NCBI RefSeq assembly: GCF_965214065.1 | Contig: NZ_CBDCAT010000026.1 | Span: 180,922-244,921, forward strand | Source: Candidatus Poriferisocius sp. | GTDB taxonomy: Bacteria; Actinomycetota; Acidimicrobiia; Acidimicrobiales; Bin134 | Direction: 5' to 3' | Length of the DNA stretch: 64,000 nucleotides | Shown: piece after piece, positions 1-64,000 of the stretch | Position numbering within the stretch: position 1 is the stretch's first letter | Layout of the letters: the number at the start of each line of letters is the position of its first letter | Position numbers and translations under genes: made by a program | The notes under the pieces: model-generated | Database searches by the model: none | What the model was told of the DNA's origin: nothing | What the model saw: only the letters and a program-made list of their open reading frames with translations

Positions 1-367
1 GGTTGGGGTACTGGGCGCACCAGTCGGCCAGCCAGCGGTTGTGGGCCCGGATGCCGGCCAGCCGGTGCTCGAGCTGATCGGCCCGGGGCGGGCGGGCGAA
101 CAGGATGAAGCTGGGGAAGAACGGGGGCACGGTGTTGGGGAACACCACCTCGCCCACCTGGCCGTCGGCGTATAGGTCGCCCAATCGGCGCTCGTTGTCC
201 CAGTTGCGCACCCGGCCGCCGTCTTGGAGGTCGCGGAACGGGTTGCGGTACTTATCCCGCCAGGCGTCGAAATCGTCGTGGTACTTGGATTCCAAAAACC
301 CGCGATAGGTCTCGTGGTTGGCGCCGGCGTGGCAGTCGGCCGAGATGATGGTGTATCGGTCGCTCAT
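1..367 (-). CDS. amidohydrolase family protein (amidohydrolase_2-like); N-terminal part only, the rest lies outside the window
   Basis: Absent from the ORF track because it runs off the window edge. The reverse complement from the ATG (cat at 365-367) reads MSDRYTIISADCHAGANHETYRGFLESKYHDDFDAWRDKYRN... The 'ISADxH' N-terminus is the same type as the amidohydrolase at 13539-14705. Confidence 0.7.
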   Translation of the reverse strand, partial: MSDRYTIISADCHAGANHETYRGFLESKYHDDFDAWRDKYRNPFRDLQDGGRVRNWDNERRLGDLYADGQVGEVVFPNTVPPFFPSFILFARPPRADQLEHRLAGIRAHNRWLADWCAQYPN

Positions 368-385
368 TCCACTAGTTTGCCAACT

Positions 386-742
386 GTGAGCAACTCGCCG
401 GGCATCGTGGAAGGGGAGTGGGACGACCAGCCCCGCAACTGGCGGACATTCTTCAAGCGCTGGCGCCGCAGCAAGGAGCTGTTCCGATTCGAGGTGGTCC
501 GCACCGAGGCCATGTCTGCCGACGATTTCTTCGTAATCGGACGAGCCGCCTCCGGCCGCATCAAAGTAGGCGATGCCGTGGCAGTCGACATTGGCGATCA
601 AATGATCTCCACCCGGGTCACCTCCATCGACCACACCGTGCAGAACGACGAAGAGTTCCACATGCTCATGGCCCTCAAACTCGAAGGCATCGGCCCCGAC
701 TCCGGCATCGAGCCCGGCGCCATCGTCCGCCAGCCTTTCTAG
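386..742 (+). CDS. hypothetical small protein (possible beta-barrel domain); start uncertain
   Basis: 3' part of track ORF 224-742. The 5' part overlaps the amidohydrolase start, so an internal GTG/TTG start (377/386/407) is more likely. GC3-rich frame. No family recognised. Confidence 0.35.
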   Translation: MSNSPGIVEGEWDDQPRNWRTFFKRWRRSKELFRFEVVRTEAMSADDFFVIGRAASGRIKVGDAVAVDIGDQMISTRVTSIDHTVQNDEEFHMLMALKLEGIGPDSGIEPGAIVRQPF

Positions 743-1002
743 CTGGTATTCAAACAATCCCGCAGGGGAAGGGTCAGACCTGCTTCGGCCTCGGCGCGCG
801 ACCTGCGAAGCGATCCCACCAACTCAGGATCCCTCATGATGTCAAGGGTCTCTTCTAGGGATTCGAGATAGTCGCAATTGACCAGCATGAACGACGGCCG
901 ACCATTGCGGGTGACCATGATCCGATCCCGCTCCTTATCGACGCGGTCAGCAAGCTCCGAAAGATGGCTTTTGACTTCGGAAAAAGGCAGTATCGACCTC
1001 AT
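739..1002 (-). CDS. type II antitoxin, Phd/YefM family
   Basis: MRSILPFSEVKSHLSELADRVDKERDRIMVTRNGRPSFMLVNCDYLESLEETLDIMRDPELV is the typical Phd/YefM pattern. Start placed at the second in-frame Met of ORF 739-1026. Confidence 0.75.
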   Translation of the reverse strand: MRSILPFSEVKSHLSELADRVDKERDRIMVTRNGRPSFMLVNCDYLESLEETLDIMRDPELVGSLRRSRAEAEAGLTLPLRDCLNTS

Positions 1003-1048
1003 TGACCATAACTCTGACCTCTTCAAAGCGAATTGGCAAGCAACTTGC

Positions 1049-1891
1049 TTACGGTGTGAGGAGTTGGCCGAGGCGGCGGCTGGCGATGGTGGCGCCGGCG
1101 GCGGCTAGGGCCAGCAGATAGGCGATGTGGACTAGTAGGTCCACGCTGATGTCGCCGGCGATGAAGGCTCGTTCCATGGCTACTCCGTGGTAGAGGGGGG
1201 TGGCTTGGACAAGGAACTGGACGGCGCGGGGGTAGGTGTCCAGGGGGAAGAAGGTGGCGGAGAACAGGAACTGGACGATTAGGGGCACGGTTACCAGGTC
1301 GAGGTCGTTCCAGCTGCGCATGTAGCTGGTGGCGGCCATGCCCAGGGCTGCGAACGTGAAGCCGATCAAGGTGGCTCCGGGCAGTGCGGCTATGGCCCAC
1401 ACCGAGTCCACCAGCCCCAGCCCGGCCATGATCCCCAGGAAGCCGCCGGAATAAAGGGTGGCCCGCAGCACCGACCAGCCCATTTCGCCCAGGGCCAAAT
1501 CAACCACACTTACCGGGGTGGCCAGTACCGCGTCGTAGATCTTGGCCCAGGTGAGCTTGTAGTACATGTTCATGGTGCTGTCGTAGAAGGTGCCGTTCAT
1601 GGCCGAGGTGGCCAGAAGCCCCGGTGCCACGAAAGTGCGGTAATCAATGGAGCGCCCTCCGACGGTCACGTCTCCCACCAGCTCTCCGATGCCGATGCCG
1701 ATGGACAGCAGATAGAACACCGGCTCGAAGAACCCCGACAACAGGGTGACCCAGGTGCGCCGGTAAACGGTGATGTTGCGCTCGACAACGCGGGTGAATC
1801 GTCTAGACGGCAGCACTCCCGCCGCCGCGGCCAATCCCAGCCGGTTGGGACGGCGCCCCTGGCCCGTGGTGTCCACTCCTGTGGCGCTCAT
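1049..1891 (-). CDS. ABC-2 type transporter permease
   Basis: Multi-TM protein (…VYRRTWVTLLSGFFEPVFYLLSIGIGIG…). The ATG at 1891 overlaps the stop of the upstream permease (ATGA). Third gene of an ATPase-permease-permease operon. Confidence 0.8.
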   Translation of the reverse strand: MSATGVDTTGQGRRPNRLGLAAAAGVLPSRRFTRVVERNITVYRRTWVTLLSGFFEPVFYLLSIGIGIGELVGDVTVGGRSIDYRTFVAPGLLATSAMNGTFYDSTMNMYYKLTWAKIYDAVLATPVSVVDLALGEMGWSVLRATLYSGGFLGIMAGLGLVDSVWAIAALPGATLIGFTFAALGMAATSYMRSWNDLDLVTVPLIVQFLFSATFFPLDTYPRAVQFLVQATPLYHGVAMERAFIAGDISVDLLVHIAYLLALAAAGATIASRRLGQLLTP

Positions 1892-2682
1892 TCGTACAGC
1901 CTTCGGGTGAAGGTTCTGCTGGCAATCAGCGTGCCGACCAGGATGAGGGCCACAAGGTAGGCCAGGTGCCCGGCCAGCTCCCAGTTCACCCCGCTGCCGG
2001 TGCTCAACGCCCGGCACAGCCTCACGCCGTGCCACACCGGGGTGAGCCAAGCGATCTGTTCAAGGACAATCGGGAGTTGCGATACCGGGTAGAAGATGCC
2101 GGAGAATAAGAACATGGGCATGATCACGAACCGGGTATAAGTACTGAAGTTGTCGGCATTGATCCGGGTGGCGACGAAGGCCGCGGTGGGGGTGGCGAAG
2201 GCCATGCCGCACAGGGCGGCGCATAACGGGGCCAGCACTGCCAGCGGCGACGACACTGACCCAAAGGCGGCCATAACCCCCAAGAACACGAAGCTTGCCA
2301 ACGTCACCCGAAAGGCCATGTACGTCAAATGGCCAAGCAGAATGTCGCGGCCCCGCAACGGGGAAGAGGCCATGGCCATATAGGTGCGGTACCACTTGAA
2401 GCCGCCCAGTACCGGATAGGTGGACTCGTTGACCGCCAGCATCATGGCATTGCCGGCCAGCAACCCGGGGGCCAGGAAATCCAGGTAGTCGAGCCCGCCG
2501 AGGTCGCGGCCGGAACCAACCTCGGCATCCACCAGCGAGCCCAGACCCAATCCCATGGCGGCCAGGAACAGAATCGGACTCAAGAAACTGGTCAGGAGCG
2601 AGCCCTTCCAGTTGCGGCGATAGGTCAACAGCCAGTACTCGACGGCCAGTCGAGTACTGGGGACCACTGCGGCGGGGGCCAT
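1888..2682 (-). CDS. ABC-2 type transporter permease
   Basis: 264 aa hydrophobic protein (…YWLLTYRRNWKGSLLTSFLSPILFLAAMG…). Its start overlaps the ATPase stop by 1 nt (TGATG). Confidence 0.8.
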   Translation of the reverse strand: MAPAAVVPSTRLAVEYWLLTYRRNWKGSLLTSFLSPILFLAAMGLGLGSLVDAEVGSGRDLGGLDYLDFLAPGLLAGNAMMLAVNESTYPVLGGFKWYRTYMAMASSPLRGRDILLGHLTYMAFRVTLASFVFLGVMAAFGSVSSPLAVLAPLCAALCGMAFATPTAAFVATRINADNFSTYTRFVIMPMFLFSGIFYPVSQLPIVLEQIAWLTPVWHGVRLCRALSTGSGVNWELAGHLAYLVALILVGTLIASRTFTRRLYE

Positions 2683-3629
2683 CAGTCCACCAGCGAGCGG
2701 CCGGTGAGGTGCAAGAAGACGTCTTCGAGGGTGCTGCGGCGCACGAGCACGCTCTCATGCTCGACCTCCCCGAGCAAGGCCACCAGCCGTTCGCCCTGGT
2801 CGGTATAGAGGAGCACTCGATCGGGCAGCTCCTCCACCCGCTCATAGAGCTCCTCTTTCGCTTGGGCCTCGGGGCTCTCGCCCAAGCGGCGCAACGCCTC
2901 GGCCATCACCGTCACCTGTCCATGGGTTCGCACCTCCACCACCTCGCGGGTGGAGTAGCGCTCGATCAACTGGCGGGGCGATCCCTCGGCCACGATCTTG
3001 CCCCGGTCCATCACCACCAACCGGTCGCACAGCTGTTCGGCCTCGTCCATGTAGTGGGTGGTGAGCACTTGGGTCACCCCTTGGCGCTTTAGCGTCCACA
3101 GCCGCTCCCACACCACATGGCGGGCTTGGGGGTCGAGGCCGGTGGTGGGCTCATCCAGCAGCAGCACCTCGGGCTCGCTGATCAAGGCCCGGGCGATGGT
3201 CAGTCGGCGCTTCATGCCCCCAGACAGCGGTTCCACGTGGTCGTTGCCCCGCTCGGTGAGCTGTACGAACTCCAACAATTCAGCGATTCGGGTGCGCAGC
3301 ATCGACCGGGGCAGGTCGAAGTAGCGCCCATAGACGTAAAGGTTCTCGGCCACCGACAGTTCTTCGTCGAGGTTGTCCTGCTGGGGGACCACCCCGAGGC
3401 GAGACCGGATCTTGGTGCCCTCACGGGAAGGGTCCATTCCCAGGATGCGCAGGGCGCCGCCGGTGGGGGCGGACACACAGCCGATCATTCGCATGGTGGA
3501 CGACTTGCCTGCACCGTTGGGTCCCAGAAAGCCGAACACCTCGCCCCGTTCGACCTCGAAGTCGATGCCGTCCACCGCGGTGAAGTCGCCGAATTGCTTG
3601 GTCAGCCCCCACGCAGCGATCAAAGACAC
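2682..3629 (-). CDS. ABC transporter ATP-binding protein (DrrA/NodI-like exporter ATPase)
   Basis: Walker A GPNGAGKSS, signature LSGGMKRRL and Walker B LLLDEPTTGLD are all visible. GTG start. Confidence 0.9.
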   Translation of the reverse strand: MSLIAAWGLTKQFGDFTAVDGIDFEVERGEVFGFLGPNGAGKSSTMRMIGCVSAPTGGALRILGMDPSREGTKIRSRLGVVPQQDNLDEELSVAENLYVYGRYFDLPRSMLRTRIAELLEFVQLTERGNDHVEPLSGGMKRRLTIARALISEPEVLLLDEPTTGLDPQARHVVWERLWTLKRQGVTQVLTTHYMDEAEQLCDRLVVMDRGKIVAEGSPRQLIERYSTREVVEVRTHGQVTVMAEALRRLGESPEAQAKEELYERVEELPDRVLLYTDQGERLVALLGEVEHESVLVRRSTLEDVFLHLTGRSLVD

Positions 3630-3753
3630 TTGGTGAGGATACGGCCACGCCGCTGCCCGCGGGCAGTTCTGAATTGATGACTATTCGATGTGGTGGTCCG
3701 AACCAGCGCCTGCGTGCAGACCCCGTTGCTGTCGATGGGCCATGATGGGGCCC

Positions 3754-5760
3754 ATGAGCTTTGAGCATTTGCTGTCACCGGGGCGCATTGGCACTTTGGA
3801 GCTGCGCAATCGGCTGATCATGGCCCCGATGGGCGAGGAGTTGGGCGACGAGAACGGCGAGGTGTCCGACGACCAGGCAGCCTACCTAGAGGCTAGGGCC
3901 AAGGGCGGCATGGCCGTGGTGATGCTGGGGTCGGTGGGAGTGGCCCATCCGGTTGGCTGCTCCAACAAGCGCCAGACCGCCATCTCCGAGGACCGGTTCA
4001 TCCCATCGTGGAAGCGGGCGGCGGACCGGGTCCACGCCCACGGCGGCAAGATCGCCATGCAGCTTACCCACGCCGGCAAGATGGGCCTCCAGGACACCAT
4101 GGCTGGGCGCCCCATGTGGGTTCCCTCGCAGCCCGGGGAAATGACCGTCGACCCGCTGTACGGCATGGTCACCGCCGAAGAGGGTGCCATGATGGCCGAG
4201 CCGTTCATGGCGCCCACCTCCAATCCCCACTACCGGGTGATGGACCACGACGACATAGCCACCGTGGTCGACCAGTTCGCATCAGCCACCGTGCGGGCGC
4301 GGGAGGCAGGGGTGGACGCGGTGGAGCTGCACGGTGGCCACGGCTACCTAATCGATGCCTTCTTGTCGCCCACTATCAACACCCGCGACGACGAATACGG
4401 GGGGTCGAGAGAGAACCGGGCCCGGTTCTTGGTGGAGATCCTCACCGAGATCCGCCGACGGGTGGGCGACGACTACGCCATGTGGGTGCGGCTCAACAGC
4501 ACCGAGGTGGGCATCAACGGCATCGTCCTCGACGACGCCCTCTACAACGCCCGCCAAGCGGCGGCAGCCGGAGCTGATGCCATCCACGTGTCGGCCTATC
4601 ACGACCCCGGCATCGCCACCGGACCCACTGACTCCTATGGTCCCCACGAGCCCGAGCTGCTTGTCCCCAACGCGGCTGCGGTCAAGGCAGAGGTGGACGT
4701 TCCGGTTATCGCGGTGGGGCGGATCAGCCCCGAAGCCGCCGACCGCCACATCGCCGAGGGCAAATACGACTATGTGGCCATGGGCCGCAAGATCCTGGCC
4801 GACCCCGACCTGCCCAACAAACTGGCCGAGGGCCGCTCCGAGGATGTCCGCCCCTGCGTGTACCACTATCGCTGCATCGGCAACATCTTTCTGCGGGTGG
4901 GCACCCGGTGCGCCGGGAACGGGTTCTTGGGTCGGGAGGACGAGCTGACCGCCGAGGCCGCGCCGGCCGCCCGGCGAGTGCTGGTGGTGGGCGGCGGACC
5001 CTCGGGCATGGAGACGGCCCGGGTGGCCGCCCTGCGGGGCCACGATGTGATCCTGGCTGAGGCGTCCAATCGACTGGGCGGCCGGTGGGCCCTGGCCTCG
5101 GCCACCAGCGATGTGAACGCCGAGCTCATGGAGTGGTTCGAGCGCCAGCTCGACCAACTCGGTGTGGATGTTCGGCTCAACACCCGGCTGGATGCGGCCG
5201 ACGCCGGCGCACTGTCACCCGACACAGTGGTGGTCGCGGTGGGCGGACAATGGGGCCGCCCCGAAGTCGACGGCATTGACGGTCCCAATGTGTGGGGAGT
5301 GGACGACCTGGCCCCGTGGCTGCTCGACGGCAATCCGCTGGATGCTGGCCGGTTGGCGGTGCTGGGCGGAGACCTGCCTGGCCTTGGGGTGACCGAGACC
5401 GCCCACCATCAGGGCGCCGAGGTGACGCTGATCGAGTCTGGCCCCGCTTTCGGATTCTCCCTCGGGTTGCCTGGGCGGTGGCGGGTGGTCAACGACCTCG
5501 GCCAAGCCGGGGTGAACCTGGTGGCCGGTGCCGAAGTTGTAGCCATTACCGACGAAGGGGTGGTGTGGCGCACCAACGGCGCCGAGCAGACCACTCCCGC
5601 CGATCTGGTGGTGGTGACCTCTGAGCTGGCTGCTGACACGTCGTTGGCTGATGAGCTGAAGTCGTCGGGCGCAGAGGTCCACTCGGTGGGCGACTGCGCC
5701 CAACCCGGCTTTCTAGAAGGGGCTATGCGCTCCGCGGTCGAGTTGGCCGCCACGCTGTAG
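3754..5760 (+). CDS. NADH:flavin oxidoreductase (old-yellow-enzyme TIM barrel) fused to an FAD/NAD(P)-binding domain; 2,4-dienoyl-CoA reductase-like
   Basis: N-terminus MSFEHLLSPGRIGTLELRNRLIMAPMGE and HGGHGYLIDAFLSP are OYE motifs. The C-terminal half carries VLVVGGGPSGMETA (Rossmann GxGxxG). Start moved to the Met that gives a canonical N-terminus. Confidence 0.85.
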   Translation: MSFEHLLSPGRIGTLELRNRLIMAPMGEELGDENGEVSDDQAAYLEARAKGGMAVVMLGSVGVAHPVGCSNKRQTAISEDRFIPSWKRAADRVHAHGGKIAMQLTHAGKMGLQDTMAGRPMWVPSQPGEMTVDPLYGMVTAEEGAMMAEPFMAPTSNPHYRVMDHDDIATVVDQFASATVRAREAGVDAVELHGGHGYLIDAFLSPTINTRDDEYGGSRENRARFLVEILTEIRRRVGDDYAMWVRLNSTEVGINGIVLDDALYNARQAAAAGADAIHVSAYHDPGIATGPTDSYGPHEPELLVPNAAAVKAEVDVPVIAVGRISPEAADRHIAEGKYDYVAMGRKILADPDLPNKLAEGRSEDVRPCVYHYRCIGNIFLRVGTRCAGNGFLGREDELTAEAAPAARRVLVVGGGPSGMETARVAALRGHDVILAEASNRLGGRWALASATSDVNAELMEWFERQLDQLGVDVRLNTRLDAADAGALSPDTVVVAVGGQWGRPEVDGIDGPNVWGVDDLAPWLLDGNPLDAGRLAVLGGDLPGLGVTETAHHQGAEVTLIESGPAFGFSLGLPGRWRVVNDLGQAGVNLVAGAEVVAITDEGVVWRTNGAEQTTPADLVVVTSELAADTSLADELKSSGAEVHSVGDCAQPGFLEGAMRSAVELAATL

Positions 5761-5791
5761 CCCCAAGGGCGAAAGAGAAGAGGAGATCGCG

Positions 5792-6616
5792 ATGAGCTTT
5801 CGACTGGCCAGCCGCGCCGGGCAGGCGGTGCTGTTGGATGGGGAGAACTATTGGGCGTTGGGGATCGCCCCGATGGAAGCCCTTGGCCGTCTCGATGACC
5901 TACACCGCCAATGGGCTAGTCGGGACACCCCCGATGGCCAGGTGAGCCCGTCTGAACTGGGACCGCCGGTGCCCGATCCCAAGCAGGTGTTCGCTTATGG
6001 GCTCAACTACCGCGACCACATCGAGGAGATGGACGAGGTGGATTATCTGGGCCGCACCTCCAACGAGGCGCCAGTGGTGTTCACCAAGTTCCCCAACTGC
6101 CTGGTCGGCCCGGCCGCACCGGTCAAGCTTGTGGGCGACCACTGCGACTACGAGTGCGAGCTGGTGGTGGCAATCGGGGCCGAGACCAGGAACATCGACG
6201 AGACCCAAGCCTGGGACCGGGTAGCCGGTCTGATGATCGGCCAGGACATATCCGACCGGGCCCTCCAAGTTGCGGCCACCCCGCCGCAGTTCAACCTGGG
6301 CAAGTCCCGGGAGTCCTTCGGCCCCACTGGCCCCGCTCTAGTGAGCCCCGACCTAGTGGACAACCCCGACGATCTGGCCATCTCCTGTCGCATCAACGGC
6401 GAGCTGCGCCAAAACAGCCGCACCAGCTACCTCATTCGCCCCGTAGCCGAAATCGTCGCCTACTTGTCGTCGATCCTCACTCTGCACCCGGGCGACCTCA
6501 TCTTCACCGGTACTCCCGGCGGCGTCGGTCAGGCCTTGGGCCTCTACTTGAAGCCGGGCGATGTAATCCTCTCCGAGATCGAAGGCCTCGGCACGCTGGA
6601 GAACACCTGCGTATAG
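5792..6616 (+). CDS. fumarylacetoacetate hydrolase (FAH) family protein
   Basis: DYECELVVAIG, GQDISDR and LHPGDLIFTGTPGGVG motifs. A GGAG-type RBS lies upstream. Confidence 0.85.
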   Translation: MSFRLASRAGQAVLLDGENYWALGIAPMEALGRLDDLHRQWASRDTPDGQVSPSELGPPVPDPKQVFAYGLNYRDHIEEMDEVDYLGRTSNEAPVVFTKFPNCLVGPAAPVKLVGDHCDYECELVVAIGAETRNIDETQAWDRVAGLMIGQDISDRALQVAATPPQFNLGKSRESFGPTGPALVSPDLVDNPDDLAISCRINGELRQNSRTSYLIRPVAEIVAYLSSILTLHPGDLIFTGTPGGVGQALGLYLKPGDVILSEIEGLGTLENTCV

Positions 6617-6620
6617 GGAA

Positions 6621-7523
6621 CTAGGGCAGACCCAGCATATCTGCGGCCTGGTCGCAGCTCGCGATGGGACGGCCTACCTCGTTGCACAGAGCGACCGCCT
6701 CGGCCAGCAGCTCGTCGTTGGTAGGGGAGCGGTCGGGGTCGTAGAACTCCTCGATGCCAACGTGGAGGTGGCCGCCGAGCTCCAGGGCCAGGCGGGGCAG
6801 GGGGGTGGCCATGAGATCGCCACCCCACACCGATACCGACCAGGGGATGTTGGTGCCCTCCAGCATGTCGAGATAGGCCAGCAGGGCGTGCTTGGTGGGT
6901 GAGAGGCCGAAAGTAACGCCTTTCGATCGGCGGGTTAGGCCCCATTCGGCCCCGAAATAGAGCTTGGCCATCGACCCCGCAGGTAATTGCCCGGCCCGGT
7001 AATAGGAGAGCACACACTGCAAGAAGCCGGGCTCGTAGATGGCCAGCGCCGGTCCCCAGCCGTTGTCGCGGCACAAGTCGAAGCTGGCCCGGATATCGGC
7101 GTAGTCGTTCTTGTAGGTGCCACCCACCGGCAGGCCGTCAGGCCCGGCCGCCCCGATGTTGGTGGAACCCGGGTCAACCACCCCCATGCGCAGGGGCAAC
7201 TCGGCGGCGATCATGGCCATGTGGGCGTTCTTGGCCTGGTGGTCGGCGCCTGAGGTGAGCGTGGGATACCACAGGGCGTCGGGCCGGGCGGCCAGCACCG
7301 GGGTCATGGCCTCGATGTAAGGGCCAGCCGCGGCCTCGCCGGTAAGGCTGATGTCGAAGTTGTGGGTATGGATGATGGCCGCGCCTTGGTTAAGGCAAGC
7401 CAGGGAATCGTCCCTGATGGCCTCGGCGCTCAGCGGGACATTCGGGTTGATGTCGGGGCTGGTGATGCCGTTGATTGCCACCTCGATGATGACTGGGATT
7501 TCCTCGTTTGCAACTGCTGTCAT
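6621..7523 (-). CDS. 3-keto-5-aminohexanoate cleavage enzyme family (BKACE/DUF849)
   Basis: MTAVANEEIPVIIEVAINGITS… plus IIHTHNFD is typical of the BKACE TIM barrel. Start set at the internal Met (cat 7521-7523). Confidence 0.8.
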   Translation of the reverse strand: MTAVANEEIPVIIEVAINGITSPDINPNVPLSAEAIRDDSLACLNQGAAIIHTHNFDISLTGEAAAGPYIEAMTPVLAARPDALWYPTLTSGADHQAKNAHMAMIAAELPLRMGVVDPGSTNIGAAGPDGLPVGGTYKNDYADIRASFDLCRDNGWGPALAIYEPGFLQCVLSYYRAGQLPAGSMAKLYFGAEWGLTRRSKGVTFGLSPTKHALLAYLDMLEGTNIPWSVSVWGGDLMATPLPRLALELGGHLHVGIEEFYDPDRSPTNDELLAEAVALCNEVGRPIASCDQAADMLGLP

Positions 7524-7569
7524 GGGCTGAGAATAGGGGAACGTCGGCGGGCGTGGTTTACTGCGGGGC

Positions 7570-8556
7570 GTGGTTGCACCGGCAGGAGATGGTCCTTGGT
7601 TTGAGGACTTCAGAGTGGGCGAGCAGCTCGATCCCGCCCCGGCCATCACCATCGGGCCGGGCGAAGCGGCCGTGTATCAGGCCATCTGCGGCGACCCGCT
7701 GGCCATCAGCCTGAGCCGCCCGATGGCCGAGGCAATCACCGGGCAGCCCGGCTCGGTAGTCAACCCTGCCTTGGTGTTGCAGGTGGCCATCGGACAGTCC
7801 ACCGTGGCCACCCGCAAAGTGGTGGCCAACTTGTTCTATCGCGGGGTGCGCCAACTCCACACCGTGCGGGTGGGTGACACGCTCACCACGGTGGTCACCG
7901 TGCGGGGCCTGCGGGAGGCGTCGGCCCGGCCCGACCGACCGCCCCGGGGCCTGGTGCTTCTCGGCATCCAAACCCACGATGATCAGGGCCGACTGGTGCT
8001 CGACTTTGAGCGGTGCGCCCTGGTGCGTTGTCGATCTGATGCTTCCACCGGCCATGCCGATCACCTGGGAGGCGCCCCTGAAGAACTCGACATGGTCCCC
8101 GTTGTTGAAGCTGTCCCGTCCGACTGGGACTTGAGTCCGCTCGGAGGCCCCCAAGAGTGGCCGATAGGGGAGACCCGGCGCGATCCGCTGCGGGACACTG
8201 TGACCGACGCCCCCGCGCTGGTACGGCTCACCCAGAACCTGGCCCCGCCCCATCGGGATGCGTCATTGGGCCAGGGAGGCAAGCGGCTGGTGTACGGCGG
8301 GCACACCGTAGGGCTGGCCCAGGCTGGACTCGTGCGGCTGTTGCCCACCGCGGCCACGGTGGTGGGCTGGCACCTTTGCGACCACACCGGCCCGGTGTTC
8401 GAAGACGATGTAGTAGAAGTGTCAGCCACGCTTGACGCCATCCATCAGGTACCCAACGGCCGTCTGCTGGCCTTCACCGTGACCGTGCAGGCCGAGCGCA
8501 ACGGTGCCGAACCGGTTCCGGTGCTGGACTGGCGACCGATTGTGCTGGCCCCGTGA
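7570..8556 (+). CDS. MaoC-like (R)-hydratase / acyl dehydratase, double hot-dog type
   Basis: 328 aa. FEDFRVGEQL…NPALVLQVAIGQS… in the N-terminal half and a second hot-dog-like half (…YGGHTVGLAQAG…). GTG start. Confidence 0.7.
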   Translation: MVAPAGDGPWFEDFRVGEQLDPAPAITIGPGEAAVYQAICGDPLAISLSRPMAEAITGQPGSVVNPALVLQVAIGQSTVATRKVVANLFYRGVRQLHTVRVGDTLTTVVTVRGLREASARPDRPPRGLVLLGIQTHDDQGRLVLDFERCALVRCRSDASTGHADHLGGAPEELDMVPVVEAVPSDWDLSPLGGPQEWPIGETRRDPLRDTVTDAPALVRLTQNLAPPHRDASLGQGGKRLVYGGHTVGLAQAGLVRLLPTAATVVGWHLCDHTGPVFEDDVVEVSATLDAIHQVPNGRLLAFTVTVQAERNGAEPVPVLDWRPIVLAP

Positions 8557-9314
8557 GCAATACTCCAGAGCCCACAGACCACGAGCTGGCCCACTGGCTG
8601 GCCCACCAGGCTGGTGAGCAGCTCCAGGTCCTGTCAGATGAGATGGAGGAATCCCGCGCCGGTTACCTCCACCGCGAGATGGCTGGCGACCAGCTCAGCC
8701 ACCGCTATTTGACTGGTGCGCTGGCCCAACTGAGGCCGGACGACAATGTGCTCTCGGAGGAGGGGCGAGACGACCGCTCCCGCCTGGACGCCGAGCGGGT
8801 GTGGATCGTCGACCCGCTGGACGGGTCATCGGACTACGCCGACCAGTGGAGTGATACCTGGGCGGTCCACGTCGGGCTGTCGGTGAACGGCGAACCAGCG
8901 GCGGGGGCGGTTTCGGTGCCTCCTTGGGGCCGCACGTTCAGCACGATCAACCCCGATGGTCCACCGTCTGACAACGGGCGAAAGCGTCCGCTGGTGGTGA
9001 TGTCCCGCTCCCGGGTGCGATGGGATAGCCACCGCTTGGCCCGTCACCTGGACGCCGACGTGTACGGCGTGGGCTCGGCCGGGGTAAAAGCCATGGCCGT
9101 AGTCACTGGCGATGCCGACGCCTGGGTCCACGCCGGCGGGCTGTATGAGTGGGACACCTGCGCCCCGGCCGCCATTGCCTTGGCGGCTGGTCTGCACGCC
9201 TCCCATCTAGACGGCTCTCCGCTTCGCTACAACCGCAGTGACCTAGCCCAGTGGGGCATCCTTATCTGCCGCCCTGAACTGGCCAAAGACCTCCAGGCCG
9301 CATTCGCTGCCTGA
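8553..9314 (+). CDS. inositol monophosphatase family protein; 3'(2'),5'-bisphosphate nucleotidase CysQ-like
   Basis: WIVDPLDGSSDY metal-binding motif and C-terminal WDTCAPAAIALAAG. The GTG start overlaps the upstream stop. Confidence 0.8.
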   Translation: MSNTPEPTDHELAHWLAHQAGEQLQVLSDEMEESRAGYLHREMAGDQLSHRYLTGALAQLRPDDNVLSEEGRDDRSRLDAERVWIVDPLDGSSDYADQWSDTWAVHVGLSVNGEPAAGAVSVPPWGRTFSTINPDGPPSDNGRKRPLVVMSRSRVRWDSHRLARHLDADVYGVGSAGVKAMAVVTGDADAWVHAGGLYEWDTCAPAAIALAAGLHASHLDGSPLRYNRSDLAQWGILICRPELAKDLQAAFAA

Positions 9315-9335
9315 TACAAGCTCTATTCTGCGACC

Positions 9336-10388
9336 ATGAGACTGGGGATGTTGGGGGCAGCTTGGATCGGGCCGATGGGACTCATCGAGCCGGCCAAAGA
9401 GGTCGAAGGGGTAGAGGTGACTGCGGTGGCGGCCCGCGATCCGCAGCGAGCCCGGGACTATGCCACCGAGCACGGCATTCCCCTGGTATTCGACTGCTAC
9501 GACGCCCTGCTGGCCTCAAATGAGATCGACGCGGTATACAACCCCCTGCCCAACTCCCACCACGCCCGCTGGACCATCGCAGCTCTGGAGTCGGGCAAGC
9601 CGGTGCTGTTGGAGAAGCCTTTCACCGCCAACGCCGACGAAGCCCGCCGGGTGGCCGGGGCTGCTGAGCAAACCGGTTTGGTGGTGATGGAAGCCTATCA
9701 CTGGCGCTTCCACCCCCAAGCCGACCGAGCGATAGATCTGGTAGCCGAAGGAGCGGTTGGCGAGGTGGCTCACGTCGAGGCAGCCATGGTATTCCCGTCC
9801 ATGCACGGCCCCGACGACATCCGCTATCGCTATGACTTGGCCGGGGGCGCATTGATGGATACCGGCTCCTATGCCCTTAGCAATCTGCGGGCCTTCGGCG
9901 AGCTCGATGTGCTCCGAGCTGAAGCCGAGGAGATGGCCCCTGACGTCGACGTGCGAATGACCGCCGAACTGCGCTACCGGGACGCAGAGGCCACCGCATC
10001 CATCACATCGGCGTTCACCGGAACCGGCCAGAAGGCCGAATTGGGCGACCCCGATGCTGATGATCTCAATGCTGGCGACCCCGCCGCCTTCGACTTCGAG
10101 TTCCAGGCCGAAGTAGTGGTGACTGGTTCCAAAGGGAGGTTGCACATCGACAACCCGCTGGCCCCCATGTGGGGAAGCGGCCTGACTGTTTCTGATCAAG
10201 ACGGTGCCACCGTTCTTCATGAAGCCGCTGAGCAAGTGGCCACCTATACCTGCCAGCTTCGGGCTTTCAAAGCGTGTGTCGAAGATGGCGGCCCGAATCT
10301 GTATCCGCCGTCGGAGTCGATCAAGACCATGGAGTTGGTCGACGCGGTTTATCGGGCCGCGGGTCTGCCGGTCCGAGTCGGGATCTAG
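9336..10388 (+). CDS. Gfo/Idh/MocA family oxidoreductase
   Basis: N-terminal Rossmann fold (RLGMLGAAWIG…) and an EKP motif (VLLEKPFTAN). Confidence 0.85.
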   Translation: MRLGMLGAAWIGPMGLIEPAKEVEGVEVTAVAARDPQRARDYATEHGIPLVFDCYDALLASNEIDAVYNPLPNSHHARWTIAALESGKPVLLEKPFTANADEARRVAGAAEQTGLVVMEAYHWRFHPQADRAIDLVAEGAVGEVAHVEAAMVFPSMHGPDDIRYRYDLAGGALMDTGSYALSNLRAFGELDVLRAEAEEMAPDVDVRMTAELRYRDAEATASITSAFTGTGQKAELGDPDADDLNAGDPAAFDFEFQAEVVVTGSKGRLHIDNPLAPMWGSGLTVSDQDGATVLHEAAEQVATYTCQLRAFKACVEDGGPNLYPPSESIKTMELVDAVYRAAGLPVRVGI

Positions 10389-11207
10389 CTAGCTGCGGGC
10401 CTCGTCGAGCACTTGGCGGGTGGCGTCGCCCAGCAGACTGGCGAAGCCCACCGGACCCAGCGCCTCCAGGCGGCCCGAGTCGAACACCTCAACGGTGATG
10501 GGCGCCTCGCAGCCTGCACCTCGAATGGCTCGCAGCGCGCCGGTCAAGTCCATCGCCCCCAGGCCGGGCACGCAGCGGAGATAGCGAGTGGCCCAAGCCA
10601 AGTCATCCGGAGGCTCCGCAGGGGCGTCGTTGAGCTGGATCGCCCCGATCAGATAGCCGGGAATCGAGGCAAAATCGGCGAAGTCGCCGGGGCCGTAGAA
10701 AACATGCCAGAAGTCCACGGTGAGCCCGCAGTTAGCCCGACCGGTAGCGGCCACCACCTCGGCACTGGCCAGCGGGTCGGGGATGGGCCGGTTGCGGCTG
10801 AACTCCATATACACGTCCACTCCGACGGAAGCCCCCTGGTCTGCCAACTGGGCCAAGGCCTCCACCGCCTGCTCCCTGACGGCCGATCCGGGGCACACCA
10901 AGAGCGCATTCACCCCGGAGGCCCCCAAGGCGGCGGCTGCCTCGAACACCGCCTCCCGAGGTGCTTCCTCGTAGTAGGGCCCACCCGGATCGTTGGGGCC
11001 TACCCACACGATGACGGCATCCATGTCGGCCACCGCCAGCCCGGCGTCGCGGACGCGTTCACCGATGGCCGGGTCGGCTGGGTAGACCGCGGGCCATAAC
11101 GTCAGCCCCGCGAAACCGCCAGCGACCGCGGCGTCTACCAGCACCTCGATCGGCGGATTGTCCAGCGAACCCGAGCTGAGCACTAGATCGTCAGGGCCGA
11201 GAGTCAT
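10389..11207 (-). CDS. sugar phosphate isomerase/epimerase (xylose isomerase-like TIM barrel)
   Basis: Composition and length fit the family (…GFAGLTLWP…YMEFSRNRP…DFWHVFYG…). Start is ambiguous: ATG at 11207 or 11219. Confidence 0.65.
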   Translation of the reverse strand: MTLGPDDLVLSSGSLDNPPIEVLVDAAVAGGFAGLTLWPAVYPADPAIGERVRDAGLAVADMDAVIVWVGPNDPGGPYYEEAPREAVFEAAAALGASGVNALLVCPGSAVREQAVEALAQLADQGASVGVDVYMEFSRNRPIPDPLASAEVVAATGRANCGLTVDFWHVFYGPGDFADFASIPGYLIGAIQLNDAPAEPPDDLAWATRYLRCVPGLGAMDLTGALRAIRGAGCEAPITVEVFDSGRLEALGPVGFASLLGDATRQVLDEARS

Positions 11208-11227
11208 CTCCCATAGCATGGCACCCC

Positions 11228-12187
11228 ATGTCTCCCGACCACGCCACTCATCCCGACGACGAGTTTCATCCACCCACCTCTGACGACCCGTATTGGACAG
11301 AGACTTGCTGGTTCACCTTCGCCGCTCCCGAGCACAAGCTGTCGGGCCAGCTCTACCCGTTCTTTCGGCCCAACCAGGGGGTCACCTCGGGCGGTGCGTT
11401 CTTCTGGGACACCGAGGGCGACCAGATCTGGAACTGCCGCTACGCCAAGAACTTCTGGCACCTTCCCCTGCCCGATCAGCCCCTGAGCGACATTGAATTG
11501 CCCAACGGCATCTGCTACCAGGTGATCGAGCCCCTCAAGCAGTACCGGATCAGGTTCTTGTGCCAAGACGACGGTGAGGCCGAAGTTGACTTGACCTTCA
11601 CCGCGGTGTGCCCGCCCAACTATCTGGGCGACGGCCACCTCGACCAGCCGGGCCGATACCAGGGCACCATCCGGTTGGGCGATGACTCCTACGATGTGGA
11701 CGCCTACGGGATGCGGGATCGATCGTGGGGACCGCGCAGCCAGTTCGGCGCCACCCTGCACGGGGCTGTGCGGGGCGGGTACAGCTATGCCACCGCATCG
11801 GACTCCGACGGCTTCCACGCCCTGACCATGGCCTACGGCGAGGGCGACGACCCCGACTGCACTGTCATCCACGGCTACTACCTGCGCGACGGCGAATATT
11901 CCCGGCTGGTTCCCGGACAGGGGCGACGCGACGTGTTGGAGCGCGATCCCAGCACCGGTGCCCCCACAGTGGTCCGCATCATCGCCGCTGACGAGTCGGG
12001 CCGGGAACTGGAGGCCACCAGTCGGGCGGTGAACCGGATCGGTGTACACCTCAACCCCAACTTGTGGACATGGAACTGCCTCAGCGAATGGACTTTTGGC
12101 GACACCGTCGGCTGGGGAGAGGACCACGACAACTGGAGCGCGGCCGGTTACCGCCGCTTCGCTCGCGGCCATCTCGGGTTTGACTGA
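11228..12187 (+). CDS. conserved hypothetical protein
   Basis: 319 aa GC3-rich ORF (…DPYWTETCWFTFAAPEHKLSGQLYPFF…MRDRSWGPRS…). No family confidently recognised. Confidence 0.6.
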   Translation: MSPDHATHPDDEFHPPTSDDPYWTETCWFTFAAPEHKLSGQLYPFFRPNQGVTSGGAFFWDTEGDQIWNCRYAKNFWHLPLPDQPLSDIELPNGICYQVIEPLKQYRIRFLCQDDGEAEVDLTFTAVCPPNYLGDGHLDQPGRYQGTIRLGDDSYDVDAYGMRDRSWGPRSQFGATLHGAVRGGYSYATASDSDGFHALTMAYGEGDDPDCTVIHGYYLRDGEYSRLVPGQGRRDVLERDPSTGAPTVVRIIAADESGRELEATSRAVNRIGVHLNPNLWTWNCLSEWTFGDTVGWGEDHDNWSAAGYRRFARGHLGFD

Positions 12188-12193
12188 TTCTGG

Positions 12194-13540
12194 TCAGCCG
12201 TCTTCGCGGTAGTCGGCCAGATCGACTCCGTCGATTAGGTCGGCGAATTCGGCGTTGACCTCGACGTCGGGCCGACCATCCAGGCTCGCTAGGAAAAATG
12301 CTGTGGCTAAATGCTTCAGCGCGGCCTGCATGGCCAGCGGATGGGCGTTTTCGGGAGTGCAACCGTCTTCGGCCCGGACCACCTGCTCAGCGCCGAGGAG
12401 GGGTTCAAGCATGTCCAGCCCGCCTCCGGCGAGGATGACGGGGCAGCTATCTGTGAAGCTGTTGTGGCCGGCCTGGGCCAGGTTGACGAAGGTGCGAGGG
12501 CCGGGGGCAGATTCGTAGCTGGCCAGGCTGCGGTCGGTGGGCACGGTGAGGTCCAGTTCGGCCACGATCACCAAAATCGGCTTGTCGGCCGCCTCGGGTG
12601 GAACAGAACCTCCGCCAGCCAGCGGTATGGCGGCCAGGACCGCCTCGTTGGCCAACGCGTCGAGCGCCGTTCTCGCTCCGGCCGAGTGTCCGATGACACC
12701 TGCCCTGGCGGTGTCGGCGCCGTCGCCGAAGGCGGCGTCGAGAGATGCCAGAGTTTTGGCCACATTGGCCTGGTCTTTTTCAGGGCTGGATTCTGCGGTT
12801 CCAAGAGTCTGGGCGGTCAGATTTCGGTGGATGTGCTCGGGGGATGCCACCACGAAGCCGTGCGAAGCCAAGTGGGTGGTAAGGAAGATGGCGACGTCTC
12901 GGTGCCCGCCAAATCCGTGGCTGTATATGACGACCGGAAAGGTGTTCGAGTCGGCTATGGGTGCGTCGCGATAGGAATTGGTCTCAATCGGACTCTTCAT
13001 GCTGTCGGGGATAAGGGATCGGAATGCTTCCGGAATGGCTTCGGAGGAATCGAAGATCTCGGTTTCCATGTCGGCCACCGCCTCTGCATCGGCGGGGTAC
13101 CAAACCGAGAGTGGTTGCTGGCCGGGTTCCTCTCCCAACTCCAGGGTCATGACCCCCACGGGGAACTGGCCGAACTCGGTGAGCGCGACCGGCGGCTCAG
13201 GCGGGGGAGTCAGGGTTGGTACGGGCGTGGGCTCAGGTTCAGCCGCCTCGGTCGATTCCGGCTCGGGCACCGTCGTGGCCTCAGGAACCGGCTCGGGCGC
13301 CTCGGTGGGCTCGGGCTTGGTCGCTTCGGGCTCGGGTGCCTCGGTGGGCTCTGGAGCCGGCTTGGGCGCCTCGGTGGGTGCTGCGGTTGGGGCCGCGACC
13401 AGAGGGGCGTCGTCGTTGGAGGAGCAGCCCATTGCCACCAGGGCGAGAACCATGACAAGGACGATCCAGGTCTTCTTGGCCGGCCCCTTGAGCCCTCCCG
13501 CTTTCTTGGACTCTGGTTTACGCGAATATGATCCAGCCAT
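12194..13540 (-). CDS. secreted/lipoprotein alpha/beta hydrolase (PAF-acetylhydrolase / dienelactone-hydrolase-like) with a Pro/Glu/Thr-rich linker
   Basis: Signal peptide with Cys (…KKTWIVLVMVLALVAMGCSS), a PEPTEAPEP low-complexity linker, VVIYSHGFGGHRD and a GHSAG nucleophile elbow. Start set at the Met that gives the signal peptide. Confidence 0.7.
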   Translation of the reverse strand: MAGSYSRKPESKKAGGLKGPAKKTWIVLVMVLALVAMGCSSNDDAPLVAAPTAAPTEAPKPAPEPTEAPEPEATKPEPTEAPEPVPEATTVPEPESTEAAEPEPTPVPTLTPPPEPPVALTEFGQFPVGVMTLELGEEPGQQPLSVWYPADAEAVADMETEIFDSSEAIPEAFRSLIPDSMKSPIETNSYRDAPIADSNTFPVVIYSHGFGGHRDVAIFLTTHLASHGFVVASPEHIHRNLTAQTLGTAESSPEKDQANVAKTLASLDAAFGDGADTARAGVIGHSAGARTALDALANEAVLAAIPLAGGGSVPPEAADKPILVIVAELDLTVPTDRSLASYESAPGPRTFVNLAQAGHNSFTDSCPVILAGGGLDMLEPLLGAEQVVRAEDGCTPENAHPLAMQAALKHLATAFFLASLDGRPDVEVNAEFADLIDGVDLADYREDG

Positions 13541-14705
13541 GGGCCGAAAGTACAAGGTAATCAGCGCTGATGGGCATGTGGAGACGCCGCCCGACGTATT
13601 CGTCAAGTACGTCCCGGAGAAATACAAGGACCGGGCCCCCAGGTTGATACATCTTCCCGAAGGGGGAGAGGGGTGGTTGATCGAGGGCCAGCCCCTGCTC
13701 AAGAACGGCCAGAACATTGCTGGGCGCGACAAGGTGAAGTTCTCCGGCGGCACCTACTTCAACGCCGACGGCAGTCCCGCAGAGGGCGCTGGCCCCGCCG
13801 AGCAGCGCCTCCGGGAGCAAGACCTCGACGGCATCGATGCCGAGGTGCTCTTCCCGCCGGTGTTCGCCAGCCGGTTCCTGGAAGGCATCAAGGACCCAGA
13901 CGTCTACCGCTCGATGATCCGGGCCTACAACACGTTCTTGGCTCACGACTACTGCTCGGTGGCCCCAGATCGCCTCATCGGCAACGCGGTGACCCCCATC
14001 ACCAACATCGACCACGCCGTGGAGGAACTGGAGTTCGTCGCCGAGGCCGGCCTGCCTTCGGTGGCGTTCTACAACTTCCCAAATGGCACTCCCTACGCCG
14101 ATCCGGTAGATGACCGGTTCTGGGAGAAGAGCCTGGAACTGGGCCTCAAGCTGGCCCCTCACTTCGGCTTCGGCGCCAACCAGGCCCCGCCTCAATCGGC
14201 GGCCAAAGGCACCTCCGACAGCCCGTGGGCCTCTGCGCTGGTGCAGCGGGCCGGCAACCACTCGCCGGTGTACTGCATGGCCCAGCTAATCGCGGCAGGT
14301 GTGCTGGAGCGGTTCCCCGACATCAAGTTCTACTTTGCCGAGACCAACGCTAGCTGGCTGCCGGGCACGCTCTACTTCATGGACGACAACTACGAGCTGT
14401 TCGGCGACTGGTTCAAGGTCAAGTATGAGCGCAAGCCCAGCGAGCAGGTAGTGGACCACTTCCACTTCAGCGTTATCCGCGACCCGGTGGTGTTCGACAT
14501 GGTCGACATCATCCCGTGGGACAACATCATGTGGGGCACCGACTTCCCCCACTCGGTGGGGTCATTCCCCGACTCCCAGGAGTTCATTGAAGAGAACTTC
14601 ACCAAGGTGGACGAGACGATTTCCCGCAAGGTCCTGCTGGAGAACCCGGCTGAGTACTTCGATTTGGACCTCGAAGCCGACATCACCGAGACGCCGGCGG
14701 GCTGA
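13539..14705 (+). CDS. amidohydrolase family protein (amidohydrolase_2)
   Basis: MGRKYKVISADGHVETPPDVF… and C-terminal WGTDFPH. Start set at the internal Met of ORF 12978-14705. Confidence 0.8.
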   Translation: MGRKYKVISADGHVETPPDVFVKYVPEKYKDRAPRLIHLPEGGEGWLIEGQPLLKNGQNIAGRDKVKFSGGTYFNADGSPAEGAGPAEQRLREQDLDGIDAEVLFPPVFASRFLEGIKDPDVYRSMIRAYNTFLAHDYCSVAPDRLIGNAVTPITNIDHAVEELEFVAEAGLPSVAFYNFPNGTPYADPVDDRFWEKSLELGLKLAPHFGFGANQAPPQSAAKGTSDSPWASALVQRAGNHSPVYCMAQLIAAGVLERFPDIKFYFAETNASWLPGTLYFMDDNYELFGDWFKVKYERKPSEQVVDHFHFSVIRDPVVFDMVDIIPWDNIMWGTDFPHSVGSFPDSQEFIEENFTKVDETISRKVLLENPAEYFDLDLEADITETPAG

Positions 14706-14708
14706 GGC

Positions 14709-15833
14709 TCAGCCCATAGTCAGCACGCCTCGGGCCAGCTTCCCGGCTTCGAGGTCTTCGAAGGCCTTGTCGAGTTCGGCCAGGTCATAGGTGGCCGACA
14801 CCAGCTCGTCGAGCAGCAGCCGCCCGTCGAGATACAGGTCCACCAGCGCGGGAATGTCGAACGCAGGGCGGGCCGACCCGTAGCGGCACCCCATGATCGA
14901 CTTGTTCTGGTAGAGCTTGAACGGGGCGAGCTCCATCCGGGCGTCCATGCCCGCCACTCCCAATATCACCATGTCGCCCCCGGGGCGCAACATCTCCACC
15001 GCATCGCTCATCAACATGGTGTTGCCCACGCACTCCACTGAGCAGTCCACACCGCCCGAGGTCATCTCCCGCACGGTGTCGACAGCCGGTACTTGCCCAG
15101 AGTCCACGAAGTGGGTGGCGCCGAATTGGCGGGCGAAGCCCTCCTTGGCCGGGTTGTTGTCGACGGCCACGATCTTGGTGGCCCCGGCAATGCGGGCGGC
15201 CTGGATCACGTTTAGTCCGATGCCCCCCACGCCGATCACAGCCACGGTGTCACCCCGGTACACCTGGGCCCGGTTGAAGATGGCGCCGGTGCCGGTGAGC
15301 ACACCGCAGCCGATGAGGCAAGCGCTGGTGAAGGGCACCCGCTTGTCGATGGCCACCACCTGGCCCTGGCCTACCACCACCTCCTCGGCGAACACGCCGG
15401 TGTTGGCGAAGCCCATGATCGCCTCGCCCTGGTACGTGAAGTAGGCGGGCAGATCGCCGGGGCCGGGTTCCTCGCCCGTCTCATTGCGCTTGGCAATAGC
15501 GGCACCCAGCTTGGAGGTCTGGCACAAGGTGGGATGGCCGGTGGCGCATACCGAGCAGCGCCCGCAGTTGTCGATGGTGGCGATCACCACGTGGTCACCT
15601 GCGGCCACGGTGGTCACATCGGAACCGACGGCCAGCACCTCACCGGCGCCCTCGTGGCCCATCACGAACGGTGGAGAGAACATCTGCCCGAACGTGCCGT
15701 CGATCACTGACACGTCGGAGTGGCACACCCCGGCGGCTCCGATTCGAACCCGCACTTGGTCAGGCTCGAGCTCGGTGGTCCCGAGCCCGTCGGTCACCAC
15801 TGCTGCTTCACCGTCGAAAAGAATCCCTCGCAT
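14709..15833 (-). CDS. Zn-dependent alcohol dehydrogenase (class III / mycothiol-dependent formaldehyde dehydrogenase-like)
   Basis: GVCHSDV, GHEGAGEV, the CGRCSVC structural Zn site and GVGGIGLN Rossmann motif. Confidence 0.85.
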   Translation of the reverse strand: MRGILFDGEAAVVTDGLGTTELEPDQVRVRIGAAGVCHSDVSVIDGTFGQMFSPPFVMGHEGAGEVLAVGSDVTTVAAGDHVVIATIDNCGRCSVCATGHPTLCQTSKLGAAIAKRNETGEEPGPGDLPAYFTYQGEAIMGFANTGVFAEEVVVGQGQVVAIDKRVPFTSACLIGCGVLTGTGAIFNRAQVYRGDTVAVIGVGGIGLNVIQAARIAGATKIVAVDNNPAKEGFARQFGATHFVDSGQVPAVDTVREMTSGGVDCSVECVGNTMLMSDAVEMLRPGGDMVILGVAGMDARMELAPFKLYQNKSIMGCRYGSARPAFDIPALVDLYLDGRLLLDELVSATYDLAELDKAFEDLEAGKLARGVLTMG

Positions 15834-15964
15834 AGCTGTTGCCCCCGTCAAGTGCGGTTGATATAGGTGTCATCCTCGTAGGCGTCGGGGCCGATGAGGG
15901 TGCCCGGGGCAGGACACTATGGCAAGAGATATCGGCAGAGATATTCAGAGGGCCATGAAGACGG

Positions 15965-16288
15965 CTAGATCGCCACAGCCACGACGATCACCAGCACGAT
16001 TACCGCGGCCAGGGCCACCGAGGCCAAGAGCATCGCGCCGGGCAGGTGCTTTCCGAACAGGCGGATCGACCGCCGACCGGTGATGGGAGAGGCAGGTTCG
16101 TTGAGGGGGATCCCCTGGGGGGCGACTGCGATGCCCGGCGGGTCTATCCCAGTTAGATCTCCGTCGCGGACTTTCACCGTCCAATTTGTGCCGTTCCACC
16201 AACGGGCCTCATGCCGCCCGAATGGGTCGGTGTGCCATGAGGCCTCGGGCTCGGGGTTCGCAGCCAACTCGGTTTGGATTCTAACCAC
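15965..16288 (-). CDS. DUF2510-like membrane-anchored protein
   Basis: WHTDPFGRHEARWWNGTNWT (DUF2510-type motif) followed by a C-terminal TM segment (AMLLASVALAAVIVLVIVVAVAI). GTG start inferred so as not to overlap the divergent gene. Confidence 0.55.
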   Translation of the reverse strand: MVRIQTELAANPEPEASWHTDPFGRHEARWWNGTNWTVKVRDGDLTGIDPPGIAVAPQGIPLNEPASPITGRRSIRLFGKHLPGAMLLASVALAAVIVLVIVVAVAI

Positions 16289-16313
16289 ACGGACAGCCGT
16301 ATCGCGGGGCACA

Positions 16314-16862
16314 ATGGCGGTCGTGGACAACCAGGCCCGGCTTGGCGAACTTTTGGCCAAGCAGGAGATCACCGAGCTGCTTTACCGGTACTGCCGGGGG
16401 GTGGACCGTCTCGATATGGATCTGGTTCGATCGTGCTACCACCCCGGCGCCACCGATTCCCACGGCACCTTCGAGGGCACAGTTGAACAGTATCTGGTGT
16501 GGAGCGAGCGCCTGCTGCGTCGCTACACGGGGTCGACCCACACAATATTGAACGTCCTAATCGAGATCGAACAGGAGCCGGTGGAGGCAGCAAGCGGTGA
16601 GACAGTGCAATGGGCCCGCTCCGAAGCCCACGGCATCGCCCGACATTGGACCGAGGGAGGGCCGCAGGAGTTGAACATGTCAGTGGGCTTCCGCTTCATC
16701 GATGACGTGTCTCGGCGCAACGGCGGGCAGTGGCTTATCTCACGCCGGGTAGCTACCACTGAATGGGTGCGAGAGGAGCAGTTTCGGCCCTTCGACGAGC
16801 GCTTCTTGCGGGGTAGCCGAGACCGGAATGATCCGCTGTACGCGCCTCGTCCCGGCCAATAG
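16314..16862 (+). CDS. SnoaL-like / NTF2-fold protein
   Basis: …AKQEITELLYRYCRGVDRLDMDLVRSCYHPGATDSHG… is the typical SnoaL_4 N-terminus. Start at the internal Met. Confidence 0.7.
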   Translation: MAVVDNQARLGELLAKQEITELLYRYCRGVDRLDMDLVRSCYHPGATDSHGTFEGTVEQYLVWSERLLRRYTGSTHTILNVLIEIEQEPVEAASGETVQWARSEAHGIARHWTEGGPQELNMSVGFRFIDDVSRRNGGQWLISRRVATTEWVREEQFRPFDERFLRGSRDRNDPLYAPRPGQ

Positions 16863-16897
16863 GCCACCGGTCGAACCGAGAACTACCATCGGCAGCC

Positions 16898-17614
16898 ATG
16901 CAAACTGAGAACGTTGAACTCACTACTGGCGACGGCCCGATGAGGCTGTACGTGGCCCGTCCCGACAGCGAGCCGAAGGCCGCGGTCATCGTCATCATGG
17001 AGGCCTTCGGGTTGAACGGCCATATCGAAGATGTGACCCGGCGGGTGGCGGCTGAGGGTTATCTTGCGGTGGCCCCCGACTTGTACCACCGCTACGAGAA
17101 CAGTCTGGCCGACTACGACGAGATGGACAAGATATTCGAGATGATGAGCGGCCTCCTCGATGAGCACTCCCTGATGGATGTGGACGCCGCCCTCGACTAC
17201 CTGGCCGGCCAGGGGATTTCGTCTGACAAGGTGGGGATCACCGGGTTCTGCATGGGCGGCCGCGTGACCTTCTTGACCGCTATCAGCCGCCCGGTGGGTG
17301 CGGCCGTGACCTACTACGGCGGGGCCATCGTCACTGACGGGTTCTCCCCTGGCCAGCCCAAGCTGGCTGACCGCCATGGCGACCTCCAGTGCCCGTGGAT
17401 GGGGCTGTTTGGGGACCTCGACGGCATGATCCCCGTGGAGGGTGTGGAACAGCTTCGGTCCGACCTCGAGGGCAACACCCAGGTTACCGAGGTCGTGCGC
17501 TACGCGGAGGCCGACCATGGGTTCTTATGCGACGAACGCCCGTCGTACAACGCTGACGCCGCGGCCGACGGCTGGTCTCGAATGGCGGGCTGGTTCGCCA
17601 CCCACCTGTCGTGA
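16898..17614 (+). CDS. dienelactone hydrolase family protein
   Basis: …AAVIVIMEAFGLNGHIEDVTRRVAAEGYLAVAPDLYHR… and GFCMGG nucleophile motif. Confidence 0.85.
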   Translation: MQTENVELTTGDGPMRLYVARPDSEPKAAVIVIMEAFGLNGHIEDVTRRVAAEGYLAVAPDLYHRYENSLADYDEMDKIFEMMSGLLDEHSLMDVDAALDYLAGQGISSDKVGITGFCMGGRVTFLTAISRPVGAAVTYYGGAIVTDGFSPGQPKLADRHGDLQCPWMGLFGDLDGMIPVEGVEQLRSDLEGNTQVTEVVRYAEADHGFLCDERPSYNADAAADGWSRMAGWFATHLS

Positions 17615-18369
17615 CCGGCGACAAAGAAAAAATCGGGGTCATCGGCTCAGGAGTAATGGGCTCGGGCATCGCCCAGGTGATGGCCATCGCCGGCCACCTG
17701 GTGGTGGCCTACGACCTCGATCCCGACGTGGTGGCCGTAGCGCCCGAATTGGTGGCAGGGGGACGTTTCGGTATCCAGGGGGCGGTGGCCCGGGGCAAGA
17801 TGACCGAATCGGAGGCCCAAGCTGCGCTGGCCCGTATCGAATTCACCACCGACCAGGAAGCCGCTGCTGAAGTAGATGTGATCCTGGAGGCGGTTCCCGA
17901 GCGCTTGGACCTCAAGATCCAGCTGTTTCGCGACCTCGACCAGAAGTGCCCCGAGCACACCATCTTTGCTTCCAATTCCAGCGGCTACCCGGTGCAGGCC
18001 TTGGCAGTGGCCACCGATCGGGCCGACCGAGTGATTGGGTGGCACTGGGCTTCCCCGCCGCCGGTGATGAAGTTGGCCGAGATCGTGAGGGCGCCGCAGA
18101 CCTCCGACGAGACCACCGAGACCATTTGCCGTCTGGCTGCTGCCGCGGGCAAGAACCCCGTGGTGATCCAAGACTCGGCCATGCACTGGGGCTACGTCAC
18201 CAACCGGGTGTACGGGGCCATGATTCGAGAGGCCAACGCGGTGGTGGCCGAGGGCATTGCCAGCCGGGCCGAGGTCGACCAGCTCATGGTGGACTGCTTC
18301 CGGTGGCCGTCGGGCCCCTACGGAATGGTTTCCGGGGCCACCACAGGTTGGAAGGCCGACAAGAAGTAA
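17611..18369 (+). CDS. 3-hydroxyacyl-CoA dehydrogenase, NAD-binding (short form)
   Basis: IGVIGSGVMGSGIAQV Rossmann motif. The GTG start overlaps the upstream stop. Confidence 0.8.
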   Translation: MTGDKEKIGVIGSGVMGSGIAQVMAIAGHLVVAYDLDPDVVAVAPELVAGGRFGIQGAVARGKMTESEAQAALARIEFTTDQEAAAEVDVILEAVPERLDLKIQLFRDLDQKCPEHTIFASNSSGYPVQALAVATDRADRVIGWHWASPPPVMKLAEIVRAPQTSDETTETICRLAAAAGKNPVVIQDSAMHWGYVTNRVYGAMIREANAVVAEGIASRAEVDQLMVDCFRWPSGPYGMVSGATTGWKADKK

Positions 18370-18388
18370 ACCCAGAAGAGAGGTTTCC

Positions 18389-19486
18389 ATGAAGGCAGCA
18401 CTGCTGGCATCACCCGCTTCGCCATTGGTGATGGCCGATGTGGATTGCGTCGATCCCGGACCGGGGCAGGTGCGAGTGCAGGTCACCCACTGCGGCCTGT
18501 GCCACTCCGATCTGACCATGATCGACGCCCCTGAGATGATGACCCCGATCATTTTGGGCCACGAGGCCGCTGGGATCGTCGACGCGGTGGGCCCCGGGGT
18601 GGACTCCCTAGCCGAGGGTGACCATGTGATGCTGTCGCCGTTCGGCCCGTGCGGGACTTGCTACTGGTGTGTGCGGGGCGAGATGACGCTGTGCGCTTCG
18701 GCAGCCTCGATGTTCATGGGAACGATGCCCGACGGCTCGATCCCGTTCACGATGGACGGCCAGCCGGTGTACCGGGGGTTGGGTGTCGCCGGATTCGGGG
18801 AGCTGACCCTGGTGGCCGAGTCAGCCGCGGTGAAGATCGACCCCGATGTGCCCCTAGAAGTGGCCGCGGTGATCGGCTGCGCCATCCAGACTGGTGTGGG
18901 CGCGGTGCTCAACACTGCCCAAGTGGAAGAAGGCGCCACCGTGTTGGTGATGGGCCTGGGAGGTGTGGGCATGTCGGTGGTGCAGGGTGCCCGCCTGGCC
19001 GGTGCGTCCCGCATCTTCGCCTCCGACCCGGTCGCCGATCGCCGCAGCGCCGCGGTGGCGTTCGGGGCCACCGACCTGCTCGACCCGAACGAGACCGACG
19101 TGGTGGCCCACGTGCAGGAGGCCACAGGAGGTATTGGGGCCGACTACGCCTTCGACGCCGCCGGGGCCGGCCCGCTGGTGGAGGCCGGGCTGGCCGCCAC
19201 CCGCAACGGCGGCACCACGGTGATGGTGGGCGCCCCTGCCCTGGAGCACACCGTGACCATCAACCCTGCGGTCATGTATCTCACCGCGGAGAAGAAGCTG
19301 CTGGGCTGTTTGTTCGGCGGCTGCAACTCCCAGCGAGAGGTTCCCCGCCTGCTCGCCCTGTGGCAGAACGGCCGCCTCGATCTCGAGCCCATGATCACCG
19401 CTCGGCGCCCCATCGACGAGATCAACGCCGGCCTCGACGACCTCCGAGCCAGCATCGGTATCCGCACTGTCTTCAACCTGAGCTGA
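18389..19486 (+). CDS. Zn-dependent alcohol dehydrogenase
   Basis: MKAALL…HCGLCHSDL, GHEAAGIV, CGTCYWC and GLGGVGMS. A GAGAGG RBS precedes the ATG at 18389. Confidence 0.85.
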   Translation: MKAALLASPASPLVMADVDCVDPGPGQVRVQVTHCGLCHSDLTMIDAPEMMTPIILGHEAAGIVDAVGPGVDSLAEGDHVMLSPFGPCGTCYWCVRGEMTLCASAASMFMGTMPDGSIPFTMDGQPVYRGLGVAGFGELTLVAESAAVKIDPDVPLEVAAVIGCAIQTGVGAVLNTAQVEEGATVLVMGLGGVGMSVVQGARLAGASRIFASDPVADRRSAAVAFGATDLLDPNETDVVAHVQEATGGIGADYAFDAAGAGPLVEAGLAATRNGGTTVMVGAPALEHTVTINPAVMYLTAEKKLLGCLFGGCNSQREVPRLLALWQNGRLDLEPMITARRPIDEINAGLDDLRASIGIRTVFNLS

Positions 19487-19487
19487 C

Positions 19488-20021
19488 TTAGCTGCGGATC
19501 AAGCGGACTAGGTGGGCGACGACTCGCCCGATGGGGGGTGCCTCCCCGCTGGCCAGCGGATCGAGGGTGAACTCCACCTGGGTCTCACGTTGGCGCGAGC
19601 CGGTGACCGGATTCGCCTGCACGGTAGCGGCCAGTTGGCACACAACGCCGTTGTCAGCGGTAAACGTGACTTGGACAATGCCGGTTGTGGGGTCGATGTA
19701 GCTCACCTCGCCCAACTCATGGCCCGCATCGACCAGTCGAGCGAACACGTCTCCGGCCGGCAAGTGAAGGACCAGACTGTCGTCGGTCTTCGCTTTGGCG
19801 GGCGTTGCCGACTTCCGGGGCGACGACTTGGACGGCTCCAGCGGATTGGTTCCAGCCCGCTGGAGCCAGTAGTAGGCCTCGGTGATGCGGGCGGCCACCG
19901 CGGTGCTGCCCCCCACATCGGGGTGAGCTAGTCGGATCAGCTCCCGATAGGCCCGGTTGATGTCAGCGGCCTGTGCCCCCTTCTCCAGTCCCAGCGTCCG
20001 TAGCGCCCGCTCCCGGTTCAC
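19488..20021 (-). CDS. J-domain (DnaJ-like) protein with an uncharacterised C-terminal domain
   Basis: …LGLEKGAQAADINRAYRELIRLAHPDVGG… carries the HPD motif. GTG start inferred (VNRERALRTLGL…). Confidence 0.65.
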   Translation of the reverse strand: MNRERALRTLGLEKGAQAADINRAYRELIRLAHPDVGGSTAVAARITEAYYWLQRAGTNPLEPSKSSPRKSATPAKAKTDDSLVLHLPAGDVFARLVDAGHELGEVSYIDPTTGIVQVTFTADNGVVCQLAATVQANPVTGSRQRETQVEFTLDPLASGEAPPIGRVVAHLVRLIRS

Positions 20022-20050
20022 CCCCGCAAGCGTAGGGGGTGGGGCAAAAC

Positions 20051-20839
20051 TCAGCTTTCGGCGAGGAACTCCAAGATGGTGGGGTAGGCGGTGGGGTCTT
20101 GCAGCATGAAGATGTGGCCGCCGTCGAAGGTGGCCAGTCGGGCGTTGGGGATGCGGTCGCGCAGGAGTTCGCTGTTGCGCATGGGGGCGATGCCGTCGTG
20201 GATGCCAGCGCACACCAGGCTGGGAACGTCAATATCGCCCAGACGGTCAACCACGTCGTGGCCCCGGCGGGCTTCGAGCTGGCCGAGAGCGCCGGAAGTG
20301 TTGAGCGGAAGGGCTGGGCCGTCGGGGCGGGCCGCGGTCACGAACACTTCTACGCCGGGGGGCAGCGGACCTCCCCTTTGATAGCGGGTGTCCATGATCT
20401 CTAGGGCCACCTCGCCCCGCTCGTCGGGGTCGAGGTCGGCCAGGGTGTGCAGGGGCCACGAGCTGTACTCGGGACCACCTGGTGAGGTGCAGTTGAGCAC
20501 CAGCTTGCTGATGCGACCCGGATGGAGAACGGCCATATTCATGCCCACCATCCCGCCGAAGCTGGTGCCCACCACCGGCACCGAGTCCCAGCCTAGAAAG
20601 TCCAGGAACGCCACCGCGTCGGCGGCGTAGTCGGCCATGGTCCACGGCAGCGGTGGGGTAGAAGTCTGGCCCAGGCCTCGCTGGTCGAAGTGGGCCACGG
20701 TGAAGGCCCCGTTGAGCGAATTCTGGTCGGGAGCGGTCATGCGGAGGTCTCCGCCGCTACCACTGATGTTCAATAGGGGTGGCCCCGAACCGTGCAGCTC
20801 GAAGTACAGGTTGAGGTCGCGGACTTTGGCTATCGGCAT
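20051..20839 (-). CDS. alpha/beta hydrolase
   Basis: …LYFELHGSGPPLLNISGSGG… and a GTSFGG nucleophile elbow. Confidence 0.8.
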   Translation of the reverse strand: MPIAKVRDLNLYFELHGSGPPLLNISGSGGDLRMTAPDQNSLNGAFTVAHFDQRGLGQTSTPPLPWTMADYAADAVAFLDFLGWDSVPVVGTSFGGMVGMNMAVLHPGRISKLVLNCTSPGGPEYSSWPLHTLADLDPDERGEVALEIMDTRYQRGGPLPPGVEVFVTAARPDGPALPLNTSGALGQLEARRGHDVVDRLGDIDVPSLVCAGIHDGIAPMRNSELLRDRIPNARLATFDGGHIFMLQDPTAYPTILEFLAES

Positions 20840-20876
20840 TGGCTCATGTTGCCACGGTTGCCGACGGGCGGAACGA

Positions 20877-23057
20877 TCAGACGAACGCCGAGGCGAACAC
20901 CAGAGACACGATGGTCATGACCTTGATGAGGATGTTCATCGACGGTCCGGAGGTGTCTTTGAACGGGTCACCTACGGTGTCGCCCACCACGGCTGCCTTG
21001 TGGGGTTCGGAGCCCTTGCCACCATGGGCACCGGCCTCGATATATTTCTTGGCGTTGTCCCAGGCACCGCCGGCGTTGGCCATGAAGATGGCCAGAGCGA
21101 ATCCGGTCACCAGGGCACCGGCCAAGAAGCCGCCCAGGGTGTCCACATCGATGAAACCGAGCACTAGGGGAACGGCCACGGCCAAGGCACCGGGCACCAG
21201 CATCTCCCGCAGCGATGCCTGAGTGGAGATGGCCACACACCGAGATGAGTCGGGGTTGACCCCTTCAGCGCCCTCCCGCAGACCAGGTATCTCTCGGAAT
21301 TGGCGGCGCACCTCCTCGATCATCTTGTTGGCCGCCCGGCCCACCGCATCGATGGTCAAGGCCGCAAACAAGAATGGCAGCATGGCGCCCAGGAACAGGC
21401 CGATGAAAACGTCTACTTCCCCCACATTCAGGGAGAGTGAAAAGTCGGGGTCCTCCAGTCGGAGGGCCACCTCGAAGGTCTTGAACAGGGCCAGAGCGGT
21501 CAGCGCGGCCGAACCCACCGCGAATCCCTTGGCAATGGCCGCGGTGGTGTTGCCCAGCGAGTCGAGGGCGTCGGTCACCTCCCGCACCTTGGGGTCGAGC
21601 TCGGCCATTTCGGCAATGCCCCCGGCGTTATCGGCGATGGGCCCGTAGGCGTCCACTGACACAACCACACCGGTGGTGGCCAGCATGCCGATGGCGGCTA
21701 CTGCAATGCCGTAGATACCGTTGGCCGTATCGTCGCCGAGCAGTGTCTGCTGACCACCCCAATATGCCACCAGCACGCCAGCGCCAATCAGAATCACCGA
21801 AGCGGCCACCGACACCATGCCTGCACTGATGCCCGCCAGCACTGTGGTGGCCGGGCCGGTCTCGGATTGCTGGGCGATCTTCTTGACTGGTGAGTAGTGA
21901 TCGCTGGTCCAGATCTCGGCCACCTTGCCGATGGCCCAGCCCACCGCGAGGCCGCCGATCACCGAAATGGGCAGTCCCCACCAATTCTCAAAGTCATCGC
22001 CGGAAAAGAACCACAGTCCGATCAAGATGGTGCCGACCACAGTGAGTCCCATGGCCACGTTGGTGCCCATGTGGAGCTGGCGTGACAGGCTTTTCACGTC
22101 GGCGCGGGCACTGCCCCGAACTGCGAACGAGCCCACGATGGCAGCCAGCATTCCCACAAACGCCACGGCCAGCGGGAACATGAGCTGGGCCAGGCCGATG
22201 TCGCTGCCGGTGGCCTCACCTCCGGCCACCGCGAAAGAGAATGCAGTAAGTGCGATAGGGGCGATGATCGATCCGCTGTAGCTCTCGAACAGGTCGGCGC
22301 CCATGCCGGCCACGTCGCCCACGTTGTCGCCCACATTGTCGGCGATGGTGGCGGGGTTGCGGGGGTCGTCCTCGGGTATGCCGGCCTCGACCTTGCCCAC
22401 CAGGTCAGCGCCCACGTCAGCAGCCTTGGTGTAGATACCGCCACCCACGCGGGAGAAAAGGGCGATGGAGCTGGCGCCCAGTCCGAAGGCGGTGAAGATC
22501 TCAAACGGGTCGTCCACACTGAGCCACTCCACGAACAGCAGGTAGGTGAAGGCCAGGCCCAAAAGGCTCAATCCGGCCACGGAAAAGCCCATGACCGCCC
22601 CACCCCGAAAGGCCAGGGGCAGAGCCTTGGCCGGCCCCTCGGTGGCCGCCTGGGTGGTGCGGGCGTTGGCCATGGTGGCCACTGTCATACCCACGTACCC
22701 TGCGCCGGCCGAGAGCACCGCGCCCAGGATGTAGCTGATAAAGGTGAGCTCCACTCCGGTGAGCACCGGAATGAGGATGGCCATGATCACCACGAACCCG
22801 GCTACCCAGGTGTACTCCTGCTTGAGGAAGGCCCGGGCTCCGGCCTGGATCTCGTTCATGAGATAGACCATCCGGTCGTTGCCCGGAGGGGCGGACTTCA
22901 CGATCCGGTAGAACAAGAAAGCGAGTGCGAGCGCAAGGATCGCGCTCAATCCGGCAAGATACGGTACGGCGTCCACGTTGACCCCCTGTTTGAGATAACT
23001 AGGCGAAGTTAGCCAGCGAAAATGCGACCTGCCAAGGTTGCCATTTGGGATGTCCAT
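20877..23057 (-). CDS. hppA: membrane-bound H+-translocating pyrophosphatase
   Basis: About 16 TM segments with the signature motifs GGIYTKAADVGADLVGK, DNVGDNVGD and GDTVGDPFKDTSGPS. The true start may be the internal GTG at 22976. Confidence 0.9.
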   Translation of the reverse strand: MDIPNGNLGRSHFRWLTSPSYLKQGVNVDAVPYLAGLSAILALALAFLFYRIVKSAPPGNDRMVYLMNEIQAGARAFLKQEYTWVAGFVVIMAILIPVLTGVELTFISYILGAVLSAGAGYVGMTVATMANARTTQAATEGPAKALPLAFRGGAVMGFSVAGLSLLGLAFTYLLFVEWLSVDDPFEIFTAFGLGASSIALFSRVGGGIYTKAADVGADLVGKVEAGIPEDDPRNPATIADNVGDNVGDVAGMGADLFESYSGSIIAPIALTAFSFAVAGGEATGSDIGLAQLMFPLAVAFVGMLAAIVGSFAVRGSARADVKSLSRQLHMGTNVAMGLTVVGTILIGLWFFSGDDFENWWGLPISVIGGLAVGWAIGKVAEIWTSDHYSPVKKIAQQSETGPATTVLAGISAGMVSVAASVILIGAGVLVAYWGGQQTLLGDDTANGIYGIAVAAIGMLATTGVVVSVDAYGPIADNAGGIAEMAELDPKVREVTDALDSLGNTTAAIAKGFAVGSAALTALALFKTFEVALRLEDPDFSLSLNVGEVDVFIGLFLGAMLPFLFAALTIDAVGRAANKMIEEVRRQFREIPGLREGAEGVNPDSSRCVAISTQASLREMLVPGALAVAVPLVLGFIDVDTLGGFLAGALVTGFALAIFMANAGGAWDNAKKYIEAGAHGGKGSEPHKAAVVGDTVGDPFKDTSGPSMNILIKVMTIVSLVFASAFV

Positions 23058-23086
23058 TTTCGGGTAATTCGGGATAATCTGGAACA

Positions 23087-23692
23087 GTGGTCAGCCTCAA
23101 CCGGTTGCGGACCGAAGCCCGGCAGGCCCGGCGATTATTCCCTGATCCGGAGGGCGCGGCGCGAGCGGTGTGCAACGCGGTGACATCCCTCGGGTGGCTA
23201 GACGGGGCGAAGCGGGTTTCGGCCACGATCGCCGACGATGGCGAACTCGACCCCGCACCGCTGGTGACCGCATGTCGACTCCGGGGCATAGACGTGTACT
23301 ACCCGGTGTTGCATGACCCCGCCCCCATGCAGTTCGCCCCTGCCGGCCCAGATACCGCCATGGTGCCCAATCGCTTCGGGATCCCCGAGCCCGATGTCGA
23401 TCCCCAAGAGATGGTGTCGGCCCAACAGCTGGATGTGGTGCTGGCTCCGTTGGTGGTATTCGACGCTGCCGGCCATCGGGCTGGCCGGGGCCAGGGGTAC
23501 TACGACCGGGCGCTGGCTTTTCTGCTGAACGGCCCCCGGCCGGCTAAACCGCTGGTTGTGGGGCTGGCCTACGAATTGCAGCTGGTTGACGGTGTACCTG
23601 CCCATCCGGGGGACGTGACCATGGACGCGGTAGTCACCGAACAGCGGGTGCGGGTGTTCAGCTCCAGCCTGTCCCGCCGGTCCCGAGCCTGA
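23087..23692 (+). CDS. 5-formyltetrahydrofolate cyclo-ligase
   Basis: …NRFGIPEP…LDVVLAPLVVFDAAGHRAGRGQGYYDR… is the family signature. Confidence 0.8.
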   Translation: MVSLNRLRTEARQARRLFPDPEGAARAVCNAVTSLGWLDGAKRVSATIADDGELDPAPLVTACRLRGIDVYYPVLHDPAPMQFAPAGPDTAMVPNRFGIPEPDVDPQEMVSAQQLDVVLAPLVVFDAAGHRAGRGQGYYDRALAFLLNGPRPAKPLVVGLAYELQLVDGVPAHPGDVTMDAVVTEQRVRVFSSSLSRRSRA

Positions 23693-23758
23693 TGGTTGGC
23701 GAAGCCGTTACCGTCGGGAGTACTCGCCCTTTCCCCGAATTTGGGCAAGGATAAAACC

Positions 23759-25102
23759 GTGCGCATAGTGGTAGTGGGCGCTGGCGAAGTGGGTTCCTAC
23801 GTGGCTCAGATCCTGAGCGAGGAGGGAAACACGGTGTCGGTAGTGGAACTCGACGCCAAGAAGCTGCACCACCTGGCTGAAGAGCTTGACGTGCTGGCCG
23901 TGGAGGGAAGCGGCTCCCATCCCCACATCCTCAGGGAGGCGGGCATCCGCAAAGCCGATCTGCTGGTGGCGGTCACCGCCAGCGACGAGGTGAATCTGGT
24001 GGCCTGCCTCTTGGCCAAACAGCAAGGGGTCGAGCGCACAATTGCCCGCATACAATCCCGCAATCTGAGGGAGAAGGACGCCCTCGAGCTGCGGGGGGCG
24101 ATGCAGGCCGACACGATCATCGATCCCGATGAGGAGACCGCCCACGAGATTATGGACCTCCTGTCGTACCCGGGAGCCACCGACGTGACCGTGATGGCCG
24201 AAGGCGAAGTCGTGGTGGTGGGGGCCAAGCTCACGACCGACGCACCGTGGGCCAATCGCCGGCTGGCCGACATAGCTGAAGAGTACGAGCCCGACTGGGA
24301 TTTTCTGGTGGCGGTGCTCACCCGAGCGGGCAAGACCCGAATCCCCCGAGCTGACACCACTCTGGAGCCCGGTGACCTCTTGCGGGTGGTGTGCAAACGG
24401 CGGGCCCGGGGAACCTTGTTGCCGCTTTTGGGCCTGGCCCCTGGTGCCCACCGTCGGGTAATGCTCTTGGGTGGGGGCCGGACGGCCGAGATCGTCGGGC
24501 AGCGCTTGGCCGAGCGCCACGCCGAGGTGGTGCTCATCGAGCGCGACCTGGAGCGGGCTCAGAAGCTCAGCGAAGACCTCGATGGGGTGCTGGTGATCCA
24601 CGGCGACATCACCGACGCCGAGTTGTTGGAATCCGAGGACGTCGGCAACTTCGACGCGGTGATCGCCCTAACCGGCAAGGACGACGCCAACATCCTGGCC
24701 TGCCTCTACGCCAAGTCGCTGGGAGCCAGCGAGACCATCGCCGTGCTCCACAACCTGGCGCTGCGCATGCTACTGCGGGATGTGGGCATCGATGTGGCCC
24801 TGTCGCCCCGTACAGCCAGCGCCAACGGCGTGCTGAGCTACGTGCGGGGCGGCGTGGCCCAGGTGGCCACCTACCTGTCAGGCGACTTTGAGGTCATCGA
24901 GGCCGAGGTGAAGCAGGGCTCCCCGGCCGATGGCGCAGCGGTAAACAAGCTGGGCCTGCCCAAAGACGTGCTCGTCGGCGCGTACGTGCGCGACGGCAAA
25001 CCTCAAATCGGCCGGGGCCGCAGCGAGCTGCGAAGCCGCGACCACATTGTAGTTTTTGCCCGTCCCGACACGGTGGACGAAGTGAAGCGCTTCTTCGGGT
25101 GA
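23759..25102 (+). CDS. trkA: Trk system K+ uptake protein TrkA (two RCK/NAD-binding domains)
   Basis: VRIVVVGAGEVGSYVA and a second VMLLGGGRTAEIVG Rossmann motif. GTG start inferred. Confidence 0.85.
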   Translation: MRIVVVGAGEVGSYVAQILSEEGNTVSVVELDAKKLHHLAEELDVLAVEGSGSHPHILREAGIRKADLLVAVTASDEVNLVACLLAKQQGVERTIARIQSRNLREKDALELRGAMQADTIIDPDEETAHEIMDLLSYPGATDVTVMAEGEVVVVGAKLTTDAPWANRRLADIAEEYEPDWDFLVAVLTRAGKTRIPRADTTLEPGDLLRVVCKRRARGTLLPLLGLAPGAHRRVMLLGGGRTAEIVGQRLAERHAEVVLIERDLERAQKLSEDLDGVLVIHGDITDAELLESEDVGNFDAVIALTGKDDANILACLYAKSLGASETIAVLHNLALRMLLRDVGIDVALSPRTASANGVLSYVRGGVAQVATYLSGDFEVIEAEVKQGSPADGAAVNKLGLPKDVLVGAYVRDGKPQIGRGRSELRSRDHIVVFARPDTVDEVKRFFG

Positions 25103-25109
25103 GCCCCAG

Positions 25110-26414
25110 ATGAGCGACCCGTCGCGGGTTCGCTTCCCCTGGCATCGCTCCGCAGTCAGGGTTTTGACCACAGTGGTGGCCACGGCCGCCACCTCGGTAG
25201 TGGCATCAGCCATCGTCTATTTGGCCTCTGGAGAGGTGAGCCGGGTGGACGATGCCCTCTTCGAGTCCATGGCCGGGCTCACCACCACATCGCTGACGGT
25301 GCTCGACCCCGAGGCTCTTCCGAAGTGGCTTCTCTCATGGCGGGCCGCAACTCAGTGGTTTGGGGGAGCGGGTGCTTTGGTGTTCGCCTTGGTGGTGGTG
25401 CCCACATTCGGAGGCCAGCGGCGGTTGAGCGAGGTGGCAGAGGGGCGGGGCAGGCGGGCGGTGCTGGCTAGCACATGGTCCCACACCGCTCGCCGGGTGG
25501 TGCTGGCCTATGTGGGGTTCACCGCGGTGGTAATCGTGGCCTACGCCGCGGCGGGCATGAGTCCGTTCGACGCCGTCACCTTCGGGTTGACCACCGCCTC
25601 AACCGGAGGGTTTGCTAACTATCGGGACTCGTTCGCCCATTTCGACTCGGCAGCCATCGAGTGGGTGGGGGCTTGGGCGATGGGGCTGGCCGGCATGTCA
25701 GTGGCCGCGTTGGTGTGGATTGTCCGGGGGCAATTGCAAGCGCTGTGGCGATCCACAGAGGTGAAGCTGTATGTCGGTCTCATACTGGTTTCGGCGGTCC
25801 TGATGTCCGCCTGGACCTGGCAGGATACCGGCGGGGGAGCCGACACCATTCGACAGTCGTTTTTCACCGTCACTTCGGCCATCAGCACCACGGGCTTTCG
25901 GGTCACCGATTGGGGCCATTGGGTGGCGGCACCCCAGACACTGTTGCTGCTGCTGATTGGAGTGGGTTCGATGGCAGGCTCGGCGGGGGGCGGGTTCCGG
26001 GTGCTCCGGGTAATCCAGCTCTTGGGCATCGTGCGGCGGGAATTGGTCTTGCAGCTCCATCCCCGGGCGGTGGTACAGGTCAAGGTATCGGGAGCGGCGG
26101 CTTCGGAGGCATCGCTCACCCGGGTCCACAACTTCCAGATTCTGTGGGTGCTGGCCACCTTGTTGGGGGTGTTTGGCGTCGCCTCGCTAGGCGGCGACCT
26201 TCTGACCGCGGTGTCAGGGGCGATATCAGCGCTGGCCACTACCGGGCTCGGGCTGGGCGAGCTGTCGGGGTTCGCCGATGCCACAGTGTTGGCTGCCCCG
26301 GCCCGGGCGGTGCTGATCGCTCTGATGTTCCTCGGCCGGCTGTCGATCTACCCGGTTGTGGTGGTGGTGGGCTGGGGTATCGGCGAGGTCCAGCGGATGA
26401 GGCTGAGGCAATGA
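25110..26414 (+). CDS. trkH: TrkH-family K+ transporter membrane subunit (paralog 1)
   Basis: Polytopic protein with repeated selectivity-filter-like segments (TTSLTV, TASTGGF, SAISTTGF, SALATTGLG). Confidence 0.8.
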   Translation: MSDPSRVRFPWHRSAVRVLTTVVATAATSVVASAIVYLASGEVSRVDDALFESMAGLTTTSLTVLDPEALPKWLLSWRAATQWFGGAGALVFALVVVPTFGGQRRLSEVAEGRGRRAVLASTWSHTARRVVLAYVGFTAVVIVAYAAAGMSPFDAVTFGLTTASTGGFANYRDSFAHFDSAAIEWVGAWAMGLAGMSVAALVWIVRGQLQALWRSTEVKLYVGLILVSAVLMSAWTWQDTGGGADTIRQSFFTVTSAISTTGFRVTDWGHWVAAPQTLLLLLIGVGSMAGSAGGGFRVLRVIQLLGIVRRELVLQLHPRAVVQVKVSGAAASEASLTRVHNFQILWVLATLLGVFGVASLGGDLLTAVSGAISALATTGLGLGELSGFADATVLAAPARAVLIALMFLGRLSIYPVVVVVGWGIGEVQRMRLRQ

Positions 26415-26424
26415 AGGCCCAGCG

Positions 26425-28005
26425 ATGACTGCGGTGCTGTCGGGAGCCCGGCGAGTGAAGGCGGCTGCGAAGTGGGCTGTACACCACCTGCTAGCGGATC
26501 GGCCTTGGACCGTCACCAGCCGGGTGGGGTTCGTGGTGGGACTAGGCCTGTTATTCCTGGTGCCGGGGATGCTCTTCGCCACCGTGGTGGAGTGGGGGTC
26601 GTCGACATCGCACAACGAGGTGGCCCTGGGCTTGGGGGCGCTGGTGACGCTGGCCGCGGGAATGCTGTTGGCGGCCTTCACTCGTCTCGACCAGGACATG
26701 CCTCCGGCCTCGGTGTTCGCGGCGGTGGCATGGACATGGATCGGCTCGTCATTTTTTGCCGCTTTGCCGCTGTGGTTCTCCGGCGAGCTGGGCAGCTTCG
26801 ACAACGCCCTTTTCGAGGCGGTGTCGGGCATAACTGCCACGGGCTCCACGGTGCTGAGTCCCATCGAGGGGACGGGCCGGGGCGTGCTCATGTGGCGCCA
26901 GATCATGCAGTGGTACGGCGGCATGGGCATGGTTGTGCTGGCGGTGACCATTCTGCCGTTCTTGGGCGTCGGCGGGCTGAGCCTTATCACCGCGGAGGCT
27001 CCTGGGCCTACCTCGGACCGCCTGGCCCCCCGCGTGAGCTCTACTGCCCGGCGGCTGTGGGGGCTTTACGGCGGCATCACATTGGCGGTGGCAGCAGCCC
27101 TGATGATCGCCAAACTCAGCCTGTACGACGCGGTGGCCCACGCCTTCACCATCGCCGGCACCGGGGGCTTCTCGCCATATGACAGCTCCGTCGGCCACTT
27201 CGACAGCACAGCGGTGGAGGCCGTGGTCATCGCCGGGATGCTGGCGTGCGGAGTGAGCTTCACCCTTCACTGGCGGGCCGTGTCAGGCAATCCTCAGGCT
27301 TATGGGCGGTCTTCGGAGTTCCGCACTTATATCGTAGTGATCGCGGTGGCAACGATCTCTACGTCACTGCTCAATTGGGTGAACGACCTGACCGATTTGT
27401 CCAACAGCTTCCGCAATGGGATCTTCGCCGCGGTCGCTCTGAGCACCAGCAGTGGTTTCGGCAACGCCTCCGACGCCAATCCGGGGGGTGATTTCGCGGC
27501 TTGGGCGCCGGGTGCTCAAGCCCTTTTGCTGCCTTTGATGGTGATGGGGGGCATGACGGGGAGCACCGCCGGAGGGCTGAAGGTGCTGCGAGCCCAGGTG
27601 ATGGCAAAGTACATGCGGGTGGGGCTGTTGCGGGTGAAGCACCCTCAGGTAGTGGCCAAGGTCAAGCTGGGTCAAAAGGCAGTGTCCGAGCCGGTGCTTC
27701 AGCGGGTGGCGGGGCTGGTGGCCCTCTACGCGTTGTCCGCGCTGGCGGCCACTATGGTGCTGGCCGCGCTGGGCCAGGACCTGATCACCTCCTCGTCTAC
27801 GGCCATCAGCGCGTTGAGCAACATGGGACCGGCTCTGGGCGAAGCTGGGCCGACCTCCAATTTCCTGGTGTTCACCCGTCCGGCCCGAGGGGTTGTGATA
27901 GCGCTCATGCTCATCGGCCGCCTGGAGTTCTTTGCCATCTTCTTGGTGTTGGTGTCGGCCTATGAGCGGGCCCGACGGGTTTCTCGAGTAAAGCTACGAC
28001 GCTGA
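26425..28005 (+). CDS. trkH: TrkH-family K+ transporter membrane subunit (paralog 2)
   Basis: SGITATGSTV, TIAGTGGFS, LSTSSGFG and GMTGSTAGGLKV motifs. Confidence 0.85.
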   Translation: MTAVLSGARRVKAAAKWAVHHLLADRPWTVTSRVGFVVGLGLLFLVPGMLFATVVEWGSSTSHNEVALGLGALVTLAAGMLLAAFTRLDQDMPPASVFAAVAWTWIGSSFFAALPLWFSGELGSFDNALFEAVSGITATGSTVLSPIEGTGRGVLMWRQIMQWYGGMGMVVLAVTILPFLGVGGLSLITAEAPGPTSDRLAPRVSSTARRLWGLYGGITLAVAAALMIAKLSLYDAVAHAFTIAGTGGFSPYDSSVGHFDSTAVEAVVIAGMLACGVSFTLHWRAVSGNPQAYGRSSEFRTYIVVIAVATISTSLLNWVNDLTDLSNSFRNGIFAAVALSTSSGFGNASDANPGGDFAAWAPGAQALLLPLMVMGGMTGSTAGGLKVLRAQVMAKYMRVGLLRVKHPQVVAKVKLGQKAVSEPVLQRVAGLVALYALSALAATMVLAALGQDLITSSSTAISALSNMGPALGEAGPTSNFLVFTRPARGVVIALMLIGRLEFFAIFLVLVSAYERARRVSRVKLRR

Positions 28006-28035
28006 GAGCCAGGGTGAAGACAACTTGAGCCAGGG

Positions 28036-29328
28036 TCAGGTCGCGGCGCTCAGGAACGCGCCGAGGGCCTGCGCAAAGTCAATCGGATCTTGAGCACCGC
28101 ACATCTCGCGGGCTGAGTGCATGGAGAGCTGGGCGACACCGGCATCAACGGTGGTCACCCCGGTGGCGGCGGCGGCGAAGGGCCCAATGGTAGAGCCGCA
28201 GGGCATATCGCTGCGGTGGGCATAAACCTGGTGGTTCACGCCGGCCTTCTTGCAGGCGGCGGCGAAAGCGGCCTCGCCCACCGCGTCGGTGGCATAGCGC
28301 AGGTTGGCGTTGCGTTTGATCACCGGCCCGTCGCCCATAGCGATGAGGTGTTCGGGCTCATGGCGCTCGGGATAGTTGGGGTGGGTGGCGTGAGCGCCGT
28401 CGGCCGACAGGCACAGCGACCGGGCCAGCGCGGGGTGCAGCGCGTCGCGGCTGCCTGTGATCCGCTCCAACACCGTGGTCAGCAGCGGCGATGTGGCTCC
28501 CTGGGCCGACACACTGCCCACCTCCTCGTGGTCGAACAGGCACAGCACCGCACTGGGAACCGCGTCGGCAGGGGCATCGATCAGGGCCTGGAGCCCAGCC
28601 CAGCACGACACCTGATTGTCGATCCGGGGGGCGAAGATGAACTCGCCATCGATACCGCCGACCGTGGAAGGAGTGAGGTCGTGGAGCATGGCATCCCAGG
28701 CCAGTACCTCTTCGGATCTGATACCAGCGGCTTCGGCGACCACGTCGGCGAATTCGCCGGGAGAACGCAGCCCCAGCCCCCACACCGGCGTCAGATGGGT
28801 CTGAGGGTTGAGCAGCAGGCCCTTCTGGTTCACCTCCCGGTCGAGGTGGATGGCCAGTTGCGGCACTCGCAGCACCGCCTGGTCGATGCGGAAAAGCCTG
28901 GTGCCTGATGGGGTTGCCACCCGGCCGGCCACCCCCAGGTCACGATCGAGCCAGCTGTTGAGGAGCACGCCGCCGTACATCTCGACCCCGAGTTGGCGGT
29001 AGCCGACCTGGCCGGTGTCGGGCTGGGGGGTGATGCGCAGATTGGGGCTGTCGGTGTGGGCGCCGATGATTCGGAAGCCCTTTTCGCTGGTGCTATGCCG
29101 CCAGGCCACCAGGCTGCCATCTCGGCAGACAAAACTGCTCCCGGAAGCGTCGGGCCAGTCGGCGGTCTCGTCCATCTGGGTGAACCCCGCAGCTCGCAAC
29201 AGGGCAGCAGCCCGCTCCACCACATGAAACGGTGTCGGACAGGCGTCGATGAAAGCGAGAAGCCCCTCGACACCCCAGTTGCGAGCGTCTTCAGCCACTC
29301 CTGCCCCATCTACAACAGGCGAATCCAC
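28036..29328 (-). CDS. M18 family (aspartyl) aminopeptidase
   Basis: …FIDACPTPFHVV…GAHTDSPNLRI…LFDHEEVGS…MHSAREM are M18 motifs. Start uncertain (GTG candidates at 29328-29349). Confidence 0.8.
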   Translation of the reverse strand: MDSPVVDGAGVAEDARNWGVEGLLAFIDACPTPFHVVERAAALLRAAGFTQMDETADWPDASGSSFVCRDGSLVAWRHSTSEKGFRIIGAHTDSPNLRITPQPDTGQVGYRQLGVEMYGGVLLNSWLDRDLGVAGRVATPSGTRLFRIDQAVLRVPQLAIHLDREVNQKGLLLNPQTHLTPVWGLGLRSPGEFADVVAEAAGIRSEEVLAWDAMLHDLTPSTVGGIDGEFIFAPRIDNQVSCWAGLQALIDAPADAVPSAVLCLFDHEEVGSVSAQGATSPLLTTVLERITGSRDALHPALARSLCLSADGAHATHPNYPERHEPEHLIAMGDGPVIKRNANLRYATDAVGEAAFAAACKKAGVNHQVYAHRSDMPCGSTIGPFAAAATGVTTVDAGVAQLSMHSAREMCGAQDPIDFAQALGAFLSAAT

Positions 29329-29464
29329 CCTGCAATCATGCACCTCCACCCCCCGTGGCGCGCAACAGACTTGGAAGGGAACCGGGTTACGGCGGTAAAA
29401 TTGCCACCCTGCCGCTGGCCAATGCTGTCTTAGCGCGCATGGCAAACACGCTGGAAAGGACGCA

Positions 29465-32400
29465 ATGAGGAACTGGCCGCCGCAGACCGCCGAACTGCCA
29501 CACCCTCAGGGCCTCTACGACCCCCGAAACGAGCATGATGGATGCGGGGTCGGGTTCTTGGTGGACCTGAAGGGCCGGCCGCGCCACGAGATCGTGTCGG
29601 TCGGCTACGGCGCACTGTGCAGCCTCCAGCACCGGGGGGCGCTGGGGGCAGAAGTCAATACGGGTGATGGGGCGGGCCTGTTGATCCAGGTGCCCGACGA
29701 ATTCTACCGCCAGGTCTGCGACTTCGACCTGCCGGAGGCGGGAGCATATGCAACCGGCATCGGCTTCCTTCCCGACACTCCCGAGGCCGCGGCTCACGCC
29801 CGGGCAGCCATGGACCAAATCGCCACTGAGGAAGGGCTGACCTCGCTGGGATGGCGGGAGGTGCCCACCAATCCTGATGAGCTGGGGGCGGGGGCACTGG
29901 CCACCATGCCGTCGTTCTGGCAGCCGTTCTACTCCGGCGATGGACTGGACGCCGATGCGCTGATGCGGCGGGCCTATATCGTTCGCACCCGGATCCGGAA
30001 CGAGGTCACCTACGAGACCGACGACCAGGCCGATGCCGGTGCGCTGGGGTCCAAGGCCCGCAAGCTGACCTATGGCTACTTCGCTAGCCTGTCCAACCGG
30101 ACCATCGTCTACAAGGGGATGCTCACCACCCCGCAGCTCGGCGAGTTCTACTCCGATCTGAGCGACACCCGGGTGACCAGCGCCCTGGCCATGATCCACT
30201 CCCGGTTCTCCACCAATACTTTCCCGTCGTGGTCGCTGGCCCATCCCTACCGGTTCATCTCCCACAACGGCGAGATCAACACCGTGCAGGGAAACCGCAA
30301 CTGGATGCGGACCCGCGAGGCCCTGTTGAGCTCGCCCCATCTGCCCGGCGACCTGGAGCGGCTGTTCCCGGTGTGTCCCGAGGGGGTGAGCGACACCGCC
30401 AGCTTCGACCAGGTGCTGGAGCTGCTGTTCATGGGCGGCTACTCGCTGCCCCAGGCGGTGCTCATGATGATCCCCGAGCCGTGGGAGAACCACGAGTCGA
30501 TGTCGCCGGAGCTGCGGGCCTTCTACCGCTACTACGCCTCTTTGATGGAGCCGTGGGACGGCCCGGCCGACATCGTGTTCAGCGACGGCACCCTCATCGG
30601 GGCAGTGCTCGACCGCAATGGCCTGCGCCCTTCCCGCTACTGGGTGACCGACGACGACTTGGTGATCATGGCCTCCGAGGTAGGGGTTATGGAGGTCGAC
30701 CCGGCGGCCATCGTGGAGAAAGGCCGCTTGCAGCCCGGTCGCATGTTCTTGATCGACACCTCCGAGGGCCGCATCGTGCGCGATACCGAGATCAAGCAGA
30801 AGCTGGCCTCAGCCCATCCTTACAGCCAGTGGCTGGCCGACAACCAGGTGGATCTAGACGATCTGGCGGAGCGCCCCCTCCCCGAGCCCGACGAGACGCC
30901 CCTGCTGGTGCGCCAGCAGATGTTCGGCTACACCCACGAGGAGCTGAAGCTCTTGTTGGCCCCCATGGCCAGGGACGGCAAGGAGGCCCTGGGCTCGATG
31001 GGCACCGACACCCCGGTGGCGGTGCTGTCCAACCGGTCGCGGCTGCTGTACGACTACTTCCAACAGCTTTTCGCCCAGGTCACCAACCCTCCACTGGACG
31101 CCATCCGGGAGGAGATCATCACCGCCACTTGCGGCTGGTTAGGCCCCGAGGGCAACCTGCTCGATCCCCGGCCCGAGTCGTGCCGCCAGATCTTCACCCC
31201 CCACCCGGTGATTACAAATCAACAGCTGGCCAATCTGGTTGAAGTAGACGGCCCCGGCGGCCACGAGCACTGGCACACCGAGCTGGTGCCGTGCCTGTAC
31301 GCTGTGGATGACGGCGGGCCGGGGCTGCGCATCGCCATCCAGCGCATCCGCGAGCAGGTCAGCCGGGCCATCGAATCGGGCAAGAACATCATCGTGCTGT
31401 CAGATCGGGGAGCCAGCGCCGACTCAGCGCCGATCCCGTCGCTGCTGGCCACCGCGGCGGCGCACCACCATCTCATCAGGGAGAAGACCCGCACCCGGGT
31501 GGGGTTGGTGGTCGAGACCGGCGACGCCCGCGAGGTACACCACATCTGCCTGCTTCAGGCCTACGGGGCCACGGCTATCAACCCGTATCTGGCATTCGAG
31601 ACCATCGACCAGATGATCGACGAGGGGTTGTGCGGATTCTCGCCCGACGACGACAAGGAACTGGCTCACTACAACTACATCAAGGCCTGCGACAAGGGTG
31701 TGCTCAAGGTCATGTCCAAGATGGGCATCTCCACGGTGAAGTCGTACGTGGGGGCGCAGATCTTCGAGGCCATTGGCCTGGGCCACCCCATCATCGGTGA
31801 ATGCTTCTCCGGCACGGTCAGCCGCCTCGGCGGCATCGGCTTCCCTCAACTGGCCGAGGAGGTCAGGCTGCGGCACCGCATCGCCTTCCCCGAGAACCCC
31901 GACGAGCGGGCCCACCGCACCCTCGAAGGGGGAGGGGAGTACCAGTGGCGACGGGAGGGGGAGTATCACCTGTTCAACCCCGAGACGGTGTTCAAGCTCC
32001 AGCACGCCACCCGCGAGCGCCGCTACGACATATTCAAGGAGTACACCGAGAAGGTGGACGCCCAGTCAGAGCGCCTGGCCACCCTACGGGGGCTGTTCCG
32101 GTTCCGCACCGGTGTGCGAGAGCCGATTCCCATCGATGAGGTGGAGCCGATTTCCAGCATCGTCACCCGGTTCTCCACCGGGGCCATGTCATACGGGTCG
32201 ATCTCGGCCGAGGCCCATGAGACCCTGGCCATTGCCATGAACCGCATCGGCGGCAAGTCGAACACCGGCGAGGGCGGCGAGGATCCCCGCCGCTATGTGC
32301 CCGACCCCAACGGCGACCTTCGCCGGTCGGCCATCAAGCAGGCCGCCTCAGGGCGGTTCGGGGTGACCAGTGAATACCTGGTGAACAGTGACGACATTCA

Positions 32401-34087
32401 GATCAAGATGGCCCAGGGGGCCAAGCCGGGCGAGGGCGGCCAGCTTCCGGGCCACAAAGTGTGGCCGTGGATCGCCGAGGTCCGTTATTCCACCCCCGGT
32501 GTGGGGTTGATCTCCCCGCCGCCCCACCACGACATCTACTCCATCGAGGATCTTGCCCAGCTCATCCACGACCTGAAGAACGCCAACCCCACTGCCCGCA
32601 TCCACGTGAAGCTGGTTTCGGAGCTGGGGGTGGGCACGGTGGCCGCCGGGGTGTCCAAGGCCCACGCCGACGTGGTGCTCATCTCGGGCCACGACGGCGG
32701 CACCGGGGCCTCTCCGCTGACGTCCATCAAGCACGCCGGCACCCCGTGGGAGCTGGGCTTGGCCGAGACCCAGCAAACGCTGCTGTTGAACCGGCTGCGG
32801 GACCGCATCGTGGTGCAAACCGACGGCCAACTCAAGACGGGCAGAGATGTGATGGTCGCCGCGTTGTTGGGGGCCGAAGAGTTCGGATTCGCCACTGCGC
32901 CGCTGGTGGTAATGGGATGCGTGATGATGCGGGTATGCCACCTGGACACCTGCCCGGTGGGGGTGGCCACCCAAGATCCCGAGCTGCGCAAGAAGTTCAC
33001 CGGGGAACCCGAGTTCGTCATCAATTTCATGGAGTACATCGCCGAAGAGGTCCGCGAGATGTTGGCCATGCTCGGCTTCCGCACCCTGGCCGAGGCCGTC
33101 GGGCAGGTGGAATGCCTCGACGTGAGCGATGCGGTGGACCACTGGAAGGCGTCGGGGCTCGATTTGTCCCCCATCTTGTACGCCCCAGACATTGATCCTG
33201 GGGATGACCGGCACTGCACGCAACCCCAGGACCACGGCCTCGACCGCGCCCTCGACCAGCAGCTCATCTTGATGGCCGAGTCCGCCTTGGAAGACGGCCT
33301 CCCGGTGGAGATGGATCTCCCCATCGGCAACGTGAACCGCACGGTGGGCACCATGCTCGGCTTCAACGTGACCACCAAGTGGGGGGCCGACGGGCTGCCC
33401 GACGACACAATCCGCATCAACTTCACCGGGTCGGCCGGCAACAGCTTCGGGGCGTTTTTGCCCCGGGGCATCACCATGAAGCTGACCGGCGACGCCAACG
33501 ACTACGTGGGCAAGGGCCTGTCGGGCGGGCGCATTATCGTCACCACCTTCCCCCAGGCCCAGTTCGCGGCCGAGGAGAACGTGATCGCCGGCAACGTGAT
33601 CGGCTATGGCGCCACCAGCGGCGAGTTGTACCTGCGTGGGCTGGTGGGGGAGCGCTTCTGTGTCCGCAACTCGGGGGCCGTGGCGGTGGTGGAGGGCGTG
33701 GGCGACCACGGCTGCGAATACATGACCGGCGGTCGGGCCGTGGTGCTCGGCCCCACCGGGCGGAACTTCGGCGCGGGAATGTCGGGCGGCGTCGCCTATG
33801 TGCACGACCCAGAGGGCGTGTTCCCCCCCAAGGTCAACACGGAGATGGTGGACATCGAGGCGTTGGACCAAAACGATCGGGAGTGGTTGCGGGACCGAAT
33901 CAGCCAGCACATGGTGAACACCGACTCCACGGTGGCTGAGCGGATCTTGGCCAACTGGGCCACCGAGGCCGACCGGTTCGTGAAGGTGATGCCCAAGGAC
34001 TACAAGCGGGTGCTGAGTGCGGTGGCCGAGGCCGAGCGGACCGGGACCGACGCCGAAGCAGCCATCATGGCGGCCGCACATGGGTGA
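29465..34087 (+). CDS. gltB: glutamate synthase large subunit
   Basis: 1540 aa. N-terminal amidotransferase (…HDGCGVGFL…), FMN domain and C-terminal GXGXG beta-helix domain. Confidence 0.95.
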
Positions 34088-35540
34088 TATCCGAGGGTTC
34101 ATGAAGCATGGGCGGGAGACGCCGGTGCGCCGTCCCGTGCCAGTGAGGATCAAGGACTGGCACGAGGTCTACAACGACTTCGATGCCGAGTCGGTGCGCA
34201 CCCAAGCGTCCCGCTGCATGGACTGCGGCATCCCCTTCTGCAACAACGGATGCCCGCTGGGCAACCTGATCCCCGACTGGAACGACCTCGTCTACCGGGA
34301 CCACTGGCGGGAGGCCATTGAGCGGCTGCACGCCACCAACAACTTCCCCGAGTTCACCGGGCGGCTGTGCCCCGCGCCGTGTGAGGCGGCCTGCGTGCTA
34401 GGCATCAACGAGGACCCGGTGACCATCAAGCAGGTCGAGGTGGAGATCGTGGACCGGGCCTGGGAGGAGGGGTGGATCACCCCAGTGGTGTGCGACGACC
34501 GCACCGGCCAATCGGTGGCCGTGGTGGGGTCGGGGCCAGCTGGGTTGGCCGCTGCCCAGCAGCTCACCCGGGCGGGCCACGACGTGGTGGTGTACGAGCG
34601 GGCCGACCGCATCGGAGGGTTGCTGCGCTACGGCATCCCCGAGTTCAAGATGGAAAAGCGCCACCTCGACCTCAGACTGGCCCAGATGGAGGCCGAGGGC
34701 ACGGTGTTCAAGACGGGGGTGAATGTCGGTTTCGACATGAGCGCGGCTGAACTCACCGGAAAATACGACGCGGTGGTGCTGGCCGGCGGGGCCACCCAGT
34801 GGCGAGACCTGCCCATTCCCGGTCGGGAGCTGGAGGGCGTCTATCAGGCCATGGAGTACCTGCCCCCGGCCAATCGAGTTCAGCAGGGCGACCTGGACGA
34901 ACACCCGTTCTCGGCCGCCGGCAAGCACGTGATCATCATCGGCGGGGGCGACACCGGTGCCGACTGCCTGGGCACCGCCCACCGCCACGGAGCGGCCTCC
35001 ATCCACCAGTTCGAGATCTTGCCCCGTCCGCCCGACCAGCGGGACGACTCCACCCCGTGGCCGACCTGGCCGCTCATGCACCGGTCGTCATCAGCCCATG
35101 AGGAGGGCGGCACCCAGGTTTACGCCATCAACACCGTGGAGTTCACCGGATCGGGTGGCAAGGTGGAGGCACTGCACACGATTGACGTGCAGCAGTCCTT
35201 CGATGGCGGACGCATGAGGTTCGACCCGATCGAGGGTACCAAGCGAGAGTTCAAAACGGATCTGGTGCTATTGGCTCTTGGGTTCACCGGCCCCGAAACC
35301 GGCGGCCTGCTCGACGACCTGGGAGTAGAGATCACCGCCCGGGGAAACGTGGCCCGCGACGACAACTGGATGAGCACCGTGCCGGGCGTGTTCGTGGCGG
35401 GCGACATAGGCCGCGGCCAGAGCCTGATCGTGTGGGCCATCGCCGAAGGCCGGGCCTGTGCCGCGGCCGTGGATCAGTACCTGACCGGCGATACCCTCTT
35501 GCCCGCACCCCTGGTGCCCACCGCCCAACAGTTGCGCTGA
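34080..35540 (+). CDS. gltD: glutamate synthase small subunit (NADPH)
   Basis: [13 protein letters not shown]…CMDCGIPFC…[14 protein letters not shown]. The ATG overlaps the gltB stop (ATGGGTGA). Confidence 0.95.
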
Positions 35541-35542
35541 CT

Positions 35543-36235
35543 CTAGAAGGGCCGGGCGTCGAGGAAGTCCAGGGCGGCGTCGATGAAGTCGAAGGACTTG
35601 GGGGTGGCGAAGTGGTCTATGCCCCGCAAAACCACCAAGCGGGCGTCGGGAAGGGCGTCCACGAGCTGGTCGGCGGGGTAGGCGAAGTCCTTGTCGCCCA
35701 CCACCACAAGGGTGGGCACGGCGACATCAGCCAAGCAGCTCGTGTCGAAGGCGGTGCGGCTGGCCATCAGCGCGGCCAAGGCCTCCCGGTCGGCCTCGGG
35801 GTCGTCGGCCAGGGTGGAGAAGTGGAGTGCCTCGGGATTCTCGGGATCGGGCTCGCCGGTCACCGCGTGCAGGATCATGCGGCTGTGGCCCTCGTCTCGC
35901 TCGAACAGGTTCTTGCCCACCCCGGATACCACCAGCTTGTGAAATCGCTCGGGCGTCCGGGAGGCAATGGACAAAAGGGTGTAGGCCCCCAGCGAGAACC
36001 CGATGGCGTCGATGGGCTCGTCGGGGAAGCGGTCGATCACGTGCTGCTCGAATTCGGCGTAGCCCTCGGGATGGTGGGGCTTGGGGGCGGTGCCGTGTCC
36101 CATCAGGTCGACGCCGATCACTTCGCGGCCAGCGTCGGCCAACAGATCGATCCAGGCGTTGTCCCCCCAGGTTCGCCGGGCCGAACCGGCTAGCCCGTGC
36201 AGAAGTGCGACCGCGGGTCCGCTCACCGCGCTCAC
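35543..36235 (-). CDS. alpha/beta hydrolase
   Basis: …VALLHGLAGSARRTWG… and a GFSLGA nucleophile elbow. Start uncertain (TTG 36253, GTG 36235 or 36226). Confidence 0.75.
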   Translation of the reverse strand: MSAVSGPAVALLHGLAGSARRTWGDNAWIDLLADAGREVIGVDLMGHGTAPKPHHPEGYAEFEQHVIDRFPDEPIDAIGFSLGAYTLLSIASRTPERFHKLVVSGVGKNLFERDEGHSRMILHAVTGEPDPENPEALHFSTLADDPEADREALAALMASRTAFDTSCLADVAVPTLVVVGDKDFAYPADQLVDALPDARLVVLRGIDHFATPKSFDFIDAALDFLDARPF

Positions 36236-36281
36236 CCTACTGTTCCGGCGCAAAAGAACAGGAGACCCAGAGCAACAGGAA

Positions 36282-36342
36282 CCTCGAAAAGTAGGAGGCC
36301 CCGAGTAGCCTCCCGGCCGAAACCGGTCGACTTCTCGGGGCC
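36282..36342 (-). terminator. terminator-like hairpin plus U-rich tail at the 3' end of the candidate ncRNA
   Basis: Minus strand reads GGCCCCGAG…(GGAGGC-UACUCGGG-GCCUCC)…CUCGGGGCC, followed by UCCUACUUUUCG. Confidence 0.4.
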
Positions 36343-36562
36343 GTCCCGTTCGGTCCCGGCGCTCTGGCTGGCTTGCGCCCTCCGGCTACCCGGTCCCTAC
36401 CTCCCAGTTCCTCGCGGCACCTGGCCTCCTTCCCGGCCCTCGGCTTTCGGTGGTGCCACCGACTTCCTCGGCCCGTTCCAGCGGTCCTGCGGAACTCTGT
36501 CGAACTCTCGCCCTTTCGGGCTCCTGCTCTTTCAGCTAACTCCGCTTGTCTCTGGTAGGTGG
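36285..36562 (-). ncRNA. candidate ~280-nt structured non-coding RNA of unknown class (or an unusually long structured leader of the downstream hydrolase)
   Basis: Lies between a near-consensus promoter and a terminator-like hairpin. The minus-strand reading is purine-rich with several GNRA-closed hairpins (CCC-GAAA-GGG, GCU-GAAAG-AGC, CGGUG-GCAC-CACCG, GUUCC…GGAAC, GGCGC…GCGCC). All six frames have atypical codon usage for this genome (many A/T-ending codons). Confidence 0.5.
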
Positions 36563-36566
36563 GCAC

Positions 36567-36594
36567 ACCATAGCGCGCTATAAGACCAGGTCAA
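36567..36594 (-). promoter_or_regulatory. sigma-70/SigA-type promoter: TTGACC - 16 nt - TATGGT
   Basis: Minus strand reads TTGACCTGGTCTTATAGCGCGCTATGGT, directly downstream of a ~100-bp AT-rich tract that is exceptional for this GC-rich window. Confidence 0.5.
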
Positions 36595-36692
36595 GGGGAA
36601 AAATAAAATCCACAGGGTTTTCCACTGCTGTGAGTAGAAATCCCCAGGAAACCTAAAATTAACCACAGATACTCTGGCCTTGGATCAGAGCC

Positions 36693-37448
36693 TCAAGACC
36701 AGGTGCCGCGGGCAATGAGCACATCGCGCAACACGGTGGGGCGGTCGGTCATGATGCCGTCCACTCCCAAATCCAGCAGCCGGTGCATCTCGTCGGCATC
36801 GTCCACAGTCCACACATGCACCGCTACCTCCTGACGGTGAGCGGCATCGACAAACCGTCGATGAACCACTGGCACGCCCTTGGCCGTGGGGGGCACTTGG
36901 GCACAGGCCCCGGCCTTGATGCGTAGGGGCAGACCAGCGGCCGCGGCTTGGAGCCGCCCGACCTCCTTTGGGCTGAGACCGGTACACAGCCGTGGCCCGC
37001 CCAGGCGCCGGGCGGTGGCCAGTCGGCGCCCCGAGAATGATCCGACGCACACCCGGTCGATGGCGTTGGCCCGATGCAGGGTGTCGATAAGCGGTTCAGT
37101 GGCCTGGTCGTGTTTGGGGTCGACCGCGATCTTGACATCGGGCCAGGCCTCCAGCAGTTCCTCGAAGCGGGGAATGGTTTGTTCTCCGCCCACTCGCACG
37201 GTCTCCAAGTCTCGCCAGGCCAATTCGGCGATGGCCTCCGGACGACCACTGAGCCGTTGCAAGCCCTCGTCGTGGAATGCCACCAGTACCCCGTCGCGGG
37301 TGGCGTGCACATCAGTCTCCAGGTAGCGATAGCCAAGGTCGACGGCGGCTGAGAACGCGGCCATGGTGTTCTCCGGCCCCTCCGCGGCCCCGCCCCGGTG
37401 GGCGATGGGTATCGGCCCCTCGTGATCTAAGAACTGCCAAGCGGACAC
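36693..37448 (-). CDS. glycerophosphodiester phosphodiesterase family protein
   Basis: …IAHRGGAAEGPENTMAAFSAAVDLGYRYLETDVHATRDGVLVAFHD… is the GDPD signature. GTG start inferred at 37448. Confidence 0.8.
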   Translation of the reverse strand: MSAWQFLDHEGPIPIAHRGGAAEGPENTMAAFSAAVDLGYRYLETDVHATRDGVLVAFHDEGLQRLSGRPEAIAELAWRDLETVRVGGEQTIPRFEELLEAWPDVKIAVDPKHDQATEPLIDTLHRANAIDRVCVGSFSGRRLATARRLGGPRLCTGLSPKEVGRLQAAAAGLPLRIKAGACAQVPPTAKGVPVVHRRFVDAAHRQEVAVHVWTVDDADEMHRLLDLGVDGIMTDRPTVLRDVLIARGTWS

Positions 37449-37485
37449 CAGCGAAAGCGTAGTTGCCGGGATAGATTCACTGTCT

Positions 37486-38271
37486 GTGGGTTGGGAGCCG
37501 GCTGAGAGATTCAGGAATCTGCTTGAGCAGGATGAATTCGCCCTCCATGAGGGGGCTCTGTGCATTGCCGCCCACGGCTGTCCGGATATGGACTTCGACG
37601 CTGAGCTAGACCGACTGGACTCTCTCGCCGATTCTTGCGACCACTCCAGTCGGAGCCAAATGCTGCACTCGCTGTTCAGCGAGCTGGGGTTCCACGGCAA
37701 CCGGTCGGACTATTACGACCCCCGCAACTCGTTTCTCAACGAGGTCATGCGCCGGCGCACCGGGATCCCCATCAGCCTCGCCGTGCTGACCATCACGGTA
37801 GGGGCCCGCATGGGCTATGAGTTCGAGGGAATCGGACTGCCTGGCCACTTCTTGATCCGGGACCGGAACGAGCCCGACACCTATATCGACGTGTTCGCCG
37901 GGGGCGCGTTGCTCAATGCCCAGGGCTGCGAAGAACTCTTCCACCAGATCACCGGAGGGCAGAAGGGATTTCACCCTGCATTCTTGGCCCCGGTAGACGA
38001 TTCGTCGATCATGGAGCGGATACTGGGGAATCTTCGGGCCATCTACGCCCAGCGCCGGGACTACGCCAATCTGGAGTGGGTACTGGAGTTGCGGACGATT
38101 TGCCCCTCGGCCACTGCTAAGGAGGCCAAACAGCTTGGTCTGATCAGCATGGAGCGGGGACGGTTCGAAGTAGCGGCCCGCCGGTTCGAGGCACTAGCCG
38201 AGGCCGCGGAGAATGACGATGAGGAGCAGCTTCGGCAGTTGGCCGTCCGCGCCCGGGCCCGCATGAACTAG
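37486..38271 (+). CDS. SirB1-like / transglutaminase-like plus TPR protein
   Basis: Architecture and motifs (…DYYDPRNSFLNEVMRRRTGIPISLAVL…GLPGHFLIR…) are typical of the UPF0162/SirB1 family. Confidence 0.7.
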   Translation: MGWEPAERFRNLLEQDEFALHEGALCIAAHGCPDMDFDAELDRLDSLADSCDHSSRSQMLHSLFSELGFHGNRSDYYDPRNSFLNEVMRRRTGIPISLAVLTITVGARMGYEFEGIGLPGHFLIRDRNEPDTYIDVFAGGALLNAQGCEELFHQITGGQKGFHPAFLAPVDDSSIMERILGNLRAIYAQRRDYANLEWVLELRTICPSATAKEAKQLGLISMERGRFEVAARRFEALAEAAENDDEEQLRQLAVRARARMN

Positions 38272-38351
38272 CCGAACCCACCGGTAGCCGCAGCTACACC
38301 AGCCCTGCTAGACCGCAAGATCAGCCTGATCGGGCGGTAGCGTTAAAGGCT

Positions 38352-39770
38352 GTGACCCGACGCACCAAAATCATCGCCACGATTGGCCCGGCGTCGGAAT
38401 CCCCGCAAGTACTGCGAGCCATGGTGGACGCTGGCATGGACGTGGCTCGCATCGGCCTAGCCCACGGAACGCTTGAGGAGGCCCTAGAGCGAATGCACCT
38501 CGTGCGGCAGGTGGCCCAAGAAGCAGGCCGGCGGGTGGGAGTCCTGGTGGACTTGCCTGGTCCGAAAGTGCGCACGGCCAGCTTTGGCCAGGAAGGCGTG
38601 GAGCTGCGGGCCGATTCCCAGGTGGGGATCAGGGTCGGCGACAACCTGAGCACCGCCGAGGTGGTGGAGGTGGACTACGAGAACCTCTTTCACGATATTG
38701 CCATCGGCGACCAAGTGGCCCTCGGAGACGGGCAGGTGCTGTTGGAAATAGTCGACATTTCCGCCGACAAGGCTGCGGCCCAAGTCCTCCACGGCGACGT
38801 GATCCATGGGCGGCCCGGGTTCCGCATCCCGTCTGACCGGCTCAGCATGTCCACGCCGACACCGGAAGATCTGCGGAATCTGGACGCATTCGTGAGCTAT
38901 TCGGTGGACATGGTGGCCGTCTCGTTCGTTCGGTCAGGCGACGACATCCGCCGGGTCGGCGTCGAGCCCCATCCCACTGGCCCGCTGGTTATCGCCAAGA
39001 TCGAGACCCAAGCAGCCGTGCAGAATCTCGATGACATAATTGACGCCTCGGCGGGAATCATGGTGGCTCGCGGCGATTTGGGCACCGAGTGCCTGATGGA
39101 AGAGACCCCGCACCTTCAAAAGCGAATCATCCGGGATTGCATCGCGGGCGGCTTGCCGGTGATCACCGCAACCCAGATGCTGGATTCCATGGTCCAGGCA
39201 TCGACCCCGACCCGGGCCGAGGTATCCGATGTGGCCAACGCGGTATTCGACGGCACCAGTGCGGTCATGCTCTCGGCTGAGACCGCCATCGGTGCCCACC
39301 CAGCGGCCACGGTGGCCACGATGGCCCGCATCGCCGAGCGGGCCGACGAAGAGTTCGACTATGTGCGCTGGGGGGAGAACATCCGCCGGTTGCGCATGAC
39401 CGACGTGGACGCCCCTACATCTGTGACTGACGCCATGACCGGCGCGGCAGCTACCGCGGCCAACGAGCTCAACTTGGCGGCCATCGTGTGCATTTCGGCC
39501 TCCGGATTCACCGTACGCTCTATGGCCCGTTTCCGCCCCCAAGCAGCCATTTTGGGTTTCAGCACCTCGGAACGCACCGTCCAACAGCTAACGCTGAGCT
39601 GGGGAGTTACCCCCATGCTGGCCTGCGAGGTGGGCAGCTATGAGGCCCGGGTGGCCGAGGCCCTAGACATGGCCAAAGAGACAGGTCACGTCGGAGCCGG
39701 TGATGTGGTGGCGGTGGTGGCCGGCATGACCGAGGCCACCGACGTGCTGCGCTTGGTGCGCGTCCACTGA
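38352..39770 (+). CDS. pyk: pyruvate kinase
   Basis: RRTKIIATIGPAS…, MVARGDLG and ITATQMLDSM motifs. GTG start. Confidence 0.95.
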   Translation: MTRRTKIIATIGPASESPQVLRAMVDAGMDVARIGLAHGTLEEALERMHLVRQVAQEAGRRVGVLVDLPGPKVRTASFGQEGVELRADSQVGIRVGDNLSTAEVVEVDYENLFHDIAIGDQVALGDGQVLLEIVDISADKAAAQVLHGDVIHGRPGFRIPSDRLSMSTPTPEDLRNLDAFVSYSVDMVAVSFVRSGDDIRRVGVEPHPTGPLVIAKIETQAAVQNLDDIIDASAGIMVARGDLGTECLMEETPHLQKRIIRDCIAGGLPVITATQMLDSMVQASTPTRAEVSDVANAVFDGTSAVMLSAETAIGAHPAATVATMARIAERADEEFDYVRWGENIRRLRMTDVDAPTSVTDAMTGAAATAANELNLAAIVCISASGFTVRSMARFRPQAAILGFSTSERTVQQLTLSWGVTPMLACEVGSYEARVAEALDMAKETGHVGAGDVVAVVAGMTEATDVLRLVRVH

Positions 39771-39789
39771 CCATAGAAGGATTGCAGCC

Positions 39790-40236
39790 ATGAGCGATGC
39801 ACCGGTGAATCTCACTCGGTCGGGGCCGCCAGAGACGATTTTGGACCCTGAGCCGCCCCAAGCGGTGGCCTCCCTGGCCGAGGCAATGAGCCTGCCTGAG
39901 GAGCGCAGAAGGGATGAGGTGGCCGAAGTAGTGGCCCAGTTCCCCCGCTTCTTGGACGGCTGGGCCCGGCTGGGACAGTTGGCACGAGACGACGCCGAGG
40001 CCTACGCCGCTTTCCGGGTGGGCTACCACCGGGGACTTGACCGACTGCGCCAGAACGGCTGGCGGGGGTCGGGTTATGTGCGCTGGGCCTACGAAGTTAA
40101 TCGGGGCTTTCTGCGGTCATTGGCTGGATTGCAGGCCACTGCCGCCGCCATCGGCGAACAAGACGAAGAAGAGCGCTGCCGATTGTTTCTCCACCAGCTC
40201 GACCCATCGTGGCCCCCCCGAGATCTGGAGGCTTGA
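39790..40236 (+). CDS. DUF3151 domain protein
   Basis: …FPRFLDGWARLGQLARDDAEAYAAFRVGYHRGLDRLRQNGWRGSGYVRW… is the conserved actinobacterial DUF3151 pattern. Confidence 0.75.
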   Translation: MSDAPVNLTRSGPPETILDPEPPQAVASLAEAMSLPEERRRDEVAEVVAQFPRFLDGWARLGQLARDDAEAYAAFRVGYHRGLDRLRQNGWRGSGYVRWAYEVNRGFLRSLAGLQATAAAIGEQDEEERCRLFLHQLDPSWPPRDLEA

Positions 40237-40237
40237 T

Positions 40238-40801
40238 ATGGCGGCGCCAGGCGGCACCGGTGTCGTAGGCCCGTTTCCCGAACATGTCGGGGATGATCCC
40301 GAAGTCCAAGAATCGTACGACCGCCTTCGTAGGCGGGTGTTGTGGAGCCTGCCCTACGGCTTATATGTGGTGGGGTCGAGAGCGGGGGAGCGCCGCAACG
40401 GCATGACCCTCAACTGGGCTACACAACTGGCCTTCGAGCCCAAGCTGGTGGGGATCGGAGTGGAGCATCCGGCCTACACCCACGAGCTCATCACCGAGGG
40501 CAAGGTGTTCAGCCTGTGTACCATCTCCCGCGAGGACCGGGCCATCGTTCGAAAGTTCACCAAACCGGTCGAGGTGGATCTTGCGGCCATGACCCTCAAC
40601 GGCTTCGCGTTCCGCGACGGGGTCACCGGCGCGCCCATCTTGGACTGCGCCCCCGCCTATCTTGACTGCGAGGTGCGCGACGCAGTTGTCACCGGGGCCC
40701 ACACCCTGTTCATCGGCGAGGTGGTGGACTGCGGCTTCCAGGCCGACGAGGACACCCCCGTCCTCCGCATGGAGGACACCCGCATGAACTATGGGGGATA
40801 G
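40238..40801 (+). CDS. flavin reductase family protein (FMN-binding split barrel)
   Basis: …LPYGLYVVGSRAGERRNGMTLNWATQLAFEPKLVGIGV… The ATG lies 1 nt after the upstream stop. Confidence 0.8.
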   Translation: MAAPGGTGVVGPFPEHVGDDPEVQESYDRLRRRVLWSLPYGLYVVGSRAGERRNGMTLNWATQLAFEPKLVGIGVEHPAYTHELITEGKVFSLCTISREDRAIVRKFTKPVEVDLAAMTLNGFAFRDGVTGAPILDCAPAYLDCEVRDAVVTGAHTLFIGEVVDCGFQADEDTPVLRMEDTRMNYGG

Positions 40802-40827
40802 AGATCTCCACTGAATTCACTGGTGCA

Positions 40828-41370
40828 GTGCTTGCCGGAGGTCAGAGCCGGCGAATGGGCACCGATAAGGCGTTCATCGAGGTGGAGGGGCGGTGGCTGA
40901 TTTCCAGTGCCCTGGCCGCACTGGATGAAGCCTCGCAACGCCTAATCGTTGGTGGGACTGATCCCCGGCTGGAATGGGCCGCGACCGCCGTCGATGCCCA
41001 GCACGTAGCCGACGACTGGCCTGGTGAGGGTCCGCTGGGTGCAGTGGCCACTGCACTCGGCCAAGCTCGCCATCCAATAACGGTGATCTTGCCCTGCGAT
41101 ATTCCTGCCATCAGCACCGTGGACGTGGCTGTCCTGGTGCAGGCCGTCCGCCAGGCGCTGCCGGCCGCTGCTCCCTCGGCGGCGATTTTCACCGACCAGC
41201 GCCGCCACTACCTGCCCCTGGCCATCGACTCTGGATCAGCTGGGCTGGCCAAGAGCTTGTTCGAATCCGGCCAGCGCGCCGTTGCCTCGCTGCTAGATGA
41301 GGTGACCGTTGTCGACGTGCCAGCTTCTCCGCCGGCGGTGGCAGACCTCGACGGTCCCGAAGACCTCTGA
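40828..41370 (+). CDS. mobA: molybdenum cofactor guanylyltransferase
   Basis: LAGGQSRRMGTDKAFIEV… N-terminal signature. GTG start. Confidence 0.75.
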   Translation: MLAGGQSRRMGTDKAFIEVEGRWLISSALAALDEASQRLIVGGTDPRLEWAATAVDAQHVADDWPGEGPLGAVATALGQARHPITVILPCDIPAISTVDVAVLVQAVRQALPAAAPSAAIFTDQRRHYLPLAIDSGSAGLAKSLFESGQRAVASLLDEVTVVDVPASPPAVADLDGPEDL

Positions 41371-41392
41371 TCGGGCCACTAACCTCAGCCTG

Positions 41393-41713
41393 GTGGAAAT
41401 CCCTGAGATCGGAGTGGTGGAGCTGGCCGCACTGCTGTCAGACGACATAGTGCTCATCGACGTGCGCGAGCCCGAGGAATACGCCGAAGCCCGTGTGCCC
41501 GGCGCGACCCTCATTCCCCTGGACACCGTCCCCGAACGGGCCCGAGAACTGCCCGATCAGCACTTGTACATGATCTGCGCCTTGGGCGGGCGAAGCCTGA
41601 AGGCCGCTGAGTATCTGACTGCCCATGGCTGGTCGTGCACCAACGTGGCCGGCGGAACCAATGGGTGGATAGAAGCTGGCTACCCCTACGACTCCGGGCC
41701 GCCAGGCGATTGA
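41393..41713 (+). CDS. rhodanese-like domain protein
   Basis: …VLIDVREPEEYAEARVPGATLIPL…YMICALGGRSLKAAEYL… includes the active-site Cys loop. GTG start inferred. Confidence 0.75.
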   Translation: MEIPEIGVVELAALLSDDIVLIDVREPEEYAEARVPGATLIPLDTVPERARELPDQHLYMICALGGRSLKAAEYLTAHGWSCTNVAGGTNGWIEAGYPYDSGPPGD

Positions 41714-42882
41714 GACACGATTCCGCCCCCCCCGAACCGATCACCTCTCGGCGCAAGCTGGCGGCGGTGGTGGCCGATGCCGCGGCCGCCGAAGCCTATG
41801 CCCTGGACACCGAGTTCCACCGCGAGCGCACCTACTACCCCAGGGTGGCACTGGTTCAAATCGCCTGGCGGGACCAGCTGGCCATCATCGACCCGCTGGA
41901 AGCGCCCATCGCAGGGCTGACCGAGCTGCTGGAGGGAGGGGGCCTGGCGGTGCTCCATGCCGCCGAGCAAGACCTAGAAGTTCTCCAACACGAGTGCGGC
42001 ACGCAACCCCGCCGCATATTCGACACCCAGATCGGGGCAGGATTCATCGGATACCACACTCCATCGCTGGCCTCGCTTCATGAGCGCCTGCTGGGAGTGG
42101 ACCTGCCCAAAGAAGCCCGCATGTCCGACTGGTTCCAAAGACCGCTGCCCGATTCCATGCTGACCTACGCCGCGGCCGACGTGGAGCGCTTGTTGGAGAT
42201 CAGCGACATACTGCACCAGGAGCTGCGGGCCCGGGGGCGCCTGGAATGGGCCGAAGAGGAGTGCGCCCTCTTGCTGGAGCGGGCCGACGCAGGGCGGACC
42301 TCCGACAAGGCGTGGCTCCGGATCAAAGAGGTCCGCCGCATGGAGGGCCGGCCCCGGGCACTGGCCCAGGCGGTGGCCAAATGGCGGGAGGAATACGCCG
42401 CCCACATAAACCAGCCTGTTCGCCATATTCTGTCGGACTTGGGAGTGGCAGCGGTCGCCCAGCGCCTACCGCGAACACTCAGCCAGCTGCGGGACATCCG
42501 CGGCGTGGAACCGCGTAACCTCCGCAAGGGAGCGGACAAAGAACTGTTGGATTTCCTCGACCAGATTCGAGGCGCAGACCTCGAAATCGAGCCCCGCGAG
42601 AAAACGCCCAAACTGGATCCGTCTCTCAAGCCGGCGGTCAACCTCATCACCTCGTGGGCGGCCCAGCACGCCGCGGAAGCCGACCTCGACCCCACCCTGG
42701 TGGCCACCCGAAGCGATATCGAGGCACTGCTCCGGGGCGACCCGGCCTGCCGGGCGCTGAGGGGGTGGCGAGCCGATATCGTCGCGGCGCCTGTTCAACA
42801 GCTTTTGGACGGAACCGCGGCAGTAGCCTTCGACAGCCAAGGCAAACTGGTCTTGGAGGAGCGCTCGGGGCGCCCGATATAG
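41710..42882 (+). CDS. rnd: ribonuclease D
   Basis: …AYALDTEFHRERTYYPRVALVQIA…YAAADVERL… (DEDD 3'-5' exonuclease) plus an HRDC-like C-terminus. The TTG start overlaps the rhodanese stop. Confidence 0.8.
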   Translation: MRHDSAPPEPITSRRKLAAVVADAAAAEAYALDTEFHRERTYYPRVALVQIAWRDQLAIIDPLEAPIAGLTELLEGGGLAVLHAAEQDLEVLQHECGTQPRRIFDTQIGAGFIGYHTPSLASLHERLLGVDLPKEARMSDWFQRPLPDSMLTYAAADVERLLEISDILHQELRARGRLEWAEEECALLLERADAGRTSDKAWLRIKEVRRMEGRPRALAQAVAKWREEYAAHINQPVRHILSDLGVAAVAQRLPRTLSQLRDIRGVEPRNLRKGADKELLDFLDQIRGADLEIEPREKTPKLDPSLKPAVNLITSWAAQHAAEADLDPTLVATRSDIEALLRGDPACRALRGWRADIVAAPVQQLLDGTAAVAFDSQGKLVLEERSGRPI

Positions 42883-42898
42883 GAAGCTGGTCAGCAAG

Positions 42899-43402
42899 AT
42901 GACAGACCGGGAATGGCTGGACTGGGCCTCGTATGGCCATGCAGTGCGGGAGTTGGCCGCGTTGGTGGCCGACGACGGCTATCGGCCTGAAATGATCTTG
43001 GCCATTGCCCGGGGTGGCCTGTTCTGTGCTGGGTCGCTGGGCTACGCCCTGTCGATCAAGAACATCTACGTGATGAACTGCGAATACTACACCGGGGTGG
43101 ACGAGCGGCTTCCCGTTCCAGTGATGCTTCCGCCGGCCGTCGACCTGGTGGACCACCGCAACTCCAAGATCCTCATTGCCGACGATGTGGCCGATACCGG
43201 CCACACCCTCAAGATGGTCTACGACTTCTGTGTGGACCGAGTCGGCGACGTGCGCTCAGCCGTGCTCTACGAAAAGTCCCATTCCCTCGTGAAATGCGAC
43301 TACGTGTGGAAGCGCACCGACCAGTGGATCAACTTTCCGTGGTCCACCGATCGGCCGCTGGTCAGCGCCGAAGAGGCTCGTCACCGAGTGCTCGACGCCT
43401 GA
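42899..43402 (+). CDS. phosphoribosyltransferase (purine PRT-like)
   Basis: PRPP-binding loop ILIADDVADTGHTL. Confidence 0.8.
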   Translation: MTDREWLDWASYGHAVRELAALVADDGYRPEMILAIARGGLFCAGSLGYALSIKNIYVMNCEYYTGVDERLPVPVMLPPAVDLVDHRNSKILIADDVADTGHTLKMVYDFCVDRVGDVRSAVLYEKSHSLVKCDYVWKRTDQWINFPWSTDRPLVSAEEARHRVLDA

Positions 43403-43577
43403 GGGGCTGGTCATCCCAGCTCCCACAATCAGGCCTCCATCCGGCCAGTTCATGCTGGCAGTGTGCAAAAGCTGGGAGCGGAGTGGTTAGACTGGCCCGC
43501 ATGAAAGCTTAGGGGGGCGAAGTACCCTCTAATGCCGGTGCCGAAAATGCCGCCGGCTCGATTTAGCGGAGCCGCCC

Positions 43578-43796
43578 ATGAAAAAGGGACGCCACCGTCG
43601 TTACGAAGAAGCCCGCGCGCTGAAGCACACAAGCGACGACTTCGACGTTATGTTCAAGGAGAACGAGGACCCGTGCGTGGAGTGTGGAGCAATTCCCGGG
43701 GAGGAGTGCCGCCTAGTCAAGGTGGGTGCCAAGCCTTGGTGCGAATACCGGGATAACCCTTCAACCGATAGCGTCGACGAGCTCTTTCCTAGCTGA
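43578..43796 (+). CDS. small basic Cys-containing hypothetical protein (72 aa)
   Basis: ATG preceded by GCGGAG. MKKGRHRRYEEARALKH…CVECGAIPGEECRLVKVGAKPWCEY has CxxC…C…C spacing. No family recognised. Confidence 0.4.
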   Translation: MKKGRHRRYEEARALKHTSDDFDVMFKENEDPCVECGAIPGEECRLVKVGAKPWCEYRDNPSTDSVDELFPS

Positions 43797-43814
43797 CAGC
43801 CCCAAAAACCCTGG

Positions 43815-45527
43815 TCATACGCCTTCGGTCTCGTCCAGGATCTCATCCAATCTAAGGATGTCGTCGGCTCGCACCACTCCTATGAAGGTGCCGTCGTCGT
43901 CGGTCACCGGAAGTTGATCGGTGTCGTAGCCATCCATCTGGGCCACCGCGTCGCGCAGCGTCCACGAAGGACGGGCCGTGGGCAGATCGCGTCGGGCGAT
44001 ATCGGCGACCAGCGTGTCGTTCCAAAGATCGCGCTCCAACTCGCTCATCTGCTCTAGGCCGCACATCCCGAGGTACGAACCACCGTCGACCACCGGAACT
44101 TCCCGCTCGCGTCGGCCGAGAAGGTGGATGTACACCAGCTCGCTCACCGTGGCATCGGGGGGCACGGTGAGGGTGTCGGTGGTTAGCGCGGAGGTGAGCG
44201 GCAAGGCGAGCCGGCGCTCGACGAGCCCCTCTCGTTTCTCAAGCTGGTAGGAAGCCACCGAGCTGGATCCGACTACCAGCTGCGACACCGCGGCGGCTAT
44301 CAGCGCGGGGACCACGAACACCGACGCTCCGGTGCTCTCGGCCACGAACATAACCGCAGTTATGGGCGCCCGATATCCGGCACCCAAAAAGGCCGCCAGC
44401 CCCAGCGTGCGGTACAGCCCGATGTCTGCCACCCCCATGGCCTGGCCCACGAAGCTGCCCACGATCACTCCCTGGACAGCCAGGGGTATGAACAAACCGC
44501 CGGTACCCCCGGCGCCCACGGTGGTGAGGGTGGCGACCACCCTGAAGACCAGAAGGCTGCCGATGAGCAGCAGCGTGTGCTCTCCGTCTCGCAGCCATTC
44601 GGTGGCCTCCACACCGGGGCCCAGGCTCAAAGGCTGGTCGAAAACGGCGTCGGTAGCCACCACCAGTCCAGCCAGCACCGCACCGCCGAGCAGGATTCTG
44701 ACGCCAACGGGGTACTGCCGCTCCAATTCCTTGGCCTGGCGCACCAGCCAGGCGAATCCCCGACCGCCCAGCCCGGCTACCAGGCCGAGCAGCGCGCCCC
44801 CGCCCAAATGGATGATGCTGAGATTTCCGGTATGGCTGCCCAGATCGATAACCGGGTCGGTGCCCAGCACAGCCACGTACACCAGGTAGCCCGATGCGGA
44901 GGCCAGAAGCGCCGGCAGCAGCGCCCGGCGGGCCACGTCATCGCGATAGGGCGCCTCCAGGGCGAAGATCACCCCGGTGGCCGGGGTCTTGAACACCGCG
45001 GCTATGCCAGCGGCTGCCCCCGCGGTGAGCAGCAACTTGGCTTCCTCCCGACGCAGCCACCGGCCGAACAGACCCTGGGTGCTGTGGCCGACGGTGGCAC
45101 CGGCATAGACCGAAGGGCCCTCAAGTCCCACCGAGCCACCCAGGCCGATGGTGGCCACGCCGGCCAGTAGTTTGGCGGGAAGCTGGGAGAGGGGCAATCG
45201 GGGGTGGCGCTCATGGAAGGCCCGCACGTATTCGTCGGAGGTCGACGGGGTGGCGCCCCGCCCGATATAGCGCAAAATGGCCACCGCGGCGAACAGGCCG
45301 ACTGCTGGAGCCGCCGCCTGCCACCACAGAGGGCCATGCAGAATGCGCTCCAACAGCACCTCGACAGTCAGTTGCTCGAACCCGGCCACCAACAATCCCA
45401 CCAAAGCTCCGGTGAGGATAGAGAGCACCATCATCGCCGGGAAGGCCCGTCTCGGCCGGAAGGAGGCCAGCAGCCCCACTCCTGATCGCGCGATCCTTCC
45501 GCCTAGAAGAGCTTGGAGTGCTTGCAT
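43815..45527 (-). CDS. ClC-family chloride channel/transporter with a C-terminal CBS pair
   Basis: GSVGLEGP, GIFALE-type and GxFxP (GGLFIP) motifs, with a CBS-like tail. Confidence 0.85.
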   Translation of the reverse strand: MQALQALLGGRIARSGVGLLASFRPRRAFPAMMVLSILTGALVGLLVAGFEQLTVEVLLERILHGPLWWQAAAPAVGLFAAVAILRYIGRGATPSTSDEYVRAFHERHPRLPLSQLPAKLLAGVATIGLGGSVGLEGPSVYAGATVGHSTQGLFGRWLRREEAKLLLTAGAAAGIAAVFKTPATGVIFALEAPYRDDVARRALLPALLASASGYLVYVAVLGTDPVIDLGSHTGNLSIIHLGGGALLGLVAGLGGRGFAWLVRQAKELERQYPVGVRILLGGAVLAGLVVATDAVFDQPLSLGPGVEATEWLRDGEHTLLLIGSLLVFRVVATLTTVGAGGTGGLFIPLAVQGVIVGSFVGQAMGVADIGLYRTLGLAAFLGAGYRAPITAVMFVAESTGASVFVVPALIAAAVSQLVVGSSSVASYQLEKREGLVERRLALPLTSALTTDTLTVPPDATVSELVYIHLLGRREREVPVVDGGSYLGMCGLEQMSELERDLWNDTLVADIARRDLPTARPSWTLRDAVAQMDGYDTDQLPVTDDDGTFIGVVRADDILRLDEILDETEGV

Positions 45528-45561
45528 CCTGTCGGTCTCACTGCCGGTATCCTACTGGCCG

Positions 45562-47013
45562 ATGAGGTTTCTTCGAACCACTGGTAAAGACCCCCTTGTG
45601 GAGGATCTCTGCCAAGTACTGCCTGCCGACCGGGTTAGGGCCGCCACTCTGGAGCGCTCCATCATGGGCCGGGACGCCTCGATCTTCGAGGGGGGCCAGG
45701 CCGGTCCGGTGTGCTTTCCGATCAGTACTGAAGAGGTACAGGGCTGTGTGGATGCGGCGCGGCGCAACGGCCGGGCGGTGGTTCCCCGAGGGGCGGGCAC
45801 CGGTTTGGCCGGGGGGGCAGTGCCCTTGGATGAACCGGTGGTGGTGGTCACCACCAAGATGAACCGCCTGCTATCGGTGGATGCGGATCAGAGGGTGGCC
45901 TGGGTCCAGCCGGGCATGATCAACCTGGACCTCAGCCGGGCCGTGGCGGAGTATGGCCTGCATTTCGCTCCCGATCCCTCCAGCCAGCAGGTGTGTTCGC
46001 TGGGTGGAAACGTGGGCACCAACGCCGGCGGTCCCCACTGCCTGGCCCATGGAGTGACTAGTGCCCATGTGCTGGCCGCAGAGGTGGTTCTCATGTCGGG
46101 CGAGGCCGTGGTGCTGGGCGACCCCGACGGCTGGGCCCCTGGGTTGGACCTGCGGGGGGCGTATGTGGGCTCGGAGGGAATGCTCGGAATCACGACCAGC
46201 ATCGCAGTGCGGCTCACTCCGAACCCGCCCGCGGTGCAGACCCTGCTGCTGGCCTTCGACTCGGTGGACGAGGCGGCTCAGACGGTGAGCGCGGTGATCG
46301 CCGACGGCATCGTGCCCGCGGCCATCGAGATGATGGACAAGAACATCATCTGGGCAGTGGAGAACTTTGTGGGGGCTGGCTTTCCCACCGATGCGGCCGC
46401 GGTGGTGATTGTGGAGGTTGATGGGCTGCCCGGCGGGGTGGCGGCTGAGGCCGATCGGGTGGCTGAATTGGCTGTTGAGCGAGGCGGGAGCGTCCGTCGA
46501 GCAGCTGACGACAACGAGCGAGCTTTGATATGGAAGGGCCGCAAGAGCGCGTTCGGCGCCATCGCCCAGATAAAGCCCAACTACTACCTGCACGACACGG
46601 TGGTGCCCCGAACTCGACTGGCCGAGGTGATGAACCAGGTATACGAGATCGTCGAAGAGCACGATTTGCAGGTAATGAACGTGTTCCACGCCGGCGATGG
46701 CAACCTCCACCCGTTGCTGCTCTACGACCGCCGGGAGCCGGGGATCATGGACCGGGTTCACGCCGCGGGATCGGCCATCATCGAGGCCTCCTTGGCCGCA
46801 GGTGGGGTGCTGTCGGGCGAGCACGGCATCGGTATCGAGAAGCGTGATTTCATGCCGCTCATGTTCAGTGAGGCCGACTTGGACGCCCAGGCCCGGTTGC
46901 GTCAGGCGTTCGACCCTGACGAGATGGCCAACCCCGGCAAAGTGCTGCCCACCGGAGCCAGCTGCGCCGACGTGAACGCGCTCGAGAAAGTGCCCGAAGG
47001 AGTGTGGGGATAG
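45562..47013 (+). CDS. glcD: FAD-linked oxidase; glycolate oxidase subunit GlcD-like
   Basis: …VVPRGAGTGLAGGAVP… FAD-binding PCMH domain and C-terminal GEHGIG. Start at an internal Met with a canonical N-terminus. Confidence 0.85.
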   Translation: MRFLRTTGKDPLVEDLCQVLPADRVRAATLERSIMGRDASIFEGGQAGPVCFPISTEEVQGCVDAARRNGRAVVPRGAGTGLAGGAVPLDEPVVVVTTKMNRLLSVDADQRVAWVQPGMINLDLSRAVAEYGLHFAPDPSSQQVCSLGGNVGTNAGGPHCLAHGVTSAHVLAAEVVLMSGEAVVLGDPDGWAPGLDLRGAYVGSEGMLGITTSIAVRLTPNPPAVQTLLLAFDSVDEAAQTVSAVIADGIVPAAIEMMDKNIIWAVENFVGAGFPTDAAAVVIVEVDGLPGGVAAEADRVAELAVERGGSVRRAADDNERALIWKGRKSAFGAIAQIKPNYYLHDTVVPRTRLAEVMNQVYEIVEEHDLQVMNVFHAGDGNLHPLLLYDRREPGIMDRVHAAGSAIIEASLAAGGVLSGEHGIGIEKRDFMPLMFSEADLDAQARLRQAFDPDEMANPGKVLPTGASCADVNALEKVPEGVWG

Positions 47014-47925
47014 GTGACCGGCGGGGAGGCCGGAGAAGCGCTGGAGTCGTTCGCCGCCGAGGTGGGGGCAGATGGCCCAGTGGCTGTGGTCGGCGGACGT
47101 ACCCACTGGGAGGTGGGGGGGCGGTGCCCCGAAGAGACCCGCTTGATGCGGGCTCCGGTGGGAGTGCGGAGTTTTGACCCGGCCGACATGACCATTCGGG
47201 TGGGCGCCGGTACGCCGGCTGAGGAACTCGACACCGCGCTGGCCGAGGCCGGGCAGCGGGCCAACTTGCCGGTATTACCAGGAGCCACCGTGGGCGGTGT
47301 GCTGGCCGTGGGACGCGATGATGAGCATGCTCTGGGCCGAGGGCGGCTTCGCGACGCCCTTTTGGAAGCGGTCTATGTGGCCGACGACGGCCGCCTGGTC
47401 ACCGCAGGCGGCCCGACGGTCAAGAACGTGTCGGGCTTCGACCTATGCCGCCTGCTGGTGGGATCGCTGGGCACACTAGGGCTGCTGGGGGAAGTGATTC
47501 TGCGCACCTGGCCCCGGCCAGCGACCCAGCGATGGCTAGCGGGGCCGTGCGATCCGGTGGAGTTGCGTCGCCTCCTGTTCAGCCCGTCGTCCATCCTGTG
47601 GGACGGCAACACGGTTTGGGTCCATCTGGAGGGCCATGAGTCGGATGTGGAGGCCGAGACTGATCTGGCTCGGTCGCTGGGCTGCGAGCCAACCGATGGA
47701 CCGCCGCCTTTGCCTGCCTATCGGGTACCGACAGGCGCGCTGAAGGCCGAGGGATTCCCCGGCAACTATGTGGTGCAGGTCGGCACCGGATCGGCTTATG
47801 TGTCGGAGCCGATTTCACTTTCCGAGCCCGACCCCGCGGTTATTTCGCTGCACCGGCGGCTGAAAGCCCAGTTCGACCCCCGAGGTCGTCTCAACCCCGG
47901 GCGCGACCCGCTGGCGGCGGCATGA
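47014..47925 (+). CDS. glcE: glycolate oxidase FAD-binding subunit GlcE-like
   Basis: FAD_binding_4-like (…KNVSGFDLCRLLVGSLGTLG…). Positioned between glcD and glcF. GTG start abuts the glcD stop. Confidence 0.75.
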   Translation: MTGGEAGEALESFAAEVGADGPVAVVGGRTHWEVGGRCPEETRLMRAPVGVRSFDPADMTIRVGAGTPAEELDTALAEAGQRANLPVLPGATVGGVLAVGRDDEHALGRGRLRDALLEAVYVADDGRLVTAGGPTVKNVSGFDLCRLLVGSLGTLGLLGEVILRTWPRPATQRWLAGPCDPVELRRLLFSPSSILWDGNTVWVHLEGHESDVEAETDLARSLGCEPTDGPPPLPAYRVPTGALKAEGFPGNYVVQVGTGSAYVSEPISLSEPDPAVISLHRRLKAQFDPRGRLNPGRDPLAAA

Positions 47926-49085
47926 GTGCAAGGGTCTCACTGGGAATCAATCCTGAGGAACTGGCCTCGTGCGTGGCGTGTGGGCTGTGTTTGCCTCACT
48001 GCCCGACGTTTCGGGTAACCGGTGAAGAGTGGGCCTCGCCCCGGGGGCGAATCAGCGCCATGCGCCAGGTGCAGGATCAGGGCGCGGCCATCGACCAGGC
48101 GTTCTTGTCTTCGATGGACACTTGTGTGCAGTGCCGGGGTTGCGAACCGGCCTGTCCGTCGGGGGTGCCGTTCGGCTCGATGATGGAAGCCACTCAGGCC
48201 GAAATGAACCGTCAGCGGCGGGTGGACTGGCGTCGGTGGAGGTTTCGGCTTCTCGGACGTCCTCGACTGCTGAACCTGCTGTCGCGGATGCTGGCCGTGG
48301 CCCAGCGGCTGCGGCTAGTGCCATCCAAGAGGCTGGGGTTGCCCAAGATTCCCCTGCGACAAGATCGGCTTCAAGCTTCGGGCGACGACGTGTGGCTGTT
48401 CACCGGTTGCGTGATGGACGCCTGGCAGCGGTCGACCCATGCGGCGGTGAAGCGGGTGGTGGAAGCAACTGGGGCCGGGGTGGCTCTGCCCGGTGCCGGT
48501 GCCGCGTGCTGCGGAGCGCTTTCGCTCCACGCTGGCTTGGATGACCATGCCCGCTCATTGGCGGTGCGAACGATGAAGACTCTGGACGGCTCGGCCCCGA
48601 TTCTGGTGGACTCGGCGGGATGCGGGGCCGCCCTCAAGGAGTATGGCAAGCACTTGGGCACGCTAGAGGCCATTGCCTTCAGCGAGCGGGTGCTGGACGT
48701 CCACGAGTGGCTAGCGGCCCATGCCGACCGACTGCCATTGGTGGGGGAGCAGGCTGAGGAACTGACCGTGGCGGTTCACGACCCCTGCCATCTGCGCCAT
48801 GTGCAGCGGGCGCATGAGCCCGTAGCCGAGGTACTGGCCCGCTACGCCAACGTGGTGACCCTGGACGACGACGGCCTGTGCTGCGGGGCCGGTGGCGCCT
48901 ATGCGGCCATGCAACCGGATCTGGCGGCGTCGATTCGAGAGCGCAAGCTGGAGGCCATAAGGCGCTCTGGCGCAACTATCGTGGCCAGCGCCAACCCCGG
49001 CTGCACCATCCATTTGGCCAACGCCGGAGTGGCAGTGCGCCACCCCCTGGAAATCGTGGACGAGGTTTTGGACAGTGACCGTTGA
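47922..49085 (+). CDS. glcF: glycolate oxidase iron-sulfur subunit GlcF-like
   Basis: Two 4Fe-4S motifs (CVACGLCLPHCP, CVQCRGCEPACP) plus Cys-rich CCG domains. Confidence 0.85.
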   Translation: MSARVSLGINPEELASCVACGLCLPHCPTFRVTGEEWASPRGRISAMRQVQDQGAAIDQAFLSSMDTCVQCRGCEPACPSGVPFGSMMEATQAEMNRQRRVDWRRWRFRLLGRPRLLNLLSRMLAVAQRLRLVPSKRLGLPKIPLRQDRLQASGDDVWLFTGCVMDAWQRSTHAAVKRVVEATGAGVALPGAGAACCGALSLHAGLDDHARSLAVRTMKTLDGSAPILVDSAGCGAALKEYGKHLGTLEAIAFSERVLDVHEWLAAHADRLPLVGEQAEELTVAVHDPCHLRHVQRAHEPVAEVLARYANVVTLDDDGLCCGAGGAYAAMQPDLAASIRERKLEAIRRSGATIVASANPGCTIHLANAGVAVRHPLEIVDEVLDSDR

Positions 49086-49254
49086 GCACATCCGCACCCA
49101 GCTCGAGCAGATCGCCGAACAACTCGACGACCTGGCCATGTCAGCACTGCGCGACGCGGTGGAAGAAGGGGCCACAACCCGCCCCGAGGAAGAAAAGAAG
49201 CTGACCCGAGCCCGCCGGTCAGTCGAGAAGGCAATCTCGATCTTGGAGGCTTAG
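49075..49254 (+). CDS. possible small helical protein (59 aa), translationally coupled to glcF
   Basis: Below the ORF-track size cutoff. The GTG at 49075 overlaps the glcF stop. VTVEHIRTQLEQIAEQLDDLAMSALRDAVEEGATTRPEEEKKLTRARRSVEKAISILEA has G/C-ending codon usage like the surrounding genes. Confidence 0.35.
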   Translation: MTVEHIRTQLEQIAEQLDDLAMSALRDAVEEGATTRPEEEKKLTRARRSVEKAISILEA

Positions 49255-49551
49255 CCCCTCTTCCGGAAAGGACCTACGCAGATCGACGTTGGTCCTTGCA
49301 GATGTGTATTTGTCGAGTTTGGGCCTTGGAAGAGAAGAAGGCCAGAACCCCGAGGTTGATCGTGACCCCGCCAGCCACTGAAGCTCTTCGCAGCCAGTCA
49401 GCGCCCGTTCGCGCGGTGATCTTCACGGTAATGGCGTTATCTGCACCTGCGGATGGTTGGGCAAGGGGCCGGCACCAAGACGACGGCCATCGTCGCCGCG
49501 ATGCGTCGGATGGCTCGCCGGATGGTTCGCCAAAGAGTAGGCACTGGAGGA

Positions 49552-52158
49552 TTAGGTGTGTGCGGCGCGCAGCGCGGCTGTGGAGGCGGGGTCTAGGGCG
49601 AGGTAGCAGCCAAAGCTCTCGTGGTAGCCCCAGCTGACCTGGGCCAAAACGGTTTGGCGGTCGGCGGACTTCGCCACATCCACCGGCTCGGCGCCGAACT
49701 TGTGGTGGTCGAAGCACCGCTGGGCCGCCCCTGCGTCCCCGGCGGGGAACCCCTCGGGCGCCGCAGCGGCTTGGAGCACGCCCAAAGCGCCCTCATCGAG
49801 GGTGAGGTAGCAGCCGATGCTGTCGTGGTAGCCCCAGCTGAGCTGAGCCAACACAGCCTGACCGTCAGCGGACTTCGCCACATCCACCGGCTCAGCCCCG
49901 AACTTATGCACCCCAAAGCACAACTCCGCCGCGCCGCCGTCGCCGGTGTCTTCTTCGGTGTCGGTCGGGTCGGAAGCGCCGTCGCCGGTGTCTTCGGTGC
50001 CGCCGCCGGTCTCACCGGAAGCGTCGCCGTTGCCAGGTTCGGTGCCGCCGTCGCTGTCGTCTTCGATGTCAGTCGGATCAGATGCGCCGTCGCCAGGTTC
50101 GGTTTGGCCGGTGCTGTCTTGGTCGTCGCCAGGTTCGGTTTGGCCGGTGCTGTCTTGGTCGTCGCCAGGTTCGGTTTGGCCGGTGCTGTCTTGGTCGTCG
50201 CCAGGTTCGGTTTGGCCGGTGCTGTCTTGGTCGTCGCCGGTGTCGGAGGGGTCGTCGGTGGCGGTCTCGCCGGAATCGTCTTCGTCGGAGGTCCTGCTGA
50301 CATCGGTGGTGGTCTCGCCGCTGTCGGAAACAGTGACAGGCACCGTGGTTGTCCCACCCGACCCGACGGGTACTCCCTCCAAGGTTATCGACGTTGTCAC
50401 ACTGGGAGGTGTTAACTGGAGGCCCAAGATGTTACCCCAGCAGTCGATGGTTTGGTCGGCGGCGATGGCGCAGGCGTGGCTGCCGCCTGCGGCGATGGCG
50501 GTGTATTGGCCATCGGGCGCGTCGGTCTGCCCGTCACTGTTCCAGCCCCAGCAGTCGATGGTTTGGTCGGCGGCGATGGCGCAGGCGTGGCTGCCGCCTG
50601 CGGCGATGGCGGTGTACTGCCCGTCGGGCGCGTCCGCCCGGCCCTCCCCGTTGTTGCCCCAGCACTCGATGGTTTGGTCGGCGGCGATGGCGCAGGCGTG
50701 GCTGCCGCCTGCGGCGATGGCGGTGTATTGGCCATCGGGCGCGTCGGCCCGGCCGTACCAGCTGGAGCCCCAGCAGTCGATGGTCTGGTCGGCGGCGATG
50801 GCGCAGGTGTAGTCGCCGCCTGTGGCGATGGCGGTGTATTGGCCATCGGGCGCGTCGGTCTGGCCGACAGGGTTGAGGCCCCAGCAGTTGATGGTTTGGT
50901 CGGCGGCGATGGCGCAGGCGTGGTTGGCGCCTGCGGCGATGGCGGTGTATTGGCCATCGGGCGCGTCCGCCTGGCCGCTCCAGTTGCCACCCCAGCAGTC
51001 GATGGTTTGGTCGGCGGCGATGGCGCAGGCGTGGTCGTTGCTTGCGGCGATGGCGGTGTATTGGCCATCGCGCGGGTAGGTCTGGCCGTACCAGCTGCCG
51101 CCCCAGCAGTCGATGGTCTGGTCGGCGGCGATGGCGCAGGTGCGGTTGACGGCGGCAGTGATGGCGGTGTATCGGTCGTCGGTTGGGATATGCACTGTCA
51201 TTTGCCAGTCGTCTCCGGGGTAGAGGTCTTGCGCGGTGTGGGTCCCGTCGTCGCCGGTAGCAGCCTGGAAGAATCCTGTTCCTGTGGTGTAGAAGGGGCT
51301 GGGGGGCATCGACTGGTAGGGGTTCTGGGAGGTGATCCAGCCTGTGACGGGGATGCCTTGGAGGGGTTGGCCGTCGGCGTCGGCGACTGCAACGGTGATG
51401 CGTCCTGCCCGCAAAACTTCCACGGTGCCGGCGTTTGTGGTCTGGCCGGCGGCTACCTCGACTTCGGCGGCGGCGTTGTTGGCGAGGTGGCCTGCGCCGT
51501 GGTTGCCGTGGGCGATGCGGTAGGTGCCGGGGGGGACCGGCGGGGAGGTGAACTCGCCGGTCTGGAGGTCGACGTCGAGCAGCCAGTCACCGCTGCCCCA
51601 TAGCGCGTAGTCTCCGTCGGGGGGAGGCCCGCCGTCGGAGCCCGTGAACCGGCCCGACACCCGGCCGCCGGCCTCGAGCTCGACGTCGATGCCTGACAGC
51701 GACTCCCAACTCCACAGTTGCTCATAGCCGTAGCCGTCGATGAAGCGGGTAGCGAGGTTTGCGCTGCGGTCCCAGACCATCAGCGTCAGGTTTTCCAGGT
51801 TTTCGCCTCTTGTGACGGTCACCGACCACCGGCCCGAGCTGTCGACTCCGGTCTCGGCGAGGTACACTACCGAATACCCCTCCAGCGGCCGGGGGCGTTG
51901 GGAGCCGTCATCGGCCAGCCCGGCCGCGCACTCCCCCCAGCATCCCGCCACCACCGTGACCGCCACATCGGCGGTCGACACGCCGCTCGGGGCGGCGACA
52001 GTGCCGCTGAAGGTGGCCGCGCTGTCCTGCGCCGCAGCCGGCCCGGCCGCAGAAGACCCCAGCAAAGCAGCCACCAGCGCGACGGCCACCAACAACGCGG
52101 CCCTCATACTGCCTGCGGCCCCGCTGGTGTTTGCCGGCGACTCGCTATAACAGAACAT
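49552..52158 (-). CDS. secreted multidomain protein: signal peptide, beta-sandwich (carboxypeptidase-regulatory-like) domains, 7-bladed short RCC1-like propeller, acidic linker, two C-terminal two-Cys modules
   Basis: AGGAG RBS 8 nt before the ATG at 52158. Signal peptide …MRAALLVAVALVAALLGSSAAGPAAAQD. Seven repeats of DGQYTAIAAG..H.CAIAADQTIDCWG.N..GQ.DAP. A D/E/T/G-rich linker. C-terminal 2x CF.HHKFGAEPVDVAKSAD.Q.VLAQ.SWGYH.S.GCYL.LD. Confidence 0.85.
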   Translation of the reverse strand: MFCYSESPANTSGAAGSMRAALLVAVALVAALLGSSAAGPAAAQDSAATFSGTVAAPSGVSTADVAVTVVAGCWGECAAGLADDGSQRPRPLEGYSVVYLAETGVDSSGRWSVTVTRGENLENLTLMVWDRSANLATRFIDGYGYEQLWSWESLSGIDVELEAGGRVSGRFTGSDGGPPPDGDYALWGSGDWLLDVDLQTGEFTSPPVPPGTYRIAHGNHGAGHLANNAAAEVEVAAGQTTNAGTVEVLRAGRITVAVADADGQPLQGIPVTGWITSQNPYQSMPPSPFYTTGTGFFQAATGDDGTHTAQDLYPGDDWQMTVHIPTDDRYTAITAAVNRTCAIAADQTIDCWGGSWYGQTYPRDGQYTAIAASNDHACAIAADQTIDCWGGNWSGQADAPDGQYTAIAAGANHACAIAADQTINCWGLNPVGQTDAPDGQYTAIATGGDYTCAIAADQTIDCWGSSWYGRADAPDGQYTAIAAGGSHACAIAADQTIECWGNNGEGRADAPDGQYTAIAAGGSHACAIAADQTIDCWGWNSDGQTDAPDGQYTAIAAGGSHACAIAADQTIDCWGNILGLQLTPPSVTTSITLEGVPVGSGGTTTVPVTVSDSGETTTDVSRTSDEDDSGETATDDPSDTGDDQDSTGQTEPGDDQDSTGQTEPGDDQDSTGQTEPGDDQDSTGQTEPGDGASDPTDIEDDSDGGTEPGNGDASGETGGGTEDTGDGASDPTDTEEDTGDGGAAELCFGVHKFGAEPVDVAKSADGQAVLAQLSWGYHDSIGCYLTLDEGALGVLQAAAAPEGFPAGDAGAAQRCFDHHKFGAEPVDVAKSADRQTVLAQVSWGYHESFGCYLALDPASTAALRAAHT
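50092..50235 (-). repeat. 4 x 36-bp perfect in-frame tandem repeat (encodes DDQDSTGQTEPG x4)
   Basis: Plus strand gccaggttcggtttggccggtgctgtcttggtcgtc occurs four times head-to-tail. Confidence 0.9.
50424..51177 (-). repeat. array of 7 RCC1-like blade repeats (~114-117 nt each) with long near-identical nucleotide stretches
   Basis: Recurrent cagcagtcgatggt(t/c)tggtcggcggcgatggcgcagg(c/t)gtgg… motif. Alternate-frame track ORFs here are periodic artefacts of it. Confidence 0.85.
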
Positions 52159-52211
52159 GGCGGGAACTCTCCTGAAAAAGGCGGGCACTGACGGCCATCA
52201 TGGTCGTACAA

Positions 52212-52225
52212 CCCCCCCCCCCCCC
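52212..52225 (-). repeat. G14 homopolymeric tract (C14 on the plus strand), 53 nt upstream of the 52158 start codon
   Basis: Plus strand …tacaa-cccccccccccccc-gcaaatctg… counted directly as 14 nt. Confidence 0.95.
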
Positions 52226-52258
52226 GCAAATCTGCGTACGGGCGTCAGCGGCCAGCGC
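52226..52258 (-). promoter_or_regulatory. conserved 33-nt element abutting the G14 tract (copy 1)
   Basis: gcaaatctgcgtacgggcgtcagcggccagcgc is identical to 56445-56477. Similarity is lost beyond it. Confidence 0.6.
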
Positions 52259-52419
52259 CTTGCCGTTGGCGCAGCACTTCGAGGTTGTCGACCGATGTGG
52301 GCCCGCCGGGCAAAAGCCATTGGGCCCGTAGCCAGTCGGACTCTGCTGACACGAAGTCGCCCAAGTTGAAGCAGGCGGCGCCCCGCTTGCTGAAAACCCG
52401 ATTCGAGCCAGTGCGCGCG

Positions 52420-55400
52420 CTAGGTGTGCGCGGCGCGCAGCGCGGCTGTGGCGGCGGGGTCTAGGGCGAGGTAGCAGCCGAAGCTCTCGTGGTAGCCCCA
52501 GCTGACCTGGGCCAAAACGGTTTGGCGGTCGGCGGACTTCGCCACATCCACCGGCTCGACCCCGAACTTGTGGTGGCCGAAGCACCGCTGGGCCGCCCCC
52601 GCGTCCCCGGCGGGGAACCCCTCGGGCGCCGCAGCATCTTGGAGCACGCCCAAAGCGGCCTCATCGAGGGTGAGGTAGCAGCCGATGCTGTCGTGGAAAC
52701 CCCAGCTGAGCTGAGCCAACACAGCCTCGCCGTCAGCAGACTTCGCCACATCCACCGGCTCAGCCCCGAACTGGTGCACTGCGAAGCAACGCTCCGCCGC
52801 ACCATCGTCTTCGGGTTCAGCCTCGCCGGAGTCTTTGCCCCCGTCTTCGGGTTCGGCCTCGCCGGAGCCCTCGCCCCCGTCTTCGGGTTCAGCCTCGCCC
52901 GAGGGGTCGCCGGTGTCGGTCTCGCCGGAGGGGTCGCCATCGCCTTCGGTTTCAGTACCGCCGGAGCCCTCGCCGCCGCCGGTGTTGGAGGGATCGTCGG
53001 TGTCGGTCTCGTCGGAAGCGCTGTCGCCGGAGGTCCTGCTGACGTCGGTGGTGGTCACGCCGCTGTCGGAAACGGTGATATGCACTGTGGTTGTCCCTCC
53101 CGACCCGACGGCTACTCCCTCCAACTCCAAGGTTGTCGAATCGATGGGTGTTGCCTGGCCGTCTCTGTTATAGCCCCAGCAGTCGATGGTGTTGTCGACG
53201 GTTATGGCGCACGAGTGGGAGTAGTCGGCGGCGATTTGGGTGTATTGCCCGTCAGGCGCGTCGGCCTGGCCGTAGTCGTTTTCGCCCCAGCAGTTGACTG
53301 TGTTGTCGACGGCGATGGCGCACGAGTAGCCGTCGCCGGCGGAGATTGCGGTGTATTGCCCGTCGGGCGCATCCGCCCGGCCGTCGTCGTTGTAGCCCCA
53401 GCAGTCGATGGTGTTGTCGACGGCGATGGCGCACGAGTAGCCGGTGCCGGCGGCAATTGCGGTGTATTGCCCGTCAGGCGCATCCGCCTGGCCCGCCCCG
53501 TTGTAGCCCCAGCAGTCGATGGTGTTGTCGGCTGCGATGGCGCAGGTGTGGTCCCAGCCGGCTGCGATGGCGGTGTATTGCCCGTCAGGCGCATCCGCCT
53601 GGCCCTCCCCGTTGTAGCCCCAGCAGTCGATGGTCTGGTCGGCGGCGATGGCGCACAAGTAGCCGTTGCCGGCGGCAATTGCGGTGTATTGCCCGTCAGG
53701 CGCATCCGCCTGGCCGGCAGGGTTGAGGCCCCAGCAGTCGATGGTTTGGTCGGCGGCGATGGCGCAGGAGTGGTCATCGCCGGTTGCGATGGCGGTGTAT
53801 TGCCCGTCGGGCGCGTCGGCCCGGCCGCTGCCGTTGTAGCCCCAACAGTCGATGGTGTTGTCGGCGGCGATTGCGCAGGAGTGGGATTGGCCGGTGGCGA
53901 TGGCGGTGTATTGTCCGTCGGTTGGGAGCTTCATTATGATTCGCCAGTCGTCTCCGGGATAGAGGTTTTGCGCGGTGTAGGCCCCGTCGTCGCCGGTAGC
54001 GGCCCCGAAGACTCCTGTTCCTGTGGTGTTGTAGAAGGGGCTGGAGGGCATCATCTGGTAGGGGTTCTGGAAGGTGACTCCGCCTGAGACGGGGATGCCT
54101 TGGAGGGCTTGGCCGTCGCTGTGGGCGATTGAGACGATTATCTGGCCGGGCTGTTGGACTCGAACGGTGCCGGCGTCTGCGGTCTGGCCGGCGGCGATTT
54201 CGATTCGGGCCGCGTCGTTGTTGGCGAGGTGGCCGCCGCCGTGGTTGCCGTGGGCGAGGCTGTACTCGCCGGGGGCCACGATTGGGGAGGTGAACACCCC
54301 GGTTTGCGGGTCGACGTCGAGGTCGAGCAGCCAGTCACCACTGCCCCATCCCCATAGCGCGTAGTCTCCGGGCGGCGGAGGCCCGCCATCGGAACCTGTG
54401 AACCGGCCCGATGCCCGGCCGCCGGTGTCGGAGGGGTCGTCGGTGGCGGTCTCGTCGGAATCGCCGTCGCCGCCGGCCTGCCCACCGCTACAGACGAGTT
54501 CTGGTTCCCCATTCCATGCCACAGTGCAATCAACGGTTCCGCCGGGGGCGACGGCTATCCCCTCCGCCGAGGCGTCAAAGACCGGCACAGGCACATTGGC
54601 CTGGCCGTACCTGTTGTTGCCCCAGCAGTCGATGGTGTTGTCGGCGGCGATGGCGCAGGCGTGGACGCCGCCGGCGGAGATTGCGGTGTATTGCCCGTCG
54701 GGCGCGTCGGCCTGGCCGTATTCGTTGTTGCCCCAGCAGTTGATGGTGTGGTCGGCGGCGATGGCGCAGGCGCCGCCGGCGGAGATTGCGGTGTATTGTC
54801 CATCGGGCGCGTCGTATTGTCCATCGGGCGCGTCGGCCTGGCCAAAGAAGTCGTAGCCCCAACAGTCGATGGTCTGGTCTACGGCGATGGCGCAGGAGCT
54901 GCCGGCGGAGATTGCGGTGTATTGCCCGTCGGGCGCGTCGGTCTGGCCAAAGAAGTCGTAGCCCCAGCAGTCGATGGTTTGGTCGGCGGCGATGGCGCAA
55001 GCGTGTAGGTGACCTGCGGCGATGGCGGTGTATTGCCCGTCGGGCGCGTCGGCCTGGCCGCTGCTGTTGTAGCCCCAGCAGTCGATGGTTTGGTCGGCGG
55101 CGATGGCGCAGGCGTGGTCGCCGCCGGCGGAGATTTCGGTGTAGTGCCCGTCGGGCGCGTCGGTCTGGCCGGAGTAGTTGTTGCCCCAACAGTCGATGGT
55201 GTAGTCGGCGGCGATGGCGCAGGTGTGGTCGCCGCCGGCGGAGATTTCGGTGTATTGCCCGTCGGGCGCATCGGCCTGCCCGTATTCGTTGTTGCCCCAG
55301 CAGTCTATGGTCTGGTCGGCGGCGATGGCGCAAGTGTGGGCGGAGCCGGTGGTGATGGCGGTGTATTGCTGTGGGATTGCGATGTTCGTTTCGATTTGCC

Positions 55401-56379
55401 AGTCGCCGGGGTACAGGTTTTGCGTGGTGTGGGTTCCGTCGTCGCCGGTGGCGGCCCAGAAGTATCCTGTTCCGCTGGTGCCGAAGGGGCTGCCGGGCAT
55501 GGACCAGTAGGGGTTTTGGGAGGATATTTCGCCTGACACGGCGACTCCTTGGAGGGGTTGGCCGTCGGCGTCGGCGATCGCGACGGTTATGCGGCCGGCC
55601 TGTTGGATTTGCACGGTGCCGGCGTCTGCGGTCTCGCCGGCGGCTACCTCGACTTCGGCGGCGGCGTTGTGGCCGAGGAAGCCTTCGCCGTGGTAGGCGT
55701 GGGCGATGCGGTGGGTGCCGGGGGGGACCGGCGGGGAGGTGAACTCGCCGGTTTGGGGGTCGACGTCGAGCAGCCAGTCGCCGCTGCCCCATAGCGCGTA
55801 GTCGCCGCCGGGCGGAGGCCCGCCATCAGACGTGGAGAACCGGCCCGACACCCAGCCGCCGGCCTCGAGCTCGACATCGGCGTCGCCGATGTCGACATCG
55901 CCGAACTCGACGCCCCCCCAGGGATCCCAAACGAAGTAATAACGGGGAGCGAGCACACCGCCCTCATCCCAAACCAGCAGATTCACATGACTCACACGCT
56001 GGCTTTGCGGCTCCGCCACGGTCATCGACCACCGGCCCGAGCTGTCCACCCCAGCCTCGCCGAGGAACTCCACCGCCTCCAAAGGCCGCGGGCGCCCGGC
56101 GGAACCCTCGGTCTGCCCCCCGCCATCGCAGCCGCCCCAGCAGAAAGCCACCACCGACACAACCACACCGTCCGTGGACACACCCACAGGAGCAGAGACC
56201 GTCCCGCCCAAAGACGCCATAGCGGACTGCGCCGCAGCCGGATCGTCCTGCGCCGCAGCCGGCCCGACCGCAGAAGACCCCAACAAAGCCGCCACCAGCG
56301 CAACCGCCACCAACAACGCAGCCCTCCCGCGCGTTGCCCTCCTCGCGGGGTGGTGCGGCGACAAGCTGTCTTGGTTCAT
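52420..56379 (-). CDS. secreted multidomain protein, paralog of 49552-52158 with an internally duplicated (beta-sandwich + 7-blade propeller) unit, acidic linker and two C-terminal two-Cys modules
   Basis: GAGGAGG RBS 9 nt before the ATG at 56379. Signal peptide …RGRAALLVAVALVAALLGSSAVGPAAAQDD. Two separate arrays of seven RCC1-like blades. The C-terminus is near-identical to that of the paralog. Confidence 0.85.
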   Translation of the reverse strand: MNQDSLSPHHPARRATRGRAALLVAVALVAALLGSSAVGPAAAQDDPAAAQSAMASLGGTVSAPVGVSTDGVVVSVVAFCWGGCDGGGQTEGSAGRPRPLEAVEFLGEAGVDSSGRWSMTVAEPQSQRVSHVNLLVWDEGGVLAPRYYFVWDPWGGVEFGDVDIGDADVELEAGGWVSGRFSTSDGGPPPGGDYALWGSGDWLLDVDPQTGEFTSPPVPPGTHRIAHAYHGEGFLGHNAAAEVEVAAGETADAGTVQIQQAGRITVAIADADGQPLQGVAVSGEISSQNPYWSMPGSPFGTSGTGYFWAATGDDGTHTTQNLYPGDWQIETNIAIPQQYTAITTGSAHTCAIAADQTIDCWGNNEYGQADAPDGQYTEISAGGDHTCAIAADYTIDCWGNNYSGQTDAPDGHYTEISAGGDHACAIAADQTIDCWGYNSSGQADAPDGQYTAIAAGHLHACAIAADQTIDCWGYDFFGQTDAPDGQYTAISAGSSCAIAVDQTIDCWGYDFFGQADAPDGQYDAPDGQYTAISAGGACAIAADHTINCWGNNEYGQADAPDGQYTAISAGGVHACAIAADNTIDCWGNNRYGQANVPVPVFDASAEGIAVAPGGTVDCTVAWNGEPELVCSGGQAGGDGDSDETATDDPSDTGGRASGRFTGSDGGPPPPGDYALWGWGSGDWLLDLDVDPQTGVFTSPIVAPGEYSLAHGNHGGGHLANNDAARIEIAAGQTADAGTVRVQQPGQIIVSIAHSDGQALQGIPVSGGVTFQNPYQMMPSSPFYNTTGTGVFGAATGDDGAYTAQNLYPGDDWRIIMKLPTDGQYTAIATGQSHSCAIAADNTIDCWGYNGSGRADAPDGQYTAIATGDDHSCAIAADQTIDCWGLNPAGQADAPDGQYTAIAAGNGYLCAIAADQTIDCWGYNGEGQADAPDGQYTAIAAGWDHTCAIAADNTIDCWGYNGAGQADAPDGQYTAIAAGTGYSCAIAVDNTIDCWGYNDDGRADAPDGQYTAISAGDGYSCAIAVDNTVNCWGENDYGQADAPDGQYTQIAADYSHSCAITVDNTIDCWGYNRDGQATPIDSTTLELEGVAVGSGGTTTVHITVSDSGVTTTDVSRTSGDSASDETDTDDPSNTGGGEGSGGTETEGDGDPSGETDTGDPSGEAEPEDGGEGSGEAEPEDGGKDSGEAEPEDDGAAERCFAVHQFGAEPVDVAKSADGEAVLAQLSWGFHDSIGCYLTLDEAALGVLQDAAAPEGFPAGDAGAAQRCFGHHKFGVEPVDVAKSADRQTVLAQVSWGYHESFGCYLALDPAATAALRAAHT
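53147..53920 (-). repeat. RCC1-like blade array (7 repeats), C-terminal propeller of the 1319-aa protein
   Basis: GQYTAIA.G…CAIA.DNTIDCWGYN..G.ADAP repeated seven times. Confidence 0.85.
54590..55373 (-). repeat. RCC1-like blade array (7 repeats), N-terminal propeller of the 1319-aa protein
   Basis: QQYTAITTGSAHTCAIAADQTIDCWGNNEYGQADAP… repeated seven times, including two blades with shortened loops (SAGSSCAIA, SAGGACAIA). Confidence 0.85.
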
Positions 56380-56430
56380 GGCTGGGGCCTCCTCAAAGCA
56401 CAGGGCTCGCTACCCCACATTGGTCTACTG

Positions 56431-56444
56431 CCCCCCCCCCCCCC
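56431..56444 (-). repeat. G14 homopolymeric tract (C14 on the plus strand), 51 nt upstream of the 56379 start codon
   Basis: Plus strand …ctactg-cccccccccccccc-gcaaatctg… counted directly as 14 nt. Confidence 0.95.
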
Positions 56445-56477
56445 GCAAATCTGCGTACGGGCGTCAGCGGCCAGCGC
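56445..56477 (-). promoter_or_regulatory. conserved 33-nt element abutting the G14 tract (copy 2)
   Basis: Identical to 52226-52258. Confidence 0.6.
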
Positions 56478-56479
56478 TC

Positions 56480-56774
56480 TGGTGTTGGCTTGGTGACTGA
56501 ATAGCATGGCAGTGAACGTGCCGGTGGGGGGATCCGAAACACCCCTTCTCCATCCACGTTCATAGCGAGAGGTCCAGAATTCGTCCGCGCAGGTGATGGC
56601 ACCGTCGGTTTTGTGCCCGCACATGATCTCGGGACGGGAAGAGACCTCGGTGAATTGGCCGCTGAGGGTGTCAACTTGCAGCTTCCGTTGGAGGCTTAGT
56701 TGGATTCCGGTTTGGCCTCTGGGGGGAATGTGGGCCTTGTTGCTTATGTTCAGGTCATATCCAATTGATAACAA
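56480..56774 (-). pseudogene. degenerate fragment of an RCC1-like repeat gene (no credible start, no signal peptide)
   Basis: Track ORF 56376-56774 contains LSGQFTEVSSRPEIMCGHKTDGAITCADEFW…PPTGTFTAM. This resembles decayed copies of the blade consensus (GQYTxISxGxxHxCxxxxDxTIxCWG…PDGQYTAI) and runs into the 33-nt element and G tract. Confidence 0.35.
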
Positions 56775-56839
56775 GCATTATTCGCTTATTAACGTTTATT
56801 CGGGTAGTTGTTGTCACAGAGGTCGGTATACTTGCATGT

Positions 56840-58123
56840 ATGGAGTTTAGGCCTCTGGAACAGGGGAAACAGACTGGTCGAGCGCCTTCCAGGCCGGTTT
56901 GGCCGGAGGCGGCTGATGTGGCCGGGCTGTCGCTGTGCGAGCTGCGGGAGCGGCTGGGGCTGATCAAAAAAGCCGAGGCCCGGCTGGCGGCGATGAAAAC
57001 GGAGACATTGGCCGCCTATGCCAGCCGGGGAGGCGAGGGATTGGCCCGCCGGGTGGCGTTGGAGGAGTTGCAGGCTTCTAAGCAGCAGGCCCGCCGGGAA
57101 GTGGAGACCGCCTCCCAGTTCTCGCAGGTTCCCGAGACTCTCGACGCGCTGGGCGCGGGGGAGATTCCCGAGGCCCACGCCAAGCAGATCGCCAAGGCCG
57201 CATCCCAGGGGCCGGTTGACGAATCCGTGCTGGTGGAGGCGGCCCGGCGCGAGGACTTCGGAACGTTCTCCCGGACGCTTCGCGATCACCTGCATGAGCG
57301 GTCGGGCGACGATGGCAAGTCGTTGATGGCCAAGCAGCGGGAGCGCCGCTCCTTGAGCTTCTTCAAGTCTTCTGACGACGGCATGTTCATCTTGAACGGC
57401 CGGTTCGACCCGGTTGCGGGGAACCGGATCGAAGCGGCGCTGGCCGATGAGGTGCGCCGCCAGCGAAACGACAGCGACGCCGGTGATCTAACGGGGTTCG
57501 ACCAGCGGATGGCCGACGCGCTCGAGAATCTGGTCTGCGCCGACACCGGCGACCGCAAACCCCACGGCACCACACTGATATTGACGGCCGGGTGGGACGC
57601 GCTTAACCAGAAGCTGGCCGATGCCCGCCTGCTCGACGGCACACCCCTGCCGATTGACGAGGTCGTGAGACTGGCGTGCAACGCCGACATCGTGCCCGCC
57701 GTGTTCAATACCAAAGGCCAGGAACTGTGGGTAGGGCGCAAACACCGCTTGGCCACCGAAGCCCAAAGAGCCGCCCTTATCATCCGCGACAAACACTGCA
57801 TCGGCTGCGGACGATCAGCGGTGTGGTGCGAAGCCCACCACATTGAAGAATGGCTGAGCGGCGGACGCACCGACATCGACAACCTCGTTCTGGTCTGCAA
57901 AAGCTGCCACCACAACATCCACGACGACGGCTGGGTCGTGAGCAGAGACCGAAACGGCGCCTACGAACTACAACCACCACCTAGGCCCTACGCCGAATTC
58001 CCCTCTGGGCAGGCACGCTCAGGGCCATCCCTCGCCCGATCTCAATCCAATCCCGAAGCCTTTCCCGAAGTAGGCATCACCACCTGGCAGCCAAAAGAAT
58101 CCAGGCAGCTGCTATTGAGCTGA
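56840..58123 (+). CDS. HNH endonuclease with DUF222 N-terminal domain (REP13E12-like family)
   Basis: …LDALGAGEIPEAHAKQIA… (DUF222) and C-terminal …RDKHCIGCGRSAVWCEAHHIEEWLSGGRTDIDNLVLVCKSCHHNIHDDGW (HNH). Start at Met 56840, downstream of an AT-rich stretch. Confidence 0.85.
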   Translation: MEFRPLEQGKQTGRAPSRPVWPEAADVAGLSLCELRERLGLIKKAEARLAAMKTETLAAYASRGGEGLARRVALEELQASKQQARREVETASQFSQVPETLDALGAGEIPEAHAKQIAKAASQGPVDESVLVEAARREDFGTFSRTLRDHLHERSGDDGKSLMAKQRERRSLSFFKSSDDGMFILNGRFDPVAGNRIEAALADEVRRQRNDSDAGDLTGFDQRMADALENLVCADTGDRKPHGTTLILTAGWDALNQKLADARLLDGTPLPIDEVVRLACNADIVPAVFNTKGQELWVGRKHRLATEAQRAALIIRDKHCIGCGRSAVWCEAHHIEEWLSGGRTDIDNLVLVCKSCHHNIHDDGWVVSRDRNGAYELQPPPRPYAEFPSGQARSGPSLARSQSNPEAFPEVGITTWQPKESRQLLLS

Positions 58124-58166
58124 CACAGTGCTGGCGTGCCGACTAGCGGGGGTAGCATTGCCAGCC

Positions 58167-59678
58167 ATGCCCATGAAGTGGATGTGCCGTGCAATTCTCG
58201 TGGTCGCCTCTCTCGGCGCGGTGGCAGCAGTGCCCGCGGGTCCTGCCGTATCTCAGGGCGGCGCTGAGCCGAGCGCGGCGCAGCGGTGCTTTGAACACCA
58301 CAAATTCGGCGCTCAGCCCGTCGACGCGGCTAAAGCCGCCGACGGCCAAACCGTGTTGGCCCAGGTGAACTGGGGGTACCACGACAGCATCGGCTGCTAC
58401 CTCACCCTCGACGACACCGCGCTGGCCACCCTGCGAGCAGCGCCCGCCCCCAAAAACCTGCCCACTGCGGAAACCGAAGCGTCAAGACAGTGCTTCGAGC
58501 ACCACAAGTTCGGCCAACGCCCCGTCGATGTCGCCAAAACCACGGATCGCCAAACCGTCCTCGCCCGCCTCAGCTGGGGCTACCACGACAGTATCGGCTG
58601 CTACCTCACCCTCGACGACACCGCCCTAACTACTCTGCGAACCAACGCCCAACCCGAACCGACACCCGACCCGACTGTCAACCCGACCCCCGAACCGACA
58701 CCCGACCCGACTGTCAACCCGACCCCCGAACCGACACCCGACCCGACCCCCGAACCGACCCCGATTCCAGCCAGCAAGACCGGGACTGGATCAGACATCG
58801 TTGCAGTTGCACTCACCGAGGGCACCCACATAGTCGAGATTGAAGCGGCGGCAGCAACCGGACACCTCAGCGTAACCCTCAGCCAGGCGGGCTCACGATG
58901 CGACCTGCTCGTAAACGAGATCGTTGACGACCAAGGCGTGTGGACCGGACGCAAAGTGCTAAACGTCGGCGGGTTCGCCGGCTGCGAAACCGGCAACGCC
59001 GTAATCGAAGTGGATACCGAACCCGGCGCCCGATGGACCATCACCATCAACCCGACCCCCGAACCGACCCCGATTCCAGCCAGCAAGACCGGGACTGGAT
59101 CAGACATCGTTGCAGTTGCACTCACCGAGGGCACCCACATAGTCGAGATTGAAGCGGCGGCAGCAACCGGACACCTCAGCGTAACCCTCAGCCAGGCGGG
59201 CTCACGATGCGACCTGCTCGTAAACGAGATCGTTGACGACCAAGGCGTGTGGACCGGACGCAAAGTGCTAAACGTCGGCGGGTTCGCCGGCTGCGAAACC
59301 GGCAACGCCGTAATCGAAGTGGATACCGAACCCGGCGCCCGATGGACCATCACCATCAACCCGACCCCCGAACCGACCCCGATTCCAGCCAGCAAGACCG
59401 GGACTGGATCAGACATCGTTGCAGTTGCACTCACCGAGGGCACCCACATAGTCGAGATTGAAGCGGCGGCAGCAACCGGACACCTCAGCGTAACCCTCAG
59501 CCAGGCGGGCTCACGATGCGACCTGCTCGTAAACGAGATCGTTGACGACCAAGGCGTGTGGACCGGACGCAAAGTGCTAAACGTCGGCGGGTTCGCCGGC
59601 TGCGAAACCGGCAACGCCGTAATCGAAGTGGATACCGAACCCGGCGCCCGATGGACCATCACCATAGGCGGCGAGTGA
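58167..59678 (+). CDS. secreted protein: signal peptide, two N-terminal two-Cys modules, Pro/Thr linker, three identical 103-aa domains
   Basis: MPMKWMCRAILVVASLGAVAAVPAGPAVSQG signal. 2x CFEHHKFG..PVD.AK..D.QTVLA..(S/N)WGYHDSIGCYLTLDD. PEPTPDPTVNPT linker. 3x (NPTPEPTPIPASKTGTGSDIVAVALTEGTHIVEIEAAAATGHLSVTLSQAGSRCDLLVNEIVDDQGVWTGRKVLNVGGFAGCETGNAVIEVDTEPGARWTITI). Confidence 0.8.
   Translation: MPMKWMCRAILVVASLGAVAAVPAGPAVSQGGAEPSAAQRCFEHHKFGAQPVDAAKAADGQTVLAQVNWGYHDSIGCYLTLDDTALATLRAAPAPKNLPTAETEASRQCFEHHKFGQRPVDVAKTTDRQTVLARLSWGYHDSIGCYLTLDDTALTTLRTNAQPEPTPDPTVNPTPEPTPDPTVNPTPEPTPDPTPEPTPIPASKTGTGSDIVAVALTEGTHIVEIEAAAATGHLSVTLSQAGSRCDLLVNEIVDDQGVWTGRKVLNVGGFAGCETGNAVIEVDTEPGARWTITINPTPEPTPIPASKTGTGSDIVAVALTEGTHIVEIEAAAATGHLSVTLSQAGSRCDLLVNEIVDDQGVWTGRKVLNVGGFAGCETGNAVIEVDTEPGARWTITINPTPEPTPIPASKTGTGSDIVAVALTEGTHIVEIEAAAATGHLSVTLSQAGSRCDLLVNEIVDDQGVWTGRKVLNVGGFAGCETGNAVIEVDTEPGARWTITIGGE
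58741..59665 (+). repeat. 3 x 309-bp tandem repeat, copies identical by eye, in frame
   Basis: Copies start at 58741, 59050 and 59359. Alternate-frame track ORFs recur at exactly 309-nt spacing (58940, 59249, 59558) with identical translations. Confidence 0.9.
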
Positions 59679-59746
59679 TGGAACTCCGCCCCAGCGAAAC
59701 CTTCGCCACCGGGCACGACCTTCTGGCGCTCGGGGCTAGCTAGTAC

Positions 59747-62044
59747 CTAGACAGCGACCCCGTCGTACAGCGTGGTGCGTTGGCGGAGGGTGCGGCCCAA
59801 GGGAGCACACAGCGCTTGAAGGTCGTCTTCGGTGGCTTCTTGGCCATGGGAGGCGCCGGCGGCTCGGGAGATGTTCTCGTTTATGAGGGTACCGCCGAGG
59901 TCGTTGACGCCGGCTTGGAGCATCTGGGCGGCCCCGGCCATGCCGAGCTTCACCCACGAGGCCTGAATGTTGTGGATCCAGCCGTGGTAGGCGATTCGGC
60001 CCACGGCGTGCATCAGCAGCGCCTCCCGGAAAGTGGGACCCCGCCGAGACCGCCGCTGCAAATAGATGGGAGCGGCCATGTGGACGAAGGGCAGGGGCAC
60101 AAACTCGGTGAACCCGCCGGTCTCCTTTTGGAGTTCGCGGGTGCGGACTAGGTGGCGGGCCCAGTGGACTGGTTGTTCGACCGTGCCGAACATGATGGTC
60201 ACGTTGGACCGCAGTCCCAGTCCGTGGGCGGTGCGGTGGGCCTCCAGCCACTCGCCGGTGTCGATCTTGTCGGGGCAGATCACGGCACGGATCTCGTCAT
60301 CGAGGATCTCAGCAGCCGTGCCCGGCAGCGAGCGAAGGCCAGCGTCCATCAAGCGGCGCAGATAGTCGGCCAGCGGCTCCTCCAGGCGGCGGGCGCCCTC
60401 GGTTACCTCAAGCGCAGTAAAGCCGTGGACATGGATGTCGGGCACGGCGTCCTTCACGGCGCGGGTCACGTCGATGTAGTAGTCGCCGTCGAAGTTGGGG
60501 TGGATGCCGCCTTGGAGGCAGACCTCGGTGGCCCCGGCCTCGGCTGCTTCCACGGTGCGCTCGGCAATGTCGTCCAAGCTCAGCAGGTAGGGGTCGCCCC
60601 GCAGGTTGAGCGATAGCGGCCCCTTGGAGAAGCCGCAGAACCGGCACTTGAAAGTACAGACGTTGGTGTAGTTGATGTTGCGGTTGGACACCCAGGTGAC
60701 TTCGTCGCCCACCGCGGCCTGGCGGAGCTCGTCGGCCAGTGCGGCCACCGCCCGCACCTCGGGACCGCGGGCACCGAACAGAGCGACGATCTCTGGGACC
60801 CCGACTTCTTGGCCAGCCCGGACCCCGGCGATCACTTCACCCACGGCTCCTCCGGCGGTGGCGCGACCGTTCGGGACCCCATTGACAGATGGCGCGGCCA
60901 GCAGCATCGGTGGCTGGGCATCGGCACCGGAGTACCAACCGGCGTCGTCGGGGCGCCCCATGCCTTCGGCATCGGCCCGGTCCAGCACCGGAAATCGCAT
61001 GTCGGCATCCAGCCACCGCTCGGAATCGAGGGCGTACTCGGGATACACGGTCAACCGGGGGGCCAAGGCAAACCCCTTGGCCTCAGTGACGGCCCGCAGG
61101 CGGTCGAGGGCCGGCCAGGGGCGCTCGGGATTCACATGGTCGGCGGTGATCGGCGACACGCCGCCCCAATCATCGATGCCCGCGTCGAGCAGTTGGCCGA
61201 AGTCGTCAGATAGGTTGGGCGGGGCCTGGAGATGGACCTCCTCGGGCAAGATGAGGCGGGCCAGGGCGATCGCCTCCATGTACTCGTCGTGGTCGCAGGG
61301 CGGGGCAGCGTGCATGGCCGTGCCCGGCTTGGGCAAGAAGTTCTGCACGATGACCTCTTGAACATGGCCCCAGCGCCGATGCGATTCGGCAATGGCCTCC
61401 AGAGCGTCGACCCGGTCGGCCCTAGTCTCGCCGATGCCCACCAAGATGCCGGTGGTGAACGGGATGGCCAGCTCCCCGGCTGCCTCGAGGGTGGCCAGAC
61501 GCCGCTCGGGGGCCTTGTCGGGCGATCCCCGATGGCAGTCCAGATCGGCCAGGGTCTCCAGCATCATCCCCTGCGACGGGGCGGTCTTGCGGAGCAGGGC
61601 CAGTTCCTCGGAATAGAGGGCACCGGCGTTGGCGTGGGGGAGCAGGCCGGTCTTTTCCACCACCAGGCGACTGGCATGGGCCAGGTAGTCCACTGTGGAG
61701 GCAAATCCGTGCTCATTCAGCCACTTCGCGGCATCGGGGTAGCGAAGTTCAGGACGCTCGCCCAAGGTGAACAGCGCCTCGTGGCATCCGACTCCTGCCC
61801 CCGACTCGGCGATGGCCAGCACCTCGTGATCGCTCAAGTAGGGCGACTCCAATCGGGCGGGTGGCTGGGCAAAGGTGCAGTAGCCGCACTTGTCCCGGCA
61901 CAGCATGGTGAGGGGGATGAACACCTTGGGGGAGTAGGTGATCCGAGTGCCGTGCACCCGATCTCGCACCGCCCGGGCCCGGGCCATCAGGTCATCGAGG
62001 CCCAAGTCCAGCAGGTCTCGACTGGTTGGAGCAGCGATCGTCAC
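59747..62044 (-). CDS. fbiC: bifunctional FO (7,8-didemethyl-8-hydroxy-5-deazariboflavin) synthase, fused CofG/CofH
   Basis: Two radical-SAM CxxxCxxC sites (CGYCTF, CRFCGF) in a ~765-aa two-domain protein with CofG/CofH-type sequence throughout. The GTG start overlaps the tal stop. Confidence 0.9.
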   Translation of the reverse strand: MTIAAPTSRDLLDLGLDDLMARARAVRDRVHGTRITYSPKVFIPLTMLCRDKCGYCTFAQPPARLESPYLSDHEVLAIAESGAGVGCHEALFTLGERPELRYPDAAKWLNEHGFASTVDYLAHASRLVVEKTGLLPHANAGALYSEELALLRKTAPSQGMMLETLADLDCHRGSPDKAPERRLATLEAAGELAIPFTTGILVGIGETRADRVDALEAIAESHRRWGHVQEVIVQNFLPKPGTAMHAAPPCDHDEYMEAIALARLILPEEVHLQAPPNLSDDFGQLLDAGIDDWGGVSPITADHVNPERPWPALDRLRAVTEAKGFALAPRLTVYPEYALDSERWLDADMRFPVLDRADAEGMGRPDDAGWYSGADAQPPMLLAAPSVNGVPNGRATAGGAVGEVIAGVRAGQEVGVPEIVALFGARGPEVRAVAALADELRQAAVGDEVTWVSNRNINYTNVCTFKCRFCGFSKGPLSLNLRGDPYLLSLDDIAERTVEAAEAGATEVCLQGGIHPNFDGDYYIDVTRAVKDAVPDIHVHGFTALEVTEGARRLEEPLADYLRRLMDAGLRSLPGTAAEILDDEIRAVICPDKIDTGEWLEAHRTAHGLGLRSNVTIMFGTVEQPVHWARHLVRTRELQKETGGFTEFVPLPFVHMAAPIYLQRRSRRGPTFREALLMHAVGRIAYHGWIHNIQASWVKLGMAGAAQMLQAGVNDLGGTLINENISRAAGASHGQEATEDDLQALCAPLGRTLRQRTTLYDGVAV

Positions 62045-63144
62045 CGAGCGCCTTCCATCAACCGGTCGGCGGTGGTAGTCAGGCTCTCGAGCAGATCGTC
62101 GAATGACTTCACGAAAGCCGACACCCCTTCTTCCTCCAGCCGGTCGGCCACAGCTTCCAGATCCACACCGACATCGGTGACTCTATCCAGAACCGCCTGA
62201 GCCGCGTCGGGGTCGGCGTCCACGGTGCGGGCCAGGGTGCCGTGGTCAGTGAACGCTTCCAGGGTTGCGTCGGGCAGTGTGTTCACGGTGTCGGGTCCGA
62301 TGAGCTGGTCGACATAGAGGGTGTCAGGATAAGCCGGGTTCTTGGTGGAAGTGGAAGCCCACAGCGGCCTTTGCACCCGCGCCCCCCGAGCGGCCAGGGC
62401 CTCCCATCGGGGTCCGGTGAACTTTTCTTTGAAGATCTGGTAGGCCACTTGGCCTTGGGCTACCGCGGCCTGGCCGCGCAACGCCAGGGCTTCGGGGGTG
62501 CCAATGGCCTCGAGCTGGCGATCGACCTCGGTGTCGGTACGGCTGATGAAGAACGAGGCCACCCCGGACACCGACGACAAGTCGCCCTCGCGGGCCTCCA
62601 GGCCGCCGAGGTAGGCCTCGATGACCTCGGCGTAGCGGGTCAGGGAGAACAAAAGGGTCACGTTGACGCTGCGGCCCTCAGCGGTCATGGCCTGGATGGC
62701 GGGCAGTCCCTCAGCAGTGCCGGGAATCTTCACGTAGAGATTGGGGCGATCAACACGTTGGTTGAGCGCCCGGGCGGCGGACAGGGTGCCCTCGGAGTCG
62801 CGGGCCAACTTCGGATCGACCTCCACCGAGACGAAGCCGTCGACGCCGCCGCTGGCCTCATGAACTGGGGCGAGCGCGTCGAGGGCGCCGCCGATGTCGG
62901 TGAGCACGAGCTCCCAGTAGGCATTGGCGACGCTCAGGCCGTCGGACAGCAACCCGGCGAACTGCTCGTCATAATCGGTTCCCGAGGTCATGGCCTTCTG
63001 GAAAATGCTCGGATTGGAGGTGAGCCCCCGCACCCCGCGCTCAACCCAGCGGGTCAGTTCCCCGTTGTCGATCCACTCCCGGCGCAGATTGTCCAGCCAA
63101 GGACTCTGGCCGTGGTTGCGATACAGGTCGTGGAGACTGCTCAT
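62041..63144 (-). CDS. tal: transaldolase (actinobacterial long type)
   Basis: MSSLHDLYRNHGQSPWLDNLRREWI…GVRGLTSNPSIFQKAM… and the active-site region VSVEV…YVKIPGT. Confidence 0.9.
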   Translation of the reverse strand: MSSLHDLYRNHGQSPWLDNLRREWIDNGELTRWVERGVRGLTSNPSIFQKAMTSGTDYDEQFAGLLSDGLSVANAYWELVLTDIGGALDALAPVHEASGGVDGFVSVEVDPKLARDSEGTLSAARALNQRVDRPNLYVKIPGTAEGLPAIQAMTAEGRSVNVTLLFSLTRYAEVIEAYLGGLEAREGDLSSVSGVASFFISRTDTEVDRQLEAIGTPEALALRGQAAVAQGQVAYQIFKEKFTGPRWEALAARGARVQRPLWASTSTKNPAYPDTLYVDQLIGPDTVNTLPDATLEAFTDHGTLARTVDADPDAAQAVLDRVTDVGVDLEAVADRLEEEGVSAFVKSFDDLLESLTTTADRLMEGAR

Positions 63145-63149
63145 TGTGG

Positions 63150-64000
63150 TTACTCCTGGATGTCGATCAGTGCCGCCGCTTGGGCCGCCACATTGGCCGA
63201 GTTCATGCCCAGCTTGTCCAGCACCACCGAGCCCGGGGCCGACGCCCCGAACCGGTCGATGCCCACCGGCAGGTCCACCCACCGCTCCCAGCCCAGGGTC
63301 ACCCCAGCTTCCACCGACAGCTTGGGCACTCCGGGAAGAAGCACTTCGGACCGGTAGGCGGGGTCTTGGGCGGCGAACAGCTCCCAGCAGGGCATGGAGA
63401 CCACTCGGGCGGCCACGCCCTGTTCAGCCAAGGACGCGGCCGCGTCCACGCATACTGACACCTCGCTGCCGGTGCCCACCAAGATCACGTCGGGATGGGG
63501 GCCGTCCACTAGGGTGTAGGCGCCTCGGGCCACGCTGTCGGCCGCCGCGGTCCCCTCCAGGGTGGGCACGTTCTGGCGGGTCAGAATCATGGCGCTGGGG
63601 CCGTCCAAATCCACGGCCAGCCGCCATGCCTGGGCCACCTCGTTGCCGTCGGCCGGTCGGAATACCCGCAGTCCGGGGATGGCCCGCAGCGACATGACCT
63701 GCTCGATCGGCTGGTGAGTAGGGCCGTCCTCGCCGACACCCACCGAGTCGTGACTCCACACGAAGATGCTGTGGGCCCCAGACAGCGCGGCCAAGCGCAC
63801 CGCGGGCCGCATGTAGTCGCTGAATACCAGGAAGGTTCCGCCCACCGGCACCACCCCGCCGTGCAGGGCGGCGCCGTTCATTACTGCACCCATGGCGTGT
63901 TCCCGGATGCCGAAGTAAATCTGGCGACCGGAAGGATGGGCCGAGCTGAGCGGTTCGGCATCGGCCAGACTTGTGCCCGTGTTTCCGGTGAGGTCGGCCC
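63150..64000 (-). CDS. tkt: transketolase, C-terminal part (5' end outside the window)
   Basis: …GGTFLVFSDYMRPAVRLAALSGAHSIFVWSHDSVGVGEDGPTHQPIEQ… The frame stays open to the window edge. Confidence 0.9.
   Translation of the reverse strand, partial: ADLTGNTGTSLADAEPLSSAHPSGRQIYFGIREHAMGAVMNGAALHGGVVPVGGTFLVFSDYMRPAVRLAALSGAHSIFVWSHDSVGVGEDGPTHQPIEQVMSLRAIPGLRVFRPADGNEVAQAWRLAVDLDGPSAMILTRQNVPTLEGTAAADSVARGAYTLVDGPHPDVILVGTGSEVSVCVDAAASLAEQGVAARVVSMPCWELFAAQDPAYRSEVLLPGVPKLSVEAGVTLGWERWVDLPVGIDRFGASAPGSVVLDKLGMNSANVAAQAAALIDIQE

Follow-up and report, generated by a model that had tools for sequence, protein, structure and literature searches.

The window considered here is a stretch of 64,000 nucleotides (64 kb) from the genome of a sponge-symbiont member of the Acidimicrobiia, in the Ca. 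Poriferisocius/Sva0996 group. Genes for a GDPD protein (PF03009) and an alpha/beta hydrolase (PF00561/PF12697) flank an interval that almost certainly holds a real, independent gene for a structured non-coding RNA on the minus strand, at ~36560-36286. Contig depth in RNA runs and conservation delimit a gene of ~275 nt (36286-36560). The 5' end, at ~36560, is an A located 6-7 nt past the -10 hexamer, and the 3' end falls at a short U tract (36292-36286); fragment ends marked by sequencing-adapter junctions in the RNA-run contigs lie at 36560 and 36552. The first-pass annotation had placed a stand-alone structured RNA of ~280 nt here, with its own promoter and terminator and of unknown class. 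Its coordinates and strand were correct, and conservation, covariation and RNA-seq all agree with that core reading. The purine-rich composition that it described was also measured (G 0.40, A 0.23, with U at 0.10). The RNA represents a new, previously undescribed family, and a literature search on this RNA or on Poriferisocius found nothing relevant.

The RNA is transcribed from its own promoter of the sigma-70/SigA type (36567-36594, minus strand) and ends at a conserved 3' hairpin. The promoter, identified by a promoter scan and by alignment, comprises TTGACC (36594-36589), a 16-nt spacer and TATGGT (36572-36567). The scan returned one site in 2 kb against 0.2 expected, and only five sites reach 9/12 in the whole 64-kb window. 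The site had been called the best promoter match in the window; it is there, but it is tied for best among these five rather than unique. The AT-rich region reported upstream of it is present as well (GC 0.43-0.50). In an alignment of 34 sequences, the -35 element CTTGAC and the -10 element TA.GGT are invariant.

Upstream of the -35 hexamer are four direct repeats in the same orientation (36606-36668, minus strand) with the consensus CWGKGGAWWW: CTGTGGTTAA at 36668-36659, CTGGGGATTT at 36647-36638, CAGTGGAAAA at 36627-36618 and CTGTGGATTT at 36615-36606. The repeats are invariant in the 34 aligned sequences, while the spacers between the boxes vary, and the three promoter-proximal boxes recur with identical spacing in the diverged loci L034, L035, L088, L167, L170 and L179. 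They resemble DnaA boxes (TGTGGATAA) and form the window's densest cluster of sites with at most two mismatches from that sequence. The repeats are presumed to be transcription-factor sites. They may link synthesis of the RNA to a regulator of growth or replication status. If confirmed, control of an sRNA through invariant DnaA-box-like repeats would be unusual; a literature search for sRNAs with DnaA-box promoters found nothing relevant.

The RNA of the window folds at -146.6 kcal/mol, against -125.3±5.2 kcal/mol for shuffled sequences (z = -4.1), and is more stable than 100 of 100 shuffles. A comparative structure was built as an RNAalifold consensus with pair counts. Pairing is found in 97.8% of cells, and 15 pairs show compensatory changes, compared with 3.5±1.4 in shuffles (0/500 equal the real alignment) and 3-7 in slid controls. 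Covariation had been proposed as a check at first pass, and these pair counts favor a conserved fold.

The consensus starts with a 5' rod domain (36396-36562, minus strand), in which short stacked helices are broken by purine-rich internal loops (GGAA/GAA, GA/GAG). The rod is closed by helix P1, which pairs 36562-36552 with 36407-36396, and a GCGG/CCGC helix follows (36545-36542 with 36417-36414). Changes in P1 are C-G to U-A, and G-U; the helix reads CUGAUCAG/CUGAUUGG in L170 versus CCUACCAG/CUGGGAGG in the window. Within the rod, alignment delimits a variable arm (36492-36541) made of two hairpins with GNRA-type caps (GCUGAAAGAGC, CCCGAAAGGG). This arm is missing in L024, L025, L028, L029 and L170, shorter in L018 and L020, and ~95 nt long in L040. 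The apical hairpin UCGGUG-GCAC-CACCGA (36447-36462) is invariant in group 1, and its core GGUGGCA(C/G)CA (CGGUGGCA) is the most conserved sequence element across the family, found in 3/3 lineages.

The 5' end of the RNA pairs with nt 160-171 of 281 and not with the 3' end, and the 3' third folds into hairpins of its own. Two short ones, helices 8 and 9 (36370-36393), show compensatory changes: CCGG-GUAG-CCGG at 36393-36382 and GGC-GCAA-GCC at 36379-36370, the latter covarying to GGGC/GCUC in L167 and GUGAG/CUCAC in L170. An enclosing helix around them is a possible alternative (CCGGAG/CUCCGG in some members, UUCGGU/ACCGAG in L170). A mostly unpaired linker (36348-36369) ends in the junction GGACCG(A/C)ACGGGA, which is conserved across the family, including L034, L035, L088, L179, L167 and L170. 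The last element is a 22-bp hairpin (36293-36347) whose internal loop is a tandem G.A/A.G and whose end loop is of the UUCG type; 11 of its 22 pairs are invariant, even with the low-GC lineages (GC 0.55-0.56) included. This hairpin serves as the stem of an intrinsic terminator and probably doubles as a sequence-specific recognition element. A simple terminator scan did not flag it because its U tract is only four U long. The terminal hairpin reported at first pass is real, whereas the U-rich tail reported with it amounts to UUUU.

The hairpins named in that annotation fared unevenly. CCCGAAAGGG, GCUGAAAGAGC, CGGUGGCACCACCG and the 3' hairpin are retained, but GUUCC/GGAAC, GGCC-GGGAAGGA-GGCC and GGCGC/GCGCC give way to long-range rod pairings with covariation support. 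The hairpin loops of the RNA are GAAA, GAAAG, GCAC, GUAG/GGAA, GCAA and UUCG, and AGAGACAA and GGACCGAACGGGA are conserved unpaired segments. In large forms, GC hairpins capped by UUCG loops and separated by purine linkers such as GGAACGG make up a variable array in the middle of the RNA, and natural variants omit 54, 188 or 290 nt of this array.

The RNA and its promoter are kept in 33 of 34 close relatives, with 69-97% identity over the RNA. Diverged forms of 232-507 nt occur in two further marine lineages. Across three diverged lineages the locus always lies directly after the GDPD gene. The gene on the other side changes. In the window this is the hydrolase; L034 has a 444-aa ORF there and L179 an HhH-GPD gene, and in L170, which lacks a hydrolase, gltD follows in convergent orientation. 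The RNA is missing at the same site in the close relative L027, where the GDPD stop lies ~50 nt from the hydrolase start, and in one lineage (L165/L166), where 43 nt separate the two genes. In these genomes the RNA is therefore either dispensable or relocated. It was also not found at the syntenic site in more distant hydrolase/GDPD relatives (L036-L038, L169, L171-L178). Among the matches listed from a metagenome scan with CGGTGGCASCAYCGA...GGGAA, most were chance matches in coding DNA, and L088 was the sole true member.

Expression of the RNA is exceptionally high in the runs examined. In RNA runs, contig word depth reaches 10^4-4x10^5, with up to 3x10^5 in sponge metatranscriptomes, and is confined to 36305-36560, with zero depth in both the GDPD and the hydrolase genes and zero depth downstream of the 3' hairpin. 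A diverged marine form reaches a depth of 5.7x10^5 with silent flanks. RNA-seq had also been suggested at first pass, and in its contig depth no signal continues into the hydrolase gene. Across the sponge and marine metatranscriptomes examined, the RNA stands ~10^5-fold above its neighboring genes by contig word depth, a rough measure of expression. DNA-type runs are flat over the locus (depth 6-30). In two of the four (X2, X9) the depth of the RNA region equals that of the flanks, and the gene is therefore single-copy there; in run X4 depth is several-fold higher across the RNA region. The RNA is very abundant and stable.

A separate feature of the depth profile lies at 36335, where depth drops by a factor of more than 100, perhaps through processing or a block to reverse transcription.

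The host bacteria are uncultured; they dominate the microbiomes of some sponges and are also common in seawater and marine sediments. The RNA could serve as an activity marker for them. Given its ~10^5-fold excess over neighboring genes, it will also distort expression analyses if left unannotated.

With something short of an even chance of being right, we propose that the RNA acts in trans by binding a protein, for which RNA polymerase is the leading candidate. A function like that of 6S or Ms1 is the leading idea, one that the first-pass annotation had rightly marked as inference. The RNA would be the marine Acidimicrobiia counterpart of 6S, Ms1 and CoRP, RNAs that buffer polymerase by binding it in slow-growing or stationary cells. 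Protein could contact it along the rod, with its purine-rich internal loops, and at two invariant hairpins, the GGUGGCA hairpin and the one at the 3' end. The size range (232-507 nt), the abundance and the lineage-specific sequence fit the pattern of CoRP, an abundant, genus-specific RNA of 516 nt that binds RNA polymerase in Corynebacterium (PMC11077062). Against the proposal stand a topology that differs from 6S, the absence of an open-promoter-like bubble, the lack of an Rfam 6S match, the lack of Ms1 synteny or similarity, and the absence of the gene from its site in L027 and L165/L166. In its favor, 6S is reported to be missing from Actinobacteria, and neither 6S nor Ms1 has been reported in Acidimicrobiia, a class name absent from the Ms1 survey and its supplement (PMC9130861). 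The family is a concrete, testable candidate for an abundant polymerase-associated RNA in a class for which no report of one was found.

A somewhat less likely reading, still a real contender, is that the partner which this stable and abundant RNA binds or scaffolds is not RNA polymerase. It could be a protein sponge with repeated purine motifs, an RNA associated with the ribosome or the 30S subunit, or a structural RNA that self-assembles. The rod-like fold with its many G.A-rich internal loops and the lack of a 6S-type bubble are consistent with such a role. The variable GC-hairpin array with purine linkers recalls modular sponge RNAs, and a GGAGG-like segment is kept in the internal loop of the 3' hairpin. 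However, no linked candidate partner gene was found, and the SD-like AAGGAGG seen in the window shows no conservation. In contrast to CsrB/RsmZ-type sponges, the GGA motifs here lie mostly in internal loops and linkers and not in hairpin loops. Actinobacteria are generally not known to carry Hfq, CsrA or ProQ, which also counts against this reading. An unlikely but more specific possibility is that the RNA is not a polymerase binder but a component or scaffold of a ribonucleoprotein, very abundant and confined to marine and sponge-associated Acidimicrobiia. The GGUGGCA hairpin and the 3' hairpin would then be protein-recognition sites, the middle would be an expandable hairpin array (the 232-507 nt range), and the DnaA-like box array would set synthesis and couple the RNA to replication status.

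That the RNA regulates mRNAs in trans by base pairing is improbable. It is encoded by a stand-alone sRNA gene with a regulated-looking promoter and has conserved unpaired segments, as such a regulator might. Yet it is unusually long and almost fully structured, its length varies from 232 to 507 nt, and at ~10^5 times the neighboring mRNAs it is far beyond what stoichiometric base pairing would need. It is very improbable that the locus is a small selfish or mobile cassette whose promoter, RNA and terminator come and go together. The ~400-bp unit does show clean presence and absence (L027, L165/L166), but it occupies a constant place after the GDPD gene in three diverged lineages, it is single-copy in X2 and X9 (several-fold higher in X4), and no second copy was found in the window or in the loci examined. 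Matches to viral contigs did not reflect the RNA either. An 18-mer from the 3' hairpin gave 42 viral matches, nearly all in one phage protein-coding gene without the hairpin partner and the rest isolated, and the apical-hairpin motif gave none. A viral link was rejected on these grounds.

The first-pass annotation had offered a long leader of the hydrolase gene as its alternative, and a cis-regulatory leader, riboswitch or attenuator now seems most improbable. The 3' hairpin does end ~50-60 nt ahead of the hydrolase start, on the same strand. But the downstream gene is not conserved (L170, L034, L179), RNA depth in the hydrolase gene is zero, no Rfam riboswitch matches, and the terminator hairpin is the most conserved part, with no evident alternative antiterminator. 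The downstream gene is not regulated in cis by the RNA. Nor is the product translated. The 109-aa ORF at 36237-36566, described at first pass as unlike a real gene, exists and has no Pfam match. Homologues measure 279, 280, 281, 289, 249, 252, 234, 235, 258, 262 and 325 nt; their indels do not come in multiples of 3, and relatives differ by the gain or loss of an entire arm, so any reading frame is broken. The coding reading was rejected on both counts; the ORFs that automatic gene callers put on this RNA gene are spurious. A small-protein gene, or a highly diverged housekeeping RNA (RNase P RNA, SRP RNA or tmRNA), is barely credible: abundance is comparable to that of housekeeping RNAs and GAGGAAGUCGG faintly recalls the RNase P sequence GAGGAAAGUCCGG, but no Rfam model matches the RNA or four diverged relatives at E<=10, no tmRNA was found in the window by ARAGORN, the gene is missing at its site in some relatives (L165/L166, L027), and the indels and lack of a Pfam match apply to the small-protein version.

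Comparison with known RNA classes was based on a covariance-model search of all families in Rfam 15, as had been suggested at first pass, at the gathering score on the 64-kb window and at E<=10 on 36100-36800 and on L034, L035, L040 and L029. No family matched in the window, the locus or these four relatives, including 6S, raiA, SRP, RNase P, tmRNA and IMES; the only hits were chance matches to F6 (on the terminator hairpin, at 22.7 bits where the gathering score is 46), mir-615 and CC2171. The raiA motif RNA is likewise structured, ~200 nt long and found in Actinobacteria, but the RNA described here has no covariance-model match to it and no raiA gene nearby. The constant downstream gene family expected of raiA, riboswitch or leader RNAs is also lacking, since the gene varies or is convergent. 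IMES-type RNAs, which have no known function, stand out in marine metatranscriptomes for their exceptional abundance and were likewise defined through comparative structure. The new RNA shares the marine abundance and the definition by comparative structure, but it has no Rfam IMES match, and its hosts, genomic locus and promoter are known.

The resemblance to 6S RNA (RF00013) lies in abundance, stability, a ~200-nt scale, an own promoter and a rod-like fold. 6S binds the sigma-70/SigA holoenzyme and serves as template for product RNAs. In 6S the 5' and 3' ends close a stem around a large two-sided central bubble, and this RNA has neither; internal loops in the comparative structure are at most ~8 nt. 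Membership in the 6S or raiA classes, as floated at first pass, is thus not borne out, and the same holds for Ms1 on synteny and sequence similarity. Ms1, which binds the RNA polymerase core in Mycobacterium and Streptomyces, is also actinobacterial, ~230-300 nt long, very abundant, stand-alone and structured. The abundance and size typical of Ms1 are matched here, with ~275 nt and a depth of up to 3x10^5 against 0 in the flanks, and Ms1 likewise has additional terminal hairpins (PMC9130861). Ms1 genes, however, have as conserved neighbors genes for a HAD-IB hydrolase (phosphoserine phosphatase-like) and an oxidoreductase (PMC9130861), in place of which GDPD and alpha/beta hydrolase genes are found here. 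Against Ms1 of S. coelicolor, the best E from blastn with the paper's parameters was 0.2 in a database of 7 sequences, nhmmer found no match, and no central bubble is predicted in the new RNA.

CoRP is a parallel in kind: it too is actinobacterial, abundant, lineage-specific, long and highly structured, and it is missed by Rfam-style homology searches. It lies between tRNA genes, whereas ARAGORN finds no tRNA gene in the 64-kb window. CoRP of C. glutamicum carries AAGCGGUGGCAGCA, a sequence that the apical hairpin of L035 and of L179 matches exactly and that of L034 almost exactly. This shared word (the GCGGUGGCAGCA hairpin) covers 12-16 nt and was noticed by eye; beyond it there is no alignable similarity. 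In local alignments with CoRP, L034 gave z = 4.7 (0/300 shuffles) and L035 was equaled by 3/300, while the window's own sequence was not significant (z = 0.9); a profile of the apical module was matched by 2/3000 shuffles. At the level of sequence, the shared word is a lead only. Binding to RNA polymerase is shown for CoRP and is a candidate property of the RNA described here, and the authors of the CoRP study propose that a single abundant RNA of this type exists in every species of bacteria (PMC11077062).

The minus-strand locus between the GDPD and alpha/beta-hydrolase genes encodes a stand-alone, highly abundant, structured, non-coding and trans-acting RNA, and it is almost certainly a real and independent sRNA gene. 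The GDPD stop codon (TGA, 36695-36693, minus strand) is followed by an AT-rich stretch (GC 0.43-0.50) and then by a promoter, TTGACC (36594-36589), 16 nt, TATGGT (36572-36567). A purine-rich, GC-rich segment comes next, then a long hairpin with a short U tract behind it that runs to 36286; the hydrolase gene starts about 50-60 nt past the U tract, with a GTG at ~36235 or ~36226. The first-pass annotation had described a structured segment with its own promoter, and both features were borne out: the promoter site is at the proposed position, and the 301-nt segment has a folding energy of -146.6 kcal/mol against -125.3±5.2 for shuffles (z = -4.1; 0 of 100 shuffles as good). No other promoter-like site lies in the surrounding 2 kb (0.2 expected), and in the window this one ties for best, being among five sites that reach 9 of 12 matches. 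The terminal hairpin is present; a simple terminator scan did not flag it because its short tail has only four U. The longest GDPD ORF (36693-37700, minus strand, 335 aa, TTG start) overlaps a divergent transglutaminase-like gene starting at 37486; the true GDPD start is probably near 37450, given that homologues are 223-271 aa and the Pfam match begins at residue 101.

Many small sponge metatranscriptome runs contain the RNA sequence. When Logan contigs from three such runs were placed on 35400-37800, word depth reached 10^4 to 4x10^5 within 36305-36560 and nowhere else, both adjacent genes standing at zero, as expected for the discrete transcript that had been proposed. Contig word depth is a rough measure, yet the ~10^5 contrast is unambiguous. 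On the 5' side, sequencing-adapter junctions put fragment ends at 36560 and 36552, in keeping with transcription starting at the A at 36560, 6-7 nt past the -10 element; junctions on the 3' side fall at 36335, 36333 and 36308. The invariant 3' hairpin (36290-36335, minus strand) has more than 100-fold less depth than the RNA body, which may reflect processing off the mature RNA or a block to reverse transcription. Of four DNA-type runs, three show a nearly even depth of ~6-30 wherever they cover the stretch; in the fourth (X4) a contig over the RNA region is 5-10-fold higher, an excess put down to strains that have this more conserved sequence in common. Since no DNA-type run comes near 10^4-10^5, the peak in the RNA runs represents transcription and not copy number.

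Upstream of the -35 element lie four direct repeats, CWGKGGAWWW (36668-36659, 36647-36638, 36627-36618 and 36615-36606, minus strand), which are invariant in 34 sequences and separated by variable spacers. The three promoter-proximal repeats keep their spacing in all lineages, ~20 and ~12 bp apart and 21 bp from the -35 element. The array recurs in the marine loci L034 (726-801), L035 (175-249), L088 and L179 (2295-2370) and in the low-GC sponge-symbiont loci L167 (3331-3410) and L170 (2860-2900). Several repeats are within 1-2 mismatches of the DnaA box TGTGGATAA (AGTGGATAA in L167 and L170, TGTGGTTAA in the window), and the array is the densest cluster of DnaA-box-like sites in the window. 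The repeats are candidate sites for DnaA or another regulator.

A search of species-representative genomes with the hydrolase protein returned 44 loci, of which the close ones all come from metagenome-assembled sponge Acidimicrobiia (Candidatus Poriferisocius, Sva0996 marine group). Conservation in relatives, on which the earlier proposal also depended, is evident: 33 of these loci keep the interval at 69-97% identity, and the conserved block begins ~30 nt past the GDPD stop, takes in the promoter and extends to the U tract. The RNA also occupies this position, immediately behind the GDPD gene, in two further lineages. L034 and L035 came from the hydrolase loci, L088 from a metagenome pattern scan (the only true member among the matches listed) and the rest from a GDPD homologue search with contig inspection. 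The low-GC sponge symbionts have RNAs of 232-254 nt, with covariance-model scores of 151.7 bits (L170) and 83-88 bits (L167 and L168). The marine RNAs (29-46 bits) are ~500 nt and have in the middle a variable array in which purine linkers such as GGAACGG join GC hairpins with UUCG loops (L034 970-1260, L035 420-700, L179 2540-2830, and in L088). In marine, sediment and unlabelled metatranscriptomes the marine form shows the same expression pattern: depth climbs to 5.7x10^5 while the flanks stay silent, and there are natural variants that lack 54, 188 or 290 nt of the array. All three lineages share the promoter architecture, the P1 helix followed by GACAA, the GGUGGCA(C/G)CA hairpin, the junction GGACCG(A/C)ACGGGA and the 3' hairpin. 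At the syntenic site, a close relative (L027, where the GDPD stop is ~50 nt before the hydrolase start) and L165/L166 lack the RNA. The two genes are merely 43-50 nt apart there (L027 2955-3010; L165/L166 3259-3302) and the entire promoter-plus-RNA unit of ~400 bp is gone; the gene is therefore either polymorphic or, in some genomes, relocated. Among the GDPD relatives examined at ~60% identity, only L179 has an RNA at the syntenic site, of the marine type.

On the minus strand, the RNAalifold consensus structure begins with a 5' rod, which helix P1 (36562-36552 with 36407-36396) closes and which contains a variable arm (36541-36492) and an apical hairpin, UCGGUG-GCAC-CACCGA (36462-36447). Then come a pair of short hairpins capped by GNRA-type tetraloops (36393-36382 and 36379-36370), a linker and finally the 22-bp 3' hairpin (36347-36293), which has a UUCG-type loop and is interrupted by a tandem G.A internal loop. 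The long-range pairings of the rod take the place of three of the local hairpins first drawn (GUUCC/GGAAC, GGCC...GGCC, GGCGC...GCGCC). A covariance model built from the alignment served to align 34 sequences, three of them from the low-GC lineage. In the resulting pair counts, which are biased towards structure because the alignment was fitted to the model, standard pairs fill 97.8% of cells (shuffles 96.1±0.1%, slid controls 31-52%). The covariation sought in relatives is present, with 15 pairs changed on both sides against 3.5±1.4 in shuffles (0 of 500 reach 15) and 3-7 in slid controls. The slid controls and clear covariation in P1 (CCUACCAG/CUGGGAGG in the window, CUGAUCAG/CUGAUUGG in L170) indicate that the rod is real despite the model-fitted alignment. 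Between P1 and the 3' hairpin the RNA is plastic, with alternative helices possible. The segment GGGAGGUAGGG (36396-36406, minus strand) pairs with the 5' end in P1 or, more weakly via G-U, with the 3' tail CCUCCUACUUU (36286-36297), a possible alternative conformation. In the 3' hairpin, 11 of 22 pairs are invariant across the Poriferisocius relatives and the low-GC group, even at 55% GC, which points to sequence-specific recognition beyond mere termination.

A long leader or attenuator for the hydrolase gene had been offered as the alternative. The downstream gene varies, however: L170 has no hydrolase and is followed by a convergent gltD, L034 has a 444-aa ORF in between and L179 has an HhH-GPD gene downstream. 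RNA depth also stops, with none continuing downstream. Ms1 fails by its published criteria, with the wrong flanking genes and no similarity to S. coelicolor Ms1. The 6S topology is missing as well; no stem joins the two ends, and the comparative structure lacks the large central bubble for which a test had been suggested. The class had been left unnamed, and no Rfam 15 family matched at gathering score in the window or at E<=10 on the locus or four diverged relatives, a negative result that extends to 6S, raiA, SRP, RNase P, tmRNA and the riboswitches; ARAGORN found nothing in the window. Early doubt about the long ORF at 36237-36566 proved justified. RNA-part lengths in homologues (279, 280, 281, 289, 249, 252, 234, 235, 258, 262 and 325 nt) differ by single-base indels and by loss, shortening or expansion of the one whole variable arm, a frame-breaking pattern that is typical of structured RNA and excludes coding constraint, and the 109-aa product has no Pfam match. 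The RNA gene is overlain by three spurious ORFs from public gene annotation and mechanical ORF listing, none with a Pfam match (L179 2315-2845, minus strand, 176 aa; window 36237-36566, minus strand, 109 aa; window 36197-36583, plus strand, 128 aa). The 18-mer CCCCGAGAAGTYGACCGG of the 3' hairpin occurs in 42 IMG/VR contigs (L180-L221), nearly all in one conserved protein gene of a ~30-kb phage-contig family and the rest isolated, always without the hairpin partner; these matches are coincidental and unrelated to the RNA. A literature search found no paper describing the RNA, which is a new family.

The RNA would work by binding a protein. From established knowledge, RNA polymerase is the leading candidate for the partner, although only tentatively so; that another protein or RNP takes this place is rather unlikely, a base-pairing sRNA is improbable, and all remaining explanations together have as small a chance. 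The 6S RNA is reported missing from Actinobacteria, and Ms1 and 6S reach levels similar to essential RNAs (PMC9130861). The Ms1 survey makes no mention of Acidimicrobiia. By RIP-seq, another study identified CoRP, a 516-nt RNA that binds polymerase and is specific to its genus; the authors propose one abundant RNA of this type per species (PMC11077062). CoRP of C. glutamicum contains, at nt 386-400 (PMC11077062 supplement), the word AAGCGGUGGCAGCA, identical to the most conserved hairpin of the family in L035 (341-354) and L179; the corresponding positions are ~898-911 in L034 and 36464-36445 in the window. The match, short and noticed by eye, extends against L034 to 29 of 38 aligned positions (z = 4.7, 0 of 300 shuffles), and among 3000 shuffled CoRP sequences just 2 match a profile of the conserved-hairpin module; against the window's own sequence it is not significant (z = 0.9). 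Statistically, the shared word is no more than suggestive, a lead and not evidence of homology, and points the same way as the RNA-polymerase reading. If polymerase is indeed the partner, this RNA would represent a further class beside 6S, Ms1 and CoRP.

Follow-up and report, generated by a model that had tools for sequence, protein, structure and literature searches.

A strain-specific genomic island in sponge-associated Acidimicrobiia encodes predicted secreted proteins that share a tandem two-cysteine module

Sponge-symbiotic Acidimicrobiia are enriched in eukaryotic-like proteins (ELPs) with LRR, fn3 and cadherin domains, and the ELP classes of sponge symbionts comprise ANK, LRR, FN3, cadherin and WD40 (PMC11706023). 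Eukaryotic-like proteins are the leading candidates for explaining how a sponge symbiont persists inside a bacteria-feeding animal. In Clostridioides difficile, the paralogs of the Cwp family share a tandem terminal anchor, located at the N- or C-terminus and joined to variable functional or repeat domains, and CwpV, a phase-variable member of this family with strain-specific repeat types, is switched by DNA inversion. Phase variation through homopolymer tracts in promoter regions is represented by the poly-C tract of Bordetella fim and by the poly-C/G tracts of Neisseria opc and porA. Among actinobacteria, phase variation based on homopolymer tracts has been documented in Mycobacterium tuberculosis (PMC10334774). 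The DUF222-HNH repeat family of mycobacteria, REP13E12, is referred to in a study that cites Gordon et al. 1999 (PMC10589994).

The locus described here lies in a window (the whole 64-kb stretch of DNA that was analyzed) whose closest genomes are metagenome-assembled genomes of Ca. Poriferisocius. A sequence-only reading had proposed that it is an island flanked by glcDEF on one side and by fbiC-tal-tkt on the other. The flanks were confirmed, and comparison of synteny among 21 genus-level genomes confirmed the proposal. The locus is a strain-specific flexible genomic island in sponge-associated Acidimicrobiia (Ca. Poriferisocius), inserted as 10.5 kb between a conserved 59-aa gene (orf59) and fbiC (Table 1) and absent from the same, conservedly flanked site in close relatives. 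The glcF-orf59 pair directly adjoins fbiC in 13 of the 21 genomes (L002, L005-L008, L010-L012, L015, L018, L019, L021 and L022), among them the closest relative (L002, 95-97% amino acid identity), and the two convergent core genes lie only 6-92 bp apart in these genomes. In other relatives the orf59-fbiC gap holds different, unrelated cargo, comprising an HNH gene alone, module-PD40-LRR proteins, ABC exporters or VapC/antitoxin pairs. Within the genus, insertions recur in this gap between the two core genes.

Each of the elements that the earlier reading had listed was recovered, namely two propeller paralogs, a gene remnant, a DUF222-HNH gene with an AT-rich patch, a third secreted protein with an N-terminal module and two Gn tracts, although the extent assigned to the island (49552-59678) proved too narrow at both ends. 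The classical marks of mobility were absent. The island contains no tRNA gene in a tRNA scan, its Rfam scan was empty, a domain search of its four intact proteins revealed no integrase domain, and its ends carry neither terminal inverted or direct repeats nor a clear target-site duplication. Its composition is not deviant (66.1% GC, versus 65.4% for the rest of the window), and inverted repeats occur only between the module-coding segments of propA and propB and those of protein C (71-78% identity). A prophage was rejected because no phage genes are present.

Table 1. Positions of the island, its neighbors and its features, in window coordinates.
Feature	Position	Strand	Remarks
Conserved 59-aa gene (orf59)	49075-49254	+	
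Whole inserted island	49255-59746	.	Left end, stop of 59-aa gene; right end, stop of fbiC
propA	49552-52158	-	868 aa; ORF spans 49552-52188, likely true start ATG 52158
propA tandem module	49555-49950		
propA acidic linker	50088-50246		36-bp repeats
G14 tract and 33-nt block upstream of propA	tract 52212-52225, block 52226-52258	-	Tract ends 53 nt before ATG 52158
Wzy_C/TPR gene remnant	52251-52394	-	Last 49 codons; upstream of propA
propB	52420-56379	-	1319 aa; GAGGAGG Shine-Dalgarno at ATG 56379
propB tandem module	52423-52818		
propB blade arrays	53153-53919 and 54688-55369		
G14 tract and 33-nt block upstream of propB	tract 56431-56444, block 56445-56477	-	Tract ends 51 nt before ATG 56379
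Remnant of third propeller-type gene (module-plus-degenerate-RCC1)	56487-56700	-	5' side cut by HNH unit, 3' side by propB promoter block
DUF222-HNH unit	56700-58123	+	Conserved ~125-nt upstream region and CDS 56840-58123
AT-rich patch in HNH upstream region	56735-56815		36% GC, versus about 66% for locus
Protein C	58148-59678	+	G5 + TAGCAT + 8 nt + likely start ATG 58167; 503 aa
Protein C tandem module	58260-58652		
Protein C Pro/Thr repeat	58653-58747		36-bp repeat
Protein C 309-bp repeats	58741-59665		
fbiC	59747-62044	-	

We consider it fairly probable that the island is a mosaic carrying lineage-restricted exported proteins, which the module would hold as a handle at the envelope and whose repertoire would change by turnover and tract slippage. 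The mosaic would have formed around a resident, selfish-type DUF222-HNH gene, with the propeller genes on one side and the repeat-protein gene on the other. The three cargo proteins are predicted to be exported by the Sec route, and their repertoire would change as genes and repeats are gained, lost and recombined and as arrays expand.

All three secreted proteins carry a tandem pair of a module of about 52 residues, with an α-β3-α fold and one conserved Cys pair (AF2 model, pLDDT 94.5). The register of the pair is fixed at 68 residues, and the pair is located either right after the signal peptide or so as to end about 12 residues before the stop codon. The module structure yielded no Foldseek match with E<0.1 in the PDB or in BFVD (viral structures), the module corresponds to no family in Pfam or NCBIfam, and PADLOC returned nothing for it. 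An exhaustive profile search of 1.84 billion proteins recovered 124 representatives, every named one of which comes from uncultured Acidimicrobiia, Poriferisocius or an unclassified metagenome bin, and a metagenome scan with the module found only 4 loci. Among 67 members, the fusion partners are RCC1_2 (30), fn3 (9), CAP (7), LRR (3) and subtilase (2) domains, and the linkers that join the module pair to the binding domains are acidic or rich in Pro/Thr. The module is a new domain that defines a small, closed, lineage-restricted protein family, and it provides a lineage-restricted tag for listing a whole family of such proteins. In a literature search, neither the tandem two-Cys module nor the G tracts of the promoters turned up in earlier work.

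Because the organism lives as a sponge symbiont, these proteins, which bear eukaryote-type interaction domains in a sponge-associated bacterium, belong to the eukaryotic-like protein theme. Like the ELPs reported before, they occur in sponge-associated Acidimicrobiia, present secreted eukaryote-type interaction repeats, belong to a family that also uses FN3, LRR and CAP domains, and are encoded in variable regions; unlike them, they display RCC1/ACR4-type propellers, which are not among the 11 ELP domain classes screened (PMC11706023). The ELP theme, the closed module family and the probable origin of the propellers at a second variable locus are points that the sequence-only reading did not contain.

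The propA protein is composed of a signal peptide, a β-sandwich N-terminal region, a single predicted seven-bladed RCC1/ACR4-like propeller, an acidic linker and a C-terminal tandem module, and its start codon was assigned because of an AGGAGA Shine-Dalgarno site and by analogy with propB. The propB protein follows the same order with two units of β-sandwich and predicted seven-bladed propeller. The RCC1_2 repeats of both proteins exceed the Pfam gathering threshold (propA, E 5.5e-38, 128 bits; propB, E 5.9e-89, 290 bits; cut-off 22), and WD40_RLD is matched at 158 bits by propB (cut-off 150) and at just 64 bits by propA. A motif count gives 7 CWG-ended blades in propA and 7+7 in propB, encoded in arrays with a 111-bp period and 83-86% identity. 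The best PDB matches of the propeller are plant ACR4, UVR8 and RCC1, and the best match by sequence to a solved structure is the plant ACR4 ectodomain (PDB 7a0j, E 3.5e-25). As in the propellers of Arabidopsis ACR4 (CRINKLY4), RCC1 and UVR8, the blades span about 37-39 residues, show a paired Cys/CWG pattern and, by the motif count, number seven per predicted propeller. In contrast with ACR4, the proteins are bacterial and lack a kinase or membrane anchor, and the predicted propeller is joined to β-sandwich domains and to the two-Cys module.

The ends of the two paralogs had been described as near-identical. This is an overstatement: the 3' ends are 93% identical over 389 bp, and at the 5' ends only a 47-nt promoter block (G14 plus 33 nt, 100% identical) and the signal-peptide core are close, the stretches neighboring the block being 52-63% identical in 100-nt alignment stretches. 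An exact-sequence look-up of propB, together with two versions of the HNH protein, returned no match. A look-up of P0034 led to a contig that does not differ from L083 and stems from the same data.

Protein C bears the module pair at its N-terminus, where the signal peptide is followed by the tandem module, a Pro/Thr segment and 3.0 copies of a 309-bp unit that are 100% identical, each encoding a predicted 103-aa all-β domain. This domain matched nothing in Pfam, NCBIfam or PADLOC, and its model (pLDDT 60) was too weak for a structure search. The promoter of protein C contains a short G run (G5) and is homologous to promoters with G10 and G15 runs elsewhere.

The secretion proposed for these proteins fits their sequences: in each, AxA-type sites come after one hydrophobic segment at the N-terminus, and Cys residues abound in both blades and modules. 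The proteins have no C-terminal LPXTG sorting signal and no second transmembrane or hydrophobic segment; the loose pattern L[PA]x[TAS]G has one match, LAETG at residue 100 of propA. Motif and domain searches for known Gram-positive anchoring systems (sortase/LPXTG, SLH, LysM, CWB2 and PASTA) were negative, and the module itself lacks Pfam and structural matches. Since the module is unlike any known wall-binding fold, it is the architecture of the proteins that argues for anchoring. A conserved tandem domain at either terminus, diverse passengers and long low-complexity linkers are the usual layout of non-covalently anchored surface proteins, such as those of the SLH, CWB2, GW and LysM families. 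This layout speaks against a reading that we regard as possible but rather doubtful, in which the proteins are released as soluble factors, such as lectin-like proteins or tight-binding inhibitors directed at molecules of the host or of competitors, and the module is an oligomerization or ligand-binding domain. Release would be consistent with the lack of LPXTG, C-terminal transmembrane segment and known wall-binding domain, with the very acidic character of the proteins (about 14% Asp+Glu versus 2-3% Lys+Arg) and with the fact that the fusion partners include CAP and protease domains, whose activity is usually that of soluble proteins. Furthermore, BLIP-II, a secreted actinobacterial inhibitor, is also a short-blade, seven-bladed propeller.

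Returning to anchoring, we infer that the tandem module would be a common handle that tethers the proteins to the cell envelope or to a partner they share, leaving the eukaryote-like variable domains to contact host or other external ligands. Such an arrangement would be analogous to that of the Cwp proteins, in that both appear to be paralogous families with a tandem terminal domain at either end and variable or repeat domains. The Cwp anchor, in contrast, is CWB2, which is present in three copies, has a known wall-polymer ligand and is unrelated to the module, and the inversion that switches CwpV differs from the homopolymer tracts found here.

The rapid evolution attributed to the locus is borne out by deletion derivatives and remnants, both in the window and in relatives. 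The single gene remnant noted before is real, and a second one lies upstream of propA. This second remnant matches the Wzy_C proteins of L083 and L082 (tblastn, 53% identity, E 1e-9) and, at the DNA level, L001 (84% identity over 118 nt). The Wzy_C/TPR gene is the upstream neighbor of the propeller genes at a second variable locus of relatives, and propeller-module genes adjoin Wzy_C in L001, L082 and L083. The propeller genes and the tail of their former upstream neighbor would thus have been copied in from this second locus (Wzy_C-CitMHS). An intact module-plus-degenerate-RCC1 gene of L017 matches the remnant of the third propeller-type gene with its 3' part (87% DNA identity over 56487-56683), and the junction of this remnant with the HNH unit is also present in L003, L004 and L009. 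The locus provides evidence for the exchange, duplication and deletion of these genes at a few chromosomal hot spots.

The two remnants might alternatively be taken as signs of a decaying relic, whose genes are becoming pseudogenes, unexpressed and devoid of present function. Relatives contain truncated or fused derivatives that would fit this reading (P0023, a Wzy_C-blade fusion in L001 and module fragments in L003), as would P0015, whose signal peptide is interrupted by a premature stop in five samples. We deem it unlikely, given that the three long ORFs are intact and retain their signal peptides, that their GC3 (0.72-0.83) compares with that of glcF (0.76) and fbiC (0.83), and that all 21 blades keep the Cys/CWG pattern. 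Moreover, the perfect identity of the three 309-bp repeats points to very recent expansion rather than decay.

Both propeller genes are preceded by a long homopolymer in their 5' region. Shuffles of the window predict 0.07 tracts of the G14 type, compared to the 2 observed, but these two are not independent, because both sit in the duplicated 47-nt block. In different genomes, homologous promoters of the form G-run + TAGC(G/A)T + 8 nt + ATG (leaderless) carry runs of G4, G5, G5, G10 and G15, so that tract length differs between homologous promoters, and a further promoter presents G16 + TAAAAT. In 1.49 Mb of examined sequence, 5 of the 11 distinct G/C tracts of at least 9 nt precede a module-family gene by no more than about 110 nt, and a C26 tract precedes the gene for an LRR/FN3 protein of >2400 aa in L088. 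As in the known promoter-tract systems, a long G/C run is located immediately upstream of the putative -10 region of a secreted-protein gene and varies in length from one homologous promoter to another; unlike those systems, the host is an uncultured, high-GC member of the Acidimicrobiia and the tracts are putative switches. At 14-26 nt, the tracts are also longer than most M. tuberculosis examples.

The G14 tracts could act as on/off switches of the two propeller genes. Slipped-strand changes in the length of a G tract that closely precedes the -10 region would alter the transcription of individual genes, and such homopolymer switching is a testable idea. A switch by frameshift inside the coding region was rejected, since each tract precedes the start codon of its gene. 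More tentatively, we propose a contingency system in which promoter G/C tracts of 10-26 nt would stochastically switch eukaryote-like secreted proteins held by a tandem two-Cys anchor, with DUF222-HNH marking or creating recombination hot spots. If true, it would be the first time that a phase-variable surface repertoire is described for an uncultured sponge symbiont, and also for the class Acidimicrobiia.

Alternatively, the tracts may be no switches at all, and instead neutral slippage products in non-essential intergenic DNA that were copied along with the gene duplication, the locus being conventionally regulated or silent. We find this plausible, if short of probable. The two G14 tracts go back to a single event, the homologous promoter of L083 makes do with a G4 run set in a G-rich 14-mer, and long tracts are missing from many family members, among them most of the propeller genes at the second locus. 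A consensus promoter scan detected no -35/-10 pair at the G14 tracts of the window, and the hexamers that follow them (TACGAC and TAGACC) are poor -10 matches. On the other hand, unrelated genes for secreted eukaryotic-like proteins repeatedly have, in different genomes, a tract of 10-26 nt directly before them, which abuts a TANNNT hexamer in three independent cases, and the tract block is perfectly conserved between the paralogs amid diverged neighboring sequence. Homopolymer runs this long are intrinsically unstable, and the equal length of the two G14 copies suggests recent conversion or selection. A scan of a metagenome collection for the 24-nt flank plus G7 gave no match, and five identical contigs of P0015 carry only a G4 run and therefore say nothing about tract instability.

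The HNH protein displays an N-terminal DUF222 domain (E 1.8e-21, 77 bits) and a C-terminal HNH motif (E 2.9e-10, 41 bits) that is intact with its Cys/His ligands, CIGC...HH...N...CKSCHH (CxxC...HH...N...CxxC-H). It shares with REP13E12 the DUF222 and HNH architecture and the condition of a repeated accessory unit across related genomes. It differs from that family in its single copy in the window and in a consistent neighborhood of module-family genes that is specific to this lineage. Copies at two different variable loci are seen only across different genomes, and the gene occurs in both orientations among them. The divergence of the HNH gene roughly tracks that of core genes, a pattern equally compatible with mobility and with vertical descent accompanied by losses, and the gene could simply be a passenger.

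An HNH nuclease gene beside secreted repeat proteins and displaced fragments loosely recalls orphan-toxin loci, and VapC/antitoxin pairs are found at this site in relatives. We nonetheless regard a polymorphic-toxin, competition or anti-phage defense module with the nuclease as effector as very improbable: the HNH domain resides in a separate DUF222 protein that is cytoplasmic by sequence and has no signal peptide, the terminal module, rather than a variable toxin tip, is the conserved part of the secreted proteins, the locus contains nothing like an immunity gene, and PADLOC gave only two marginal, partial matches (E about 0.01). The lack of any fusion between the HNH protein and a secreted protein led us to reject a polymorphic toxin in particular. 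Upstream of the HNH gene, a TATACT hexamer lies 7 nt before the ATG, and its mRNA is probably leaderless.

The closest relative and 12 further loci, 13 of the 21 genus-level loci recovered by a GlcF scan with one genome per species, show a gap of only 6-92 bp between glcF-orf59 and the 3' end of fbiC (tblastn hit coordinates), and in L002, an Acidimicrobiales MAG chromosome, the orf59 and fbiC stop codons are 4 bp apart. The sequence-only reading had taken the locus for an island set between core metabolic genes, and the near-adjacency of the flanks elsewhere bears this out. Because orf59 and fbiC nearly abut in these 13 loci, the island was delimited as 49255-59746, and its status as a strain-specific accessory island is well supported. 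The products of the flanking genes glcF, fbiC and tal share 95-97% identity with their L002 counterparts and 80-93% with those of many Candidatus Poriferisocius genomes (Acidimicrobiia, Ca. Hopanoidivoransaceae in the NCBI taxonomy). The left boundary of the insertion site is orf59 (49075-49254, plus strand; 59 aa), directly 3' of glcF, which has no Pfam family and shows 77-95% amino acid identity across all genus-level loci and about 55% in more distant Acidimicrobiia.

Features of the island, its flanks and corresponding loci of relatives (L numbers)
Feature	Positions	Strand	Description
Upstream flank			gltBD, pyk, CLC channel, glcDEF; core metabolism
propA	49552-52158	-	868 aa from ATG with Shine-Dalgarno site; one set of seven 37-residue blades
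Second remnant	52251-52394	-	last 49 residues of Wzy_C/TPR protein; 53% identity, E 1e-9
propB	52420-56379	-	1319 aa; two sets of seven blades
First remnant	56487-56700	-	fragment of module-plus-degenerate-RCC1 gene, intact in L017
DUF222-HNH gene	56840-58123		intact; AT-rich patch upstream, 36% GC
Protein C	58167 (ATG)-59678	+	signal peptide, module pair, Pro/Thr 36-bp repeat, three 309-bp repeats
Downstream flank			fbiC, tal, tkt; core metabolism
orf59-fbiC gap, L009			only HNH unit and the same module-plus-degenerate-RCC1 fragment
orf59-fbiC gap, L003, L004			module-PD40-LRR protein (678 or 1251 aa) and HNH
orf59-fbiC gap, L017			HNH in opposite orientation, module gene, VapC/antitoxin pair
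orf59-fbiC gap, L014			HlyD/ABC-exporter cluster
orf59-fbiC gap, L090-L092			DUF2237-HNH-(single-repeat protein C homologue)-PIN/PhdYeFM
Second variable locus, L083	4349-21670		four or five propeller genes, PIN gene, M23 peptidase, another module gene, another DUF222-HNH gene
Second variable locus, L082	10001-12817		
Second variable locus, L001	9500-13984		
G run, second promoter type			G4 L090-L094; G5 protein C and L004; G10 L017; G15 L083

The composition of the island is not foreign (66.1% against 65.4% GC; about 66% for the window), and it contains neither a tRNA gene nor an integrase, while its ends show no clear duplication. The cargo differs across genomes, and we interpret the insertion site as a flexible hot spot where two genes converge, stocked with genes from the pool of the lineage itself. 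A small DUF2237 gene adjoins fbiC or orf59 in some relatives (L013 11349-11828, L017 14670-15389, L090 433-810), perhaps belonging to an earlier layout of the gap. As read from translations, L014 11410-17171 encodes an HlyD-like protein together with two ABC exporters, and the N-terminal region of one exporter is peptidase-like; such a set would form a bacteriocin-type export cluster. There is a G9 run at 17432-17440.

Both propA and propB carry signal peptides and RCC1_2 repeats (E 5.5e-38 and 5.9e-89), encoded by 111-bp tandem arrays of 83-86% identity, with a beta-sandwich region (fn3_3 / CarboxypepD_reg-like) ahead of each propB blade set. Among solved structures, the propeller best matches that of the Arabidopsis ACR4 ectodomain (7a0j, E 3.5e-25), with UVR8 and RCC1 next. 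Their C-terminal parts consist of an acidic 36-bp-repeat linker and then the tandem module pair. The three 309-bp repeats of protein C are mutually 100% identical, and the 103-aa repeat they encode has very few relatives, with an all-beta model that is weak. LPXTG motifs and second hydrophobic segments are absent from all three secreted proteins. The module-coding segments of propA and propB (49555-49950 and 52423-52818) are inverted repeats of that of protein C (58260-58652; up to 367 nt, 71-78% identity); recombination between them could invert the intervening 5.5-8.5 kb.

The module itself is a previously undescribed domain of about 52 residues (C-x3-H-x-FG-x2-PVDVAK-x-AD-x3-VLA-x3-W-x2-H-x3-GC-YL-x-LD), for which Pfam and NCBIfam hold no model. 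A word-indexed search returned 25 relatives, in which the only Pfam domains were RCC1_2 (two) and Trypan_PARP (one), all outside the module; the few named relatives all bear the name 'hypothetical protein' and come from MAGs whose labels read bacterium or Ca. Poriferisocius, and one of the further members looked up is labelled Acidimicrobiia bacterium. An exhaustive profile search found 124 members among 1.84 billion representatives, with a sharp cut-off. Full-length members carry the module twice in tandem, with a constant register of 68 residues; the pair lies directly after the signal peptide (most members) or ends about 12 residues before the stop. Partner domains counted across 67 members are RCC1_2 (30), fn3 (9), CAP (7), CarboxypepD_reg (4), LRR (3) and subtilase (2). 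Each module is modelled as helix, three strands, helix (AlphaFold2, pLDDT 94.5), and Foldseek gave this model no match at E<0.1 in PDB or BFVD. There is good support for a closed family, restricted to this lineage, of modular proteins that are exported and bear eukaryote-like binding domains; that the tandem module anchors them is possible, at somewhat short of even chances.

Eukaryotic-like proteins of the LRR, fn3 and cadherin types are enriched in Acidimicrobiia that live in symbiosis with sponges, according to a study whose screened domain classes did not include RCC1/ACR4-type propellers (PMC11706023). The island is of the same known kind as symbiont ELP islands, but with a previously undescribed module in addition.

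Rapid gain, loss and recombination are likewise well supported. The HNH unit truncates the RCC1-like first remnant at one end, and the propB promoter block truncates it at the other. Since its junction with HNH is common to the window, L003, L004 and L009, we take this junction as the oldest part of the island. The DNA of the second remnant is 84% identical to L001, where, as in L082 and L083, the Wzy_C gene lies directly upstream of propeller-module genes. This second variable locus is bounded by a CitMHS transporter gene, with the Wzy_C/TPR gene at its other side, and holds one to five propeller-module genes in these relatives. The Wzy_C remnant and this adjacency together imply that the propeller genes were copied into the fbiC site along with the tail of their old neighbour. 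Decay products include a relative's protein (P0023) joining an N-terminal piece of a propA-like protein to a hybrid module, an in-frame Wzy_C-blade fusion in L001 and module fragments in L003.

Both propA and propB have a G14 run ahead of the start codon, at a distance of 53 and 51 nt respectively. The runs belong to a 47-nt block that is identical in its two copies, whereas adjacent 100-nt alignment stretches are 52-63% identical; the last part of the Wzy_C remnant makes up the first 14 nt of this block. At the homologous promoter, L083 has only G4, inside a G-rich 14-mer. Genes with N-terminal modules share a second promoter type (G-run, TAGC(G/A)T, 8 nt, ATG), a layout that implies putatively leaderless mRNAs. 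L088 shows G16, TAAAAT, 9 nt and GTG. An LRR + FN3 protein exceeding 2400 aa (13720-21300) is also encoded there, and some 50 nt ahead of its signal peptide stands a 26-nt homopolymer (21324-21349; C26, coding strand). Among 11 distinct G/C runs of at least 9 nt in the 1.49 Mb examined, five precede module-family genes by no more than about 110 nt, a pattern that one would expect of contingency promoters. The tracts would belong to the known kind of homopolymer contingency promoters; as judged from sequence, the chances that they modulate transcription by slippage here are about even. In L086, G24 and G14 runs stand side by side (3340-3396).

The conserved DNA of the HNH unit starts about 125 nt ahead of the ATG and reaches to the 3' part of the gene. 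Both variable loci contain the unit, which is found in either orientation and in every case close to module genes; apart from this, the HNH domain shows only weak similarity to IscB. In mycobacteria, DUF222-HNH genes are known as the REP13E12 repeats (PMC10589994), and we propose only tentatively that the gene contributes to the hot spots. A TATACT hexamer precedes its ATG by 7 nt (56826-56840), and module genes have TAGC(G/A)T at 8 nt, in contrast to the Shine-Dalgarno leaders of propA and propB; this points to leaderless transcripts as the probable rule for accessory genes (HNH, module genes), unlike propA and propB. In five contigs from different samples (L090-L094), the protein C homologue gene (P0015) has an in-frame TAG within its signal-peptide codons (ATG CTC AGA AAG CGA TTT AGC TAG), so that it either is a pseudogene or is translated from a later start that leaves out the export signal.

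Follow-up and report, generated by a model that had tools for sequence, protein, structure and literature searches.

Eukaryote-like repeat proteins abound in sponge symbionts, where they are believed to serve host recognition and the evasion of phagocytosis; to our knowledge, essentially nothing is known of how the expression of such proteins is controlled or varied, since the organisms are uncultivated. The locus described here comes from a metagenome-assembled genome of Candidatus Poriferisocius sp. (a sponge symbiont; the genus belongs to the Acidimicrobiia, Actinomycetota), and it raises this question in a specific form: why does a run of 14 guanines stand about 50 nt before each of two neighboring genes for secreted RCC1-repeat proteins, and could the length of this run matter to their expression? 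The reading that we favor, at a probability of roughly 45%, is that the poly-G run is a slippage-prone element in the promoter or leader of the secreted RCC1 genes, whose length would tune transcription. Throughout, "the window" denotes the whole 64,000-nt stretch of DNA that was analysed; the closest homologs of the window proteins are also named Candidatus Poriferisocius.

Both genes lie on the minus strand. Gene 1 (49552-52158) encodes a secreted RCC1_2-repeat protein of 868 aa. It starts with a signal-peptide-like stretch and a beta-sandwich region in its N-terminal part, continues with seven blades of 111 nt each and an acidic linker, and closes with two repeats at the C-terminus. Gene 2 (52420-56379) encodes a secreted RCC1_2-repeat protein of 1319 aa with two propeller modules, built on the same plan (signal-peptide-like start, beta-sandwich, RCC1_2 blade arrays, acidic linker, and two C-terminal repeats), and is a tandem paralog of gene 1 with 66% identity. 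By direct reading, the N-termini of gene 1 (MRAALLVAVALVAALLGSSAAGPAAAQD) and of its gene 2 counterpart look like Sec signal peptides, and both proteins carry RCC1_2 repeats; no locus related to the N-terminal 300 aa of gene 1 was found in the genome_contigs database. At the DNA level, the blades are 111-nt tandem repeats that are 83-86% mutually identical, and the acidic linker holds a 36-nt repeat in 4.4 copies that are 98% identical; blade and linker repeats together occupy 50088-50246, 50435-51172, 53153-53919, and 54814-55369. They indicate ongoing concerted evolution within and between the two genes.

On the minus strand, positions 52258-52212 read GCGCTGGCCGCTGACGCCCGTACGCAGATTTGC and then G14, that is, a 33-nt block (52226-52258) with GATTTGC as its 3' end, directly 5' of the first G14 homopolymer (52212-52225; C14 on the plus strand). 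The tract is followed by TTGTACGACCATGATGG, which leads on to AGGAGAG-TTCCCGCC-ATG. The tract ends 53 nt 5' of the gene 1 ATG (52158-52156), and the leader between them (52159-52211, minus strand) contains a weak -10-like GACCAT (52205-52200) and the Shine-Dalgarno sequence AGGAGAG (52167-52173). The same 47 nt, block plus tract, are repeated on the minus strand at 56477-56431, where the block (56445-56477) is identical to the first copy at 33/33 positions and the second tract (56431-56444), also G14, ends 51 nt 5' of the gene 2 ATG (56379-56377); the corresponding leader (56380-56430, minus strand) has the Shine-Dalgarno sequence GAGGAGG (56388-56394). The flanks are divergent, with 37 matching positions between the two tract-to-ATG leaders (53 vs. 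51 nt; ~65-70% identity) and 21/42 matches in the 42 nt 5' of the block. An earlier note on this DNA had described the G14, the 33 nt, and the AGGAGAG-N8-ATG arrangement, as well as the repetition of the 33 nt plus G14 between divergent flanks before the paralog, and the window sequence agrees with it on all of these points.

The tract is exceptional for its surroundings. The two G14 copies are jointly the longest runs in the window, the second-longest homopolymer being 8 nt, so that the note's estimate of 7-8 nt for the other runs was accurate; from base composition (65.5% G+C), only ~0.015 G/C runs of ≥14 nt would be expected in the window. Homopolymers of ≥8 nt are depleted overall, with three observed, one of them a C8 at 41726-41733, vs. 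~11-12 expected by a hand calculation from base composition. The 33-mer occurs in two copies only within the 64-kb window with ≤3 mismatches allowed, and 0/100 shuffles matched, while the exact 21-mer GACGCCCGTACGCAGATTTGC has no match in the genome_contigs and metagenome_contigs databases. That an exceptional tract stands upstream of genes for secreted proteins, as had been proposed, is borne out. It is important to note that the two copies do not represent independent events because both are part of the tandem gene duplication.

What, then, is the 33-nt block? It had been taken for a conserved functional element, and the related loci point instead to the end of a neighboring gene. Just 3' of the gene 2 stop, and adjoining the block, lies a remnant of a Wzy_C/TPR (O-antigen-ligase-like) gene (52245-52394, minus strand), comprising the C-terminal 49 codons (FSKRGAACFNLGDFVSAESDWLRAQWLLPGGPTSVDNLEVLRQRQGAGR) and the stop; a tblastn search of the window with the Wzy_C/TPR protein of the related locus L003 recovers it at E=1e-9, with 52% identity over 46 aa. 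In the related loci L003, L005, and L007, the genes keep the order APH-Wzy_C-RCC1-CitMHS, and in L004 the order Wzy_C-RCC1. In an alignment of seven loci that covers the end of Wzy_C, the spacer, and the start of RCC1, positions 52258-52248 of the first copy correspond to the last Wzy_C codons (..AGR), 52247-52245 to the TGA stop, and 52244-52226 to the first 19 nt of the spacer; in the second copy, the TGA of a vestigial Wzy_C tail is found at 56466-56464. By orthology, the 33-nt block is thus made up of the four final codons of Wzy_C, its TGA, and the initial 19 nt of the ancestral spacer between Wzy_C and RCC1, and the same comparison shows, at the level of sequence, that the tract sits in an upstream region that the RCC1 genes inherit from this conserved intergenic spacer.

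Conservation across species within the block is confined to two heptamers, TGACGNC-N8-GAYTTGC, which are followed by the G-rich run. Within the window and the related loci, this pattern occurs only at the end of the Wzy_C gene, i.e., in L004, L007, and L009 and twice in the window. At the remaining 19 positions of the block, the window and L007 are identical at 8/19, compared with 19/19 between the two window copies. Checking related genomes for the 33 nt plus a G run, as the earlier note had advised, accordingly recovers the motif with a G-rich run at the Wzy_C end; the full 33 nt are not kept. A reading of the 33 nt as RCC1-blade coding sequence (ALAADARTQIC aligns with AIAADQTIECWG) was dropped because the relatives have the stop of Wzy_C and the spacer at the orthologous positions. 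Among the proteins compared, the Wzy_C protein most similar to the remnant in the window is P0132, and the homologs P0134 and P0136 end in ...AAGGGG and ...AIGGGG, respectively, which suggests that the G run abuts or enters the Wzy_C frame there. Three further cluster members (P0121, P0122, and P0125) turned out to be unrelated short peptides.

The contexts 5' of the block differ between the two copies: the first follows the Wzy_C remnant, and the second follows a degenerate remnant of two RCC1 blades (56499-56678, minus strand), which marks a rearrangement boundary, and a divergent gene for a DUF222 plus HNH endonuclease protein (56765-58123, plus strand), which limits the upstream region of gene 2 to ~385 nt. 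An ORF that spans the blade remnant and runs through the second copy (56376-56774; 132 aa) matches gene 1 in blade register (BLASTP E=2e-5) and has no Pfam family and no homolog in the protein database. The position of the DUF222/HNH gene beside the two-blade fragment suggests that the upstream region of gene 2 has been rearranged or truncated.

If the spacer is old, the run itself could still be an accident of one assembly. Under this explanation, the tract would have arisen from an error in base calling or polishing, or reads of one copy would have overwritten the other during polishing. The source is indeed a metagenome-assembled genome, no part of a consensus is less reliable than the length of its homopolymers, and the equal lengths of the two copies could stem from mis-mapped polishing reads. 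Against this stand the relatives. After the TTGC that ends the second heptamer, the window has G14 in both copies, L007 has G10AGGG, and L009 has GGAGGGGGGG (a GGAG7 run), so that two independent assemblies, from other samples, are G-rich at the orthologous position, which argues that the tract is real. The record names suggest that L007 is a long-read contig and L009 a short-read scaffold. Further, unique sequence flanks the tract on both sides in both copies, and a perfect threefold repeat of 309 nt is resolved nearby, which suggests long, accurate reads. Hence, we consider an artefact highly improbable.

The relatives also speak to how the run changes. L007 and L009 share 93% identity over 360 nt (their Wzy_C proteins are 89% identical), and the sole non-coding indel between them, of 4 nt, falls within the G run. 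In the more distant relatives, the sequence after TTGC is CGGGGTAGGAAGGG in L004, CGAGGAAAGGGG in L001, and CGGGCCGGG in L005, i.e., the runs are interrupted and differ in sequence. Except at this site, the longest run in ~102 kb of DNA from the relatives is 7 nt. Tract length at the orthologous site therefore differs between lineages or species (L007, L009, and the window) and is equal in the two window copies. Taken together, these comparisons mark the tract as genuine, fixed in position, and the local indel hot spot. The slippage-prone character claimed for it is in line with the differences in length and purity among the relatives, which are typical of slippage. It should be noted that the run differences among L007, L009, and the window are evidence for slippage on an evolutionary scale and not for switching within a population. 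The sole match to the degenerate pattern in metagenome_contigs (L008) lies on an unrelated contig from soil, where a G8 follows an ORF that is M16-peptidase-like, and was taken as a chance hit.

The identity of the two copies requires an explanation of its own. At four-fold sites, genes 1 and 2 have diverged by 0.28 in the N-terminal domain and by 0.12 in the C-terminal region, and exact shared blocks of 35-78 nt are common between them. On its downstream side, the 47-nt patch of identity ends to the nucleotide where the G run ends, within flanks that are ~30% diverged. By sequence divergence, the paralogs are old (four-fold divergence of 0.28; 37 and 21 matches in the flanks), and 47 identical nucleotides are not what neutral divergence would leave behind, because the chance of identity for the block is 0.72^33, or ~2e-5, against this divergent background (for the variable positions, 0.72^19, or ~0.002). 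The earlier note had seen in the identity between divergent flanks an argument for selection over simple duplication. Recent homogenisation accounts for it better than purifying selection alone because 19 of the 33 positions vary between species, yet are identical here. That is, the 47-nt identity appears to fit a gene-conversion patch better than selection alone, and gene conversion, judging from the shared 35-78-nt blocks and the lower C-terminal divergence (0.12 vs. 0.28), is clearly active in the locus.

An active conversion process beside a G tract invites the possibility that the tract is the initiator, i.e., that the G run would act as a G-quadruplex (G4) or replication barrier that stalls synthesis and triggers template switching or conversion between the RCC1 paralogs, and would thereby make the propeller genes evolve in concert or diversify, in the manner of the G4 upstream of pilE in Neisseria. 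The precise end of the patch at the downstream edge of the tract would be expected in this case, and so would the different upstream contexts of the two copies (Wzy_C vs. RCC1-blade remnant), which put the tract beside rearrangement boundaries; homopolymer tracts likewise mark rearrangement sites in Cutibacterium acnes (PMC4746626). For G14, ViennaRNA with G4 parameters predicts a quadruplex of only two tetrads, and for the L009 run it predicts none. A canonical three-tetrad structure is out of reach of G14, which is one G short of GGG-N-GGG-N-GGG-N-GGG. The resemblance to the G4 of Neisseria gonorrhoeae pilE lies in a G-rich element 5' of a gene for a surface or secreted protein, beside a conversion boundary of paralogs; at pilE, the element is a three-tetrad G4 of defined sequence, 16 nt long, that has an sRNA promoter of its own (PMC3547852, PMC4412290), whereas G14 would form at best two tetrads and neither a promoter for an sRNA, an sRNA, nor an array of silent cassettes is evident here. 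In addition, the patch boundary is a single observation, and other conversion blocks lie within the genes where there is no G tract. We consider an initiating role of the tract very improbable.

A promoter was looked for around the tract. The earlier note had proposed a promoter of the form ATTTGC-N17-TACGAC; this arrangement finds no support, since a scan found no sigma-70 consensus promoter in either copy, the proposed -10 lacks the T at position 6, and the arrangement is absent in the relatives. A weak candidate is present in the first copy, with TTGCGG as the -35 (52229-52224, overlapping the first two G's of the tract), a spacer of 18 nt, and GACCAT (52205-52200) as the -10. Candidate counterparts are TTGCCG-N16-AACCAT in L001 and TTGCCG-N18-AACTAT in L004a, all three being located 41-47 nt 5' of the ATG, and the general form in the first window copy (W1), L001, and L004a would be TTGC(C/G)G, 16-18 nt, and nAC(C/T)AT. 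The arrangement fails in the second window copy (W2; GACCAA there) and in L003, L005, L007, and L009. The promoter of gene 2 must fall within the 385 nt that hold the block because there is no co-directional upstream gene, and this confinement lends mild support to a promoter role for the conserved patch.

The block could also serve the upstream gene (Wzy_C in the relatives, gene 2 in the window) as a terminator or structured RNA, since it starts at the Wzy_C stop and TGACGNC-N8-GAYTTGC is conserved there. This is extremely improbable: a search of 52050-52500 found no intrinsic terminator (GC-rich hairpin plus T run), the RNA fold of the block region is no more stable than that of shuffled sequences (z = +1.7 and +2.0), Rfam 15 assigns no family (the matches are chance-level, at 17 and 16 bits vs. 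thresholds of 200 and 49), and the block is kept where no Wzy_C gene remains.

How would a tract in this position come to tune expression? We propose that tandem duplication placed the spacer before both genes and that a short conversion event later equalised the copies over exactly 47 nt, up to where the tract ends downstream. Tract length would be altered by slipped-strand mispairing, and the changes would persist if mismatch repair is of the NucS type, which leaves 1-2 bp indels. NucS genes were found in relatives, and NucS does not repair indels of 1-2 bp (PMC11551767); long runs should be especially unstable in this clade for this reason. The tract would then either begin within the -35-like TTGCGG and fill the spacer or occupy the early leader, and shifts in its length would raise or lower the transcription of the downstream gene for the secreted RCC1 protein. 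The outcome would be a contingency-type volume or on/off control of a protein that interacts with the host. As judged from the features assembled above, a switch that regulates the genes through tract length, in promoter or leader, would be a plausible reading.

Several observations weigh against a switch. The 4-nt difference between L007 and L009 would leave at least one of the two promoters inactive if the run were the promoter spacer, and equal lengths in the window are unexpected for rapid switching unless the conversion is very recent or length is under selection. Moreover, tract variation in C. acnes follows phylogeny, which suggests slow accumulation and not active switching (PMC4746626). 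The main rival is a neutral mutational hot spot (the initiator, the artefact, and the terminator or RNA being lesser ones), in which a G-rich spacer slipped to a pure run, was duplicated, and was homogenised, with its length having no effect on expression. The interrupted and differing runs in L001, L004, and L005 imply that no precise sequence is needed, the L007/L009 difference appears to be tolerated, there is no promoter consensus, gene conversion is pervasive at the locus, and tract variation in C. acnes resembles slow accumulation. What such a hot spot leaves unexplained is that long runs are otherwise depleted (three of ≥8 nt in 64 kb, and ≤7 nt in ~102 kb of the relatives), yet reach 10-14 nt here in at least two lineages, that G-richness after TTGC is kept in every genome with the spacer, and that the block survives in both copies despite the loss of the Wzy_C gene. 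On balance, we regard neutrality as possible but unlikely. A stronger version of the length-tuning reading, namely that Candidatus Poriferisocius as a genus keeps a true contingency switch of high frequency at the Wzy_C-RCC1 spacer, one that turns the secreted eukaryote-like RCC1 propeller proteins up or down within symbiont populations and perhaps seeds conversion between the paralogs, is more doubtful still, and we would call it quite unlikely.

Length tuning of transcription by a homopolymer has well-known models. Promoter homopolymers cause phase variation of surface proteins at porA (poly-G) and opc (poly-C) of Neisseria meningitidis and at fim2/fim3 (poly-C) of Bordetella pertussis. As in these systems, the tract described here is a G/C run longer than 9 nt that lies tens of nucleotides 5' of a gene for a secreted or surface protein and starts at a -35-like hexamer (here a weak candidate), so that its length would set promoter geometry. 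The differences are that the host here is a Gram-positive-type symbiont of the Acidimicrobiia and theirs are proteobacterial pathogens, and that the present case is known from sequence alone, in which a slip-prone length (at least 8-9 nt) and a secreted product are both found.

Closer relatives provide further parallels, although the earlier note knew of no precedent in this kind of high-GC actinobacterium. C. acnes (formerly Propionibacterium acnes) has 54 variable tracts, almost all of them G/C and two thirds of them upstream of genes (Scholz et al. 2016, PMC4746626); among them are tracts within promoter spacers and tracts at sites of rearrangement, and their variation tracks lineages (PMC4746626). 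It shares with the present organism the phylum Actinomycetota and an intergenic G/C tract 5' of a gene. The C. acnes tracts are mostly shorter, and their variation was followed across 90 genomes and linked to transcript levels, compared to a few distant genomes here. In the Mycobacterium tuberculosis complex, homopolymers also show phase variation, and a 1-nt indel in an intergenic tract 5' of espA, ahead of a secretion-related operon, lowers espACD expression (Vargas et al. 2023, PMC10334774). The shared features in this case are a high-GC actinobacterium, NucS-type repair (here seen in relatives), and an intergenic tract; the M. tuberculosis complex tracts are 7-10 nt long, most of them act as frameshift switches inside genes, and the one before espA is poly-A, as opposed to a 14-nt poly-G in two paralogous copies. 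Like the variable tracts of these actinobacteria, the run described here exceeds 6 nt, is intergenic and 5' of a gene, and occurs in a lineage whose relatives have NucS-type repair. C. acnes (PMC4746626) and espA of the M. tuberculosis complex (PMC10334774) are, therefore, precedents. Our search of the full-text literature found nothing on phase variation in sponge symbionts or Poriferisocius.

From its sequence features, the tract is best described as a known kind of element, an apparently hypermutable intergenic G/C tract 5' of a secreted-protein gene in an actinobacterium; what appears to be new is the conservation of its position throughout a symbiont genus and its location at a gene-conversion boundary. 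A hypermutable tract before genes of this kind, at a genus-conserved position, would give a simple route to population heterogeneity in host-facing proteins and, if it is a true switch, would be the first contingency locus to be reported from the Acidimicrobiia and from any uncultivated sponge symbiont. If it is neutral, the locus would represent a tidy case of slippage together with gene conversion among tandem paralogs. On the practical side, the tract is the site of the least reliable consensus in a metagenome-assembled genome, and gene callers run on across it, which yields poly-Gly tails or spurious ORFs.

Finally, a few features of the neighborhood are of interest in their own right. A 309-nt tandem repeat is present in 3.0 copies with 100% matches at 58741-59665, inside a Pro/Thr-rich ORF of 516 aa (58128-59678, plus strand) that has only weak family matches; it represents either a very recent expansion or a sign of the assembly method. 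In the leaders, direct reading reveals an ATG right after the -10-like motif (..ACCATG..GGTCAGC) that is kept in W1, W2, L001, and L004a (window 52206-52150 and 56421-56377; L001 about 5950-6003). This ATG opens short upstream ORFs of 19 aa in W1, 14 aa in W2, and 4 aa in L004a; in L001, it shares the frame of the main ORF. An in-frame fusion of upstream ORFs to gene 1 or gene 2 by a change in tract length was also considered and rejected, given the stops between tract and ATG in the frame of the gene. L007 (5955-6000) and L009 (2251-2296) share a hairpin (AAGUCUUACAUGUAGGAC...GAAGGACUU) in which the Shine-Dalgarno region of the RCC1 gene is paired; neither window copy has it. The surrounding 116 nt in L009 fold somewhat better than shuffled sequences (z = -1.5), and the hairpin may be a translational control element.

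Follow-up and report, generated by a model that had tools for sequence, protein, structure and literature searches.

Introduction

Phase variation by homopolymer slippage is textbook biology of mucosal pathogens. In porA, opc, and fetA of Neisseria meningitidis, and in the vlp genes of Mycoplasma hyorhinis, where the tract is poly-A, a homopolymer in the spacer between the −35 and −10 elements works as a rheostat or an ON/OFF switch for genes encoding surface proteins. Each paralog of the vlp family has a tract of its own, which produces combinatorial surface phenotypes. Bordetella pertussis and Bordetella bronchiseptica carry a 'fim box' and a stretch of C residues (C10 to C18) in the promoters of fim2, fim3, fimX, and fimN; how much transcript is made depends on the length of the tract, and each paralog switches on its own (PMC1891110). 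In Mycobacterium tuberculosis, an intergenic homopolymer lies upstream of espA, and a 1-nt indel in it alters transcription of secreted-effector genes (PMC10334774). Our literature search returned no paper on homopolymer-slippage phase variation in sponge symbionts or Acidimicrobiia.

Here, we analyze a 64-kb stretch of DNA (hereafter, the window) from the sponge-associated actinobacterium 'Candidatus Poriferisocius', in which two paralogous genes for secreted proteins are each preceded by a run of 14 G residues. The Bordetella fim genes are the closest described system. As in the window, the host has a high G+C content, the genes are secreted or surface paralogs that each have a conserved short sequence and a G/C homopolymer (10 to 18 nt), and the reading frame does not include the tract. 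There are also clear differences. The Bordetella tract sits between the binding site of an activator (BvgA) and the −10 element, and both its variation and its effect have been measured, whereas we infer the promoter in the window. The host of the window is an uncultured actinobacterial sponge symbiont, its products are RCC1-repeat propellers rather than fimbrial subunits, and its conserved flank is the relic of the 3′ end of an upstream gene. The Neisseria and vlp tracts were placed in their spacers by experiment, while the −35 and −10 elements of the window are deduced from conservation, and both the taxa and the gene families differ. The espA tract shares with the window an actinobacterial host and an intergenic homopolymer near a promoter (here a putative one). 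However, mycobacterial tracts are about 7 nt long and are known from thousands of isolates, whereas the window tract is 14 nt long and comes from a single metagenome-assembled sequence. The window tract is probably a further homopolymer contingency locus, in a host and a gene family without an earlier description.

Results and Discussion

Two identical G14 tracts precede paralogous secreted genes

The tract upstream of the first of these genes in the direction of transcription (gene 2) is a G14 homopolymer on the minus strand (56431 to 56444; C14 on the plus strand), a candidate slippage-prone tract. It adjoins a conserved flank of 33 nt (56445 to 56477, minus strand), which reads GCGCTGGCCGCTGACGCCCGTACGCAGATTTGC. 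The 47-nt block made up of flank and tract (56431 to 56477) has an exact match on the same strand at 52212 to 52258, which we call copy 1. Within the window, the 33-mer occurs only at these two places (52226 to 52258 and 56445 to 56477, both minus strand), and none of 100 shuffles contained a match. G14 or C14 runs are likewise confined to 52212 to 52225 and 56431 to 56444; the next-longest homopolymer is C8 (for example, 41726 to 41733), and dinucleotide shuffles give an expectation of 0.07 G14 runs per window. Both tracts far exceed the background of the window and are longer than the eight or nine G/C residues from which the mononucleotide repeat of a contingency locus is taken to be hypermutable.

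The tract of copy 2 ends 51 nt before the start codon of gene 2 (ATG at 56379) and that of copy 1 ends 53 nt before the start codon of gene 1 (ATG at 52158); the two tracts are 4.2 kb apart. Similarity between the copies fades quickly on either side of the block. On the 3′ side of G14, they are only loosely alike (CAGTAGACCAATG versus TTGTACGACCATG). On the 5′ side, a weaker similarity to copy 1 extends for about 12 nt (56478 to 56489, minus strand; GCCAACACCAGA versus GCCAACGGCAAG) and delimits the duplicated cassette on its 5′ side. BLASTN aligns the two copies at 90% identity over 70 nt (56421 to 56489 versus 52201 to 52270). On the second exact copy, the near-equal spacing to the two start codons, and the loosely similar downstream bases, our results agree with the original prediction, which had been made from the letters of the DNA.

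The reading frame of gene 2 contains a TAG at 56410 to 56412, between G14 and the ATG, which had been taken to place the tract outside the gene. We confirm this stop and find a further one at 56425 to 56427. G14 thus cannot be fused to the gene-2 reading frame, which excludes a translational frameshift switch. Since the tract is noncoding relative to the gene, any effect would have to act via transcription or the leader. A Shine-Dalgarno sequence, GAGGAGG (56388 to 56394, minus strand), is present as predicted, although it lies 8 nt rather than 9 nt 5′ of the ATG. We rejected a long open reading frame through the tract (56376 to 56774) as a gene, for it is a patchwork of noncoding flank and pseudogene fragment.

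Gene 2 (52420 to 56379, minus strand) encodes a secreted protein of 1319 aa with RCC1_2/RCC1-like repeats. A signal peptide is followed by two modules, each with an fn3_3-like domain and an RCC1-repeat propeller, then by an acidic linker and a C-terminal tandem domain with the motif CFxHHKFG. The fn3_3-plus-RCC1 module has been duplicated internally in this gene. Gene 1 (49552 to 52158, minus strand) encodes an 868-aa secreted RCC1-repeat propeller paralog, also with a signal peptide, and the products of both genes combine RCC1_2/RCC1-like β-propeller repeats with the fn3_3-like domain. The earlier description of the downstream genes as secreted propeller paralogs was therefore correct. With their signal peptides and their place in a large Poriferisocius multigene family, the two genes belong to a secreted or surface paralogous family of the kind in which contingency loci are found.

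Homologs of genes 1 and 2 come almost exclusively from 'Candidatus Poriferisocius' and other Acidimicrobiia MAGs, many of them labeled as sponge metagenomes. The surrounding genes also fit an actinobacterium (a GlcDEF-like oxidase, DUF222-HNH, an FbiC-like radical SAM protein, and a transaldolase). Between genes 2 and 1, the scan predicts no terminator; transcription might read through from the former into the latter, so that the separate switching of the two genes in the original prediction is only a possibility. An exact-protein look-up with either start codon returned no other contig with the gene-2 protein. Clustered at 90%, the gene-2 protein (P0001) is grouped with two unrelated fragments of 43 aa and 54 aa (MTAKQAFNPYLPSYEYVPDAEPH...), apparently a clustering artifact. 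The closest partial homolog, P0075, was set aside as a comparison because it is an internal fragment without upstream DNA.

The conserved flank is a gene-tail relic copied together with the gene

The two 33-nt copies had been regarded as independently placed elements. This part of the original prediction does not hold. On the minus strand, 14 nt of the 33-mer (56464 to 56477) are the last codons and the TGA (56464 to 56466) of a decayed Wzy_C (O-antigen-ligase-like) gene. The remaining 19 nt (56445 to 56463) are the start of the ancestral spacer between this gene and the RCC1 gene, and end in TTGC. In alignments, the frame of the relic ends ...GCT GGC CGC TGA within the 33-mer, which is thus the tail of an upstream gene plus the beginning of a spacer. 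At copy 1, the C-terminal relic of Wzy_C is much longer, comprising about 46 to 49 codons and the TGA (52245 to 52394, minus strand; tblastn match at 52251 to 52394, E = 1.7 × 10−12), and runs into the 47-nt block; about 150 nt are kept there, versus only about 45 nt 5′ of the tract at copy 2. RCC1 paralogs lie directly 3′ of a Wzy_C gene in five related loci (L003, L004, L005, L048, and L049). By these alignments, the 33-mer is a gene-tail relic that was copied together with the RCC1 gene.

About 45 nt before the tract, the copy-2 cassette is joined to a 70-codon fragment (56487 to 56696, minus strand) from another propeller gene of this family (E = 4.6 × 10−31; 77% amino acid identity to the gene in L023). 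The other side of this fragment abuts the AT-rich 5′ flank of a divergent gene for a DUF222 and HNH endonuclease protein (56765 to 58123, plus strand), a conserved flank that bounds the region upstream of gene 2.

We also considered a mobile or repeated element of the MITE or REP type and rejected it, as the window holds only two copies, which are continuous with the Wzy_C tail, and the sequence is always attached to an RCC1 paralog. An exact-match scan of genome and metagenome contig collections found no exact copy of the element (CCGTACGCAGATTTGCGGGG). Across the window and about 0.7 Mb of related loci, there were no cases of the cassette before an unrelated gene. The original prediction had counted such an occurrence before housekeeping genes against a dedicated switch.

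The proteins of genes 1 and 2 are about 66% identical, and their DNA is a mosaic in which islands of 90 to 100% identity stand on a background of 50 to 65%. The near-identical islands, within the span 49552 to 56500, are the 47-nt block, the signal-peptide region, positions +527 to +720, and the last ~340 nt. As an exact match between the paralogs, the 47-nt block ranks third, behind matches of 78 and 48 nt. Such a mosaic points to patchy gene conversion, with the tract length of 14 shared through recent copying, and recent gene conversion between tandem paralogs would best explain why the copies are identical. Since gene conversion accounts for the identity of the copies, this identity says nothing about function or about whether each tract is held at 14 independently. 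Equal length and perfect identity are therefore no evidence for the independent maintenance of two tracts.

The neighborhood of the pair appears to have been rearranged as well. The AT-rich 5′ flank of the DUF222-HNH gene (window 56700 to 56800) is about 78 to 83% identical across genomes. The gene stands beside members of the secreted family in varied arrangements (L004, 20249 to 20450; L023, 11197 to 11382; L028; L030, 9313 to 9627; and L034, 5760 to 5880); probably, this gene is a unit, either repeated or mobile, whose position flags sites of rearrangement. The match of its HNH part to an IscB model is weak and below the cutoff. In the window, the RCC1 pair has a GlcDEF-like operon on one side and the DUF222 gene on the other (window 45277 to 49085 versus L023 12861 to 14075). 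The syntenic site in L023 is without the pair, and the RCC1 genes of relatives belong to a locus with the order APH–Wzy_C–RCC1–CitMHS; the pair and the Wzy_C relic thus appear to have been transposed or copied into the window site.

The tract replaces a conserved purine-rich segment

We found seven homologous upstream cassettes before RCC1 paralogs in five other Ca. Poriferisocius–like assemblies (L048, L049 with three, L004, L001, and L050). In six of the seven, (A/T)TTGC is followed by a purine-rich segment of 13 to 15 nt and then by TAGAC or a close variant. One cassette (L049a; GATTTGA-G8-ATAACC) was too diverged and was left out of the spacing comparison. The purine-rich segments (GGGGGAATGAAGGGG, GGGGGAAAGGAGGG, CGGGGTAGGAAGGGA, CGAGGAAAGGGGA, TGGGGGATAGGGGAC, and the G10AGGG of L048) are 87 to 100% purine, and G14 occupies their place in the window. 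Across species, the segment thus takes the form of G14, G10AGGG, G8, or interrupted runs, and a single A-to-G change separates the L048 segment from G14. The distance from TTGC to the TAGAC motif is 17 nt in the window versus 13 to 15 nt in the homologs, which makes the window tracts 2 to 4 nt longer. Because the purine segment of the homologs lies at the same place and the motifs of the window are 17 nt apart, G14 can be read as a homogenized and expanded version of that segment. On this comparison, the tract arose when a conserved purine-rich segment turned pure G and then expanded by 2 to 4 nt. The best explanation of the 47-nt block is that it is the core of a promoter or leader cassette that travels with one subfamily of secreted RCC1-repeat β-propellers in Acidimicrobiia (Ca. 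Poriferisocius).

These cassettes could also be read as a fixed cis-element without any switch. The G run would then be a sequence variant of the purine-rich segment of the subfamily; it would have become uniform through a small number of A-to-G changes and perhaps neutral slippage, any heterogeneity in length would be neutral, and the copies would be alike through recent gene conversion. The interrupted purine runs at the same place in homologs (GGGGGAATGAAGGGG, GGGGGAAAGGAGGG, CGGGGTAGGAAGGGA, and G10AGGG) are what this reading expects, as is the mosaic of 90 to 100% islands in genes 1 and 2. Nor do the compared tracts show a length polymorphism: Both window copies are G14, and the tracts of L004 and L032, which possibly represent one sample, are both G15. 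Against it stand the extra 2 to 4 nt of the window tracts relative to the segment that they replaced, which suggest expansion by slippage, and the established instability of such runs; to our knowledge, G14 is physically unstable in every bacterium where tracts of this kind have been studied. Also against a fixed element are the pure tracts of G10 to G15 that arose at least three times, with unrelated flanks, and only before this family in about 0.7 Mb. We regard it as a serious alternative, though an unlikely one.

Long G tracts recur before genes of a wider secreted family

The proteins of genes 1 and 2 both end in a tandem pair of an uncharacterized domain of about 60 aa, with the consensus CFxHHKFGxxPVDVAKxADGxTVLAxxSWGxHxxIGCYLxLD. 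The window encodes three such pairs (49555 to 49932 and 52423 to 52800 on the minus strand, and 58263 to 58646 on the plus strand). Copies of the domain always come in tandem pairs, N-terminal or C-terminal, in dozens of secreted proteins per Poriferisocius genome (including many of P0001 to P0189), with RCC1, CAP, fn3, SLH, or hydrolase domains as passengers. Searches of Pfam, NCBIfam, and PDB sequences gave no match to the tandem domain, and no PDB structure was matched by Foldseek at E < 0.3. Of five AF2 models, the best reached a pLDDT of 86.5 (39 to 66 for the rest); it has a helix, three strands, and a helix, twice over.

Members with the domain at the N terminus generally carry a TAGnnT box (TAGGGT, TAGCGT, TAGCAT, or TAGTGT) 8 to 9 nt before the ATG or GTG, usually with a G/A-rich stretch on its 5′ side. 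Our survey of this box covered about 15 family genes in L007 to L024, L033, and L034, plus window 58150 to 58169. This position is typical of leaderless actinobacterial promoters and suggests that transcripts of this subfamily are leaderless. The third family gene of the window (58167 to 59678, plus strand) has the arrangement GGGGG-TAGCAT-N8-ATG, a putative promoter of the leaderless type. This gene also contains a 309-nt unit repeated 3.0 times at 100% identity (window 58741 to 59665), which encodes three identical modules of ~103 aa after PT-rich linkers; the repeat is a candidate for variation in copy number.

The related loci scanned first, 585 kb in all, contain three homopolymers of at least 9 nt. 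All are on the coding strand, directly 5′ of CFxHHKFG-family genes, with flanks unrelated to the 33-mer of the window. In L004, a G15 (20168 to 20182) runs directly into TAGCGT, and after a further 8 nt comes the start codon (ATG) of a gene for a 660-aa secreted propeller. A G10 in L023 (9946 to 9955), also followed by TAGCGT, precedes a 5′-truncated family gene that has lost its start and signal peptide, and a G15 in L029 (9553 to 9567) lies 7 nt before a 1073-aa RCC1 gene. Four loci added later contributed a sole run of at least 9 nt, the G10 (9940 to 9949) inside the homologous cassette of L048. Every long homopolymer of the window and of about 0.7 Mb of related loci is therefore found a short way 5′ of a gene of this secreted family. 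The L004 tract is also present in a second (Logan) assembly, L032 (130 to 144), where its length is again G15, although the two may share one sample. At orthologous promoters, there is GGAAAGGGGGAGG in L034 and no run in L033. Given the conservation of the TAGnnT box in the N-terminal-domain members, the L004 and L023 tracts abut a well-supported, if putative, −10 box (TAGCGT). In these loci, long G tracts (G10 to G15) thus arose repeatedly, at least three times, and only before this secreted family. A metagenome scan with G10+TAGCGTSRCC for tracts of the L004 type elsewhere was discarded, as its 13 matches were all unrelated noise.

These further tracts bear on whether the G14 runs are real. 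No feature of a long-read consensus is less reliable than homopolymer length; read errors, polishing, or the poly-G signal of two-color Illumina chemistry could in principle have made the run or set its length, and an assembler that collapsed the two copies could have made their lengths equal. However, both tracts are internal, with flanks that are unique and different on each side, and they occupy homologous positions of a conserved cassette. Comparable tracts also appear in independent assemblies from other samples and platforms (L004/L032, L029, and L048). We therefore consider an assembly or sequencing artifact very improbable.

A candidate promoter spans the tract

The motifs on either side of G14 resemble the two elements of a promoter. 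A −35-like TTGCGG (56443 to 56448, minus strand) lies at the 3′ end of the 33-mer, and its last two bases are the first two of G14. Beyond the tract, the minus strand reads CAG-TAGAC-CAATGT (56417 to 56430), in which TAGAC (56423 to 56427) is followed by CAATGT (56417 to 56422) as a candidate −10 element; ACCAAT (56419 to 56424, minus strand) is an alternative candidate. An nAnnnT hexamer follows the TAGAC-like motif in seven of eight cassettes, with CAGCAT, AACTAT, AACCAT, and AACCCT as examples from homologs. The spacer between TTGCnG and nAnnnT is 16 to 18 nt in the homologs. In the window, with G14, it is 20 and 21 nt (to CAATGT and CATGAT), and the alternative hexamers GACCAT and ACCAAT would give an 18-nt spacer.

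Our preferred reading, in which we have moderate confidence, is that a slippage-prone tract lies in or next to the spacer of a σA-type promoter and acts as an expression switch. TTGCnG would be the −35 element and the nAnnnT after TAGAC the −10 element. The uninterrupted G14 would slip during replication, and the gain or loss of G residues would change the geometry of the promoter, which would raise or lower the transcription of gene 2, and gene 1 would be controlled likewise through copy 1. With such variation in tract length, cells of one population would differ in their output of these surface or secreted proteins. If CAATGT and CATGAT are the true −10 elements, a run of 14 would leave the promoter weak or OFF, with an optimum at about G10 to G12. 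We expect G14 to be hypermutable from the known behavior of G/C tracts of this length and from the NucS-type repair genes that we found in related loci. The NucS-type pathway is not known to correct homopolymer indels efficiently. The contingency-switch reading of the original prediction thus survives in part: The identical copies, the position outside the frame, and the tie to secreted paralogs stand, while the free-standing element does not.

General promoter searches do not single out this site. A strict σ70 scan gave no promoter at either window copy or at the L004 tract, and a terminator scan of the same places was likewise blank. The relaxed motif TTGCSG-N16-19-NANNAT was found twice in the window versus 2.35 times expected from shuffles, which is no enrichment, and a TAnnnT box is absent downstream of the tract at both window copies. 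The conserved purine-rich composition is unusual for a promoter spacer and is just as compatible with the binding site of a ribosome or of a protein. Moreover, the RCC1 genes lie directly after Wzy_C in relatives and may be cotranscribed with it, in which case the tract would be part of a transcribed leader. The genome and metagenome collections that we scanned contained no second assembly of the window organism; both window copies are G14.

A purine-rich leader invites a translational reading. G14 could be the Shine-Dalgarno sequence of a tiny upstream open reading frame (uORF), and its length or sequence could tune translation of the main gene by coupling or occlusion; in a variant, poly-G in the mRNA would form a G-quadruplex or pair with a C-rich stretch near the start codon. 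Copy 2 does have a 14-codon uORF (MWGSEPCALRRPQP*; 56376 to 56420, minus strand), and its TGA overlaps the ATG of gene 2 (ATGA). An ATG lies 9 to 11 nt after the purine run in seven of nine cassettes, and a segment that is 87 to 100% purine would suit a ribosome-binding site. However, the uORF varies from 1 to more than 30 codons without a conserved peptide, and the L050 cassette has no uORF ATG. The function of the uORF is doubtful, since neither its length nor its sequence is conserved among the homologous cassettes. The main genes also carry strong Shine-Dalgarno sequences of their own. RNA folds are no more stable than those of shuffles (z = +0.1 to +2.2), and the window has no Rfam match; on these two results, we also rejected a structured cis-regulatory RNA. 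A leader or translational device is thus improbable, more so than a fixed cis-element.

Implications for sponge symbionts

Secreted eukaryote-like proteins are thought to mediate host recognition or evasion. If the tracts described here vary, then sponge symbionts would generate diversity in such proteins within a population. The locus also outlines a route by which a tract of this kind may come about: A purine-rich promoter or leader segment turns into pure G, expands, and spreads by gene conversion between tandem paralogs. Under the promoter-switch reading, the window tracts would represent a spacer state longer than the 16- to 18-nt optimum of the homologs. We propose only tentatively the broader idea that uncultured sponge-associated Acidimicrobiia use slippage-prone poly-G tracts in promoters to vary single members of a very large family of secreted eukaryote-like repeat proteins, in which RCC1 propellers and other passengers are attached to the common CFxHHKFG tandem domain. 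If true, host-interaction proteins would in effect be phase-variable in what is presumed to be a mutualist.
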